Assembly (NCBI GenBank): GCA_027037615.1
Contig: JALVZN010000044.1
Coordinates: forward strand, 1 to 38,251
DNA length: 38,251 nt
Reading direction: 5' to 3'
Origin: a candidate division WOR-3 bacterium
GTDB lineage: Bacteria > Hydrothermota > Hydrothermia > B15-G9
Shown here: one piece after another, positions 1 through 38,251 of the stretch
Position numbering within the stretch: position 1 is the first letter of the stretch
How the letters are laid out: the number at the start of each line of letters is the position of its first letter
Notes under the pieces: generated by a model
The model's database searches: none
Told to the model about the DNA's origin: nothing
The model's input: only the letters and a program-made list of their open reading frames with translations
Program-made: the position numbers and the translations under genes

Positions 1-1303
1 ACCATGTCCTCTGGCTCAGCACATGGTTAAGCCCGAGTATGTGCTGGCGGCCGATGTTGAGGGAATGGGGCTCCGCGAGAGGCTCATAGCGAAGCAAGTT
101 GGAGTAAATGCGGCTGTGGCGCTTCGAATAGAAGTTGGAGGATATGATCTTGATGGAAGATGTTGGCCTGTATGTGAGTTTGAAGCTCAGCGAATTCTCC
201 CAGTAAGGATTCATGTTGACCCATTTGCCGTCACCATGTCCGAGGTAAAGGCCGAGAACCGTGTCCGTCCTTGCATCAGTGGGCAGATAGAGGTTCCTTC
301 CGTAGATTGCGCCCTCACGCTGATACGACCTTCCGCCGAAGAAGAAGCTGAGTTTTTTGCCCATGACCGGCCCGGATATGCTCCACCTGAAATCGTTGAG
401 TGAAAATGGATTGAACACTTTAAACGGGTGGGTTGGGTTATCGTAATGCTTAGCGGCGAGCTCTCTGAACTTGGCGAGCCTTTCGGGGTCGATGGTGGTG
501 TCCGTTGTGTCGATAGCCTCAATCTTCTCCAGAATTGGGGACTGCGGCAGAACAAAGATCTCATCGTGGGTGCTCAGGTAGTCGCCCAATGCGGTTGTGA
601 TGTTACCGCTGAAACGGCTGCCACCTTCCTCCGTGACGATGTTCACAACGCCGGACATTGCGTTACCGTATTCTGCGTTGAATGTGCCGGCGACGAGCGA
701 CATCTCCTGAATGAGGTTGGTGGGCACCCTGATGCTCGTGCCAAGTCCATACGGGTCAACTATCGGGATACCATCGACGATGTAGAGGACCTCGCCGGAA
801 CGCCCGCCTCTCACATGGATCGAACCACCGGCATCGACTGTGATGCCAGCTTTCTGGGTAAGGATGTCGCCAACGCTCTCAACGGGCAGTGACTTCAGCT
901 CATCCTTGCTCGTTGTAATGACGCTCGATGTGACATCCTTTTTGACGATGGGCTCTTTTGCGGTAACGACTATCGCTTTTGCCTGAATTGCCTCAGGTTT
1001 CAGGCGGAAAACGAGCTCGGTCGTCTGGTCGGCATACACCTTCACATTCTTGATGACCATGTCCGCATAGCTGAGCATCGATGCTTTGACGGTGTATGTC
1101 CCTGGTGGAACATTGATTATGAAGAAGAACCCATCAAGATCAGTGGCAGCTCCCATGTTGGTTCCAACGATCATGACATTGGCGCCGGGGAGCGGCTCGC
1201 CCGTTTCTGCATCGTAAACATACCCCTTGATCTTGCCCGTCTCACCTGCAAAAACGGGTATGGCCACCAAAATAGCCCAAAATATTACCAGTAACTTACG
1301 CAT
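1..1303 (-). CDS. TonB-dependent outer-membrane receptor, N-terminal part; the gene continues beyond the window edge
   Basis: My own translation of the minus strand from ATG at 1303 gives MRKLLVIFWAILVAIPVFAGETGKIKGYVYDAETGEPLPGANV..., a signal peptide plus a CarboxypepD_reg-like domain. A plug-domain signature follows (SIHVRGGRSGEVLYIVDGIPIVDP). The frame stays open to position 2. It is absent from the ORF track, presumably because it has no in-window stop. A GGAGGG RBS overlaps the upstream stop codon. Confidence 0.85.
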   Translation of the reverse strand, partial: MRKLLVIFWAILVAIPVFAGETGKIKGYVYDAETGEPLPGANVMIVGTNMGAATDLDGFFFIINVPPGTYTVKASMLSYADMVIKNVKVYADQTTELVFRLKPEAIQAKAIVVTAKEPIVKKDVTSSVITTSKDELKSLPVESVGDILTQKAGITVDAGGSIHVRGGRSGEVLYIVDGIPIVDPYGLGTSIRVPTNLIQEMSLVAGTFNAEYGNAMSGVVNIVTEEGGSRFSGNITTALGDYLSTHDEIFVLPQSPILEKIEAIDTTDTTIDPERLAKFRELAAKHYDNPTHPFKVFNPFSLNDFRWSISGPVMGKKLSFFFGGRSYQREGAIYGRNLYLPTDARTDTVLGLYLGHGDGKWVNMNPYWENSLSFKLTYRPTSSIKIISSNFYSKRHSRIYSNLLRYEPLAEPHSLNIGRQHILGLNHVLSQRTW

Positions 1304-1312
1304 AGCACCCTC

Positions 1313-1888
1313 CTATGGCCTTGTGGTATCAACGCTAACTGTGTCAATTTTTATGATCAGAGAATCGAAATATGAGAGCTGAGCTGGCAGAACGAGATCC
1401 GGGACTGTAACTGTCTGGCCTTCCTGAACATCATACTCATCTGAGATGGTGGAGTCGTAGGTGATGGTCTCGACATGATAGAGGCTGTCTAAGAGGCTAT
1501 CGATAGTAGTCGTGATGATGAGCGTATCGCTGTCGTTCACAACAGTGTCGATGTAAGCGATCGTGGAGAGGACGGAGTCCGGATCCAGGTCTATCATCGT
1601 GTCGGTCTTGATAGGGTCGTGCTTGGCATATACCTGATAGGTCCTCGGGAAGACTTCGAGCGTGTATTCGCCAAGACTGTCTGTCACAGCCGAGGCGTGA
1701 TACGGGATAGTTCTCACAGATGCCCCAGCGAGGGGCGCCACCGTTGTATCACCTGATGTATCCACTACTGCTGCTTTTACAACACCGGTGATATAGCCAG
1801 GGGATGGGTTCTCTATCTTATCGCAGGCGGTATAGATAAGAAGGATAGAGAACCCAAGTAGGGTGAGCATTAGAGATGCTCTATTCAT
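1313..1888 (-). CDS. Small lipoprotein with a carboxypeptidase-regulatory-like beta-sandwich; function unknown
   Basis: Signal peptide plus lipobox (LLIYTAC). The segment GYITGVVKAAVVDTSGDTTVAPLAGASVRTIP...DSLGEYTLEVFPRTYQVYAKHD resembles a CarboxypepD_reg fold. An AGGAGG RBS lies 6 nt upstream. The stop is 9 nt from the TonB receptor start. Confidence 0.7.
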   Translation of the reverse strand: MNRASLMLTLLGFSILLIYTACDKIENPSPGYITGVVKAAVVDTSGDTTVAPLAGASVRTIPYHASAVTDSLGEYTLEVFPRTYQVYAKHDPIKTDTMIDLDPDSVLSTIAYIDTVVNDSDTLIITTTIDSLLDSLYHVETITYDSTISDEYDVQEGQTVTVPDLVLPAQLSYFDSLIIKIDTVSVDTTRP

Positions 1889-1912
1889 CCTATTCCTCCT
1901 ATTTGTGCCTTT

Positions 1913-1940
1913 ATTTTAAGGACGCCCCAATGGCAGTCAA
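1913..1940 (-). promoter_or_regulatory. Sigma70-type promoter for the lipoprotein/TonB-receptor unit (TTGACT-N16-TAAAAT)
   Basis: On the minus strand, TTGACT is at 1940-1935 and TAAAAT at 1918-1913, with a 16-nt spacer. It lies about 25 nt upstream of the ATG at 1888. Confidence 0.55.
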
Positions 1941-2053
1941 GAAAAAAGGGCTCAAGCGGTTGCGGCACTGAGAGTCGTAATTCAGCCATCACACAAATGC
2001 GGTGCAAATTCAGGAGATGTAAACACCTATCTGTCGCTAAATCCTTTGATTTA

Positions 2054-2082
2054 TTGCGTTTTTCAAGCTCCTGAAATATAAT
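2054..2082 (+). promoter_or_regulatory. Sigma70-type promoter for secD-secF-nadK (TTGCGT-N17-TATAAT)
   Basis: TTGCGT at 2054-2059, an exact 17-nt spacer, and consensus TATAAT at 2077-2082. It lies 37 nt upstream of the secD GTG start. Confidence 0.6.
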
Positions 2083-2118
2083 TGGCGGTTCCAGAAACAG
2101 AAAAAAGGAGGCGTTCGT

Positions 2119-3693
2119 GTGAAGAGCTTAAAGTGGCGTGTAGCCATCGTAGTGCTCCTGCTCGTCGTCGCTATCTGGACGCTTATTCCGACTATCCGCT
2201 ATTACACAATGAGTCCAGAGGAAAGGGCCAGAATGCCCAGATCGGAGCTCCTTGAGCTCAAGAAAAAGGCGATAAACCTTGGCCTGGATCTTCAGGGAGG
2301 TATGTATCTCCTGCTGGAAATCGATAAAAGCAAGCTCCCTGAAGGCATGAGCCTTGACAAAGCTGTTGACAGAGCTATCGAGATCATAAGGAACCGCGTT
2401 GACCAGTGGGGCGTGTTTGAGCCTACTATCCAGAAGCTCAAGAATGACCGCATACTCGTCCAGCTGCCCGGCGTCCTCGACCGTGACCGCGCGGTATCGC
2501 TCATCGGTAGAACAGCTTTATTGGAGTTCAAACTGGTGGCCGACGACAAGCTCATATCGGAAACCATCAAAAACATCGACAATGTCCTGAAAACGAGAGA
2601 GAAGCTGCAGGCCGATACCCTGATCGACACCACTGAAACCGAAATCGGGCCGTTCACAAGCTATCTGAGAAGTCAGGGAGCGAACATAGTTGTTCTGGAA
2701 GACGATGTGCCCAAAGTTGACAGCATCCTGAAACTCCCTGAGGTCCAGAAAGTCATACCTTCAGGATACGAGTTCCTCTGGGGCAAATCGGTCGAGATGG
2801 AAGGTCAGAAATACAGGCCTCTCTATCTTGTGAGGAAGAAACCTGAGCTGACCGGTGCCGCCATAAAGGATGCCCGTCACACCATAGGCAGCGGCGCTAA
2901 CCCACAGCTCGCCAACAAACCGATAGTTTTGATCGAGCTTAACAAACAGGGTGCGCGCAAGTTCGCCATTGTCACAGCGGCAAATGTCGGCAAACGCCTT
3001 GCCATAGTACTTGACAATGTCGTTCAGTCAGCCCCTGTTATTAGGGAAAGGATTCCAAGCGGCAGGGCTCAGATCACAGGTATCGGAAGCCTCGACGAGG
3101 CGAAAGAGCTTGCTATCGTGCTTCGTGCAGGTGCACTGCCTGCTCCTGTTAAGATCGTTGAGGAAAGGACAGTTGGACCAAGCCTCGGTAGGGATTCAAT
3201 TCACAGAGGCATCATCGCATTGATAATTGGACTGCTCTCTGTGCTTTTGTTCATGGCAATTTACTATAGCATGTCCGGCATAGTCGCAGATGTGGCGCTG
3301 TTGCTCGAAATGCTCTTCATCTTCGCTGCACTTGCCGGCCTTCACGCCACCCTGACACTGCCCGGCCTCGCAGGATTGATACTCACCGCAGGTATAGCCG
3401 TTGACTCCAATGTGCTTATATTCGAAAGGCTTAGAGAGGAGCTCAGAGCCGGTAAAGCTCCATCCACTGCCCTTGACGCAGCCTTCCACCGCGCAACAAT
3501 CACCATATTCGACGCAAACCTCACGACGCTGATCGCCGCAATAGTGCTGTTCAAGCTCGGAACTGGCCCGATCAAAGGCTTCGGAACCACGCTCTCGCTC
3601 GGTATCATCATCAACTTCATAACTGCAGTCTTCATCACCAAGATCATCTTTGACTACTTCGTTAAAATCAAAGGCACTGGCATTAAGATTTGA
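2119..3693 (+). CDS. secD: Protein translocase subunit SecD
   Basis: 524 aa with an N-terminal TM, a large periplasmic domain and a C-terminal 5-TM bundle (GLDLQGG, ...LPAPVKIVEERTVGPSLG...). GTG start with AAGGAGG 7 nt upstream. secF follows immediately. Confidence 0.93.
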   Translation: MKSLKWRVAIVVLLLVVAIWTLIPTIRYYTMSPEERARMPRSELLELKKKAINLGLDLQGGMYLLLEIDKSKLPEGMSLDKAVDRAIEIIRNRVDQWGVFEPTIQKLKNDRILVQLPGVLDRDRAVSLIGRTALLEFKLVADDKLISETIKNIDNVLKTREKLQADTLIDTTETEIGPFTSYLRSQGANIVVLEDDVPKVDSILKLPEVQKVIPSGYEFLWGKSVEMEGQKYRPLYLVRKKPELTGAAIKDARHTIGSGANPQLANKPIVLIELNKQGARKFAIVTAANVGKRLAIVLDNVVQSAPVIRERIPSGRAQITGIGSLDEAKELAIVLRAGALPAPVKIVEERTVGPSLGRDSIHRGIIALIIGLLSVLLFMAIYYSMSGIVADVALLLEMLFIFAALAGLHATLTLPGLAGLILTAGIAVDSNVLIFERLREELRAGKAPSTALDAAFHRATITIFDANLTTLIAAIVLFKLGTGPIKGFGTTLSLGIIINFITAVFITKIIFDYFVKIKGTGIKI

Positions 3694-3708
3694 TGCAAGG
3701 GGGCGAAA

Positions 3709-4797
3709 ATGATCAGAATTTTTGATAACCCAAATTACGATTTCATCGGCAAGAGAAGGATTGCGTTCCTTATTTCAGGAACACTCATCCTGATCGGCAT
3801 AATCTTCATGATCGTGAAGGGCCCGAAGTATGGTATCGATTTCACAGGCGGAACGCTCATCCAGATTCATGTCGAGAAGAAGGTCGATATAGCCCAGATC
3901 AGGCAGGCGGTTGCAAAGGCCGGCATAGCATCGGCTGAAATTCAGGATTTCGGCTCCCCACAGGACTTTTTGATCAAATACAAAGAGGACATCGACGCAT
4001 CAAAGGTCACCAAGGCGATAGAAAAGCAGCTCGGCGTCAAAGTCAGGCTTGATAGGAACGAAAAGGTCGGCCCTAAAGTGGGGCGTGAACTCAAGAAAAA
4101 GGCCATAAATGCCGTGCTCCTCGGACTTATCCTGATGCTGATTTACATCACCATCAGGTTTGACTTCGCATTCGGACTCGGCTCGGTGCTCGCATTGTTC
4201 CACGATGTTTTCATCACGCTGACCATTTTCTCCATACTCGGAAAAGAGATAACAATCGAGATCGTGGCTGCGCTCCTGACGATCGTAGGTTACTCGATCA
4301 ACGACTCGATCGTGGTTTCAGACAGAATCCGCGAAAAGCTGCGCACAATAGGCAAAAATGTCAGGCTCGACCACTTCATCGACATGGTTAACCGCGGCAT
4401 CAACGAAACGCTATCCCGCACGATCATAACATCCTTCACAACGCTTATCGTGTTGCTCTCGATCCTCATTTTCGGCGGCCCTGTGATATTCGACTTCGCA
4501 CTCACCCTGACGATAGGCGTGATCGTTGGAACATACTCATCGATCTATGTCGTTGCTGCACTCGTCGTTGAATGGAAAGCTTACCGTGAGAGGAGCAAGC
4601 AAAAGAAATCTACCGTGACAGCGACATCGAAGCCTAAATTCACTCCTCCAACATCCACGGCTACCACGAAAACGGAGCCTGCAAAGGCCGAACAGGGTGG
4701 TGCCACAACTGGAACTGCGGGACAGAAAACGACTGCCAAAACCACGGGACGCAAAAAGTCCAAAAAGGGCAAAAAGAAGAAAAAGAAAAGAAGGTAA
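3709..4797 (+). CDS. secF: Protein translocase subunit SecF with an atypical Thr/Ala/Lys-rich C-terminal tail
   Basis: The N-terminus and 6-TM core are typical of SecF (FDFIGKRRIAFLISG..., GIDFTGGT, YSINDSIVVSDRIRE). The last roughly 70 aa are low complexity and end in KKSKKGKKKKKKRR. Confidence 0.92.
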   Translation: MIRIFDNPNYDFIGKRRIAFLISGTLILIGIIFMIVKGPKYGIDFTGGTLIQIHVEKKVDIAQIRQAVAKAGIASAEIQDFGSPQDFLIKYKEDIDASKVTKAIEKQLGVKVRLDRNEKVGPKVGRELKKKAINAVLLGLILMLIYITIRFDFAFGLGSVLALFHDVFITLTIFSILGKEITIEIVAALLTIVGYSINDSIVVSDRIREKLRTIGKNVRLDHFIDMVNRGINETLSRTIITSFTTLIVLLSILIFGGPVIFDFALTLTIGVIVGTYSSIYVVAALVVEWKAYRERSKQKKSTVTATSKPKFTPPTSTATTKTEPAKAEQGGATTGTAGQKTTAKTTGRKKSKKGKKKKKKRR

Positions 4798-4800
4798 ATA

Positions 4801-5634
4801 GTGGTTCTCGGCGTTATTGCCAACCCACTCAAGCCGGAAGTTGTATCTGTTCTTAGACTTCTTGAGGAAAATCTTCGAGCTGGCGAGGCGGTCTTCGAGC
4901 AAAGCCTCGCCGGCTTTCTTTTATCGCCCGCCAATTTCCTATTCATACCAATGGAGCAGATGGGCTCGGAAAGCGACATCATAATCGTCATCGGCGGCGA
5001 CGGCACATTTTTGAGGGCGGCTCGTTATTCCCGCGGAAAACCGTTGGTCGGCATAAACATCGGCCGAGTTGGGTTCCTGACCATATTCAAGCCATCCGAA
5101 ATCCCGTCCGTGCTTGAGAGACTAAGAAACGGGGATTTCACCATCGAAAAGCGGATGCGCGTCGTGGCCCAAAGGAGCAACGGGCGGCAGTTTTTGGGGC
5201 TGAACGAGATAGCGGTCATAGCAACAGGGGCAGCCCGAATCCTCGAGATTGAGATCAGCGCCCACCAGCTTTCGCTTGCGAGGCTGCGTGCCGACGGCAT
5301 AATGGTGGCATCTCCGACGGGTTCAACCGCATACAACCTTGCCGCTGGCGGCCCGATAATCCATCCCCAAATGGATGCGCTTATCGTCACGCCTATATGT
5401 GCCCACACATTGACATTACGGCCTTTCGTCCTGCCGATAGATTGCAAAATCTTCATCACGGTGAGGTCAAGGGGTGGAAAGATACTGCTTTCAGCTGATG
5501 GTCAGGATGAAGAAAATATTGCAAATGGTGAGACTATAACATTTTGGGCGAAGCCGTCCGACATATCGATAGTAAAATTCGACGACTCACCCCAATTCTT
5601 CGAACTCCTCAAAAGAAAATTCCATTGGGGATAG
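4801..5634 (+). CDS. nadK: NAD+ kinase
   Basis: Motifs GGDGTFL, NEIAV and ADGIMVASPTGSTAYNLAAGGPI are present. GTG start 3 nt after the secF stop. Confidence 0.9.
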   Translation: MVLGVIANPLKPEVVSVLRLLEENLRAGEAVFEQSLAGFLLSPANFLFIPMEQMGSESDIIIVIGGDGTFLRAARYSRGKPLVGINIGRVGFLTIFKPSEIPSVLERLRNGDFTIEKRMRVVAQRSNGRQFLGLNEIAVIATGAARILEIEISAHQLSLARLRADGIMVASPTGSTAYNLAAGGPIIHPQMDALIVTPICAHTLTLRPFVLPIDCKIFITVRSRGGKILLSADGQDEENIANGETITFWAKPSDISIVKFDDSPQFFELLKRKFHWG

Positions 5635-6609
5635 TTTCTTCTTCTCTATCTCTTTGATAGCATGTATCCCATACTTCTCGAGGTTCTTCTGAAGCGCATA
5701 ATCGACTATGTATGGGTTGCCGTTAAAGGAAACGACGACGAATGAGTTTTCAGACAACCGCCTCAATGTCACCCAATACTTCTCAAACTCAATATTTATG
5801 TGGTTCAATTTTCCTATGATACTTTCAAGCTTAGAACAAAATTGGGTGATAAATTCAAGGATAGACCCTTTGAGCCCTTCTCCGAGCGCTCCTACAACTT
5901 TGCCGTTTGTTATGACAGCTCCCCAGTGAATGTCTCCGGGCAGCTCCATCAAAAGAATTTTGATGAATTGATCGTATGAATTCTTAGCTTCCTCCATCTG
6001 GCTGATTATCTCAAGCAGAAGTGAATCCACAGGAGCATCAATGGTGACCTCTGGCGGTTCAATACCTTCCTCGACGAAGTAGATGCCACCTTTCCACGAG
6101 AGCATCATGGAAAATGCCTCTCGGCCTTTTGTTCCTCCGACCTGAGCATGGAGTATTTTACCCTCCTTGAAGTAAACTACACCGGTAAAATCACCGGATA
6201 TTATCGTCAGGGCAGCAGAATGAGATATAACCCCGATGCTTTCAATGAGTGAAAGGAAATCGTGAGATTCGGATACTCCCCAGAAACGGGAGTTTTTGAC
6301 CATCTCCTCAAGGCGAGCTGCCTTACAGTAAAATCCTATCGGCGCAGATGTGCTCGAAAGGTGTTTGGTGTAGATTATGTCCATCTCCGGGTTAATTTCC
6401 TTGGCGATCTCTCGAATGTGATGCCTAACAGCATCGTGGAACCGTTCAAGGCCTATTATGAGGAGATCATATTTCCGATCACGCAACTTCTCTATGCCGC
6501 TCTCGATGGAATCCACACACTCACAGTTGGACGAGTGGCTTACAAGCCTATGCAACCATCTCGGCAGCTTTTCTTCTTTGCCTATGTATAGAACCTTCCA
6601 CTCATTCAT
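5587..6609 (-). CDS. Pseudo-receiver / DUF4388 / Roadblock-like fusion protein
   Basis: The N-terminal roughly 90 aa have a CheY-like pattern but lack the acidic pocket (VLYIGKEE instead of DD; DLLIIGLE with Gly where the phospho-Asp should be). The middle segment GDFTGVVYFKEGKILHAQVGGTKGREAFSMMLSWKGGIYFVEEG matches the DUF4388 signature. The C-terminal roughly 110 aa (GAVITNGKVVGALGEG...) look like Roadblock/LC7. Confidence 0.7.
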   Translation of the reverse strand: MNEWKVLYIGKEEKLPRWLHRLVSHSSNCECVDSIESGIEKLRDRKYDLLIIGLERFHDAVRHHIREIAKEINPEMDIIYTKHLSSTSAPIGFYCKAARLEEMVKNSRFWGVSESHDFLSLIESIGVISHSAALTIISGDFTGVVYFKEGKILHAQVGGTKGREAFSMMLSWKGGIYFVEEGIEPPEVTIDAPVDSLLLEIISQMEEAKNSYDQFIKILLMELPGDIHWGAVITNGKVVGALGEGLKGSILEFITQFCSKLESIIGKLNHINIEFEKYWVTLRRLSENSFVVVSFNGNPYIVDYALQKNLEKYGIHAIKEIEKKKLSPMEFSFEEFEELG

Positions 6610-6632
6610 GGGGAAATAATTATGTCCCCCAT

Positions 6633-6651
6633 CCCCTGACGAAGACAGGGG
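6633..6651 (-). other. Intercistronic GC-rich hairpin between the Roadblock gene and the DUF4388 gene
   Basis: CCCCTG (6633-6638) pairs with CAGGGG (6646-6651) across a 7-nt loop. It lies in the 56-nt gap between the two CDS. Confidence 0.3.
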
Positions 6652-6665
6652 AACATTTCTCTGGT

Positions 6666-7022
6666 CTAAACCAGATCTTTAGTGGCTTCTCGAAGAGTTG
6701 ATCTTGCAAGTCCGAGGTTCAACTCCGGACCACCCAATATAATGACGATGAAGTCACCGGCCACGACAAGAGCTATCTTACCGTCCTCTCCTTCCACAAT
6801 CGCCGATTTGATGTGTCCGGCACCTACCTCGGAAAGGATTTTCTTGTAGTAGGACACGGATTCTGAGATCATGCCAGCAAATTTCTCCTCGGAGATGTCA
6901 CCAGCGAAAAATTTGGATGCTATGACAAATCCATCGGTGTTGGCCACTGCAACACCGCGCACATCCCTCAGTGCCCCAAGGGTGTCAACTATTTTCATAA
7001 CCTTTTCCTCAAGCGTCGGCAT
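6666..7022 (-). CDS. Roadblock/LC7 (MglB-like) domain protein
   Basis: 118 aa. The pattern VRGVAVANTDGFVIASKF...GKIALVVAGDFIVIILGGPELNLGLARSTLREA is typical of Robl_LC7. An AGGAGG RBS lies 7 nt upstream. Confidence 0.8.
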   Translation of the reverse strand: MPTLEEKVMKIVDTLGALRDVRGVAVANTDGFVIASKFFAGDISEEKFAGMISESVSYYKKILSEVGAGHIKSAIVEGEDGKIALVVAGDFIVIILGGPELNLGLARSTLREATKDLV

Positions 7023-7051
7023 CCCAATACCTCCTGTTTAATTTCTCCAAA

Positions 7052-7080
7052 ATGATAATCATTTCGAAATCGCTTGTCAA
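7052..7080 (-). promoter_or_regulatory. Sigma70-type promoter for the Roadblock/DUF4388 pair (TTGACA-N17-TATCAT)
   Basis: On the minus strand, consensus TTGACA is at 7080-7075 and TATCAT at 7057-7052, with an exact 17-nt spacer. It lies 30 nt upstream of the ATG at 7022. Confidence 0.65.
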
Positions 7081-7112
7081 TTCAGCAAACCAACAACCAA
7101 TTTAGGCATAAA

Positions 7113-7129
7113 TTGAGACCAAATCTCAA
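7113..7129 (-). terminator. Weak hairpin just after the pfkA stop
   Basis: TTGAGA and TCTCAA form a 6-bp stem with a 5-nt loop. On the minus strand only TTTAT follows, so the stem is short and the U-tract poor. Confidence 0.25.
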
Positions 7130-7131
7130 CT

Positions 7132-8106
7132 TCAGAGAGACAATTTCCATGCGAGATCGTAAAGTTTTCTCTCGATTTTTTTGGGCTTATTTATCGCAAT
7201 GTCAAGAGGTTCGGTCTTTATCGACTTGCCCGATAGCACGACCATGACGCCGGCTTCGCCCCTGAGAAGGGCATAAACGGCCTCTGCGCCCATCCTCGAC
7301 GCCATCATCCTGTCAGTAGCTGTCGGACTGCCTCCACGCTGGATGTATCCGAGAACTGTAACCCTGATGTCGGTGTAGCCATGAGGTTCAAGCCGTTTCA
7401 AAAGGATGTCGCCAACCGAGCTGCCGCTGGCAACGCCTTCGGCCACAACGATCAGGACATGTTTCTTTCCCTTTTTCTTGGCCTCGATCACATCGTTCGC
7501 CAGTTTCTCGATCGGATGTTCAACCTCAGGGATGAGGACGATCTCAGCCCCGGTAGCTATGCCGACATGCAATGCGATGAAACCTGCCCGCCGCCCCATC
7601 ACCTCGATGATGAACACACGTTCAAATGCGGATGCCGTGTCCCGAATTTTGTCGATGGCGCTCACAGCGTTGTTAACTGCTGTGTCGAAACCGATGGCGT
7701 AATCGCTTCCGGAAATGTCGTTGTCGATCGTGGCAGGCACCCCAACAACCGGGAATCCAAAATCGTTGTAGAAATCGTAAGCACCACGGTATGAGCCGTT
7801 TCCACCGATGACAACCATCCCGTCGATCTCGTTCTTGCGCAGGTTCTCGTATGCCTTTTCCCGCCATTCGCGCTCAAGGAATCTCGGTTCGCGCGCAGTC
7901 ATCAATATGGTTCCGCCTCGCTCTATAATTCCGCCGACATCTCGTAGGTCAAGCTTCTGGAATTTGTTTTCTATCAGTCCTTTGTATCCCTTGATAACGC
8001 CAAACACTTCCAGGCCTTCGGATATGGCCGTCCTCGTAACAGCCCTTATGGCTGCGTTCATCCCCGGTGCATCTCCGCCGCTTGTTAACACCGCTATCCT
8101 TTTCAT
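7132..8106 (-). CDS. pfkA: ATP-dependent 6-phosphofructokinase
   Basis: MKRIAVLTSGGDAPGMNAAIRAV, PATIDNDI, EVMGRRAG and GYIQRGGSP are all present. Overall it is colinear with E. coli PfkA. Codon 103 is Asn (GGNGSY) rather than the usual Asp. Confidence 0.93.
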   Translation of the reverse strand: MKRIAVLTSGGDAPGMNAAIRAVTRTAISEGLEVFGVIKGYKGLIENKFQKLDLRDVGGIIERGGTILMTAREPRFLEREWREKAYENLRKNEIDGMVVIGGNGSYRGAYDFYNDFGFPVVGVPATIDNDISGSDYAIGFDTAVNNAVSAIDKIRDTASAFERVFIIEVMGRRAGFIALHVGIATGAEIVLIPEVEHPIEKLANDVIEAKKKGKKHVLIVVAEGVASGSSVGDILLKRLEPHGYTDIRVTVLGYIQRGGSPTATDRMMASRMGAEAVYALLRGEAGVMVVLSGKSIKTEPLDIAINKPKKIERKLYDLAWKLSL

Positions 8107-8130
8107 GATACCCTGAATTTTAAGGCATAA

Positions 8131-8631
8131 TCACTCGCCGAAAGGGTATTTTTTCTCGGAGAATGCGCGAACGAGCCGTCTCTTGACTTTTGGCGTGACA
8201 AACTGGCTGACATCTCCGCCGAGCCGTGCAATCTCGCGCACCAGACTTGACGAGATGTAGGCATACCGTTCAGATGGGATGAGGAAAATGGTCTCGATGT
8301 CCGGTTCAAGCCGCCTGTTGGCCCAGGCCATTTTGAACTCATACTCGAAATCGGATACCGCACGCAGCCCCCTGATTATCGCTCTGGCTCCGTGTTTGCG
8401 GGCAAATTCAACGAGCAGGCTGTCGATCACATCCACCTCAATTTTGCCGTCGATGTGACAGTCCTCGATGGCCTCCTTCATCATCCTGACCCGTTCCTCG
8501 ATCGAGAAAACCGTCTTTTTCGGCGTTGCAAGTGCCACACCAACGATAACTTTATCGAACAAACGGGTGGCCCTCTTTATGATGTCCAGATGGCCGAGCG
8601 TCACAGGGTCAAATGTCCCCGGGTATATCAC
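8131..8631 (-). CDS. coaD: Phosphopantetheine adenylyltransferase
   Basis: With a GTG start at 8631 the protein begins MIYPGTFDPVTLGHLDIIKRA, the canonical CoaD N-terminus, and is 166 aa. The ORF-track start at 8745 would add 38 non-homologous residues lying inside rsmD. Confidence 0.85.
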   Translation of the reverse strand: MIYPGTFDPVTLGHLDIIKRATRLFDKVIVGVALATPKKTVFSIEERVRMMKEAIEDCHIDGKIEVDVIDSLLVEFARKHGARAIIRGLRAVSDFEYEFKMAWANRRLEPDIETIFLIPSERYAYISSSLVREIARLGGDVSQFVTPKVKRRLVRAFSEKKYPFGE

Positions 8632-9172
8632 GGATATAGAAACGGAGGATTGTGTCTCCAATTCTGGCCTCCTTCCACAGTTTAAGCCTGCGTGTGATCG
8701 GCGCAGGCGTTTTTTTGTGCATCTCAAGGACGAACAGCCCTTCATCCTCGATCACATCGGCAACAAGCTCCGTAAGCTGTTCCAACTGTTGCAGTTTGTA
8801 GGGGGGATCGGCGAACACAAAATCGAACTTCTCGCCATTCGCTATGAATTCGCGCAGCGCTTTCTCAGCGCGTGCGTTGATGACCTTCGCTCTGTCGGAA
8901 AAGCCGAGCTTTTTGATGTTCTCCTTAATCGTGAGTGCCACCTGACGAGAGGCTTCAACGAAAACCACCGAGCTGGCTCCTCTCGAAAGTGCCTCAAGGC
9001 CGACGGCGCCTGAGCCGGCGTAAAGCTCCATCATCCTGACGCCGACGATCCATCCGCCAAGCCTATCGAAAAGAGACCTTTTCAGAAGCGCACGCGTGGG
9101 CCTTATCCCACGAGGCGTCTTGATCTTATGCCCCTTTTTTGTCCCGCCCTGTATCTCAAGACCCTTTTTCAT
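8609..9172 (-). CDS. rsmD: 16S rRNA (guanine966-N2)-methyltransferase
   Basis: 187 aa with RPTRALLKRSLFD, the LELYAGSGAVGLEALSRGA SAM-binding loop and VFADPPY. It sits next to coaD, the usual rsmD-coaD pairing, with a 23-nt overlap. Confidence 0.85.
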   Translation of the reverse strand: MKKGLEIQGGTKKGHKIKTPRGIRPTRALLKRSLFDRLGGWIVGVRMMELYAGSGAVGLEALSRGASSVVFVEASRQVALTIKENIKKLGFSDRAKVINARAEKALREFIANGEKFDFVFADPPYKLQQLEQLTELVADVIEDEGLFVLEMHKKTPAPITRRLKLWKEARIGDTILRFYIRDIPGDI

Positions 9173-9261
9173 GGCGGTAAAACTATAAGGAAGAAGTCAG
9201 CCGTGTTCCAGCCGCAGGCCTGACATTACGGCGGACTGCCCGTTACCTTAAAATTTTGAGT

Positions 9262-11382
9262 ATGAAGACAAAAACCATATTCGTGCTGCTGTTTCTGATC
9301 GCCGTTCCGCTCGGAGGGGACACTCTGGACTCCCTCCTTGCGCTTGCAGGTCACTCAAAGAGCGATCTCGGATACCGCCCAAAGGGCTACTGGCTGAGAT
9401 ATCCCAACCCTAAACTCATACCTTACAAGCTGCCGGCGTTCGACGACCTTTTCGCTGAGCCGTTGATGGTTTACGAGTATGCACGCACGATGGGTAATGT
9501 GGCCAACGACTACCTGTCGGATTCCCTGTTCGATTCAACAGATTTCGCCCTCCACAGACTGGTCTATTTCCTCGGCGTGGATCGCAAGATCACGGGGTTC
9601 AGGAACTACTCTACCAACCTGTCGCCGCGTGTCTCGGAGGCAAACCCGCTTCAGGATGCGCTGCGCCGTGTGCGCGAGATGACAGGTGCAGGCATGAACG
9701 ACATATCTTTCGGCGGCTCATACGGTTCGGACTCGATAATCGGCCTTGAGAAGGTGCCGAGGGAGTATCATCGAGCAATAGCGAAACTGATTTTGAACAT
9801 ATTGGACGCTTACAGCTGGTGGCGCGTTGCGGTCAGGCACATCGACGACGGCGCGGCCGCAAAACTGGCTTCCTCAGGAGCCCCATCGAGATACGGGCAG
9901 GACTCGGAGTTCTATCCCGAATTCGACGATGTGGCCAGCACGATAGACGAACATTCGCTCTACTACTCCGCCATGAAACTCGCAGATGCGGCTCAAAAAG
10001 CGGCCGTCGAGATAGATTCGATCCTGAAATCGCATCGGCACAGGCCCCCTGACTTCATCTTTCGATACGATACCCCGATCGGCGAGGTCGTTGTGACGGG
10101 AGGCGGCAACGATGTGGTCGAATTCCGCATGCCGCTGCTCCTTTACCTCGATCTCGGAGGGGACGATGAGGTTCACGGGCCGGTTGGAGTTGGGCTGTAT
10201 CCAACTGTGCCCGTGTCTGTTGCGATAGACATGGGAGGGGATGACACCTATTACGCTGACTCGGCCGTGTCGCAGGGCGTCGGGATCATCGGCAACGGCG
10301 TTTTGGTGGACTGGCACGGGGACGACAGGTATTTCGGGGCGGACGGTGCGCAGGGATTTGGCATGTTCGGGCTCGGATTGCTGTTCGACAACGACGGAAA
10401 CGACGAGTATCAGGCGGAGCTTGCGGCTCAGGGAGCTGGCACAAACGGGATTGGGATTTTGGCTGACAGGCACGGAGACGACAAATTTTACATCTACGGT
10501 CAGGGGCAGGGGGCCGGGCTGGCCGGCGGCATCGGCGTGCTGGTAAACAGATACGGTGACGACAGTTACACGGCAGAGCCATACTCATCCGTCTTTGACC
10601 TCGGTGACTATCACTCGAAACACAGGATAAATGCAAACGGCGCACAGGGTTACGGCGGCGGGCGGCGCGGGGACGGTTCAGACGGCCACAGCTATGCGGG
10701 CGGATTGGGCGCATTGATCGATGTCGAGGGGGACGACCGCTACTATTCCGGCAACTGGACGCTCGGCATCGGATACTGGTATGGCATTGGCATCGTGTGG
10801 GACGGCGCAGGCGATGACCTGTATCGTTCCTGCTACTTCACGCAGGGGTCAGGCGCGCACTACGCCATAGGTGCCCTGTTCGACGAGGATGGCGATGACC
10901 GACACGAGCTTTTTGAAACGGCGGGCGCAGCTCTGGGCTTCGGATGGGATTTCGTCGATGCCATATTCTTCGACCGAAATGGCAATGACTTTTATGACGC
11001 AAAAATCATCTCGATCGGAGTCGCGGAGATACGGTCAAACGCATTCTTCATCGATTTGCAGGGCGATGATGAGTATCGCGTGGATTCCTCCACCCTGAAA
11101 TTCGGGGCAGCGGATTATCGGAAAAGCTACAAAGTGCCCAATCGCTACAGCCCGTTTGGCCACATGAGCCATTCGCTTGAGTTCGGCATATTCATCGATG
11201 GCGGCGGAAATGACAGGTATCTCCTCAGGGGCAAAGACGGAAAGCTTCTTGAAAGTAACACTTTCAGGGACAACAACATCTGGTTTCAGCCCGATCCAGA
11301 ATCAGAAAAACATGGATACGGCAACATCGGAGTGGGTATCGATACGGAAAACGGTCGGATAGACGAGTTCAGGCCGTTCTGA
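9262..11382 (+). CDS. Secreted repeat protein with a putative Asp-rich beta-solenoid; function unknown
   Basis: Signal peptide MKTKTIFVLLFLIAVPLGG. The N-terminal roughly 275-aa domain is unrecognised. Thirteen D-x-x-G-(D/N)-D-x-Y motifs follow. I place the start at ATG 9262 rather than the track's TTG at 9256. No clear SD is present. Confidence 0.75.
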   Translation: MKTKTIFVLLFLIAVPLGGDTLDSLLALAGHSKSDLGYRPKGYWLRYPNPKLIPYKLPAFDDLFAEPLMVYEYARTMGNVANDYLSDSLFDSTDFALHRLVYFLGVDRKITGFRNYSTNLSPRVSEANPLQDALRRVREMTGAGMNDISFGGSYGSDSIIGLEKVPREYHRAIAKLILNILDAYSWWRVAVRHIDDGAAAKLASSGAPSRYGQDSEFYPEFDDVASTIDEHSLYYSAMKLADAAQKAAVEIDSILKSHRHRPPDFIFRYDTPIGEVVVTGGGNDVVEFRMPLLLYLDLGGDDEVHGPVGVGLYPTVPVSVAIDMGGDDTYYADSAVSQGVGIIGNGVLVDWHGDDRYFGADGAQGFGMFGLGLLFDNDGNDEYQAELAAQGAGTNGIGILADRHGDDKFYIYGQGQGAGLAGGIGVLVNRYGDDSYTAEPYSSVFDLGDYHSKHRINANGAQGYGGGRRGDGSDGHSYAGGLGALIDVEGDDRYYSGNWTLGIGYWYGIGIVWDGAGDDLYRSCYFTQGSGAHYAIGALFDEDGDDRHELFETAGAALGFGWDFVDAIFFDRNGNDFYDAKIISIGVAEIRSNAFFIDLQGDDEYRVDSSTLKFGAADYRKSYKVPNRYSPFGHMSHSLEFGIFIDGGGNDRYLLRGKDGKLLESNTFRDNNIWFQPDPESEKHGYGNIGVGIDTENGRIDEFRPF
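10096..11220 (+). repeat. Thirteen protein-coding rung repeats (hGhLhDxxG[DN]DxY)
   Basis: I counted the motifs TGGGND, LGGDD, MGGDD, WHGDD, NDGND, RHGDD, RYGDD, VEGDD, GAGDD, EDGDD, RNGND, LQGDD and GGGND. Eight of the twelve spacings are 26-27 aa. The others are 18, 30, 48 and 58 aa. Confidence 0.8.
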
Positions 11383-11435
11383 GATGGAACAATTTCAATT
11401 TTCGAGAAGAGCCCAGAATTCAAATCGCAGAAATC

Positions 11436-11465
11436 TTGACATCTTTTTAAAGAATGCTGTATTTA
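11436..11465 (+). promoter_or_regulatory. Candidate HU promoter (TTGACA-N18-TATTTA), with a second TTGACA box 30 nt downstream
   Basis: Consensus TTGACA at 11436-11441 and again at 11466-11471. The -10 candidates are weak: TATTTA at 11460-11465, and GGTTTT after the second box. Confidence 0.3.
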
Positions 11466-11575
11466 TTGACAGCGAACAAAGGGGACACGGTTTTGAGGCA
11501 AAGCTGCAGATTGCGGCCTTTAGAGTGTCTCTATGAAATTTAGAAAGGTTCTTAATAAAAAAAGGAGGGTTGGAG

Positions 11576-11851
11576 ATGAACAAGCAGCAACTCGTATCTG
11601 AGGTGGCCAAGAAGGCCGGCCTCTCCAAGAAAGAGGCTGCAGCGGCGGTGGATGCTTTCATACAGGTGGTGAAGGAAGCTCTCGGAAGCAAAGAGCCGGT
11701 GAGGCTTATAGGATTTGGCACTTTCTCCGTGAGAAAGAGAGCGCCTCGTAAAGGCAGAAATCCGAGAACGAAAGAGCCCATCGACATTCCGGAGAGGTAT
11801 GCACCTGTGTTCAAACCTTCTACACAGCTTCGCGAGATCGTAAACAAGTAG
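11576..11851 (+). CDS. hup: DNA-binding protein HU
   Basis: MNKQQLVSEVAKKAGLSKKEAAAAVDAF...GFGTFSVRKRAPRKGRNPRTKEPIDIPERYAPVFKPS is the classic HU/IHF fold signature. ATG at 11576 has GGAGGG 7 nt upstream. The track's TTG at 11570 adds two residues. Confidence 0.93.
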   Translation: MNKQQLVSEVAKKAGLSKKEAAAAVDAFIQVVKEALGSKEPVRLIGFGTFSVRKRAPRKGRNPRTKEPIDIPERYAPVFKPSTQLREIVNK

Positions 11852-11862
11852 ATAGATCACCT

Positions 11863-11895
11863 ATCGGGCGGTGCCCCGTTAGGACACTGCCCGAT
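11863..11895 (+). terminator. Hairpin downstream of HU
   Basis: ATCGGGCGGTG pairs with CACTGCCCGAT in an 11-bp stem with one G-U pair and an 11-nt loop, 12 nt after the stop. No U-tract follows (CTCCCTTCCCC), so it may be a stabiliser or an atypical terminator. Confidence 0.4.
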
Positions 11896-11951
11896 CTCCC
11901 TTCCCCGTTAAACCCTTCCATTTTTCCTTTTGTCCGTTAAACTTCTACATC

Positions 11952-12515
11952 ATGAAAAAGTATTTGATGCTGCTCATAGTCCTTGCCGCTGGATGTGACC
12001 TTTTTAAGTTGAGGGAACCGTCACCACCCGCGGGGAACATGTCATGGCTCGAACCGGATTCGGCATACAAAGTGTTGAGGAACATGGAGTTCGCATATCA
12101 ATATTTCATGCTGGACAACTACATGCGATGCTTTGACTCAACAGATTTTGCCTTCTATGCCGATGAATCATTACTGAACGGCCCGCACGCATACCTCTAT
12201 CGAGATTGGGACTACACAAAGGAACGGACGCAGACGGAGATACTTTTTTCAGCGTATTTCAAGCCGCAATCGCCACCTTTCCTGCTGATAATTCGGGATT
12301 CCACGCAGGATTTTGGGGATTCAGCGCGCATCTTTGCGCGGTATCGCCTTGTGGTGCAACTGAGGGACGGGCGAGAGTTAGAGGCGCACGGCTCCTCGAT
12401 ATTTCTCGCCCGAAAGGATCCATCAAGTGAACTGTGGTCAATATCCCGCTGGTGGGACAGGAAAGCCACCCCCTCCTCTCTGAGCTGGGCCGAGATCAAA
12501 GCATTAGATTTTTAG
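11952..12515 (+). CDS. Hypothetical lipoprotein
   Basis: Signal peptide plus lipobox (LAAGC). 187 aa with no recognised motif. No SD is present. Confidence 0.6.
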   Translation: MKKYLMLLIVLAAGCDLFKLREPSPPAGNMSWLEPDSAYKVLRNMEFAYQYFMLDNYMRCFDSTDFAFYADESLLNGPHAYLYRDWDYTKERTQTEILFSAYFKPQSPPFLLIIRDSTQDFGDSARIFARYRLVVQLRDGRELEAHGSSIFLARKDPSSELWSISRWWDRKATPSSLSWAEIKALDF

Positions 12516-13427
12516 CCCGTAGAGGAACATCAAAATCCCCTTTTCAGAATGCAATCTGTTCTCAGCCTGATCGAACACAATGGATTGAGGCCCGTCTATA
12601 ACCCCATCCGTTATCTCTTCACCCCGACGCGCCGGCAGGCAGTGCATCACCTTGGCATGTTTCGGGGCGTGAGACATCAGCTCCTCGTTGACCTGATACG
12701 GGGCAAAGACCCTGCGCCTTATCTCAGCCTCCTCTTCCTGCCCCATCGATGTCCAGACATCGGTGTAGATGAAATCTGCGTCCTTAACCGCCTCTATCGG
12801 ATCCCTGACAATGCGGATTCTGGCGCCTGTTTCGCGCGCAATGTCCATAGCTCTCACTATGAGGGCGGCGTTCGGCTCATAACCTTCGGGACATGCAATC
12901 GTGAACTCACCGCCAAGCATGGCCGTCAGGAGCATCAGGGAGTTCGCCACATTGTTGCCGTCACCAATGAAAGAAAGCTTGACCTTCGTGTCGCCAGCAT
13001 GTTCCTTTATCGTCACATAGTCACCGATGGCCTGACATGGGTGCTCGATGTCAGAGAGTGCGTTGATCACGGGATAGCGGTAGTTTGCGGCAAGCGTTTC
13101 AACAGTTGACTGTTTGAACACACGGGCGACTATGCCGTAAGTCCACCTTTCGAGGTTGTGCGCCACATCCGGCACCGATTCGCGCTTACCGAGCTTTATG
13201 TCGCCCGGAGCGAGATAGATCGGATAGCCGCCGAGCTCGTGTATCGCTATCTCGAATGTCGTCCTCGTTCTCAGCGAAGGTTTCTCGAAGATCAGGGCAA
13301 AACTTTTGCCTTCAAGCAGGTTGTGGACGCTGCGATCCTTCTTCACCTGAATTGAGAGGTCGATGACCTCTCTCACCTCGTCAGGGGTAAAGTCAGTGAC
13401 CGAGAGGAAATCCCTTTTGCCGGTCAT
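12504..13427 (-). CDS. argF: Ornithine carbamoyltransferase
   Basis: Motifs SLRTRTTFE, HPCQA, DVWTSMG and HCLPARRGEE are present. 307 aa. Confidence 0.9.
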   Translation of the reverse strand: MTGKRDFLSVTDFTPDEVREVIDLSIQVKKDRSVHNLLEGKSFALIFEKPSLRTRTTFEIAIHELGGYPIYLAPGDIKLGKRESVPDVAHNLERWTYGIVARVFKQSTVETLAANYRYPVINALSDIEHPCQAIGDYVTIKEHAGDTKVKLSFIGDGNNVANSLMLLTAMLGGEFTIACPEGYEPNAALIVRAMDIARETGARIRIVRDPIEAVKDADFIYTDVWTSMGQEEEAEIRRRVFAPYQVNEELMSHAPKHAKVMHCLPARRGEEITDGVIDGPQSIVFDQAENRLHSEKGILMFLYGLKI

Positions 13428-14527
13428 TTCTGTTCGCCCTTTTTGCCCTTGAGCTCATCCGATTTGTTTATGTCCTGAAGCGCCTTATCGCTCTCACCCA
13501 GTGCGCCATAAGCAGCAGCTCTGATGTCGTAATACAACGGGTTGTTAGGGTTAAGCTGGATGGCCTTTGTGAGCGCTTCAACGGCTTTCTGAAGATCCTC
13601 TTTCGATGGATTGTTCTTGCTGACATAGGAACCGCCGAGGAAGAACCAGCCGTTGGGATCGTCAGGGCGAACCTTTGTGTATTGCTCTGCAACCTTTATC
13701 GCCTCATCGTAATCCCCGGCCTTCAACAACGCCTGTGCGCAGTTGAACAGCCCTTCGACCATGGTGGTGTCGAGCTCGTAGCTCTTGCGGAATTCCTCGG
13801 CCGCCTTCTCATAATCGCCTGAGTTGAACAGGAGGATTCCGTAGCGATAATGGGCTTTGGCCATATCAGGCTTAACCTGCAACAGCTTCTCCAGATATGC
13901 CTTAGCGCTGTCTATCTCTCCATAGGTCTCGTAGGCAACTGCCGCCCGATAGAGGATATCCGGATTGTTGGGGTCGAGCTGATAGGCTTTCCTCAGATAT
14001 GTGAACATGCTGTCCTTCAAGGCCTTCCCTGTCGTGCTATCGGGAAGGGTGCCTGTTATTGTATCGGAACCAGGTGTGCCGGTGAGCGCCAGACCGTAAA
14101 GTGCGGAAATTGTCATCATCACCTTTGTGTCATTCGGGGTTATCTTCAATGCCTGTTTGAAATAGTGAACGGCTTCAAGAGGGTTCTTATCCTTGACCTT
14201 AAGGCCTGCATTCTGGTAAACCACCTTCTCAAAATCGGTAAATTTTGAGACAAATTCCCCGGTTTTATCGTATTTGTAAACGCTATCCAGTTCTTTTGCA
14301 GCGTCAACATAGTCCTCGGCAAGAGAGTAAGCCCTTGCAAGCCAATAATGTGCTGCTGGATTCTGAGGTTCATCCTTCACCCATGCCTTACCTTCCCTGA
14401 CGGCTTTATCCGGTTGATGCTGCTGGATGTAGATCTTCACACTTGAGCTGTGCGGGCTTTTTGCACATCCACCAAGTGCGACTATGAGTGCCACTGCTAC
14501 GGCAGATGCTGCGATGTATTTCCTCAT
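13424..14527 (-). CDS. TPR-repeat lipoprotein
   Basis: Lipobox ALGGC. It contains repeated 34-aa TPR-like units (AHYWLARAYSLAEDYVDAAKEL, AHYRYGILLFNSGDYEKAAEEF, and others). Its stop overlaps the argF start in ATGA. Confidence 0.75.
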   Translation of the reverse strand: MRKYIAASAVAVALIVALGGCAKSPHSSSVKIYIQQHQPDKAVREGKAWVKDEPQNPAAHYWLARAYSLAEDYVDAAKELDSVYKYDKTGEFVSKFTDFEKVVYQNAGLKVKDKNPLEAVHYFKQALKITPNDTKVMMTISALYGLALTGTPGSDTITGTLPDSTTGKALKDSMFTYLRKAYQLDPNNPDILYRAAVAYETYGEIDSAKAYLEKLLQVKPDMAKAHYRYGILLFNSGDYEKAAEEFRKSYELDTTMVEGLFNCAQALLKAGDYDEAIKVAEQYTKVRPDDPNGWFFLGGSYVSKNNPSKEDLQKAVEALTKAIQLNPNNPLYYDIRAAAYGALGESDKALQDINKSDELKGKKGEQK

Positions 14528-14582
14528 GGTTATCCTCCTTTACCTTTGGTTTTTAATGGTATGTGGCCAATTTAGGTCTTGG

Positions 14583-14612
14583 ATTATAAGGGACTTAAAG
14601 AAACCCCATCAA
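14583..14612 (-). promoter_or_regulatory. Sigma70-type promoter for the TPR-argF unit (TTGATG-N18-TATAAT)
   Basis: On the minus strand, TTGATG is at 14612-14607 and consensus TATAAT at 14588-14583. It lies about 55 nt upstream of the ATG at 14527. Confidence 0.5.
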
Positions 14613-14702
14613 CAAGCGGCGCGCCCATCGAAAGCGTCAAAAGATACAAGATTGTGCACTCGAATGACATCAGAAAACGCACGCAACGGGGACAAAAGGG
14701 CA

Positions 14703-15905
14703 TCACGATTTAGATGTGGGCTCATCGCTTCGGGAAAGCTGGCTTTTCACGAACTGTATTTCGTCCTGAAGGGTCTTAATGCGGCCGTTAAGTCGCTCAA
14801 CTTCAATCAATTTCAGCATTTTCTGGATAGCCTGACCGCGGGGCACACCTAATTTGATGAGGTCGTCGCCTTTCAAGGCTGCCACAGCCAAGGACCGTCG
14901 CCTGAGATACAGCTCATAATTGCCACCCCTCAAAGCGGCAAGCGCCAGCAGGGTCTCCTCAGGCGCATTTCGCAGCACGGTGTGAATCTCCGAAAGCTCG
15001 GCGTTCATCGGGAGTTCAAGTGCCAGAATGAGGCTCATGATGGCGTTCTTCTCCTTTCTGGTCATCTGATCCCTCAAAACCCCGGTCTTATCAGCGCTGT
15101 TTGCGACAAAAAGGAGGTAAAACGGCAGCCAGTGTGACCTGTCCCTGCCCTCAAGAAGCACATCGAGCCTCTTTATCGCATTTTCAGGCGCCTGCATGCC
15201 GTAAATCAGGCGAAATCTGGAGAAATCGATGAACATCTCAACGCGCCTGCTCTCGACCGATGAGCGCACAAGCTCATTTTTGACCCGCACGAACGACACC
15301 AGCTCCATGTAATTTCGAGCGTTATCGAATTCGGACAGGGTCTCATCCGAATAGCGAAACCCGAACCTTTTGGCGTAGCGCACCGCCCTGAACCCGCGCG
15401 TCGGATCGTCCCTGAAGCTGCCAGCGTGGAGAACCCGTATGACCCCGTCCTTCAAATCCTCAACTCCCCCGAAGATGTCGATCAGGGTGCCAAATCCATC
15501 TTTTGAGAGATCGACAGCCATTGCGTTGATGGTGAAATCGCGCCTTCCAAGGTCTTCCTCTATCGAGTAGCATGGTCGGACAACGGGAAGGGCAGCGGGC
15601 GAAGGATACTCCTCTACCCTTGCGTGGGCGAAATCGATCGAAATGTCCCCGTATTTCACAGAGGCGGTCAGGAATTTCGAGAAAGTGACATTTTCCCTGC
15701 CAACTCCAAGCCTTTCGGCCACCGCAAACGCCATCGACCTAAGGTCACCGATGACGACGAAATCGTAGTCGAGCGTGTCCTTGCCGAGAAGCATGTCGCG
15801 CACCGGCCCGCCGACAAGGTAAAGACGGATTCCGAGCTCCGCAGCCACCGATGAGACAACCGGAATGAGCTCATATTTTCTGAGATCTTCGGGCGGGATT
15901 TTCAT
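14703..15905 (-). CDS. tRNA nucleotidyltransferase (CCA-adding) / poly(A) polymerase family protein
   Basis: LYLVGGPVRDMLLGKDTLDYDFVV matches the class II GGxVRD...DxD head motif, and RRDFTINAM is also present. No HD domain is evident. 400 aa. Confidence 0.85.
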   Translation of the reverse strand: MKIPPEDLRKYELIPVVSSVAAELGIRLYLVGGPVRDMLLGKDTLDYDFVVIGDLRSMAFAVAERLGVGRENVTFSKFLTASVKYGDISIDFAHARVEEYPSPAALPVVRPCYSIEEDLGRRDFTINAMAVDLSKDGFGTLIDIFGGVEDLKDGVIRVLHAGSFRDDPTRGFRAVRYAKRFGFRYSDETLSEFDNARNYMELVSFVRVKNELVRSSVESRRVEMFIDFSRFRLIYGMQAPENAIKRLDVLLEGRDRSHWLPFYLLFVANSADKTGVLRDQMTRKEKNAIMSLILALELPMNAELSEIHTVLRNAPEETLLALAALRGGNYELYLRRRSLAVAALKGDDLIKLGVPRGQAIQKMLKLIEVERLNGRIKTLQDEIQFVKSQLSRSDEPTSKS

Positions 15906-15911
15906 GTAACC

Positions 15912-16574
15912 TCATGAAGACACGGCTTTTAAGATCTCATCGACGAACATGGACTCCGGATATGCGCCCTCAAACTCGTAAGAATCGTTGATGACTATCT
16001 TCGGGACAGCATAAACCCCGTATTTTTCGGAAAGGTCGGGGAATTCGATGGCCTCTATCATGCAACTGGTTATCTTCTCGTTCTCTATGGCAAATCTGTG
16101 GGCGAGTGAGACCGCGCGCGGGCAATGCGGACAGGACGGAGTCACGAATATCTTTATCTCAGTCGGCGTCGTAATCGAGGCAAGCCTGTTTCGAGAATCA
16201 TCCGAGAGTCCGCTATCCCCTTTTGACACGAAAATTACATCCTCGACAAGTGACGAAAACTCGTATCCAGCAGGTATCCCGAAATATCTAATTCCGTGGT
16301 CGATCCTTTGAGAATCTTCAACCCTCAATATGGCTATCCCCGGGACCAGCCAGATGTTGTAACCGTCGGCGAGCTCAGCATCACGGTCGTAATCAACGAC
16401 TTCAAGGCTTATGAGCTCGGACAGCTCGGCCAATTCCGAGAGTATGAGTTCGGTATCGTTGCAATACTGGCACCCATCCGTGCGGGTGAACAGCATGAGC
16501 ACGACGGGCTTTTCGAGGTTCTGCCCAAAGTGCGCCCTGAGGTAATCGGCATCACTTTTGCTTAAAAGTGCCAT
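15912..16574 (-). CDS. Glutaredoxin-like protein disulfide oxidoreductase with two thioredoxin folds (PDO type)
   Basis: Two CxxC sites are present, one per half of the 220-aa protein (GCQYC and SCPHCPRA). The layout matches archaeal and thermophile PDOs. Confidence 0.75.
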   Translation of the reverse strand: MALLSKSDADYLRAHFGQNLEKPVVLMLFTRTDGCQYCNDTELILSELAELSELISLEVVDYDRDAELADGYNIWLVPGIAILRVEDSQRIDHGIRYFGIPAGYEFSSLVEDVIFVSKGDSGLSDDSRNRLASITTPTEIKIFVTPSCPHCPRAVSLAHRFAIENEKITSCMIEAIEFPDLSEKYGVYAVPKIVINDSYEFEGAYPESMFVDEILKAVSS

Positions 16575-16594
16575 TTCGTCCTCCTGAAGTTGGT

Positions 16595-17983
16595 TTAAAG
16601 TTCGACATCGTGTGATTTAACAGGCAGATACAGGTCAAAAGTCGTGCCTTCACCGACTTTCGACCTCACCTTGATCTTGCCACCAAGCGCCTCAAGTATC
16701 TGCTTGACATTGTGCAGGCCAAGCCCTGTGCCGCCCGGCTTGGTGGTGAAATACGGGTCAAATATGTGCTCCATGATGTCGTCGGGTATCCCCACGCCCG
16801 TATCCGAGAATTCAATCACAACATAGTCGTCCCTGCACTCTGTCACTATCTTCAACACGCCGCCATCGGGCATCGCCTCAATGGCGTTTCCGATCATGTA
16901 TTCACAGATTGCCTCTATCGATTTGCGGGGCAACATCATGGGAGGGACATTTTCGTCCAGATTCATCTCAACTTCCACATTCGACGCCACAAAATATCCT
17001 TGAAGGGAGCTGACTTTTTCTTTCAGGATCTCGTTAAGGTTGATCTCCTCAAACTCGCGGTTGGACTGCAAACGGATGCCCTCAACGGTCTCTTTCAGAA
17101 GGCGGTCGAGTTTTGAGACCTCGTCGATTATCGTCTGGACATACATGCGGCGCGGATCGCTTTCATCTATCTCATCGGCGAGCGCGCGGGCGATGCCGCC
17201 GATTACGACAATCGGGTTTTTAAACTCATGTGCGAGGTGGTTGATGATCTCACCGACCGCAGCCCGTCGCTCAAGCTTGATCAGCTGCTGCTGAATTTCG
17301 ATGAGCTTATCTCGTGTCTTCTGAAGCTCATCGACTTTTTCGAGGAGGTTCTTAAACAACCTTGCTCTGGAGATGGCGAGGGAGGCCTGGGATGCAAATG
17401 TATCGAGCGCAATCAGATCCTCCTGATGGATCGGCCTGTTTGTCACAAAGTTATCGGCGATGATGGCGCCGACGAGCTTACCCCTTGCGGCAAGTGGAAC
17501 GACGGCGATCTCCTCAACGCCGAGCGTCGGGAAAATACAAAGGGACGGGTTGTTGGTCACCCGTTCGATGAACGCATGGCCCGGGTTTTGCTCCATGCGG
17601 ACTATGCGCGGATTGGCATTTGGCCCGCTTGTCGGACAACGGAGCTGCTTTATGATATCTATGAATTTCTCCTTTTCGCGCTTGAAATTGTCAGGTGTGT
17701 AGCTACTTATGATTTTCTTCAGGGTTATCTTGTGGGTCTCAAGGTCGCTCCAGATCCTCTGAGCCTCTTCTCTGGTTCGCGGTCCCATGCCGAAATAGCC
17801 CCTGAGCTCGTGGCGTTCCGAGTCGTGCAGCAACACGAAGGCGCGGTTGAACCCGAACGACTCGCCAGATGTGACAGCTGCGAGCACTGCGTAAAGGATC
17901 TCGTTGAGGTCAACGGAGTTCTCCAGAACCTCAGAGACCGCATGAAATGCGTAAAGCACGGATTCCTTCACGACTCGCTCCAT
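16595..17983 (-). CDS. Cytoplasmic GAF-domain sensor histidine kinase
   Basis: H-box [10 protein letters not shown]. The HATPase G-boxes DTGVGIP and [19 protein letters not shown] are present. The N-terminal roughly 210 aa are GAF-like. No TM segment is evident. Confidence 0.88.
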
Positions 17984-18429
17984 ACAATCTCCCTCGCTTT
18001 CATCAGGAGTTTGCGTTCGTTTTCGTATTCCACCCTTGCGATGGCCTCGTCTATCGGGAACCAGCCCACGGCATCCACCTCATGGTCGTGTTTTGAGATG
18101 TCACCGCTCCTGTATCGCATCAGGAAGAAGTGAACAACCTTGTGGTGCCTCCGCCTGACGCCATCCTCGTCTTTCCACCAGAACCAGTATTCTATCTCGC
18201 CGAGTTTATCGACTATCTCGGCGTCTATCCCTGTTTCTTCCTTCACTTCACGGACAGCGGCCTGCTCCGGAGTTTCCCCCAGCTCGATATGGCCCTTCGG
18301 CAGAGCCCAGACGGTGCCGCCCTTCACGCCTATCAAAACGACTTCAATCCTGCCCTCATCGCCAAGCCGATAGACCACCCCTCCTGCCGACTCCTCGAAC
18401 ACCGTTGGTATCTTGCGTTTTTTCCGCAT
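17968..18429 (-). CDS. NUDIX hydrolase
   Basis: Nudix box [23 protein letters not shown]. The stop overlaps the kinase start by 16 nt. Confidence 0.88.
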
Positions 18430-18440
18430 GGTTCCGAAGC

Positions 18441-19322
18441 TTACCCTCCCGTGTTGAACTCAGGAGGCCTGACGACAAGTATGTCGGAAGGGGCAAGTCT
18501 GACGGTCTTCTCCGTCACGCTTCCGAGAAGTATCCTCTTAAGCCCGCTCCTGCCGTGTGTGGCCATGACCACAAGGTCGATGTCTTTGTCCTCCACGACC
18601 TGAGCTATCTCAATGCTCGCATCGGGCGCTATCCGCACCTCGTATTCGATGTCAACATCATCGCGGTAGATGGTTTTGAGCTGTTCGGTCAGCTTTTCCT
18701 TGACCGCCTGGCCGGTATATTCGGTGAATTCGGGATAATAGATCTGAATTTCGGCCTCGAGCTCGCTCCAGTGGATGGGGATTTCGTGCACATGCAGCAC
18801 AATGAGTCTGGCATCAAGATATTTGGCTATCTCCACGGCATAACGCCACCCAAATCCAGCAGGCCCCGACAGGTCAGTCGGGAACAGGATGCTCCGTATC
18901 GGGCTGGGTTCCTCTTCCTTAACGATATAGACCGGCACATCCGATTTGCGCACCACTTTCAACACGGTTGAGCCATATTCGCCCTTCCTCGTCATGATTA
19001 TGAGATCGGCCTTCAGGTCCCTGGCAGCTTCGAGGATTTTGAGGTAAATCTTGCCGTCCGTGATCTCAGCGCGCGCCTTAATCCCCTTGCTCTCGAACTG
19101 GGTAACATAGTCGTTCAGCTTCTCCATGGCTTTCTGGCGGATGAATTCGATGTATTTCTCAGTGTTCGGCGACGCAAGCAGGAAGACCGGGGTCTCAGAG
19201 ATGACATGAAGGAAGATCACCTCCGCCCCGAATATTCCGGCTATCCTCTCCACCCTTGCGAGTGCCTTCTCAGATGCACCGGTGAACTCCACGGGAAACA
19301 GAATTTTCTCCACTTTCATCAT
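18441..19322 (-). CDS. Tandem universal stress protein (two UspA domains)
   Basis: Two Usp-like halves are present, each ending in a G-x2-G-x9-G(S/T)-type motif ([15 protein letters not shown] and [21 protein letters not shown]). I place the start at ATG 19322, with AAGGAGG 8 nt upstream. The track uses GTG at 19328. Confidence 0.85.
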
Positions 19323-19449
19323 AAACACCGCCTCCTTTGATTTTTGCCTATTTTAAACTATGTATAGGTCGATTTCTAACTTTCGAGAAGTGTAACATCC
19401 CCCGCTGCACATACACTATGCCAGAAAACGGTTTAGACCTTCGGGAAGC

Positions 19450-19478
19450 GGCCATCCCGCCGCAACTTTGATTAAAAA
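19450..19478 (-). promoter_or_regulatory. Candidate promoter for the usp-nudix-HK-PDO-cca unit (TAGAAA-N17-TAAAAT)
   Basis: On the minus strand, TAGAAA is at 19478-19473 and TAAAAT at 19455-19450, with a 17-nt spacer. The -35 is a weak 4/6 match. Confidence 0.3.
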
Positions 19479-19500
19479 TCGTCAGATAACATGTTATAAT
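19472..19500 (+). promoter_or_regulatory. Extended -10 promoter for the SEDS gene (TTAAAA-N17-TGtTATAAT)
   Basis: TGTTATAAT at 19492-19500 matches the TGnTATAAT consensus. A 4/6 -35 element lies at 19472-19477. It is 33 nt upstream of the ATG at 19533. Confidence 0.55.
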
Positions 19501-19532
19501 TTGCCACAACACATCGGGAGGCTGCTGAGCAC

Positions 19533-20702
19533 ATGAAAAAAGTCGAAATTCGGTTGATGCTTGCAATTCCAGTCCTTCTCACCATGATAGGCCTCCTTGA
19601 GCTCTACTCGATAAACACAGCCTTCTTTTACAGACAGTTGCTCAGCTTCCTTCTGGCAATCTTCGTCTTTGTGCTTTTTTACAGCATCCACAGTGACCTT
19701 ATCGAGTCCGCCGGCGTGCCCCTCTTTGTGCTGTCAGTTCTGCTCCTCATCGTCGTGCTAGGCATGCCGTCAAGCGGCCCAAAAAGGTGGATTCCGTTGG
19801 GCGGATTTAAGTTTCAACCCTCTGAGCTGGCCAAACTTGCAACGATCCTGATACTCGCCCACATATTTTCAAAAAGGGAGACGCGGGCAGCGTTCTGGAA
19901 AGCGGTCGTCCTGACGCTCATCCCATTCGGACTGACCCTGATCGAGCCCGATCTCGGAACTGCCGCCGTGTTCGCTTTCATAGGCTTCTCGATGGCGTAT
20001 CTTGCTGGATTTGAGACGGAACCGCTTTTCTTCGCCATCGTCATACTGCTTTCCTCTGTCCTATCATTCGTGCCGATGGGCTACATCCTTTTTCTGGCAA
20101 TAATTGCGCTTGGTGCCAGACTGTTGAGGTATTCGGCAAGCTTCATCTTTCTGCTCGTCTTTGCGAGCATCATCGTGGCGTTGATAACACCTGTGATCTG
20201 GGAGAAAGGGCTTCACGACTACCAGAGGAAAAGGATTACCGCATTCTTTCAGCCTGAGAAGTTCGAGAAGGACATCGGGTGGCAAACGGTTCAGGCTCAC
20301 ATAGCGCTGGGGTCAGGAGGGCTCACGGGCAAAGGGTTCAGGCATGGCACTCAGAAAGGGCTGTCATTCCTGCCCGCAGCGCATACGGACTTCATATTTT
20401 CGAGTATTGGCGAGGAATTCGGTTTCATCGTCTGTTCCCTGATCATATTCCTGTTTTTGTGGTGGATAGTTAAGGCCTTTATGATCTCATACCGATTTAA
20501 AAACCGGTTTGGTCAACTACTTGGCTACGGCGTGGCGACATCCATCTACTTCCACGCATTCGTCAACATCGGCGCCAACCTCGGCCTGCTGCCCGTAGTC
20601 GGGCTTCCTCTCCCGTTTATCACCTACGGAGGAAGTCACCTCATAGTTGAAGCCGCCATGCTGGGCGCATTTTTCAGGCAGATAAAGGAAAGCTCCGAGT
20701 AA
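19533..20702 (+). CDS. SEDS-family peptidoglycan glycosyltransferase (FtsW/RodA)
   Basis: About 10 TM segments. Motifs PSELAKLA, QAHIALGSGGLTGKGF and LPAAHTDFIFSSIGEEFGF are present. I cannot distinguish RodA from FtsW by eye. Confidence 0.88.
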   Translation: MKKVEIRLMLAIPVLLTMIGLLELYSINTAFFYRQLLSFLLAIFVFVLFYSIHSDLIESAGVPLFVLSVLLLIVVLGMPSSGPKRWIPLGGFKFQPSELAKLATILILAHIFSKRETRAAFWKAVVLTLIPFGLTLIEPDLGTAAVFAFIGFSMAYLAGFETEPLFFAIVILLSSVLSFVPMGYILFLAIIALGARLLRYSASFIFLLVFASIIVALITPVIWEKGLHDYQRKRITAFFQPEKFEKDIGWQTVQAHIALGSGGLTGKGFRHGTQKGLSFLPAAHTDFIFSSIGEEFGFIVCSLIIFLFLWWIVKAFMISYRFKNRFGQLLGYGVATSIYFHAFVNIGANLGLLPVVGLPLPFITYGGSHLIVEAAMLGAFFRQIKESSE

Positions 20703-20761
20703 AAGCTGTTCTCAAACCATTTACCATATAATTACCCGATAGGTTGAGAAAGGAGGCGATT

Positions 20762-23700
20762 ATGGTTGCTCAACTTTTGGCTTTTTATCTCATCGGTGTT
20801 CCTACCGTGGCATTGAATTCCACACCCGGCCCATCTCCGGAAGTAACCCTGTTCATCGAAGGAGAGGCTCAAAATATCGTGCATTTCAGGCTTTATGAGG
20901 TTCCCGACCCCGAATCATATCTGCTTGAAAGTTACAGACAGGGCTACATGCCGAAGAACGCAGTGGGCTTGAAAAACAATGGAGTTTCATCGACTTACGC
21001 TGCAATAAAAAGGGAAACACGGACATTCAGATACTGGCTGCGAGAGGTGATGTCATACCCTTACCGTTCTGCTACGGTCCAGGCGCTTGACCTGAAGAGC
21101 ATGGAGGTTAAAACTTACGACACGAACAAAAAGCTGCCGCCTCTCAACGGGTTCAGGCTCATCAAGGAATGGGATCTACCGACGCCGATCGTATCTTACA
21201 GCGACGACATAACAATTCCCGGCATGGACACGCTCCCCGAAAGGCTTTACCTGCTCGAAACATCCTATTCCGGGGTAACGACATACATCCCAGTGCTGAA
21301 AACGACACTGTTTTCGGAGTTCAAGGTCGGGCGTGGCCGCTATCTCCTTTTCCTGACTGACTCAGCATCAAATCCCATACCGGGAGCGAGGGTGGCGGTC
21401 ATAGAGAACCGCAAGCGAGCCATCAAAGGGGTTACCAATCCCGACGGCATAGCGGAGTTCAGCCGCGGCGACTCCATAAGGACGCTGATGGCCGTATTCG
21501 TCACAGAGGACAATCGAGTAAGTGTCTGTGGAGATTATTCTTATGGCTGGTTTACCTCGAACGAGGCCCGCATGAAGGCCTATGTCTATACCGACAGACC
21601 CATCTACAAACCCGGCCACACGGTTTACATCAACGGAATCCTGAGGAAACAGCGCGGATTTGGCTATCGCAACGCCCCGAACAGGTATGTGATTTTGAAG
21701 GTCAGCAGGGGATGGGGCGAAACCGAGCTCCTGAATGACACGCTCATGACGGACGAATTCGGAGCCTTCAACGACTCGCTTGTCCTGCCCGACAACGCAA
21801 AGCTCGGTTCATACTACATCGAAGTGGAATACGACGACGAAGAAATCGGATACCGCTCGTTTGAGGTTCAGGAATATGTCAAACCGGAATTCAAGGTCTC
21901 GATATCGACGGATGGCAAGAAGTTCGTCTCCGGTGACGAGATACACATCACAGTTTCTGCAGAATACATCTTCGGAGCGCCGTTGAAGGGCGGCGTTGCC
22001 GAACTTGTCGTTACAAAAATGCTTCCGTGGTGGTATTACTACAACGGCGCATCGGACTACCAGACGATTTTCAGGGGCAGCAACGAGTTGAACGACATGG
22101 GGAAAACCAGCTTCAAGCTCGAGGTGCCTCTGGATAGCATACCTTACAACTACCGCTTGGTGGCAACAGTCACAGGGCCAGACGGCCGCAAAATATCATC
22201 GTCAAAATGGGTTCAGGTCTATCCATCAAGTTATGTCCCGAATATCAGGCTCGACAAATTCATCTACACGGACGATGACACCGCCTTTACGGCCAGGGTC
22301 ACCGTGCACGACATAGACGGCAATCCGATCTCCACAAATGTGAAGCTCACGCTCTATCGCGGATGGCGCAGAAAGGAACAGCTCAAAGAGGCCCAATTCG
22401 CAACGGATGAGGACGGTGAGGCTCAGATCACGATGCCGCTCCCGCAATGGCCGGATGACTACTTCGTCGTCGTTAAGGTCACCGATCCGAGAGGCAGGCA
22501 GATGATAGCATCGGAATGGTTCTACCGCGCAAATTCACGATACAGGTGGTGGTCATGGAGCGGCGGACTTGAGCTGAAGGTGGACAGGGATACCGTGTCC
22601 AACGGCGATTCGATAACAGCCGTTGCCACAGCGCAAACTCCGAAGGGCAAGATGCTGATGACGCTTGTGGCAGGAGACACTATCATCGCCTACGATGTTG
22701 TCGATATCAAAAACCACATAGCCACCATCAAACTGCCTGTGCCGAAGGGCGTTAACGGTTGGATTCGACTTGCCGTCGAGATCGGCGGTCAAAAGCCTGA
22801 TATAGCGAGCAAAGGCATCTTGGTCGTTGATTCGTCCAAGATGCTGAATGTCAGGATAGAGACCGAAGGCAAGGAGTTTGAGCCCGGAAGCGAGATCACG
22901 CTCAAGGTAAAAATCACGGACTTTGAAGGGCGTCCTGCGAAAGCGGAATTTTCCATCGCAGTCGTTGACGAGGCCATCTACCAGCTCAAAAAGGATAATT
23001 CAGGGGACATCTTCGCCAACTTTTACATGCGGTATCAGGACGGCTGGCTCTGGAGCTTCAACTCGACATATTTCACATTCTACACGGACAGGAGCATCGA
23101 CCTGACGGAGCTGGCTAAGCGGAACGAAAGCTCTGCCGAGGCGATCGCCCAATTCAAGGAAGCGGCTCCATCACAGACGCCGGTCAGGGCAAAGTTCAAA
23201 GATCTCGCTTTCTGGAGAGCTAACGCCCGCACGAACGGGAGAGGCGAGGCGGTAATCAGGTTCCGACTGCCGGATAACATCACCCAGTGGCGCGTCACGG
23301 TAAAGGCTTTCACAAAGGACACACGGCTCGGTCAGGCGACACACAAGTTCTACGCTCGCAAGCGCGTGTTCGTGACCGTGGCTCCGCCGAGATACCTGAC
23401 AGTGGGCGACACTATCGAAATTCCCACAACCATCCACAACTTCATGTCGGCTCAGATGGAGTTCAAAGTCGATGTGAAGACAGACGGGCTAAAACTCCTC
23501 AGGGAAGGCCCGATAAGCGTGAGGGTTCCGTCTCAGGGCAGCAAGGTGATCCTGTGGACGGCAGTGGCAGAAACGCCCGGAAGTGCGTCCGTTCAGGCCA
23601 CAGCTTCCACATTCAGGGCATCCGACGCCGTGCGGATCTCGTTCCCGATAAAGCAGTATGGGCTTCAGATGTCCGTTGCGCGAAATGTTGAGGCCAGAGA

Positions 23701-25225
23701 CGGCGTCAGCTCAACCAGTTTCGTCCTGCCTGAAGTCAGCGAGATGAAAGACGCAAGTTGCAGGGTGACATTGGCTTCAGGTTACATCACCGTCGCAATG
23801 GCCGCGCTCCCCTACCTCAGAGGATACCCTTACGGCTGCGTTGAGCAGACTATGAGCCGATTTCTGCCCGACATAATCGTCAAAAGCATCGCTTCACGAT
23901 ACGGCATAAGGGTCGAGAACGAGGACGAGCTGGAGAAGATGATAAACATGGGCTTGAAACGGTTATACAGCTATCAGCACTACGACGGAGGCTGGGGCTG
24001 GTGGCAGTTCGACGACAGCGAGGATGAGATGACGGGCTATGTGATGTGGGGACTTGCGCTCGCCAGAATGAACGACATCGAGGTGAACCCATCGGTGATA
24101 GCTTCGGGGCTGTCCTACATCAAGGAGCGCGTGGGCTCCGATATCGATGACGGCGGCCTCGTGGATCTGCTGTTCGCATACTCCTATTACGACACACTGA
24201 CAGACGAAATGATCGACAATCTGCGCGATGTCTCGTTCAGCAACCTGACGCCTGTGCAGGAGGCCAAATTCGCAATCCTGACACATAAGCTCGGCATGGA
24301 CGACCTCAGCAAAGCCGCCCTGGAAGCGCTTGAGGAGGACAGATACCAGCTGTGGGAATACGAATGGATTCCTTACGACGAACTCTCGCTTGCATGGCGG
24401 ATAATGGCTTACAGTCAAACAGGATTCCGCCCGGTCGAACGGATGCAGGCCGTTGCGGACACGCTGATATCGATGCGGAAAGGCCCGAGATGGAGCTCAA
24501 CCCTCACAACCGCATACAGCGTCATGGCGCTCTCGGATTTGAGCCAGAAGTTGAACGAACGGGCCAAAAAATCCACCGTCACGCTGAAAGTTAACGGCCA
24601 TGAGATTTTCAAGGGCGAGATCGGAAATGGTGAGGTCAAATCGATAGATGTGCCGCTGGGCTACCTGAAGGGCGACACAAACACACTGACGCTCAAGAGC
24701 AAGCGGGTAAAGAGCTTCGCCTCACTCACGGTCTCGTGGTTCAGTGGGAAATACCCGATCAAAGCCCGTTCTGCGCCTGAGTTAAGCATCAAAAAGGAGC
24801 TGTATCAGCTCGATTATCGCAAAAAGGGCAGGGAGTGGGTGGCCTACGAAACGCCGATCCGCTCAGGCTCATCCATAAGGCCGATGTCGAGGATGAAGGT
24901 GAGGTTGACCATCATCGCAAACAAGGACATCGGGCGGATTATCGTGGAGGATCCCGTGCTGCCCGGAGCCGAGATCGATGAGAACGACTTGATGCGCAGA
25001 TACATCTACGATTATTGGGATTCGCCGATAGTTGGGATGGAACGAAAAAATGACCACATAGCGTTCGCCGTCCCCTACATCAATGAAGGCGACACCGTCA
25101 CGGTGGAGTATGTGGTGATGCTCCAAAACAAAGGCGTTTTCCATCTCATGCCGGCGGTGGCTTACGGGATGTATATGCCGCAATCGAGAGCAAATTCGAG
25201 AGAATACCTGATAAAAGTGCATTGA
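20762..25225 (+). CDS. Bacterial alpha-2-macroglobulin family protein with an intact thioester motif
   Basis: MG-domain signature YVYTDRPIYKPGHTVYINGILR, FSIAVVDEAIY, DLAFWRANARTNGRGEAVIRFRLPDNITQWRVTVKAF, thioester GYPYGCVEQTM (CVEQ at 23837-23848) and YQHYDGGWGWW. I place the start at ATG 20762, with AAGGAGG 6 nt upstream. The track's TTG at 20744 overlaps that RBS. 1,487 aa. Confidence 0.92.
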   Translation: MVAQLLAFYLIGVPTVALNSTPGPSPEVTLFIEGEAQNIVHFRLYEVPDPESYLLESYRQGYMPKNAVGLKNNGVSSTYAAIKRETRTFRYWLREVMSYPYRSATVQALDLKSMEVKTYDTNKKLPPLNGFRLIKEWDLPTPIVSYSDDITIPGMDTLPERLYLLETSYSGVTTYIPVLKTTLFSEFKVGRGRYLLFLTDSASNPIPGARVAVIENRKRAIKGVTNPDGIAEFSRGDSIRTLMAVFVTEDNRVSVCGDYSYGWFTSNEARMKAYVYTDRPIYKPGHTVYINGILRKQRGFGYRNAPNRYVILKVSRGWGETELLNDTLMTDEFGAFNDSLVLPDNAKLGSYYIEVEYDDEEIGYRSFEVQEYVKPEFKVSISTDGKKFVSGDEIHITVSAEYIFGAPLKGGVAELVVTKMLPWWYYYNGASDYQTIFRGSNELNDMGKTSFKLEVPLDSIPYNYRLVATVTGPDGRKISSSKWVQVYPSSYVPNIRLDKFIYTDDDTAFTARVTVHDIDGNPISTNVKLTLYRGWRRKEQLKEAQFATDEDGEAQITMPLPQWPDDYFVVVKVTDPRGRQMIASEWFYRANSRYRWWSWSGGLELKVDRDTVSNGDSITAVATAQTPKGKMLMTLVAGDTIIAYDVVDIKNHIATIKLPVPKGVNGWIRLAVEIGGQKPDIASKGILVVDSSKMLNVRIETEGKEFEPGSEITLKVKITDFEGRPAKAEFSIAVVDEAIYQLKKDNSGDIFANFYMRYQDGWLWSFNSTYFTFYTDRSIDLTELAKRNESSAEAIAQFKEAAPSQTPVRAKFKDLAFWRANARTNGRGEAVIRFRLPDNITQWRVTVKAFTKDTRLGQATHKFYARKRVFVTVAPPRYLTVGDTIEIPTTIHNFMSAQMEFKVDVKTDGLKLLREGPISVRVPSQGSKVILWTAVAETPGSASVQATASTFRASDAVRISFPIKQYGLQMSVARNVEARDGVSSTSFVLPEVSEMKDASCRVTLASGYITVAMAALPYLRGYPYGCVEQTMSRFLPDIIVKSIASRYGIRVENEDELEKMINMGLKRLYSYQHYDGGWGWWQFDDSEDEMTGYVMWGLALARMNDIEVNPSVIASGLSYIKERVGSDIDDGGLVDLLFAYSYYDTLTDEMIDNLRDVSFSNLTPVQEAKFAILTHKLGMDDLSKAALEALEEDRYQLWEYEWIPYDELSLAWRIMAYSQTGFRPVERMQAVADTLISMRKGPRWSSTLTTAYSVMALSDLSQKLNERAKKSTVTLKVNGHEIFKGEIGNGEVKSIDVPLGYLKGDTNTLTLKSKRVKSFASLTVSWFSGKYPIKARSAPELSIKKELYQLDYRKKGREWVAYETPIRSGSSIRPMSRMKVRLTIIANKDIGRIIVEDPVLPGAEIDENDLMRRYIYDYWDSPIVGMERKNDHIAFAVPYINEGDTVTVEYVVMLQNKGVFHLMPAVAYGMYMPQSRANSREYLIKVH

Positions 25226-26808
25226 TGACCGCATTCTGGATAATCGTTTTGCTCGCGCAGGGTGTCCGTGTCAGGGTGCTGGCGTCACGAGATGTAGGAG
25301 AGCTGGTCGTGTCGCACGCAATGATGGTGGACGGCGCGGACACCCTGAAATTCCGTTCCCTCAAATTCAGAGCAAGAAGCGGTTATGTCGTCTGGGGGAA
25401 CAGGATATCGAAGAAAGTAACTATCTTGCCTTTGCGCAGGGCATTATCGATAGATTTCGATGGTGAGACCCGTCGCTACACGGGCAGACTTGAGCTCACA
25501 GCCGAAGGCGATAAGCTGGTGCCGATAAACATCGTAAATCGAGGGGACTACCTTGCCTCAGTGGTCGGCTCCGAGATGACATCGAACGCCCCCATCGAGG
25601 CGCTGAAGGCTCAGGCCGTGCTCGCAAGGACTTTCGTGCTCAAATTTCGCGAAAAGAAGCACGCGGGATTTAATTTCTGCGACCTCACCCACTGCATGCA
25701 TTACAACGGCAGCGATGCGATAACGCCTGCCACTTCCAGAGCCGTCAGGGAAACCGAGGGCATCGTCCTCGTCGCTTCAGATGGCACACCTGTCGAGCCA
25801 TACTTCTCCGCATCAAACGGGGGTAAGATCGACCTCCCGTCAAAGGTGTGGGGCACAGACGATCCCGATTACCTCAGGTCGAAAGATGACCCTTTCTCGG
25901 CAACTGCCACCGACCGAAACCGCGTCTGGAGGACGGAAATTCCGGTTTCAAAGATAGAAATGGCTTTCGGAATTACAGGGCTGATCGACATTGAAGTCGA
26001 TACGATGTCGTCGCCCATGATGGTGGAGCTCATCGGAAACACAACGATGAGGATTCGAGCCGCAGATTTCAAAATCAGGCTGAACCGTGCCATCGGATGG
26101 AACAAAATCAAATCCGTTAGGTTCTCAGCTCGCAGGCACGGCTCGAAATATGTCTTTGAAGGCAAAGGGCTCGGGCACGGCATAGGGCTGTCTCAGGCTG
26201 GAGCCATCGAGATGGCGCTCAGAGGCTACACTTTCGAGGAAATACTGCATTTCTACTTCCCCGTCGCGTGGCTCCGAGAAGGGAACTCATCGTTTCTCTA
26301 TCGCGGAAGGATAACCGAAAAGGTGCACTCCGACCTCAAACAGGCTCTCGCAGATGTCGAAAACTCCCTCTCCCTCAGGCATTCATCCCCGATTTACATC
26401 GTCGAATTCAAATCCGTCGGGGAATTCACGGCCGCCACAGGTCAACCGTGGTGGAAAGCGGCCGTTACGGTGGGAGATACGATTTACATCCAGCCTTTTG
26501 AAATTTTGCGCAAACGGGGTATCTACTCCGAGACGATGAGGCGAGAGCTCTACCATGTGATTCTCAACCAGCACGACATCGAACTGCCATTGTGGTTGAG
26601 AGAAGGGGTTGCCACACTGCTGTTCGGGAGCCGCCAATCGGTGGGCGGTCAGATTCCGCCGCCTCAGAGAGTGGAATTGATGCTCAGGTCAAATGACAAA
26701 GAGGAATTCAGGCGCGGCTGGGTCTATTCCGCCGCACTTGCAGAGAAATATTTGTCCAACAGGGACATAAAATCTATTTTGAGTTCAAAGCAAACTGGAG
26801 GTATGTAA
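25225..26808 (+). CDS. SpoIID/LytB-domain protein with a C-terminal degenerate MA-metallopeptidase-like domain
   Basis: SpoIID signature DYLASVVGSEM...EALKAQAVLARTFVL...CDLTHCMHYNG...YFSASNGGK. The C-terminal part contains RELYH (26542-26556) and LPLWLREGVATLLFG. Its ATG overlaps the A2M TGA in TGATG. Confidence 0.85.
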   Translation: MTAFWIIVLLAQGVRVRVLASRDVGELVVSHAMMVDGADTLKFRSLKFRARSGYVVWGNRISKKVTILPLRRALSIDFDGETRRYTGRLELTAEGDKLVPINIVNRGDYLASVVGSEMTSNAPIEALKAQAVLARTFVLKFREKKHAGFNFCDLTHCMHYNGSDAITPATSRAVRETEGIVLVASDGTPVEPYFSASNGGKIDLPSKVWGTDDPDYLRSKDDPFSATATDRNRVWRTEIPVSKIEMAFGITGLIDIEVDTMSSPMMVELIGNTTMRIRAADFKIRLNRAIGWNKIKSVRFSARRHGSKYVFEGKGLGHGIGLSQAGAIEMALRGYTFEEILHFYFPVAWLREGNSSFLYRGRITEKVHSDLKQALADVENSLSLRHSSPIYIVEFKSVGEFTAATGQPWWKAAVTVGDTIYIQPFEILRKRGIYSETMRRELYHVILNQHDIELPLWLREGVATLLFGSRQSVGGQIPPPQRVELMLRSNDKEEFRRGWVYSAALAEKYLSNRDIKSILSSKQTGGM

Positions 26809-26810
26809 CC

Positions 26811-28172
26811 ATGAAAAAGGTGATAACAGTCACAATCATCGTGGCCGCACTCACAGCGGCTTTATACAGTTATTTGCAGCCTCAGGAGTTGAAAAGGAAG
26901 GACATATCGAGCGATTTTGAGCTGCTCCCGGCCGAAAACATCAAGAGCGTCGTCGTCCTGCCGTCATTCGACAGGACGCTTGAGCTGGTCGGGACGAAGG
27001 AGTGGTTCAAAGAGGCCCAATCGAACGGGCTTATGGACGATTTTTTCGATTATCTCGCATTCAGGCTGAACATCGGCGGCCTGCCGTCAAAGGCGCTTAA
27101 GCTTTTCCACGGCAAACTGTTCTGGGATCTCATCGGCGATGGCGCACTGGTCGCAACATACGACAACGGCGAGAAGATTTACATCACGCACCCGAAAGAG
27201 CATGTCCAGATGGCATGGCGCAGCATTCTGAAAGAGGGGCAGGAATTCCGCCATTCCGGCCTGCTTTACTCGAAGCTGGGCCAGTCCTACATCAGTTTTG
27301 TCGGAAACCTGTTTGTGGCGACCACATCTGAGCCGAAGATGTGGGCCGTGCTCGAACGAATGACCAAAAAGATGCCGTCGATGGCAGAACAGATGAGCCC
27401 GATGAGCGGGGTTTACGCTTACGGCATGGTGGAAGGGGACGGTGTGCTTCTGCGCGGAAAAATCGAGTTCAAAGTCAATGAAAACGGCCTGACAGCGGAT
27501 ATGCGCGACATCGACGGGGTTATCGGTGCGCCTCTGAGGACTGCCAAACCGTTCGGAAAACTTCTTCTGCCCGACGGGACAACGGCGGTGATTGGGTTCA
27601 AGAAGATCGATTTTTCCGAGAGCGAGGATTTTCTCGCAAACAACTTCCCGAATTACACGAATTCGTTGAGCGAAAACGGGATCAAACCCATCTTTCCGCT
27701 TCTGAAAGGCAAGCTAAAGCTCATCGTGGCGGGGTTTACCGAGGACTACTACGCCGTTCCGGAATTCGCATTGAGCATGCAGCTGAGCAGAAAGGGGCGA
27801 AAGGCAATTCGCGATGTCATGGGCGGCTACATCTCGGACGATCAGTCGCTTCTCAGCTGGGGCGTGGAATCGAACAACCTGATTTTGTGGAACGAGCAGA
27901 CGCTCAAGAACATGCTCAAAAGCTCGCGTGGCAAAACTGTCTCAAAACGCAACCTGATAGCCGTTATAGACATGGACGCAGTCTCGCGCAACATCTTCGA
28001 CTACATGATGCATGTGTCGAGATATTCCGAGTTTGTAAGCGCAAACGCACTCAGGAGCAAGGTCGCCAATGTCGTCCGCAAGATGATCAAAGGCCGCGCA
28101 GTCGTGCTCATGAGCCATCCTGACAAAAACGATGTGCGGATAGAGTTTCTGACAAGCCAATCGGCGCGCTAA
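26811..28172 (+). CDS. Membrane-anchored protein of unknown function
   Basis: It has a single N-terminal TM or signal anchor (VITVTIIVAALTAALYSYL). The remaining roughly 430 aa have no motif I recognise. The ATG is 2 nt after the SpoIID-domain stop. Confidence 0.6.
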   Translation: MKKVITVTIIVAALTAALYSYLQPQELKRKDISSDFELLPAENIKSVVVLPSFDRTLELVGTKEWFKEAQSNGLMDDFFDYLAFRLNIGGLPSKALKLFHGKLFWDLIGDGALVATYDNGEKIYITHPKEHVQMAWRSILKEGQEFRHSGLLYSKLGQSYISFVGNLFVATTSEPKMWAVLERMTKKMPSMAEQMSPMSGVYAYGMVEGDGVLLRGKIEFKVNENGLTADMRDIDGVIGAPLRTAKPFGKLLLPDGTTAVIGFKKIDFSESEDFLANNFPNYTNSLSENGIKPIFPLLKGKLKLIVAGFTEDYYAVPEFALSMQLSRKGRKAIRDVMGGYISDDQSLLSWGVESNNLILWNEQTLKNMLKSSRGKTVSKRNLIAVIDMDAVSRNIFDYMMHVSRYSEFVSANALRSKVANVVRKMIKGRAVVLMSHPDKNDVRIEFLTSQSAR

Positions 28173-28318
28173 AACGGTAAAAAATCACAGCCTCCCATTT
28201 TCAATCGGGCCGATTTAGCTCGATTTCACGCATTGGCTGAATGGGATCGCCTGAAAGATAGGCTTTTGCCGCATCTCACCGTGCGTAGAAGTCGATTATC
28301 ATCATGGAGATCGGCGCA

Positions 28319-28347
28319 TTGCCACGGTATTAAATTTTGGTTATAAT
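28319..28347 (+). promoter_or_regulatory. Near-consensus sigma70 promoter for the giant gene (TTGCCA-N17-TATAAT)
   Basis: TTGCCA at 28319-28324, an exact 17-nt spacer and TATAAT at 28342-28347. The predicted 5'-UTR is about 85 nt. Confidence 0.65.
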
Positions 28348-28438
28348 GGCGCTTAGAAACCAACCCACCTGAAGAGGGACAGGATAAAGTCATACCCGCC
28401 ATCCTCTCTCTTTGAAGGTGAAAGGAGGGAAGGGAGTT

Positions 28439-31400
28439 ATGAACAAGTCCAGATTTTTGGTCGCCTTCATGGCGATCGTCGTCGCTTTCCCTGCTTTCAT
28501 ACACGCCGAGCTGACATCCGTCGAATACAAAAGGGATGTTTACTACAACTCCGATCCGCAGAGCGGCGCGCCGCTCGATGTTGACTACCATACGCCGGGC
28601 ATCACCTCCATCTCCATGCTGCAACAGGACAGGTTGCACCTCTATTTTCAGGCAGGGACAACGCCCTACTATTTGAAGGGCGGAATAAGGGTTAAGTTCA
28701 TCTGGGACACTGATTCAGCTGGTCCCGGGAACAGGTTTTCTGTAAAAGTCGTTGCGGAGACCGATTCAGCGTTTCAGGGGAACCCATACTTTGGAGGTTC
28801 TCACGAGATCTATTCCAATTACGGGGTTCAGGTAGGCGTTACAGATGAGGCAAGGGTTCTGGAACTGCATTATGGCGTTCTGACATGGGGAGATTGGATG
28901 GAAACACTTGTGGGGCTGGGCTTTGACTTATGCATAAACATGCGTGGCGATGGGATACTGCCAATGGAAAGCGAATCGCTCACCGCCGGGGATGAGGTCA
29001 CCCTCGTTTCAATCGGTGCCGATATGTTAGCAGGGGAGAAAGCTTTGAAGGATAGGCATGGGAATCCCATCAAGGACGACGCGGCATCATCTGTCCTGGG
29101 GTTATTGAACCTTGTGAGTCTCGGCATGAGCAACTACTACAAACTCCAAGACGGCCGCATATACTTAGAGATTGAACCCGTCTGGCCGTTTTACTACGAT
29201 CCGGCTTATGGCAACAACAGTCAGCATGTCTGGATGCACAGGGGCGACACAGTCGTGTTGCATCTCGCCGTCGATCCCCTTGCGACAAACAACGATACCG
29301 GCTACTTCAGGATACTCTCCAACGGATATGTTGAGGAGGACATCTACTACAGGCAGGCGATACATGTGGGTTTCCTGTGGTGGGATGAGGATGTTTACAC
29401 GGAGCCTTGGTTCCCGTTGAGGAACGGGACGGTCGCCCTGATGTTAGATGACGATTTCCCGCTCATACCCGTCCCGTTAACAGGGGAAAGCCATTCACAC
29501 GCAGACCTTTACATAGACACTGAATATCTATCCGTGTGGAACACAAGGTATCTGGGCGGATATGTCTCACTGACGCCAACTCCTCAGGTAGATGGCTGGA
29601 CAGGCGTCGGAATTAAAGTGAAAAACAAGGGCAACATCACATCGACAGGTTACACAATAAAGTTCGTGTTTCCCGATAGCGTCAAAACTGAGCACAGGGA
29701 CGGCAACATACCGCCGGGCGGACACGATGATGTCTCAAAAGTGAGTCCTCAATGGACGCAGACGGGCGTGTCCCCGATCTCGATTATCATCATACCTGAC
29801 CCGACCAATCACGACCCCAATCCGCACAACGACACGCTGAACTTCAATGTCTTTGTCCGTAAGCACACGATTCCGGTGCTGGTGGCCATCGTGGATGAAG
29901 CAACTGGCGATACCATAACGCCTTCCGATTCGGTCTTTGGCCGCGTATGGGCGACGAACAACCAGAACTATTTTGAGCGCGGCGTCCCCGATACAACCTA
30001 CAACGGCTGGGACAGGTGGCTGTTGATGGTGCCAGAGGGGGAAGCGGTCACCATCACCGCTTTTCCAGATTCCAATCACCAAAATATTTACACATCAAGC
30101 AAATATGTCGATGTGGATACCTTATCGTCAGAACCTCTATGGGTTTACATCAGGCTATGGGGATGGGGATCCGTTGAGGGCACCGTCACGGACGAGAGCG
30201 GGGCGCCGATTGAGTCCACTCTGGTGTCGGTGGGGCCTTTTTACACATGTTACACCGACCAGAACGGCCATTATCTGATTGAACACCTGCCATCAAACCA
30301 CCTTTTGACAAACTCACCCTATTATGTCAGTTTCTACGCTCCGGGATACCGCATCGACAGCATCCCGTTCCATATCAACAACTCAGAGACAGCACATATC
30401 GACCACCAGATGGCGGACATAGACACGATCCCGCCATACGGAGAGATCAGCTGCTCGCCTGTTGTTCCAAAGACGCTCACGATAAACCTAACCGCAATGG
30501 ATACATTCACCCAATTTGGCGATACCCTGCCTCCGACGAAGGTCATGATCAAGGACAACAACTCATCGTGGCATGAATACGATTACGGGACGGGTTTTGA
30601 CAAATCCATAACATGGACGGTTCACACAAGCACTTCCCATACGGAGGTTGACACGATTTTTGCAAAGTTTGAGGACAACGCTGGAAACATATCGGACAGC
30701 ATCATGCAGGTCGTAACAGTGGCTCAAGACCCGCCTGAGGGCACCTTCACGATAAACCACGGCAACAGCAGCACATCAAATACGGATGTCATGATCACAG
30801 ATGTGACGATCACCTCAAGCGCCGTAGGTGTGCGGGACATAACGATCACCGAAGATGGCGGCGATAGCGTGACTTACAACTACTCGGAGGGGGCGGAATA
30901 TCCGTTCTCCATCACTGCAACCGCCGGCTCTCACACGGTCTGGGTCACTTTCAGGGATTCGTTTGGCCTGACATCACAGCCTGTGCCAGGCGCCATAGAG
31001 CTCGAATATTCAGGGAGGGTGTCGATAAACAACGGTGCACAATACACCAGATCAACCTCAGTTGACCTATCGATCGAGGCGAGCTCCTTTTTGGTCTCAA
31101 ATGTGAGTGGTGACAACATGTTCGGCGGCCACCCTCTGGCTCAATCGTTCGTGCCGCATGCCGACAGGATTTACGGGATCAGCGTTTACTTAATGGGCGC
31201 AGATTCAGGCCTCAAAATCGGGATTTACAGGGATTCCGTGGCCGGCAATACCCATTTGCCCGGCCGCATGCTCGTGCTGGATACCCTGAACTATGACCCT
31301 CAGGCTGGATGGGTAACAATTCCCTACCCCTCGCCCATTTTAGTCGATCCAGACAGGAGTTACATGATAGTCCTATTTCAGACTACGCTCGACGGCGTAT

Positions 31401-34400
31401 CGAATGACCTCTATGTGGAAGCGGGGCCATCGAACAACTATTCCGAAGGGGATCTCTACTTCTATCCGTCATACAGAAAACGGCCGACGGATGACTGGTA
31501 TTTCTCGGGCTATGACATGGTTTTCAGGGTTCTGGGACGGGCTGACGGGATGGAGATCTCGAACTACGAGGATTTTCACAATTCAACGGGTTTGATCTCT
31601 TTCAGTCCCTCTTATTCGGGCTGGGAACTGCTTCCCGGTGACGGATTGAAAAGGGTCTATGTGAGGATAACGACGGGCAGCAATGTCTCGACGGTCCACG
31701 ACGCCATAATACTCGATCGAGAACCGCCGACCGATGTCTCGGTCTCGATAATGAACCACCTCCCATACCTTGAGACCACGGAGTGCACGCTCAACATCTA
31801 TGCCGTTGATACACTTTCGGATGTGGAAGCTTACAGCGTAAACGATGGCGAATGGCAGGATGCATACCGCCTTCTGCCGATGATCACGGTGCACAATGTC
31901 CAATCGGGTGCTCCCGGGCCAAGGACGATGAGTTTCAGGTTCAAGGACAGGGCAGGCAACATAAGCGATCCCACTTCCGTGACCATCGATTATGACCCGG
32001 ACGGCCCTCAAGCGTCGGTAAGGCTTGGAAACAACGGATTTTCGCCATCGGAAACTGTCGGAGTCCATATCTCTCTCGCAAAATTCAACGGAAAGTCGAT
32101 AACGGTTGACAGCATGAGGTTTGCGTCGGGGCACCGTATGGAATGGGGCGAATGGATGCCTTTTAAGGCCGATACATCTTACATCTTCGACAAAGGCGGG
32201 AATGTTGGGCTATGGGTCGCATTGAAAGACAATTACCGCAAAACATCGACATTCATCGCAAACTGCGTGATCGACACGACCCCACCCGGTGAGGTTTATG
32301 ATGTGCGAGATGAAGGTCAATCGACCAGAAACCACAGCTCGCTCGCCTTCTGGTGGCAATGCAGAGGGGACTACGAATCCGGGCTCTCGCAATTCCAGAT
32401 AGTCGTATCGACCGATCCGAGTTGCCTCAGCGACATCGTCACGGTTGTCTCTGTGCCTCCGAATGACAGATCCGCTCGCATAGATGTTCCAGGTATGCGC
32501 GGCGACTCAACATATTACGCAAAAATCGTGGCGGTGAACAGGGCGGGACTCTGGAGCCAGAGCGACCCAACCGATGGGATAACCGTCATAAACGGCATAG
32601 TGCAATTCGATTTGATCTCGCCTTCCGACTCAGCCCTTCTGGATAACAGCCAGCCTGTTCAGCTTGTCTGGCACAGCACATCGGACAGCATTTCCGTCCT
32701 GACAGGATACGAAGTCTTTATCGACAATGCATCTTATGGGCTTATCGGGGACACAACGCTTTCGATAGACACGCTTGACGACGGCTGGCACAGCTGGTAT
32801 GTGGTTGCGCACGATAGCCTTGGGGATACCAAAACCTCATCGTCAACATACAGCTTTTATCTCGGTGCGGCGCCGCAAACACCGCTGGCCATCTTCCCGT
32901 CGGACACATTCCTGAACAGCGACACGGTGAACTTCATCTGGAGCTCCGCATCGAAAGCGGCCTTAAGCAACCCATCAGCAATCGGTAAACCGAGATGGGA
33001 AGGCGCGGACGATGGGCTCAAGGGCGCGGACATCTTCACAATCCAGATAGCGACTGACACATCGTTTTCGTCGATCGTGGACTCCGTAACCACCTCGGAC
33101 ACAACCCTATCGCTTGTTATCGGCGAGGGCAGGTGGTTCTGGAGGGTAAAAGCGTCCAATCCGCTCGGCACATCCGACTGGAGCACTACGGCAAGGTTCG
33201 GCGTTGACACGACGGCCCCGACACCGTTTGCGGGCATCTCTCCATCGGCATCCGACACAATTCACAGCGATACGGTGCAGTTCCTGTGGCATAGTTCGTT
33301 CGACAACTTCGGGCTGATCGGATACAGGCTCACCTGCTTCTCTCAGGACACGGCGATAACGGTTTACACAGGCGACACCGCCTCCACCATAGCGCTCAGG
33401 TCAGGTGATTACAGCTGGTATGTCGAGGCGATAGACAGCGCTGACAACATAACCCATTCCGATACCGTAGCTTTCACCGTTGAGGTCATCACGCTTCCGA
33501 CGCCCGTGCTCGTTTCGCCTCAGAACGACACCATCGTCGCCCACACGGATGGGATCGAGTTCGTCTGGCGAACCAGCGGAATTAAAAACGGGTTGGCGGA
33601 CATCGACGGCGCGAAAACCCCGTCATACGGGTTCGTGTTCCAGCTGTCTTCGGATTCGCTATTTCAAAACCCGGTGGTCTGTGACACGCTGACGGACACA
33701 ACCATAACGCTCGACATCTCTGAAGGCCGTTTCTACTGGCGGGTAAGGGCGGCTGATTCGATCGGCCACCTCAGCTACTGGACTTCGGCATGGGAACTGC
33801 TGGCAGATACAACCCCGCCGAATGCGCCCGTTCTGATCTCGCCATCGGACGGTGACACGCTGCATTCCGACACGATCCAGTTTCTTTGGCATGCCGCAGC
33901 CGACAATTTCGGAATTATGTCATACCAGATAAGTTGTTGGTCAGCGGATACATCGCTCTCATTGCAGACTCAGGACACATCGCTTGCCGTCGCCCTGCCA
34001 AACGGCCACTACTCATGGGCGGTCGATGCGGTCGATAGTGCTGGACATTCGACGGCTTCCGATTCCGTTTCATTCACGGTTCGCGTGTTCAACCTACCGA
34101 CACCTGTGCTGATCTGGCCACATAACGATTCCATCTACAATACATTTGAGGTGCCATTCGTGTGGAGCCCGGGGGACGGCAAAAAAGGCTCATCCGATGC
34201 AGGAAAACCGTCGAATTACTACATCCTTGAGGTGTCGAGTGATTCGTCTTTCGACAACATAACCATTTCCGACACATTGGCAGACACATCTGAGACGCTA
34301 TCGCTCTGGTATGGATACGCTTACTGGAGGGTTAGGAGATACGACGACGAGGGCGGACTTAGCGCATGGACAGCCACATGGACGACCGGAGTTGATACCT

Positions 34401-36778
34401 CCCGACCATGGCCGCCCTACCTGGTAAGTCCTCCGACGAGGGATACGATCGACACGAATGTCGTAACCTTCGTGTGGCTGAGATCGCTGGAGCAATTTTC
34501 CGGAGTCGCATACTACCTGTTCAGATACGAATGGTATTGGCAACCGGGGGATAGCGGAAAATATTACGACATAATTGTTTACGACACGACCATCACCCTC
34601 GATAGCCTCCCTCAAGGCCATTATGTTTGGTTCTTAGATGTTGTAGATTCAGCAGGAAACGGCAATTATTTCCCGTCAGACATGAGATCTATTTACATAG
34701 ACTACATCGCCCCGCCCTATTTCGTGGAGCCGACATGGGATGAATGGCAACACGGGAGCGTCAACTTCAGATGGGGGTTCCCGTTCAGTGATACCACCAT
34801 CTCGATACCATACCTGTTCCAGCTGCAGGTCATGGACTCAACCGACTCGATCATATTTGACGGCGTTTCCACATCATACCATTATGGCCTTACCCTCCCA
34901 TCGGGAATTTACAGTTGTCGAGTGAGGGTGAATTCGGCAAGAGACTCATCGGCGTGGTCAGAGATAGACAGCTTCAGGATAGACGACATAAGGCCGTCCG
35001 TGCCTCAGCTGCTGTCGCCTGAAAGCGGAGGCCACATCACATCGTGCCCGGTTCAATTCTCATGGTCGAGCTCAAGCGACAATCTGAGCGGAGTTATGGG
35101 GTACCGACTTCTGATCTCATCGGATCCCGAACTGGGCTCGCCTGTCGTAGATACATTTTTGAGCGATACAACCTTCCTGCTCGACACACTTGCGGATGGC
35201 AGATGGTATTGGCAGATCAGAGTTTCCGATTCTGCAAACAACATCACCGGCAGCGAGGTCGATTCGTTCTACATGGACCTTGCGCCGCTCCCGATACCGA
35301 TCACAACCTCGCCTTCCTATGCCCAATGGCAGCAAGAGGATGTAACGCTCACATGGGAGATCCCATCGGCCGGCCCAAAAACGCAGAAAGGCAAAGGGAA
35401 TCCGTATTCCTTCATAGTCGAGCTGCTGAAGGGCGGCGTGCCCGTTTTCTGCGACACTGTGGCTCAGGAATCGCTTGATGTCACGCTCAAAAGCGGCTAC
35501 TACCATTGGCATGTCAGGACTTATCTCAATTACAGGTCATCCGACTGGTCGCCGATCGACAGCTTCAGGGTGGACGCCGAGGATCCGCCTTACCCCGTTC
35601 TGAAAAGGCCGGTTTACGCAGAGTACATAACCTCACTGCCTTACCAGTTCGTGTGGTCATCGCTGCCCGACACGCTGAGCGGACTGGTCGGCTATCGGCT
35701 TCTGATCTCGGATGACGAATCCATGACAAACCCCGCCATCGACACGATGGTTCAGACCTCAAACTACACGCTCACCGACTTAGACAACGGCGAGTGGTAT
35801 TGGCAGGTGATAGCTCGAGATAGCGCCGGAAATGAAAGTCCGAGCGAGATAGATCCGTTCGTCATAGACACAATTCCGCCTGCGCCCGTCGGACTTATCT
35901 CACCGCAGGACGGGATGATACTTTCTGACCCTCTGGACATCGAATTTTACTGGCATTGGACGGAAAAGCGTAAGCTCGCAGGTTTGAACGGCAAAGGGGA
36001 AGTGTCTTTCGAGCTAAACATCGCCGACTCAATGGACACCCTGGTGATCTCAGAGCTCATCGACACAAGTTATGTCTATGATGAGCTGGACGAAGGCTGG
36101 TATAGTTGGTGGGTCAGGGCTTACGACGAAGCTGGAAACTGGAGCTCATCGGAAGAATGGAGCTTTGCAATTGACACCACATCGCCCCTGATAGAATCGA
36201 CCCATGTGTGGCACGATACGAGTTTCACCGGGCCTTTCGATGTCAGCGCATGGGTTTACGACCTGAACGGATTGAGCGCAATCAGGCTGTTCTACGCATT
36301 CGGCCAGTCGCCGCGCGAATTCGACAGCCTCGACATGGTGCCCGATGCGCATCACAACTTCTACCACGCCCAGATCCCTCAGGTTCAGGATTCCACGATA
36401 GTCAACTACTTCATCTATGCGGCGGACAACGCATGGGAGCCAAACGAAAGCTACGATCCTGAGGACACCATCTACCACTTCAGGGTCATTCCGGAAAATA
36501 TCGAGGAAAGCCACTTCCTGCCGACCGAGTTCGACTTAAAGGTGATCCCGCTACCGCTCACCGACAGGGTCAAGCTCATTTTTGCATCTCCATCAGCGAC
36601 AACGATAAAGCTCTCAATCTACGGCTCAAGCGGCAGGATAGTTTATCGGAAAACCGCACAGGCGACGCCCGGATTTAACACATACGAGCTCAGGCTGAAC
36701 CTGCACAACGGGGTTTATTTCGTCAAAGCGACAGCTGGAAGCAGTGAAATCATCAGGAAATTCGTCATTTTGAGGTAG
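28439..36778 (+). CDS. Giant (2,779 aa) secreted multi-domain surface protein with a T9SS C-terminal sorting domain
   Basis: ATG at 28439 with AAAGGAGGGAAGGGAG upstream; the track's TTG at 28412 lies upstream of that RBS. Signal peptide MNKSRFLVAFMAIVVAFPAFIHA. One uninterrupted 8.3-kb frame. The many ...D.AGN.S... endings are typical of bacterial Ig-like modules. Confidence 0.9.
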   Translation: MNKSRFLVAFMAIVVAFPAFIHAELTSVEYKRDVYYNSDPQSGAPLDVDYHTPGITSISMLQQDRLHLYFQAGTTPYYLKGGIRVKFIWDTDSAGPGNRFSVKVVAETDSAFQGNPYFGGSHEIYSNYGVQVGVTDEARVLELHYGVLTWGDWMETLVGLGFDLCINMRGDGILPMESESLTAGDEVTLVSIGADMLAGEKALKDRHGNPIKDDAASSVLGLLNLVSLGMSNYYKLQDGRIYLEIEPVWPFYYDPAYGNNSQHVWMHRGDTVVLHLAVDPLATNNDTGYFRILSNGYVEEDIYYRQAIHVGFLWWDEDVYTEPWFPLRNGTVALMLDDDFPLIPVPLTGESHSHADLYIDTEYLSVWNTRYLGGYVSLTPTPQVDGWTGVGIKVKNKGNITSTGYTIKFVFPDSVKTEHRDGNIPPGGHDDVSKVSPQWTQTGVSPISIIIIPDPTNHDPNPHNDTLNFNVFVRKHTIPVLVAIVDEATGDTITPSDSVFGRVWATNNQNYFERGVPDTTYNGWDRWLLMVPEGEAVTITAFPDSNHQNIYTSSKYVDVDTLSSEPLWVYIRLWGWGSVEGTVTDESGAPIESTLVSVGPFYTCYTDQNGHYLIEHLPSNHLLTNSPYYVSFYAPGYRIDSIPFHINNSETAHIDHQMADIDTIPPYGEISCSPVVPKTLTINLTAMDTFTQFGDTLPPTKVMIKDNNSSWHEYDYGTGFDKSITWTVHTSTSHTEVDTIFAKFEDNAGNISDSIMQVVTVAQDPPEGTFTINHGNSSTSNTDVMITDVTITSSAVGVRDITITEDGGDSVTYNYSEGAEYPFSITATAGSHTVWVTFRDSFGLTSQPVPGAIELEYSGRVSINNGAQYTRSTSVDLSIEASSFLVSNVSGDNMFGGHPLAQSFVPHADRIYGISVYLMGADSGLKIGIYRDSVAGNTHLPGRMLVLDTLNYDPQAGWVTIPYPSPILVDPDRSYMIVLFQTTLDGVSNDLYVEAGPSNNYSEGDLYFYPSYRKRPTDDWYFSGYDMVFRVLGRADGMEISNYEDFHNSTGLISFSPSYSGWELLPGDGLKRVYVRITTGSNVSTVHDAIILDREPPTDVSVSIMNHLPYLETTECTLNIYAVDTLSDVEAYSVNDGEWQDAYRLLPMITVHNVQSGAPGPRTMSFRFKDRAGNISDPTSVTIDYDPDGPQASVRLGNNGFSPSETVGVHISLAKFNGKSITVDSMRFASGHRMEWGEWMPFKADTSYIFDKGGNVGLWVALKDNYRKTSTFIANCVIDTTPPGEVYDVRDEGQSTRNHSSLAFWWQCRGDYESGLSQFQIVVSTDPSCLSDIVTVVSVPPNDRSARIDVPGMRGDSTYYAKIVAVNRAGLWSQSDPTDGITVINGIVQFDLISPSDSALLDNSQPVQLVWHSTSDSISVLTGYEVFIDNASYGLIGDTTLSIDTLDDGWHSWYVVAHDSLGDTKTSSSTYSFYLGAAPQTPLAIFPSDTFLNSDTVNFIWSSASKAALSNPSAIGKPRWEGADDGLKGADIFTIQIATDTSFSSIVDSVTTSDTTLSLVIGEGRWFWRVKASNPLGTSDWSTTARFGVDTTAPTPFAGISPSASDTIHSDTVQFLWHSSFDNFGLIGYRLTCFSQDTAITVYTGDTASTIALRSGDYSWYVEAIDSADNITHSDTVAFTVEVITLPTPVLVSPQNDTIVAHTDGIEFVWRTSGIKNGLADIDGAKTPSYGFVFQLSSDSLFQNPVVCDTLTDTTITLDISEGRFYWRVRAADSIGHLSYWTSAWELLADTTPPNAPVLISPSDGDTLHSDTIQFLWHAAADNFGIMSYQISCWSADTSLSLQTQDTSLAVALPNGHYSWAVDAVDSAGHSTASDSVSFTVRVFNLPTPVLIWPHNDSIYNTFEVPFVWSPGDGKKGSSDAGKPSNYYILEVSSDSSFDNITISDTLADTSETLSLWYGYAYWRVRRYDDEGGLSAWTATWTTGVDTSRPWPPYLVSPPTRDTIDTNVVTFVWLRSLEQFSGVAYYLFRYEWYWQPGDSGKYYDIIVYDTTITLDSLPQGHYVWFLDVVDSAGNGNYFPSDMRSIYIDYIAPPYFVEPTWDEWQHGSVNFRWGFPFSDTTISIPYLFQLQVMDSTDSIIFDGVSTSYHYGLTLPSGIYSCRVRVNSARDSSAWSEIDSFRIDDIRPSVPQLLSPESGGHITSCPVQFSWSSSSDNLSGVMGYRLLISSDPELGSPVVDTFLSDTTFLLDTLADGRWYWQIRVSDSANNITGSEVDSFYMDLAPLPIPITTSPSYAQWQQEDVTLTWEIPSAGPKTQKGKGNPYSFIVELLKGGVPVFCDTVAQESLDVTLKSGYYHWHVRTYLNYRSSDWSPIDSFRVDAEDPPYPVLKRPVYAEYITSLPYQFVWSSLPDTLSGLVGYRLLISDDESMTNPAIDTMVQTSNYTLTDLDNGEWYWQVIARDSAGNESPSEIDPFVIDTIPPAPVGLISPQDGMILSDPLDIEFYWHWTEKRKLAGLNGKGEVSFELNIADSMDTLVISELIDTSYVYDELDEGWYSWWVRAYDEAGNWSSSEEWSFAIDTTSPLIESTHVWHDTSFTGPFDVSAWVYDLNGLSAIRLFYAFGQSPREFDSLDMVPDAHHNFYHAQIPQVQDSTIVNYFIYAADNAWEPNESYDPEDTIYHFRVIPENIEESHFLPTEFDLKVIPLPLTDRVKLIFASPSATTIKLSIYGSSGRIVYRKTAQATPGFNTYELRLNLHNGVYFVKATAGSSEIIRKFVILR
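29590..29865 (+). other. CARDB-like module within the giant protein
   Basis: GVGIKVKNKGNITSTGYTIKFVF...IPPGG...ISIIIIPDPTNHDPNPHNDTLNFNVFV follows the V.V.N.G...IppG...D...E.NE.NN pattern of CARDB domains. This is a by-eye call. Confidence 0.45.
30160..30385 (+). other. Carboxypeptidase-regulatory-like module within the giant protein
   Basis: GSVEGTVTDESGAPIESTLVSVGPFYTCYTDQNGHYLIEHLPSNH...YYVSFYAPGYRIDSIPF. Confidence 0.5.
32272..32587 (+). other. Fibronectin type III-like module within the giant protein
   Basis: PPGEVYDVRDEGQSTRNHSSLAFWW...GLSQFQIVVSTDP...STYYAKIVAVNRAGLWSQS matches the Fn3 pattern W...Y.......Y...V.A.N.AG.S. Confidence 0.55.
32588..36175 (+). repeat. Six tandem A-B super-repeats (588-620 nt each) encoding alternating roughly 95-aa and 105-aa Ig/Fn3-like modules
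   Basis: A-module starts read from the sequence are about 32588, 33209, 33809, 34397, 34985 and 35576, with the array ending at 36175. Each A module ends in G.YSW.V.A.DSA.N..S. Each B module ends in G..YWRVR..D..G..S.W. The copies are diverged, at roughly 50% aa identity between A2 and A3 by eye. Confidence 0.8.
36520..36775 (+). other. T9SS (Por secretion) C-terminal sorting domain
   Basis: FDLKVIPLPLTDRVKLIFASPSATTIKLSIYGSSGRIVYRKTAQATPGFNTYELRLNLHNGVYFVKATAGSSEIIRKFVILR follows the L.V.P.P....I.F....I.IYD..G..V....L.L..L..GVYFVK.....K..V pattern at the extreme C-terminus. Confidence 0.75.
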
Positions 36779-36788
36779 TGAGCATGAA

Positions 36789-36828
36789 GGCGGCAATTCG
36801 GTTTCACCGAATTGCCGCCGGGCTTTCT
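36789..36828 (+). terminator. Rho-independent terminator of the giant gene
   Basis: A perfect 13-bp stem forms between GGCGGCAATTCGG (36789-36801) and CCGAATTGCCGCC (36807-36819) with a 5-nt loop. GGGCTTTCT follows. It starts 11 nt after the stop codon. Confidence 0.75.
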
Positions 36829-37166
36829 GCACATCGCAACGCCCAAAAAACCTGCACCGCGCGCAATCGGATCGCTCCATGCGCCTCAACGCCCCAATTA
36901 TGCGAAATTTACAGCGCCTCCCATCTTCAAGTTTGACGCCTGCGGTCAATTCTCTACTGCATTTTCAATAAATTCCGAGTTTCACCGTCAAATTCGGGTT
37001 GCGCATAAAGTATTGGTTTCCAATGGATTTGGAAGAAGATGTCGAGTTGGCCGTTTCGACATATCCATCTACTTAAACTCAATCTCATTCGGATACGATG
37101 ATGCCCAATTCTGCTTTATATTCTAAGTCTGACAGTCCTTGCTGACTTTTCCTAAGGGGTGCGAAA

Positions 37167-38251
37167 ATGGGATATACCGTCGGAGATATTGTCCGCATTA
37201 TCGATGCAGTTCCCGAAGATGTTGATCTTTCGACACAAATCAAAGCCATCGTGACAGATTCGCGCAGGGTGACCGAAGGGGATCTGTTCGTGGCGATACC
37301 CGGTGAGAAATACGATGGGCACGATTTCACCGGTGCAGCCTACATGAACGGCGCAGTCGCATGCGTCGTCAGGCGCGGTGCGAACACATCGGTGCCCCGC
37401 CTCGAGGTTGCGGACACAGTCGTTGCGCTCGGCATGATGGCGAAGCACAGGCTGTTGAACGAACTGGCGAACGCCACCCGCATAGCCATCACAGGATCCG
37501 TGGGCAAAACCACCACGAAAGAACTGATTTACAGCCTGCTATCGGTCAGGTTCAGCGGCAGCCGAAGCCCCAAAAGCTTTAACAATGCGATCGGTGTGCC
37601 GTTGACGGTGTTTGAGGCGCCTGAGGACATCGATTTCATCGTCTTCGAGGTGGGCACAAATCACGCCGGCGAGATTGCGTATCTCGCTTCTCGCGTGATG
37701 CCAGACATAGCGGTGATAACACGCTCAGGCTACGGACACATAGGATTTTTGGGCTCGACCGAAGCGATAGCCCACGAAAAAGCCGATCTGCTCCGTGTGT
37801 TGAGGCCGGGCGGCGTCGCCGTCATCAACATCGACTCGATCCATCACGACATTTTCATCTCCTCCGTGCCTGAGGGGGTTAAAATCGTCACATATTCGAT
37901 GCGCTCAGAGGACGCATCCATCCACGCGCGCCATCTGCCGTATGAAGAAGGCGACCTCGAAAGCAGGCTCACGAAAACCAGACTTCAGGTTGACGGTGAG
38001 CTCTACACGGTGCCATTGCCTTACGCCATCGCCGAGAACGCAGTTGCGGCGATAGCTGTGGCGAAACTGTTTGGGCTGTCACACGACGAAATTCAGGAGG
38101 GTTTTGACAGGTTTGAACATGTGCCCATGAGGATGGAGCTCACGGAGATACGAGGGGTCAAGATCGTAAACGACGCCTACAACGCAAATCCGGATTCCAT
38201 GCTCGCGCTTTTCCGCACATTCGATGCGATTCGCAACGATCGAAAAACATG
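37167..38251 (+). CDS. murF: UDP-N-acetylmuramoyl-tripeptide--D-alanyl-D-alanine ligase, N-terminal roughly 360 aa; runs off the window
   Basis: My own translation gives MGYTVGDIVRIIDAV...VTDSRRVTEGDLFVAIPGEKYDGHDF...IAITGSVGKTTTKE...NNAIGVPLT...EVGTNHAGEI...NDAYNANPDSM. It is absent from the ORF track because it has no in-window stop. Confidence 0.9.
   Translation, partial: MGYTVGDIVRIIDAVPEDVDLSTQIKAIVTDSRRVTEGDLFVAIPGEKYDGHDFTGAAYMNGAVACVVRRGANTSVPRLEVADTVVALGMMAKHRLLNELANATRIAITGSVGKTTTKELIYSLLSVRFSGSRSPKSFNNAIGVPLTVFEAPEDIDFIVFEVGTNHAGEIAYLASRVMPDIAVITRSGYGHIGFLGSTEAIAHEKADLLRVLRPGGVAVINIDSIHHDIFISSVPEGVKIVTYSMRSEDASIHARHLPYEEGDLESRLTKTRLQVDGELYTVPLPYAIAENAVAAIAVAKLFGLSHDEIQEGFDRFEHVPMRMELTEIRGVKIVNDAYNANPDSMLALFRTFDAIRNDRKT

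Follow-up and report, generated by a model that had tools for sequence, protein, structure and literature searches.

A thioester-bearing alpha-2-macroglobulin gene cluster with a SpoIID-domain protein, a probable non-proteobacterial relative of the mag/yfa operon

The 38,251-nucleotide stretch of DNA analyzed here (the window) carries, at 20762-28172, a conserved three-gene core that we read, with a probability of about 0.6, as a relative of the mag/yfa operon that bears a thioester and occurs outside the Proteobacteria. According to this reading, the core encodes an exported, non-lipoprotein thioester alpha-2-macroglobulin (A2M), a SpoIID protein fused to a Peptidase_MA-like (MA-like) domain with a degenerate zinc site and a rare DUF3352-like membrane protein, while a SEDS gene was recruited upstream in the window lineage only. 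It would derive from a gene cluster that is widespread among diderm bacteria other than Proteobacteria and has hardly been described. In its full form, this cluster comprises DUF1175/MagC, a thioester A2M, sometimes DUF2135/MagF, a transpeptidase (TP), SpoIID, an HExxH MA-type peptidase and, in some lineages, a DUF3352-like protein, and it would be the counterpart, with a thioester, of the mag/yfa operon of Proteobacteria. The features of the region are as follows:

19472-19500, + strand: candidate promoter-like site upstream of the SEDS gene (TTAAAA, 17 nt, TG-extended TATAAT; 10/12 matches; consensus match only)
19533-20702, + strand: SEDS gene, 389 aa, RodA-like peptidoglycan glycosyltransferase
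20762-25225, + strand: A2M gene, thioester alpha-2-macroglobulin, 1487 aa counted from the ATG
23837-23848, + strand: CVEQ thioester motif, C1026-V-E-Q in the TED domain, in the context GYPYGCVEQTMS
25225-26808, + strand: SpoIID-domain gene, 527 aa, two-domain periplasmic protein (SpoIID/LytB plus gluzincin fold)
25573-25575, + strand: codon of Glu117 in the 'VVGSEM' motif, aligned with the 'AGEM' Glu of Clostridioides difficile SpoIID (5I1T)
26542-26556, + strand: R440-E-L-Y-H444, degenerate HExxH of the MA-like domain, with the first zinc-ligand His replaced by Arg and the downstream E460-G461 kept
26811-28172, + strand: gene for the 453-aa protein, a single-pass membrane protein of a rare DUF3352-like family
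28319-28347, + strand: candidate promoter-like site before the next gene (TTGCCA, 17 nt, TATAAT; 11/12 matches; consensus match only)

The layout described in the original prediction, with four genes, the thioester motif, 1-nt and 2-nt junctions, a 59-nt gap and a TATAAT at 20727-20732, was read directly in the sequence. The TGA of the A2M gene (25223-25225) and the ATG of the SpoIID-domain gene (25225-25227) share one A, the TAA of the latter (26806-26808) is followed after 2 nt by the ATG at 26811, which is preceded by GGAGG, and the SEDS-A2M gap (20703-20761) contains AAGGAGG before the A2M ATG. A consensus scan of the + strand, whose models leave out FCB-type promoters, detected neither promoter-like nor terminator-like sites in the three junctions, in agreement with the predicted lack of a terminator between SEDS and A2M. 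The site at 19472-19500 is a candidate start of a four-gene transcript and that at 28319-28347 likely marks the 3' boundary of the unit, both by consensus matching in a region where site counts do not exceed the shuffled expectation. The 453-aa gene is separated from the gene 3' of it, which encodes a giant T9SS-sorted protein, by a 240-nt intergenic region. The T9SS sorting domain of this neighbour, and WOR-3 as the closest relative of the module, hint at the FCB group, and the sample names JOHN19 and REYS20 may point to metagenomes from hydrothermal vents. No Rfam match was obtained in the window, and therefore no known riboswitch or leader lies ahead of SEDS. Further, a phmmer search with the domains of E. 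coli PbpC returned no GT51 or transpeptidase gene in the 38-kb window, confirming that pbpC is absent from it, and genes for DUF1175, DUF2135 and DUF2138 were also lacking there. Since the flanking genes are ordinary housekeeping genes and the nucleotide composition is uniform, an origin of the region as an island or mobile element is unlikely.

The A2M protein contains the MG2, MG3, A2M_BRD, A2M, TED_complement and bMG10 domains, each above its Pfam cutoff, and had no match to any NCBIfam model. Residues C1026, E1028 and Q1029 of the thioester motif are invariant in alignment A1, and G-CxEQ was present in 83 of the 89 A2Ms surveyed. The N-terminus (MVAQLLAFYLIGVPTVALNSTPG) is hydrophobic and has no Cys, hence no lipobox, where YfhM has LALAGC. 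When read from the ATG, the signal peptide has no charged n-region; an alternative TTG start is located at 20744. Outside the immediate clade, the nearest relatives were the A2Ms of locus L091 (E 4e-230), of WOR-3 locus L008 (499 bits) and of Acidobacteriota (~460 bits), and the protein was equally distant from YfhM and YfaS, with only ~145 bits each.

In the 527-aa protein encoded next, a SpoIID/LytB domain (residues ~96-347) is fused to a gluzincin-fold domain (residues ~353-527). The predicted SpoIID family assignment was borne out by HMM searches, with 79.9 bits for PF08486 (cutoff 23; E 2e-22) and 182 bits for TIGR02669 (cutoff 83.3), and PDB entries 5I1T, 4RWR and 5TXU were recovered as homologues at E 5e-18. 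This lytic-transglycosylase-like domain, predicted to cleave glycan, retains Glu117, whose equivalent in the 'AGEM' motif of SpoIID we take to be the catalytic residue, together with the downstream C..HC and GHGIGLSQAGA motifs.

For the C-terminal part, the expected Peptidase_MA identity stood with regard to the fold, which a predicted structure (pLDDT 91.6) supports as thermolysin-like (gluzincin), with Foldseek matches to collagenase T (4AR8; E 5e-4, TM 0.56), collagenase H and LTA4H. However, the domain has no Pfam match (its WOR-3 homologue reached only E 0.024) and its zinc motif reads RExxH. This degenerate form is common to the window clade and L091, and the HExxH ... EG arrangement is retained in WOR-3, Acidobacteriota, Myxococcota and the other groups surveyed.

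The 453-aa protein has a single transmembrane helix at its N-terminus and an alpha/beta domain outside the cytoplasm, and matched no family in Pfam or NCBIfam. DUF3352 (PF11832) did not match it, and gave a faint match (E 9.6e-6) to one relative, P0249. The family is very rare, with 4 clusters among 5.8 billion and 6 representatives among 1.84 billion, and each member with readable context closes an A2M-SpoIID-MA cluster on the 3' side. A fold search with its model (pLDDT 82) returned TP0453 as the sole PDB match, and the global TM of 0.23/0.38 is too poor for a function to be assigned. Identity with DUF2138/MagB was also considered and rejected, as a family profile gave a probability of 0.4% against E. 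coli YfaA, with no similarity; what suggests a MagB-like role is topology and gene position. By this analogy, the protein is a candidate membrane anchor or stabilizer of A2M.

The order A2M, SpoIID::MA, 453-aa protein was retained in four relatives (L003, L004, L005 and L092; 46-63% identity) with differing flanks, and again in L091, a single locus recovered in a metagenome scan with a 5-sequence alignment, where the 453-aa protein is 26% identical. Overall, three-gene collinearity held down to 26-29% identity with changed flanks. WOR-3 loci L008 and L096/97 encode A2M, TP, SpoIID, MA and a homologue of the 453-aa protein, each as its own gene, and the nearest outside SpoIID homologues examined all lay within 3 kb of an A2M (3/3). 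In a wider survey that is phylogenetically clustered, consisting mostly of acidobacterial loci and seeded with patterns typical of the same A2M group, SpoIID was found in 33 of the 52 thioester-A2M loci whose downstream flank spans 4 kb or more (63%; median distance 867 bp), and TP and the MA-like domain in 30 each. The best 80 hits among GTDB representatives did not include the window clade itself. At least seven lineages combine A2M with SpoIID, namely Acidobacteriota, Myxococcota, Leptospirales, Sericytochromatia, Armatimonadota, WOR-3 and the window clade. DUF1175/MagC was encoded upstream of A2M in 35 of 66 related loci and DUF2135/MagF in L066 and L071 (E 1e-25 to 1e-28), and DUF2138 was present in none of the related loci surveyed. 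Genes of ~265 and ~285 aa located right after acidobacterial A2Ms were discarded as DUF2135-like candidates, being polytopic membrane proteins with no Pfam match. A PbpC-like neighbour occurred in only 2 of 80 surveyed loci, both from Anaerolineae. Rather than a glycosyltransferase, most relatives have a transpeptidase domain as the wall-synthesis partner, and its SxxK, SxN and KTG motifs do not vary among the fusion proteins. No description of DUF1175-A2M-transpeptidase-SpoIID-MA clusters was found in the literature searched. The claim that a thioester A2M is coupled to peptidoglycan enzymes as a conserved unit was upheld by these data.

The original prediction had stated that neither known partner set, PbpC nor Mag, is present. 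This was not supported for the latter: a SpoIID gene occupies the magE/yfaQ position directly downstream of A2M, YfaQ (=MagE, encoded after the E. coli type-II A2M) itself passes the Pfam SpoIID model (27 bits, cutoff 23), and relatives of the window carry the MagC and MagF homologues described above. The window SpoIID protein matched YfaQ at E 4e-5 (BLASTP), and YfaQ matched the L096 SpoIID at E 2e-8 (phmmer); a TP::SpoIID::MA fusion profile aligned with YfaQ over the SpoIID core helix only (E 2e-4, probability 44%). MagE/YfaQ appears to be a degenerate transpeptidase::SpoIID protein; in a 2025 preprint, YfaQ is portrayed as combining a transpeptidase-like with a SpoIID-like part. Since YfaQ scores as SpoIID, we favour the reading of the module as a mag/yfa relative that bears a thioester and is found outside the Proteobacteria. 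Further likenesses to P. aeruginosa magABCDEF and E. coli yfaA-yfaT-yfaS-yfaQ-yfaP are an A2M with a signal peptide that is not a lipoprotein, a single-pass membrane protein (MagB, the transmembrane anchor of non-lipoprotein MagD, and the 453-aa protein here) and a peptidoglycan connection, there via MagC, for whose binding to peptidoglycan a citation is given in PMC10318531.

There are also differences. The CxEQ thioester is retained in the window A2M and missing from MagD and YfaS; because absence of the thioester defines type II, the relation to mag is one of cluster architecture and remote homology, not of membership. The window SpoIID domain is canonical rather than of the degenerate DUF2300 form, with no DUF2300 match and no transpeptidase-like half, and it carries the extra gluzincin-fold domain, while the 453-aa protein has no detectable similarity to MagB. 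Weak similarity between window and Mag proteins and the lack of DUF1175, DUF2135 and transpeptidase in the window speak against the mag link.

With the type I A2Ms paired with PBP1c (E. coli yfhM-pbpC; Salmonella Sa-A2M), the window protein has in common the CxEQ in TED, the MG/BRD/TED/MG10 set and a linkage to peptidoglycan enzymes, read in those systems as protease trapping plus wall repair. However, it lacks their lipobox, is ~170 residues shorter and is of low similarity (PDB E 1e-27 over part of the protein), and no pbpC/GT51 gene accompanies it in 38 kb. Its best outside matches come from the DUF1175-thioester A2M-transpeptidase-SpoIID-MA clusters of Acidobacteriota, WOR-3, Myxococcota, Leptospirales and others, which have the same A2M subgroup, SpoIID subfamily and MA-like family and, in WOR-3, also end on a homologue of the 453-aa protein. 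Compared to these clusters, DUF1175 and the transpeptidase have been lost from the window clade, where SpoIID and the MA-like domain have become one protein and HExxH has changed to RExxH; one subclade additionally has SEDS upstream.

Sporulation SpoIID is the lytic transglycosylase of the SpoIID-SpoIIM-SpoIIP engulfment machine. Its domain in B. subtilis and C. difficile is homologous to that of the window protein and shares the (A/S)EM Glu, C..HC and GHG(V/I)G(L/M)SQxGA motifs. In contrast, the window organism is not a sporulating Firmicute, SpoIIP and SpoIIM partners are absent, and the domain is fused to a peptidase-fold domain inside an A2M operon.

The SEDS protein belongs to PF01098 (269 bits, E 6e-80), passes the RodA subfamily model NF037961 (RodA_shape; 205 bits, cutoff 150) and scores 309 bits with TIGR02210, under the cutoff of 337. 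Along the lines of the original prediction, the four genes could form a self-contained, previously unknown module in which SEDS replaces PbpC as the repair polymerase, and SpoIID and the 453-aa protein are new partners unrelated to known sets. In favour of this, SEDS keeps the conserved-Asp motif HTDFIF, no GT51 or transpeptidase gene is available in the window, and SEDS and A2M are co-directional, with a gap of 48-59 nt in the window, L003 and L093 that is free of promoter and terminator matches in the window; in L003, the arrangement (48-nt gap, 63-70% identity) persists although the upstream genes differ. However, linkage of SEDS to A2M is limited to the window's subclade (the window, 88%-identical relatives and L003), and SEDS is missing upstream in the next relative L091 as well as from WOR-3 locus L008 and all of the 80 surveyed loci. 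In addition, no cognate class B PBP adjoins SEDS, it shows the highest conservation among the four genes (70%), which would be expected for a housekeeping RodA, the SpoIID partner has a counterpart in magE/yfaQ, and MagC and MagF homologues occur in related clusters. We therefore consider this proposal unlikely, and the notion of SEDS as a PbpC replacement proved weak. SEDS lies outside the widely conserved core, as a lineage-specific upstream neighbour that is probably co-transcribed with A2M.

Another explanation, less probable still, is that A2M controls or scaffolds its own wall enzymes (the MA-type peptidase, transpeptidase and SpoIID) and is not primarily a defence against foreign proteases; for example, it could cage, or be processed by, an endogenous peptidase and thereby confine wall remodelling in space or time. 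This would fit the linkage of an HExxH MA-type peptidase domain to A2M in 30/52 loci, the processing of P. aeruginosa MagD from 165 to 100 kDa, which depends on Mag partners including MagE, and the envelope and cell-width phenotypes of a yfaQ deletion in the absence of any external protease (2025 preprint). On the other hand, the bacterial A2Ms characterized so far capture exogenous proteases, and the window clade keeps the A2M thioester although the zinc site of its peptidase domain is degenerate, so that a cognate protease-inhibitor pair is not the whole story there. Finally, the view that unrelated envelope genes came to lie side by side by chance in one metagenome-assembled genome, compatible with housekeeping surroundings of uniform composition that mark no special island, has a negligible probability and is refuted by the neighbourhood data, as gene order is conserved across changing flanks and SpoIID lies within a few kb of A2M in most surveyed loci and at least seven lineages, a proximity that, on a rough estimate, would arise by chance in <1% of cases.

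Returning to the core as a thioester-bearing mag/yfa relative, a general role in envelope defence and wall remodelling is supported, and this part of the original prediction stood, unlike an entirely new partner set and a central role of SEDS. The mechanism may be pictured in four steps. After export to the periplasm, A2M would be tethered to the inner membrane by the 453-aa protein, much as MagB anchors MagD. A protease breaching the outer membrane would cut the bait region and become covalently trapped via the thioester. The SpoIID-like enzyme would then cleave or clear glycan strands at the damage, in the window lineage with neither an active peptidase nor a transpeptidase partner, and the presumably co-expressed SEDS polymerase would lay new glycan. 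A bolder view, which we hold only tentatively, is that in many diderm bacteria outside the Proteobacteria thioester A2M, transpeptidase, SpoIID lytic transglycosylase, MA peptidase and membrane anchor constitute an ancient, unrecognized periplasmic 'breach-response' machine, of which the mag operon would be a degenerate form and A2M-PbpC a parallel solution, with the window lineage rewired by inactivation of the peptidase, loss of the transpeptidase and recruitment of a SEDS polymerase and a new DUF3352-like anchor. If true, protease capture by A2M would be physically coupled to local excision and resynthesis of peptidoglycan.

Bacterial A2Ms are sorted into two boxes, those with a thioester and PbpC and those with no thioester and the Mag operon. 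The loci found here blur this division, as a thioester occurs together with Mag-type partners (MagC, sometimes MagF). They also carry a catalytically intact-looking transpeptidase and SpoIID, of which MagE/YfaQ appears to be a relic, and an added metallopeptidase. MagE, whose role has been puzzling (it was reported as cytoplasmic, or as a chaperone), thus gains a testable identity as a peptidoglycan enzyme, and the mechanistic link between protease trapping and wall repair is strengthened. Tractable model organisms are indicated among Acidobacteriota, Myxococcota and relatives of Leptospira, and the window contributes a rare membrane protein family that, among members with readable context, is confined to A2M-SpoIID-MA clusters.

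Direct reading of the sequence bore out the open reading frames, junctions, CVEQ motif and orphan TATAAT of the original prediction, and family-model searches recovered both the alpha-2-macroglobulin (A2M) domain set and SpoIID/LytB above their thresholds. The features of the unit are the following:

19472-19500, + strand: promoter-like site before the SEDS gene (consensus scan; match to consensus only)
19533-20702, + strand: SEDS gene (open reading frame; PF01098; passes the RodA subfamily model)
20762-25225, + strand: A2M gene (open reading frame; domains MG2, MG3, BRD, A2M, TED and bMG10)
23837-23848, + strand: CVEQ thioester motif within the A2M gene (read in sequence)
25225-26808, + strand: SpoIID-domain gene (SpoIID/LytB; TIGR02669 at 182 bits)
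26811-28172, + strand: gene for the 453-aa protein (open reading frame)
28319-28347, + strand: promoter-like site 3' of the unit (consensus scan; match to consensus only)

The ATG of the A2M gene is preceded, 6-7 nt upstream, by AAGGAGG, and an alternative TTG start lies at 20744. The last base of its TGA (25223-25225) is also the first base of the ATG of the SpoIID-domain gene, whose TAA (26806-26808) is separated by 2 nt from the ATG of the third gene, which has a GGAGG before it. The TATAAT at 20727-20732 in the SEDS-A2M gap lacks a -35 element, and the consensus scan gave no site on the + strand of the junctions within the four-gene unit. This absence of junction sites is compatible with the single four-gene transcript originally proposed, although it is not proof of it.

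The neighbours of the unit are housekeeping genes (SecDF, NAD kinase, PFK, ATCase, CCA-adding enzyme, and a GAF histidine kinase with NUDIX and Usp), and base composition is uniform across the window. The Usp and SEDS genes diverge from a 204-nt intergenic region (19329-19532) that matched no Rfam family; within it, a GC-rich hairpin at 19448-19463 immediately precedes the promoter-like site. On the 3' side of the core, a gene at 28412-36778 (+; probable ATG at 28440) encodes a 2788-aa protein that contains Big_13, fn3 and CarboxypepD_reg repeats and ends in a Por_Secre_tail (T9SS sorting) domain, a protein suggestive of a host from the FCB group. A promoter-like site of its own precedes this gene, which likewise adjoins the module in L093-L095, the 88% relatives. 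Elsewhere in the window, a 708-aa ORF (9256-11382, +), located in the locally GC-richest part (0.57), and a 187-aa ORF (11952-12515, +) gave no Pfam match at E <= 0.001.

Conservation of the core was followed with the family of the 453-aa protein, which itself had no match in Pfam or NCBIfam model searches. This family is tiny (four clusters at 90% in a set of 5.8 billion, six representatives at 50% in one of 1.84 billion), and wherever the context of a homologue could be read, its gene closes an A2M-SpoIID cluster on the 3' side. Homologue and cluster were found together in the window and its 88-99% relatives, in L003, L004, L005 and L092 (44-54% identity, with different flanking genes), in the WOR-3 locus L008 and in L096 and L097. 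In L091, the order is A2M, SpoIID fused to an MA-like (gluzincin-fold peptidase) domain and a 453-aa homologue at 26%, with no SEDS gene. The 453-aa protein consists of a single N-terminal helix and an alpha/beta ectodomain (model pLDDT 82), and the sole PDB match of the model was TP0453, a lipoprotein of T. pallidum that interacts with membranes and that fitted poorly overall. One family member matches DUF3352 at E 1e-5, and profile comparison found no similarity between the family and MagB. In the WOR-3-type cluster of L096 (5287-7133), and in L097, a Lactamase_B_3 protein and a 167-aa putative lipoprotein are encoded between A2M and a transpeptidase (TP), and a DUF3160 protein is encoded 3' of the 453-aa homologue.

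The linkage was also surveyed from its other members. The closest outside SpoIID homologues are Transpeptidase::SpoIID fusions of 770-920 aa from Acidobacteriota and short WOR-3 proteins, and in 3/3 of those looked up an A2M gene adjoins or lies <3 kb away. An alignment of the window's A2M group, scanned against GTDB with each species represented by a single genome, yielded 594 relatives; the loci of the best 80 were annotated by phmmer with seeds from the window, WOR-3, E. coli YfaA/T/Q/P, YfhM and PbpC. Among these best 80 of 594, which are not phylogenetically independent and were found with patterns (PYGC[TV]EQT and a second motif) favouring the window's A2M group, SpoIID was encoded in 33 of the 52 loci with >=4 kb downstream, the median distance to A2M being 867 bp; a transpeptidase and an MA-like domain were each present in 30/52. 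In the same best 80, DUF1175 lay directly upstream of A2M in 35/66 loci, PbpC-like genes occurred in just two, both from Anaerolineae, and neither a SEDS gene nor a member of the 453-aa family was detected. Carriers belong to Acidobacteriota (the majority), Myxococcota (L066), Leptospirales (L071), Sericytochromatia (L051) and Armatimonadota (L020), with WOR-3 and the window clade as two further lineages. Given the collinear cluster conserved in relatives and the recurrent linkage in the survey, the predicted A2M-SpoIID adjacency is real. Despite the pattern bias and the kinship of the loci, chance juxtaposition of the two genes is excluded by the neighbourhood data.

Several loci showed additional features. 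In L011 (14569-15390), L029 (14904-15758) and about 30 further Acidobacteriota loci, polytopic membrane proteins are encoded right 3' of A2M; two such families, of about 265 and 285 aa and unmatched in Pfam, precede TP/SpoIID and might provide the acidobacterial cluster with its membrane component. The A2M loci L046 (14025-14798), L047 and L051, from Armatimonadia, Desulfuromonadaceae and Sericytochromatia, are devoid of DUF1175; among DUF1175-less loci, a protein with VanW and G5 domains is encoded after A2M in six and an AMMECR1 protein before it in five, a further set of neighbours that recurs beside A2Ms. The acidobacterial cluster of L006 (4491-12724) looks decayed or interrupted: its A2M is truncated at 927 aa, XisH/XisI and several small ORFs separate it from the TP::SpoIID::MA gene, and on the 5' side A2M is preceded by a BrnT-toxin gene. 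A Ser/Thr protein kinase gene is inserted between DUF2135 and TP in the myxococcal cluster (L066, 15228-16751), and an alphaproteobacterial MAG (L080, 9569-21627) carries two full-length A2M genes in the same orientation, separated by about 2.5 kb.

The SpoIID domain of the window protein (residues about 96-347) is canonical and, aligned to C. difficile SpoIID (5I1T), keeps the (A/S)EM Glu, C..HC and GHGIGLSQAGA. Residues about 353-527 match a separate 203-aa gene following SpoIID in WOR-3 (E 3e-19) and the domain at the C-terminus of the acidobacterial fusions. The structure predicted for this region (pLDDT 92) matches the peptidase domains of clostridial collagenase and LTA4H, a gluzincin fold. 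The motif is HExxH...EG in proteins from WOR-3, Acidobacteriota and Myxococcota but RExxH in L091 and the window clade. Because its first His is replaced by Arg, the MA-like domain of the window clade is probably not a zinc peptidase. In the relatives' fusion proteins the transpeptidase motifs SxxK, SxN and KTG are invariant, and the enzyme looks active.

In E. coli, the type II (mag) operon is ordered yfaA (MagB, DUF2138), yfaT (MagC, DUF1175), yfaS (MagD, A2M), yfaQ (MagE, DUF2300) and yfaP (DUF2135). YfaQ residues 312-374 pass the Pfam SpoIID threshold, and YfaQ matched the SpoIID proteins of the window (E 4e-5) and L096 (E 2e-8); with a profile of the fusions, the match to YfaQ was confined to the SpoIID core. 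MagE's role is given as unknown in the Mag literature, and MagC is reported to bind peptidoglycan, as cited in PMC10318531. A 2025 preprint (10.1101/2025.02.11.637708) independently describes YfaQ as periplasmic, with an N-terminal transpeptidase-like and a C-terminal SpoIID-like domain and envelope phenotypes, and never mentions macroglobulin. The order DUF1175, A2M, DUF2135, TP, SpoIID in L066 and L071 bridges the mag-type and A2M-SpoIID architectures. Together with the SpoIID evidence for YfaQ, this layout suggests that the window's SpoIID partner is equivalent to MagE in position and probably its remote homologue. The earlier view that neither known partner set is present is not supported, since the SpoIID gene is the probable MagE/YfaQ counterpart and related clusters carry DUF1175 and DUF2135.

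The window A2M is equally far from YfaS and YfhM. Unlike type I (YfhM), it has no lipobox, an absence that its group shares with MagD, and no pbpC lies beside it; unlike type II, it keeps the thioester and is without DUF1175, DUF2135 or DUF2138 genes. Given these departures from both types and the limited similarities, it was assigned to neither.

The SEDS protein, to which the original prediction gave the glycan-polymerising role, is RodA-like, keeps HTDFIF and is the most conserved of the four (70% vs. 63%, 53% and 54%). Its spacing from A2M (48-59 nt) is held in L003 and the 88% relatives though upstream flanks differ, and the two genes are probably co-transcribed. The linkage is confined to this lineage, the gene being absent at L091, in WOR-3 and at the surveyed A2M loci (best 80 of 594). 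We read SEDS as a lineage-specific neighbour, perhaps a housekeeping RodA, rather than the defining partner.

That bacterial A2Ms act with peptidoglycan enzymes and within a multiprotein operon is already known. Full-text searches found no link of A2M with SpoIID, or with DUF1175, DUF2135, DUF2138 or DUF3352, beyond the Mag work; the combination of a thioester with Mag-type partners and intact TP, SpoIID and MA peptidase is not described in the searched literature, nor is the window's reduced version with its rare family of putative 453-aa anchors. From the gene linkage, domain identities and motif states observed here, we infer a localisation, a complex, activities and a shared transcript along the following lines. 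After export, the A2M would be tethered by the 453-aa protein to the inner membrane; an invading protease cutting its bait region would be captured through the thioester, while the SpoIID-type enzyme would process glycan strands and SEDS would polymerise new ones. The DUF1175/A2M/TP/SpoIID/MA cluster family as a whole looks like a counterpart of the mag operon in which the thioester is present and the enzymes are catalytically intact.

What the first reader, a model, noticed from the sequence alone, without database searches (positions are those of the whole stretch)
28319..36828. Monocistronic 8.3-kb gene for a 2,779-aa T9SS-sorted surface protein, with a near-consensus promoter and a perfect 13-bp terminator
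About 22% of the window is a single ORF. It is bracketed by TTGCCA-N17-TATAAT (28319-28347) and a GGCGGCAATTCGG/CCGAATTGCCGCC terminator (36789-36828), so it is an autonomous and probably strongly expressed unit. The architecture reads as follows: signal peptide; a roughly 380-aa head with no recognisable motif; a CARDB-like module; a CarboxypepD_reg-like module; several Ig-like modules ending in D.AGN.S; a module reading AQSFVPHADRIYGISVYLMGADSGLKIGIYRD...GWVTIPYPSPILVDPDRSYMIVL; one Fn3; 12 alternating modules; one further domain; and the T9SS tail. The gene sits between the A2M unit and murF. It could be the cell's dominant surface adhesin or an S-layer-like component (inference).
Basis: partly seen in the sequence, partly recalled or inferred. 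Interest (0 to 1): 0.7.

Follow-up and report, generated by a model that had tools for sequence, protein, structure and literature searches.

The report
Giant surface fibril protein of WOR-3
This is a real, stand-alone gene for a 2,779-residue secreted protein of an uncultivated WOR-3 bacterium: a long stalk of repeated modules carries a lectin-like domain and a lineage-specific tip and ends in a type IX secretion sorting tag, which makes it an ordinary kind of giant surface adhesin whose tip has no known relatives.

Summary
The ORF runs 28439-36778 (+) and encodes 2,779 aa. TTGCCA-N17-TATAAT lies at 28319-28347 and a 13-14 bp hairpin at 36789-36819.

Pfam and NCBIfam place a type A T9SS sorting domain (residues 2704-2777), an Fn3 and a CarboxypepD_reg domain above their curated cut-offs. 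Twelve alternating Fn3-like modules fill residues 1390-2583. The "AQSF" module folds confidently (pLDDT 87) as a lectin-like jelly roll. It resembles a phage phi812 baseplate protein and the Cwp84 lectin-like domain, and matches DUF4082 only below threshold. The ~330-aa head has about ten relatives among 1.84 billion representative proteins and no structural match.

Orthologues occur only in candidate division WOR-3 MAGs. They sit in different gene neighbourhoods, and each has its own near-consensus promoter and a hairpin or convergent gene after the stop, so the gene is an autonomous unit. Stalk length varies (12, 8 or about 1 module) while the N-terminal region is kept.

At least five independent assemblies agree on 12 modules, and dN/dS is 0.12.

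T9SS machinery, expression level and any S-layer role were not tested. Verdict: a new member of a known kind, the T9SS-tagged fibrillar adhesin. Interest is modest.

The parts
28319..28347 (+). Sigma-70-type promoter-like site, TTGCCA-N17-TATAAT
   Evidence: 11/12 match. One of 2 such sites in the window against 0.34 expected. Equivalent near-consensus sites lie upstream of every orthologue read. No TSS data.
28364..28420 (+). 5' leader stem-loop ending just before the Shine-Dalgarno sequence
   Evidence: Predicted hairpin in the window, L004, L005 and L002. The window z-score is only -0.65; L004 is -3.6 and L005 is -2.7. RNAalifold on 5 sequences gives 19 pairs, 8 with compensatory changes. 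No Rfam family. Suggestive only.
28421..28429 (+). Shine-Dalgarno AAAGGAGGG, with its GGAGG core 10 nt before the ATG
   Evidence: Sequence. AAGGAGG is invariant in the six aligned leaders.
28439..36778 (+). CDS, 2,779 aa plus stop
   Evidence: dN/dS is 0.12 against the 95%-identical orthologue.
28439..28507 (+). Sec-type signal peptide, aa 1-23 (MNKSRFLVAFMAIVVAFPAFIHA|ELTS)
   Evidence: Read from the sequence: basic n-region, hydrophobic core, IHA before E24. No predictor was run. Orthologues align from E24 onward.
28508..29503 (+). Lineage-specific all-beta head, aa 24-355
   Evidence: No Pfam or PDB hit by sequence. Only 10 hits at E<=1e-3 in 1.84 billion representatives. AF2 pLDDT 57, pTM 0.54. 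No significant Foldseek match in PDB or BFVD.
29504..30169 (+).
   Evidence: Conserved in orthologues. No HMM support: DUF11 E = 1.2. The fold is inferred from sequence pattern only.
30170..30412 (+). CarboxypepD_reg domain, aa 578-658
   Evidence: PF13620, 34.5 bits against a 32.3 cut-off.
30413..31075 (+). Ig-like modules, aa 659-879 (one ends in FEDNAGNISDS)
   Evidence: Sequence motif. Weak internal similarity of 739-782 to 1163-1206. No Pfam hit.
31076..31573 (+). Lectin-like jelly-roll ('AQSF' module), aa 880-1045
   Evidence: AF2 pLDDT 87.4, pTM 0.84. Foldseek: 9euj_G phi812 baseplate, E = 1e-5, TMq 0.72; Cwp84 lectin-like domain 4ci7, E = 8.5e-4. Pfam Lectin_like E = 0.004 and DUF4082 E = 0.034, both sub-threshold; DUF4082 in 5 of 8 family members.
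31574..32299 (+). Ig-like modules, aa 1046-1287 (one OmpL47-type, sub-threshold)
   Evidence: NF047446, 33.7 bits against a cut-off of 40, at aa 1117-1183. FKDRAGNISDP motif in the sequence.
32300..32587 (+). Fn3 domain, aa 1288-1383
   Evidence: PF00041, 36.2 bits against a cut-off of 25. It also matches the stalk-module HMM.
32606..36187 (+). Stalk: 12 alternating Fn3-like modules (A and B types), aa 1390-2583
   Evidence: Self-BLAST. Module alignment at 15-51% identity, with B modules carrying a K/G/S-rich loop. HMM count is 12 here, 8 in P0004-6 and none scored in P0009/P0010/P0015, where about one is read by eye. Pfam Big_13 and the DUF4962 N-terminal part.
36188..36547 (+). Pre-CTD domain, aa 2584-2703
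   Evidence: Conserved at 45-99% in orthologues. No Pfam hit.
36548..36775 (+). T9SS type A C-terminal sorting domain, aa 2704-2779
   Evidence: PF18962, 33.9 bits against 27, profile positions 3-75 of 75. TIGR04183, 35.4 bits against 23. pI 10.5 against 4.4 for the mature part.
36789..36828 (+). Post-stop GC-rich hairpin (13-14 bp stem) with a weak T tail
   Evidence: MFE -29.9 kcal/mol, z = -5.7. Identical in L001, where it is followed by AGGCTTTTCGC. Not listed by the terminator scan.

Best explanation
The gene encodes a giant (298 kDa, pI 4.4) secreted cell-surface fibril of a candidate division WOR-3 (Caldifarciminota) bacterium.

Proposed mechanism:
1. An N-terminal Sec signal takes the protein to the periplasm.
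2. The C-terminal type A sorting domain hands it to a type IX-like translocon. As in characterised T9SS cargo, the tag is removed and the new C-terminus is fixed to the outer membrane.
3. The protein therefore stands on its C-terminal end. The pre-CTD domain and 12 Fn3-like modules form a stalk of variable length.
4. The stalk holds the conserved N-terminal ~1,380 residues away from the cell. This region contains the lineage-specific head, several beta-sandwich modules and a lectin-like jelly roll. It most likely binds a glycan-bearing surface such as a particle, polymer or other cell.

The gene is transcribed alone from its own near-consensus promoter, through a structured leader with a strong Shine-Dalgarno sequence.

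Shown: the gene, its domains, the sorting-domain match, the family, the variable stalk and the autonomous unit. Inferred: export route, anchoring, orientation, ligand and expression level.
For: - Sorting domain at the extreme C-terminus, above the curated cut-offs of PF18962 and TIGR04183. PF18962 is also precomputed for P0001, P0002, P0004 and P0005; the remote relative P0009 has FlgD_ig above cut-off and Por_Secre_tail sub-threshold.
- 12 Fn3-like modules. The count differs between lineages (12, 8, about 1) while head, lectin module and Fn3 are retained. This is the pattern expected of a spacer stalk under a functional tip.
- Lectin-like jelly roll modelled at pLDDT 87, with significant matches to a phage baseplate protein and to the Cwp84 lectin-like domain.
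- No invariant His, Cys or Glu constellation in the head across 11 homologues. The conserved positions are Gly, Pro, Asp, Trp, Ser and Tyr, which argues for a binding or structural fold rather than an enzyme.
- Purifying selection, dN/dS 0.12. The head and module M7 show about threefold higher dS, which indicates recombined, mosaic exposed parts.
- Own promoter conserved in five lineages with different neighbours.
- Acidic, Ser/Thr/Asp-rich composition with 13 Cys in 2,680 residues.
Against: - No T9SS core gene (SprA, PorV, PorU, GldK-N) was seen in the 38-kb window or in about 100 kb of orthologue flanks. This is only a small fraction of a genome.
- Published T9SS distributions do not list WOR-3 (PMC11285876; no co-mention).
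- No ligand is known. The lectin-like assignment is by fold, and its Pfam matches are below threshold.
- The head model is poor (pLDDT 57), so its function is open.
- Expression was not measured.
Confidence: 0.55

Rival explanations
1. It is an S-layer-like or surface-coat structural protein. The molecule would be the main building block of a T9SS-exported surface layer, as TfsA and TfsB are in Tannerella forsythia, rather than a ligand-binding adhesin.
For: - Near-consensus promoter, strong Shine-Dalgarno sequence and a structured ~85-nt leader conserved in orthologues. From my own knowledge, S-layer genes typically have strong promoters and stabilising leaders.
- Acidic, Cys-poor composition.
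- T9SS-type CTD.
Against: - At 298 kDa it is much larger than typical S-layer subunits.
- A stalk whose module number changes from 12 to 8 to about 1 between lineages is hard to reconcile with a fixed lattice.
- No SLH or known S-layer domain was found.
- The architecture of stalk plus tip plus lectin-like domain fits fibrillar adhesins better.
Confidence: 0.17
2. It is a surface-tethered enzyme. The unassigned head would be a new catalytic domain, for example a polysaccharide- or protein-degrading one, presented on a stalk with a lectin-like substrate-binding module, as in many T9SS-secreted hydrolases.
For: - T9SS cargo often consists of hydrolases with Ig, Fn3 or CBM accessory modules (my own knowledge).
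- The stalk modules resemble the N-terminal Fn3-like part of DUF4962 heparinase-like proteins.
- The head has several invariant Asp, Ser and Thr positions.
Against: - No catalytic family was detected by Pfam, NCBIfam or PDB profiles.
- No invariant His, Cys or Glu across remote homologues.
- The predicted head is all-beta with no fold match.
Confidence: 0.1
3. The C-terminal domain is only a T9SS-like Ig fold in a lineage that has no T9SS. The protein would reach the surface or the medium by another route, or stay periplasmic, and the 'T9SS-sorted' label would be wrong.
For: - No T9SS gene in any sequence examined.
- The literature restricts T9SS to Bacteroidota and some FCB phyla and does not mention WOR-3.
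- NCBI taxonomy does not place WOR-3 (Caldifarciminota) in the FCB group.
- In the remote relative P0009 the C-terminus scores better as FlgD_ig than as Por_Secre_tail.
Against: - Full-length matches to both curated sorting-domain models lie exactly at the C-terminus.
- The CTD is retained at the very end of the protein in all complete family members, despite only 26-39% identity.
- It is basic (pI 10.5) while the mature part is acidic (pI 4.4).
- From my own recollection, not tested here, many WOR-3 MAG proteins in public databases carry the T9SS type A sorting-domain name.
Confidence: 0.12
4. It is a gliding-motility adhesin of the SprB/RemA type, moved along the cell surface by the gliding motor.
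For: A giant, repetitive, T9SS-tagged surface protein.
Against: - The CTD is type A; no type B (TIGR04131-like) match appeared in the NCBIfam scan.
- No PorP/SprF-family gene lies next to it in the window or beside any orthologue.
- No gld genes were seen.
Confidence: 0.04

Closest known systems
Fibrillar adhesins (stalk of repeated Ig/Fn3-like domains plus adhesive domain plus cell anchor)
   Same: A long stalk of 12 tandem Fn3-like modules and further beta-sandwich modules. A putative binding region (lectin-like jelly roll and head) sits at the end far from the anchor. Repeat number varies between lineages.
   Different: The anchor is a T9SS-type CTD, not LPXTG or an autotransporter barrel. 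The tip domain belongs to no described adhesive family. Binding has not been demonstrated.
T9SS type A cargo proteins of Bacteroidota (e.g. P. gingivalis RgpB, HBP35; PF18962/TIGR04183)
   Same: An N-terminal Sec signal and a C-terminal sorting domain of about 75 aa that passes both curated models at the extreme C-terminus. The Ig-like CTD is as described in PMC11285876.
   Different: The host is candidate division WOR-3, which is not among the phyla listed as having T9SS. The machinery was not found in the sequence available. The protein is about four times larger than typical cargo and has no catalytic domain.
Flavobacterium johnsoniae SprB (giant repetitive T9SS-secreted gliding adhesin)
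   Same: A multi-thousand-residue, highly repetitive, acidic cell-surface filament exported by means of a C-terminal T9SS signal (my own knowledge for SprB).
   Different: SprB uses a type B CTD and a neighbouring SprF partner. Here the CTD is type A and no such neighbour exists. The repeat families differ.
Tannerella forsythia TfsA/TfsB S-layer glycoproteins
   Same: T9SS CTD-dependent surface proteins, presumably abundant. The promoter and leader features here would suit an abundant protein (my own knowledge for TfsA/B).
   Different: Here the protein is twice the size, has a stalk of variable length, and there is no evidence of a lattice.
Cwp84 lectin-like domain (Pfam Lectin_like PF18560), DUF4082 (PF13313), and phage baseplate or fibre jelly-roll modules
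   Same: The AQSF module has the same jelly-roll fold: Foldseek E = 1e-5 to 1e-3, TMq 0.5-0.72. Weak sequence-profile matches point the same way.
   Different: Sequence scores are below both Pfam gathering thresholds. The AQSF(I/V)PH motif is family-specific. No ligand is known for any of these relatives from the evidence gathered here.

Membership tests
T9SS type A cargo | C-terminal sorting domain matching PF18962 / TIGR04183 at or above the curated cut-off, located at the extreme C-terminus | tested here: met
   PF18962: 33.9 bits (cut-off 27), aa 2704-2777 of 2779, profile positions 3-75 of 75. TIGR04183: 35.4 bits (cut-off 23).
T9SS type A cargo | N-terminal Sec signal peptide | tested here: inconclusive
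   MNKSRFLVAFMAIVVAFPAFIHA|E has the n/h/c layout by eye, and orthologues align only from residue 24. No signal-peptide predictor was available.
T9SS type A cargo | Genome encodes the T9SS core (SprA/Sov, PorV, PorU, PorK-N/GldK-N) | not testable with these tools
   None in the window or in the flanks of L001, L002, L004, L006 and L007. No literature on WOR-3 and T9SS.
T9SS type A cargo | CTD cleaved by PorU and the mature protein attached to the cell surface | not testable with these tools
   Needs proteomics or biochemistry.
Fibrillar adhesin | Stalk of tandem repeated Ig/Fn3-like domains | tested here: met
   12 modules at aa 1390-2583 plus an Fn3 at 1288-1383.
Fibrillar adhesin | A recognised adhesive or ligand-binding domain | tested here: inconclusive
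   Lectin-like jelly roll by structure, but with sub-threshold Pfam scores. The head is unassigned.
Fibrillar adhesin | Cell-surface anchoring signal | tested here: met
   T9SS type A CTD. Anchoring itself is inferred.
DUF4082 (PF13313) | Score at or above the Pfam gathering threshold | tested here: not met
   14.5 bits against 28.4. 5 of 8 family members hit at E<1, best 0.002. A remote relative at most.
SprB-type gliding adhesin | Type B CTD and an adjacent PorP/SprF-family gene | tested here: not met
   Only the type A model hit. Neighbours are SpoIID, a 453-aa unknown protein and MurF here, and unrelated genes in orthologues.
S-layer protein | Known S-layer or SLH domain, or a demonstrated lattice | tested here: not met
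   No such Pfam or NCBIfam hit. Lattice formation is not testable here.
Intrinsic (Rho-independent) terminator | GC-rich hairpin immediately followed by a U-tract | tested here: inconclusive
   The hairpin is strong (-29.9 kcal/mol, z = -5.7). The tail is GGGCTTTCT, which the scan did not list. L001 has AGGCTTTTCGC after the same hairpin. P0009's gene has a canonical terminator.
Sigma-70-type promoter | -35 and -10 hexamers with 16-18 nt spacing, conserved in position among orthologues | tested here: met
   11/12 in the window. TTGCTA-17-TATAAT (L001, L006), TTGACA-17-TAAAAT (L004), TTGACA-17-TATAAT (L005), TTGACA-16/18-TATAGA/TAGAAT (L002) and TTGACT-17-TATAAT (L007). The transcription start was not mapped.

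The most novel reading that the evidence does not exclude
The ~330-residue head would be a new protein fold or family confined to WOR-3 (Caldifarciminota). It would form the working tip of the main surface fibril of these uncultivated bacteria. The fibril would be exported by a type IX-like system in a phylum where that system has not been described. The head and one stalk module would be swapped between strains by recombination to vary the exposed surface.
Probability: 0.2. Interest if true: 0.5.

Novelty: new member of a known kind. Interest (0 to 1): 0.3.

Why it matters
WOR-3 bacteria are uncultivated, and how they interact with surfaces, particles or other cells is unknown. A 298-kDa protein with its own strong-looking promoter is a good candidate for their main contact organ.

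If its C-terminal tag is functional, type IX-like secretion extends to a phylum that is not on published lists. The head is a small, clade-restricted family with no structural relatives, which makes it a reasonable target for structure determination.

Beyond that, the finding is a typical giant repetitive surface protein. It does not open or settle a long-standing question.

Tried and rejected
- Word-indexed homology searches. Searches with the head alone and with a 7-sequence head alignment returned nothing. Yet the full-length search and the exhaustive HMMER search show that orthologues share the head. I treat as a sensitivity failure of the index, not as absence.
- Head structure. AF2 gave pLDDT 57. 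Foldseek against PDB and BFVD gave no hit at E<=0.001. The top PDB rows were pore-forming toxins with TM below 0.2, which I reject as an artefact of long modelled hairpins.
- PDB sequence searches. The whole protein and the head profile gave nothing. The lectin profile gave only chance-level 53BP1 Tudor hits at E about 0.6.
- P0011 and P0012. P0011 is a repetitive protein (sequence read) that matches a short stretch of the head 12 times; P0012 matches 7 times. I reject both as repeat or compositional matches.
- Rfam. No family anywhere in the window.
- Link to cell-wall synthesis. I rejected this because the position beside murF holds only in the closest relatives (L001, L006). L002, L004 and L007 have unrelated neighbours.
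- Repeat collapse or chimeric assembly. Rejected.
- Positive selection on the head. Rejected because dN/dS is 0.09 there. The excess divergence is in dS as well, so it indicates recombination. The second comparison used the wrong record, and I ignore it.
- T9SS genes. Not found in any flank. This is uninformative given how little of the genome was covered.
Full report
**1. The observation**

The window holds one long ORF on the + strand. With the ATG at 28439 it encodes 2,779 aa and stops at 36776-36778. That is 8,340 nt of 38,251, or 21.8%. The alternative TTG start at 28412 is less likely, because AAAGGAGGG (28421-28429) sits at a normal distance from the ATG.

The promoter-like site TTGCCA-N17-TATAAT is at 28319-28347 as reported, with 11 of 12 matches. 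Over the whole window and both strands only two sites reach 11/12, against 0.34 expected from Markov-1 simulations.

The inverted repeat GGCGGCAATTCGG/CCGAATTGCCGCC is at 36789-36819. It folds at -29.9 kcal/mol with z = -5.7. Its tail is only GGGCTTTCT, which is why the terminator scan did not list it. Calling it a "perfect terminator" is therefore too strong.

The neighbours are as stated. Upstream lie a RodA/FtsW-type gene, a 1,493-aa bacterial alpha-2-macroglobulin, a SpoIID-domain protein and a 453-aa protein with no family match. Downstream, a MurF-type Mur ligase starts at 37167.

**2. Domain anatomy**

Domains above curated cut-offs:
- CarboxypepD_reg, aa 578-658.
- Fn3, aa 1296-1378.
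- Big_13.
- The N-terminal Ig/Fn3-like part of DUF4962.
- Por_Secre_tail, aa 2704-2777, 33.9 bits against 27, covering the full profile.
- NCBIfam TIGR04183 "T9SS type A sorting domain", 35.4 bits against 23.

An OmpL47-type domain (aa 1117-1183) is below its cut-off.

Self-comparison shows a ~100-aa periodicity from aa 1390 to 2583. By hand and by alignment this resolves into 12 modules that alternate between two types:
- A modules carry a D-N/T-F/L-S-G motif.
- B modules carry a Lys/Gly/Ser-rich loop.

The modules share 15-51% identity, and the pairs M3/M5, M4/M6 and M9/M11 are the closest.

Several regions have no Pfam match even at E = 5: the head (24-355), the "CARDB-like" module, the modules between 659 and 880, and the pre-CTD domain (2584-2703). 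"CARDB-like" is therefore unsupported as a family call.

The mature protein is 298 kDa, has pI 4.4, is rich in Ser, Asp and Thr, and has 13 Cys. The CTD alone has pI 10.5.

**3. The "AQSF" module**

Alone it gives sub-threshold Pfam hits to Lectin_like (PF18560, E = 0.004) and DUF4082 (PF13313, E = 0.034). DUF4082 recurs in 5 of 8 family members.

AlphaFold2 on an 8-sequence alignment gave a confident all-beta model, pLDDT 87.4 and pTM 0.84. Foldseek against the PDB found:
- a baseplate protein of staphylococcal phage phi812, E = 1e-5, TMq 0.72;
- the lectin-like domain of Clostridioides difficile Cwp84, E = 8.5e-4;
- then phage capsid and fibre jelly rolls, PHR domains and the furin P domain.

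The module is a lectin-like jelly roll. It is not a formal DUF4082 member.

**4. The head**

An exhaustive HMMER search of aa 24-400 against 1.84 billion representative proteins returned 10 hits at E <= 1e-3:
- three orthologues;
- three proteins of ~1,570 aa (P0009, P0010, P0015) that have the same head, lectin module, Fn3 and C-terminal sorting-type domain but only about one stalk module;
- a 483-aa protein with a head-like domain alone (P0013);
- a 73-aa fragment (P0014);
- two repeat-driven matches, P0011 and P0012, that I discount.

AlphaFold2 with 7 sequences gave only pLDDT 57 and pTM 0.54. The model is all-beta with long strands. Foldseek found nothing significant in PDB or BFVD, and profile searches of the PDB found nothing.

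Across 11 homologues the conserved positions are mostly Gly, Pro, Asp, Trp, Ser and Tyr. There is no invariant His, Cys or Glu set. This speaks for a binding or structural domain rather than an enzyme, but the function is open.

**5. Relatives and host**

The full-length search found six orthologues at 95, 87, 53, 46, 47 and 37% identity. All are unnamed MAG or metagenome proteins. A scan of GTDB species representatives placed the family in "candidate division WOR-3 bacterium" MAGs. NCBI taxonomy now calls this phylum Caldifarciminota and does not put it in the FCB group.

The window's own protein is in the database as a member of the 95% cluster, on a 38,251-bp NCBI contig.

Stalk modules number 12 in the window, P0001 and P0002. 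P0003 is truncated and has at least 11. P0004-P0006 have 8, and the ~1,570-aa relatives have about 1, read by eye from their sequences.

**6. An autonomous unit**

In the closest relatives the gene order is the same: RodA, A2M, SpoIID, the 453-aa gene, the giant gene, then murF, mraY, murD, ftsW and murG. In the others the neighbours differ:
- L004 (56% identity in the head region): the gene lies between divergent and convergent genes.
- L002 (P0006): it follows divergent genes and precedes a Zn-ribbon gene.
- L007 (P0009): again different.

Despite this, each copy has a near-consensus promoter-like site, about 90 nt upstream of the start codon in the window and L004:
- TTGCTA-17-TATAAT in L001 and L006.
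- TTGACA-17-TAAAAT in L004.
- TTGACA-17-TATAAT in L005.
- TTGACA with TATAGA or TAGAAT in L002.
- TTGACT-17-TATAAT in L007, there with a short leader.

After the stop codon:
- L001 has the same hairpin as the window, followed by TTTT.
- L002 has a different GC hairpin.
- L007 has a canonical terminator.
- L004 ends against a convergent gene.

The monocistronic reading is therefore supported by comparison, not just by one consensus match. The link to cell-wall genes is not conserved, and I drop it.

**7. Leader**

Between the promoter and the Shine-Dalgarno sequence, the window, L004, L005 and L002 can each form a long hairpin whose 3' arm ends 1-4 nt before AAGGAGG. Single-sequence z-scores are -0.65, -3.6, -2.7 and -0.9.

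RNAalifold on five sequences gives 19 pairs, 8 of them with a compensatory change in at least one sequence. With so few sequences this is suggestive only. No Rfam family matches. A stabilising 5' stem-loop would fit an abundant mRNA, but that is inference.

**8. Integrity and selection**

DNA-level repeats inside the gene are short and diverged, at most 74 nt at 70% identity. There are no tandem arrays.

The 12-module stalk is identical in number in at least five separately assembled sequences: the window (P0016), P0001, P0017, P0018, and P0002/P0022. Collapse or chimerism is unlikely.

Against the 95% orthologue, Nei-Gojobori dN/dS is 0.12 overall and 0.03-0.22 by region. dS is about 0.6 in the head and in module M7, against 0.06-0.23 elsewhere. 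This indicates recombined, mosaic segments rather than positive selection.

**9. Interpretation**

The best-supported reading is a T9SS-type cargo that ends up as a long surface fibril. It would be anchored at its C-terminal end, with a variable Fn3-like stalk presenting a conserved N-terminal region that contains a lectin-like module and a lineage-specific tip. In other words, it is a fibrillar adhesin.

The steps "exported by T9SS", "CTD removed and protein anchored", "binds a glycan" and "highly expressed" are inferred.

The main weakness is that no T9SS component was seen in any sequence I could read. In addition, the literature in the library restricts T9SS to Bacteroidota and a few FCB phyla and never mentions WOR-3. 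The sequence examined is a small part of a genome, so this neither supports nor refutes.

Rivals are an S-layer-like coat protein, a tethered enzyme with a new catalytic head, a non-T9SS fate of the protein, and a SprB-like gliding adhesin. The last is contradicted by the type A CTD and the lack of a SprF-type neighbour.

**10. Verdict**

Its interpretation is reasonable but goes beyond the evidence on expression, dominance and T9SS machinery. The object is a new member of a known kind.

The parts that are actually new are:
- the small WOR-3-restricted head family;
- the presence of a curated-threshold T9SS sorting domain in a phylum not listed as having T9SS;
- the conserved promoter-leader arrangement.

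Interest is 0.3.

Noticed in passing
window 28364-28420; L004 ~9858-9912; L005 ~313-358; L002 ~9947-9985: A long hairpin in the 5' leader ends 1-4 nt before the AAGGAGG Shine-Dalgarno sequence in four diverged orthologues. RNAalifold gives 8 of 19 pairs with compensatory changes, and no Rfam family matches. It may be an mRNA-stabilising or translation-controlling leader.
   Followed up: partly
window 28508-29503 (head) and 34409-34714 (module M7, aa 1991-2092): Against the 95%-identical orthologue, these two segments have dS of about 0.6, while the rest of the gene has 0.06-0.23, and dN/dS stays low. The M7 of P0001 and P0017 carries LPEGWIGWDIYAYDSAGN, which resembles module M12. This suggests inter-strain recombination or gene conversion in exposed parts.
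   Followed up: partly
P0009, P0010, P0015 (L007 10001-14722) and P0013: Short family members (~1,570 aa) keep the head, lectin module, Fn3 and CTD with about one stalk module. A 483-aa protein carries a head-like domain alone. The head therefore behaves as a separable module.
   Followed up: partly
window 19533-28172: A RodA/FtsW-type gene, a 1,493-aa bacterial alpha-2-macroglobulin, a SpoIID-domain protein (overlapping the A2M stop) and a 453-aa protein with no family match form a tight co-directional block just upstream. It is conserved in L001 and L006. Here the A2M is paired with SpoIID.
   Followed up: no
window 9256-11382 (+): A 708-aa ORF with a signal-peptide-like start and many glycine-rich 'GDDxY / DxxGxD' repeats, which suggests a beta-helix-like repeat protein. 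It has no Pfam or NCBIfam match.
   Followed up: no
window 7080-7052 (- strand): The only other promoter-like site with at least 11/12 matches in the window (TTGACA-17-TATCAT). It lies between the PFK gene (7132-8106, -) and the DUF4388 gene (5587-6609, -).
   Followed up: no
L001 21233-23603: In the close relative, three consecutive ORFs of 237-248 aa with no Pfam hit sit between mraY and murD inside the cell-division/cell-wall gene cluster.
   Followed up: no
(tool behaviour): The word-indexed protein search returned no hit for the head alone or for the head alignment. Yet orthologues with 54-91% identical heads are in that database, and the full-length query found them. Negative results from that tool on sub-sequences should not be read as absence.
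   Followed up: yes
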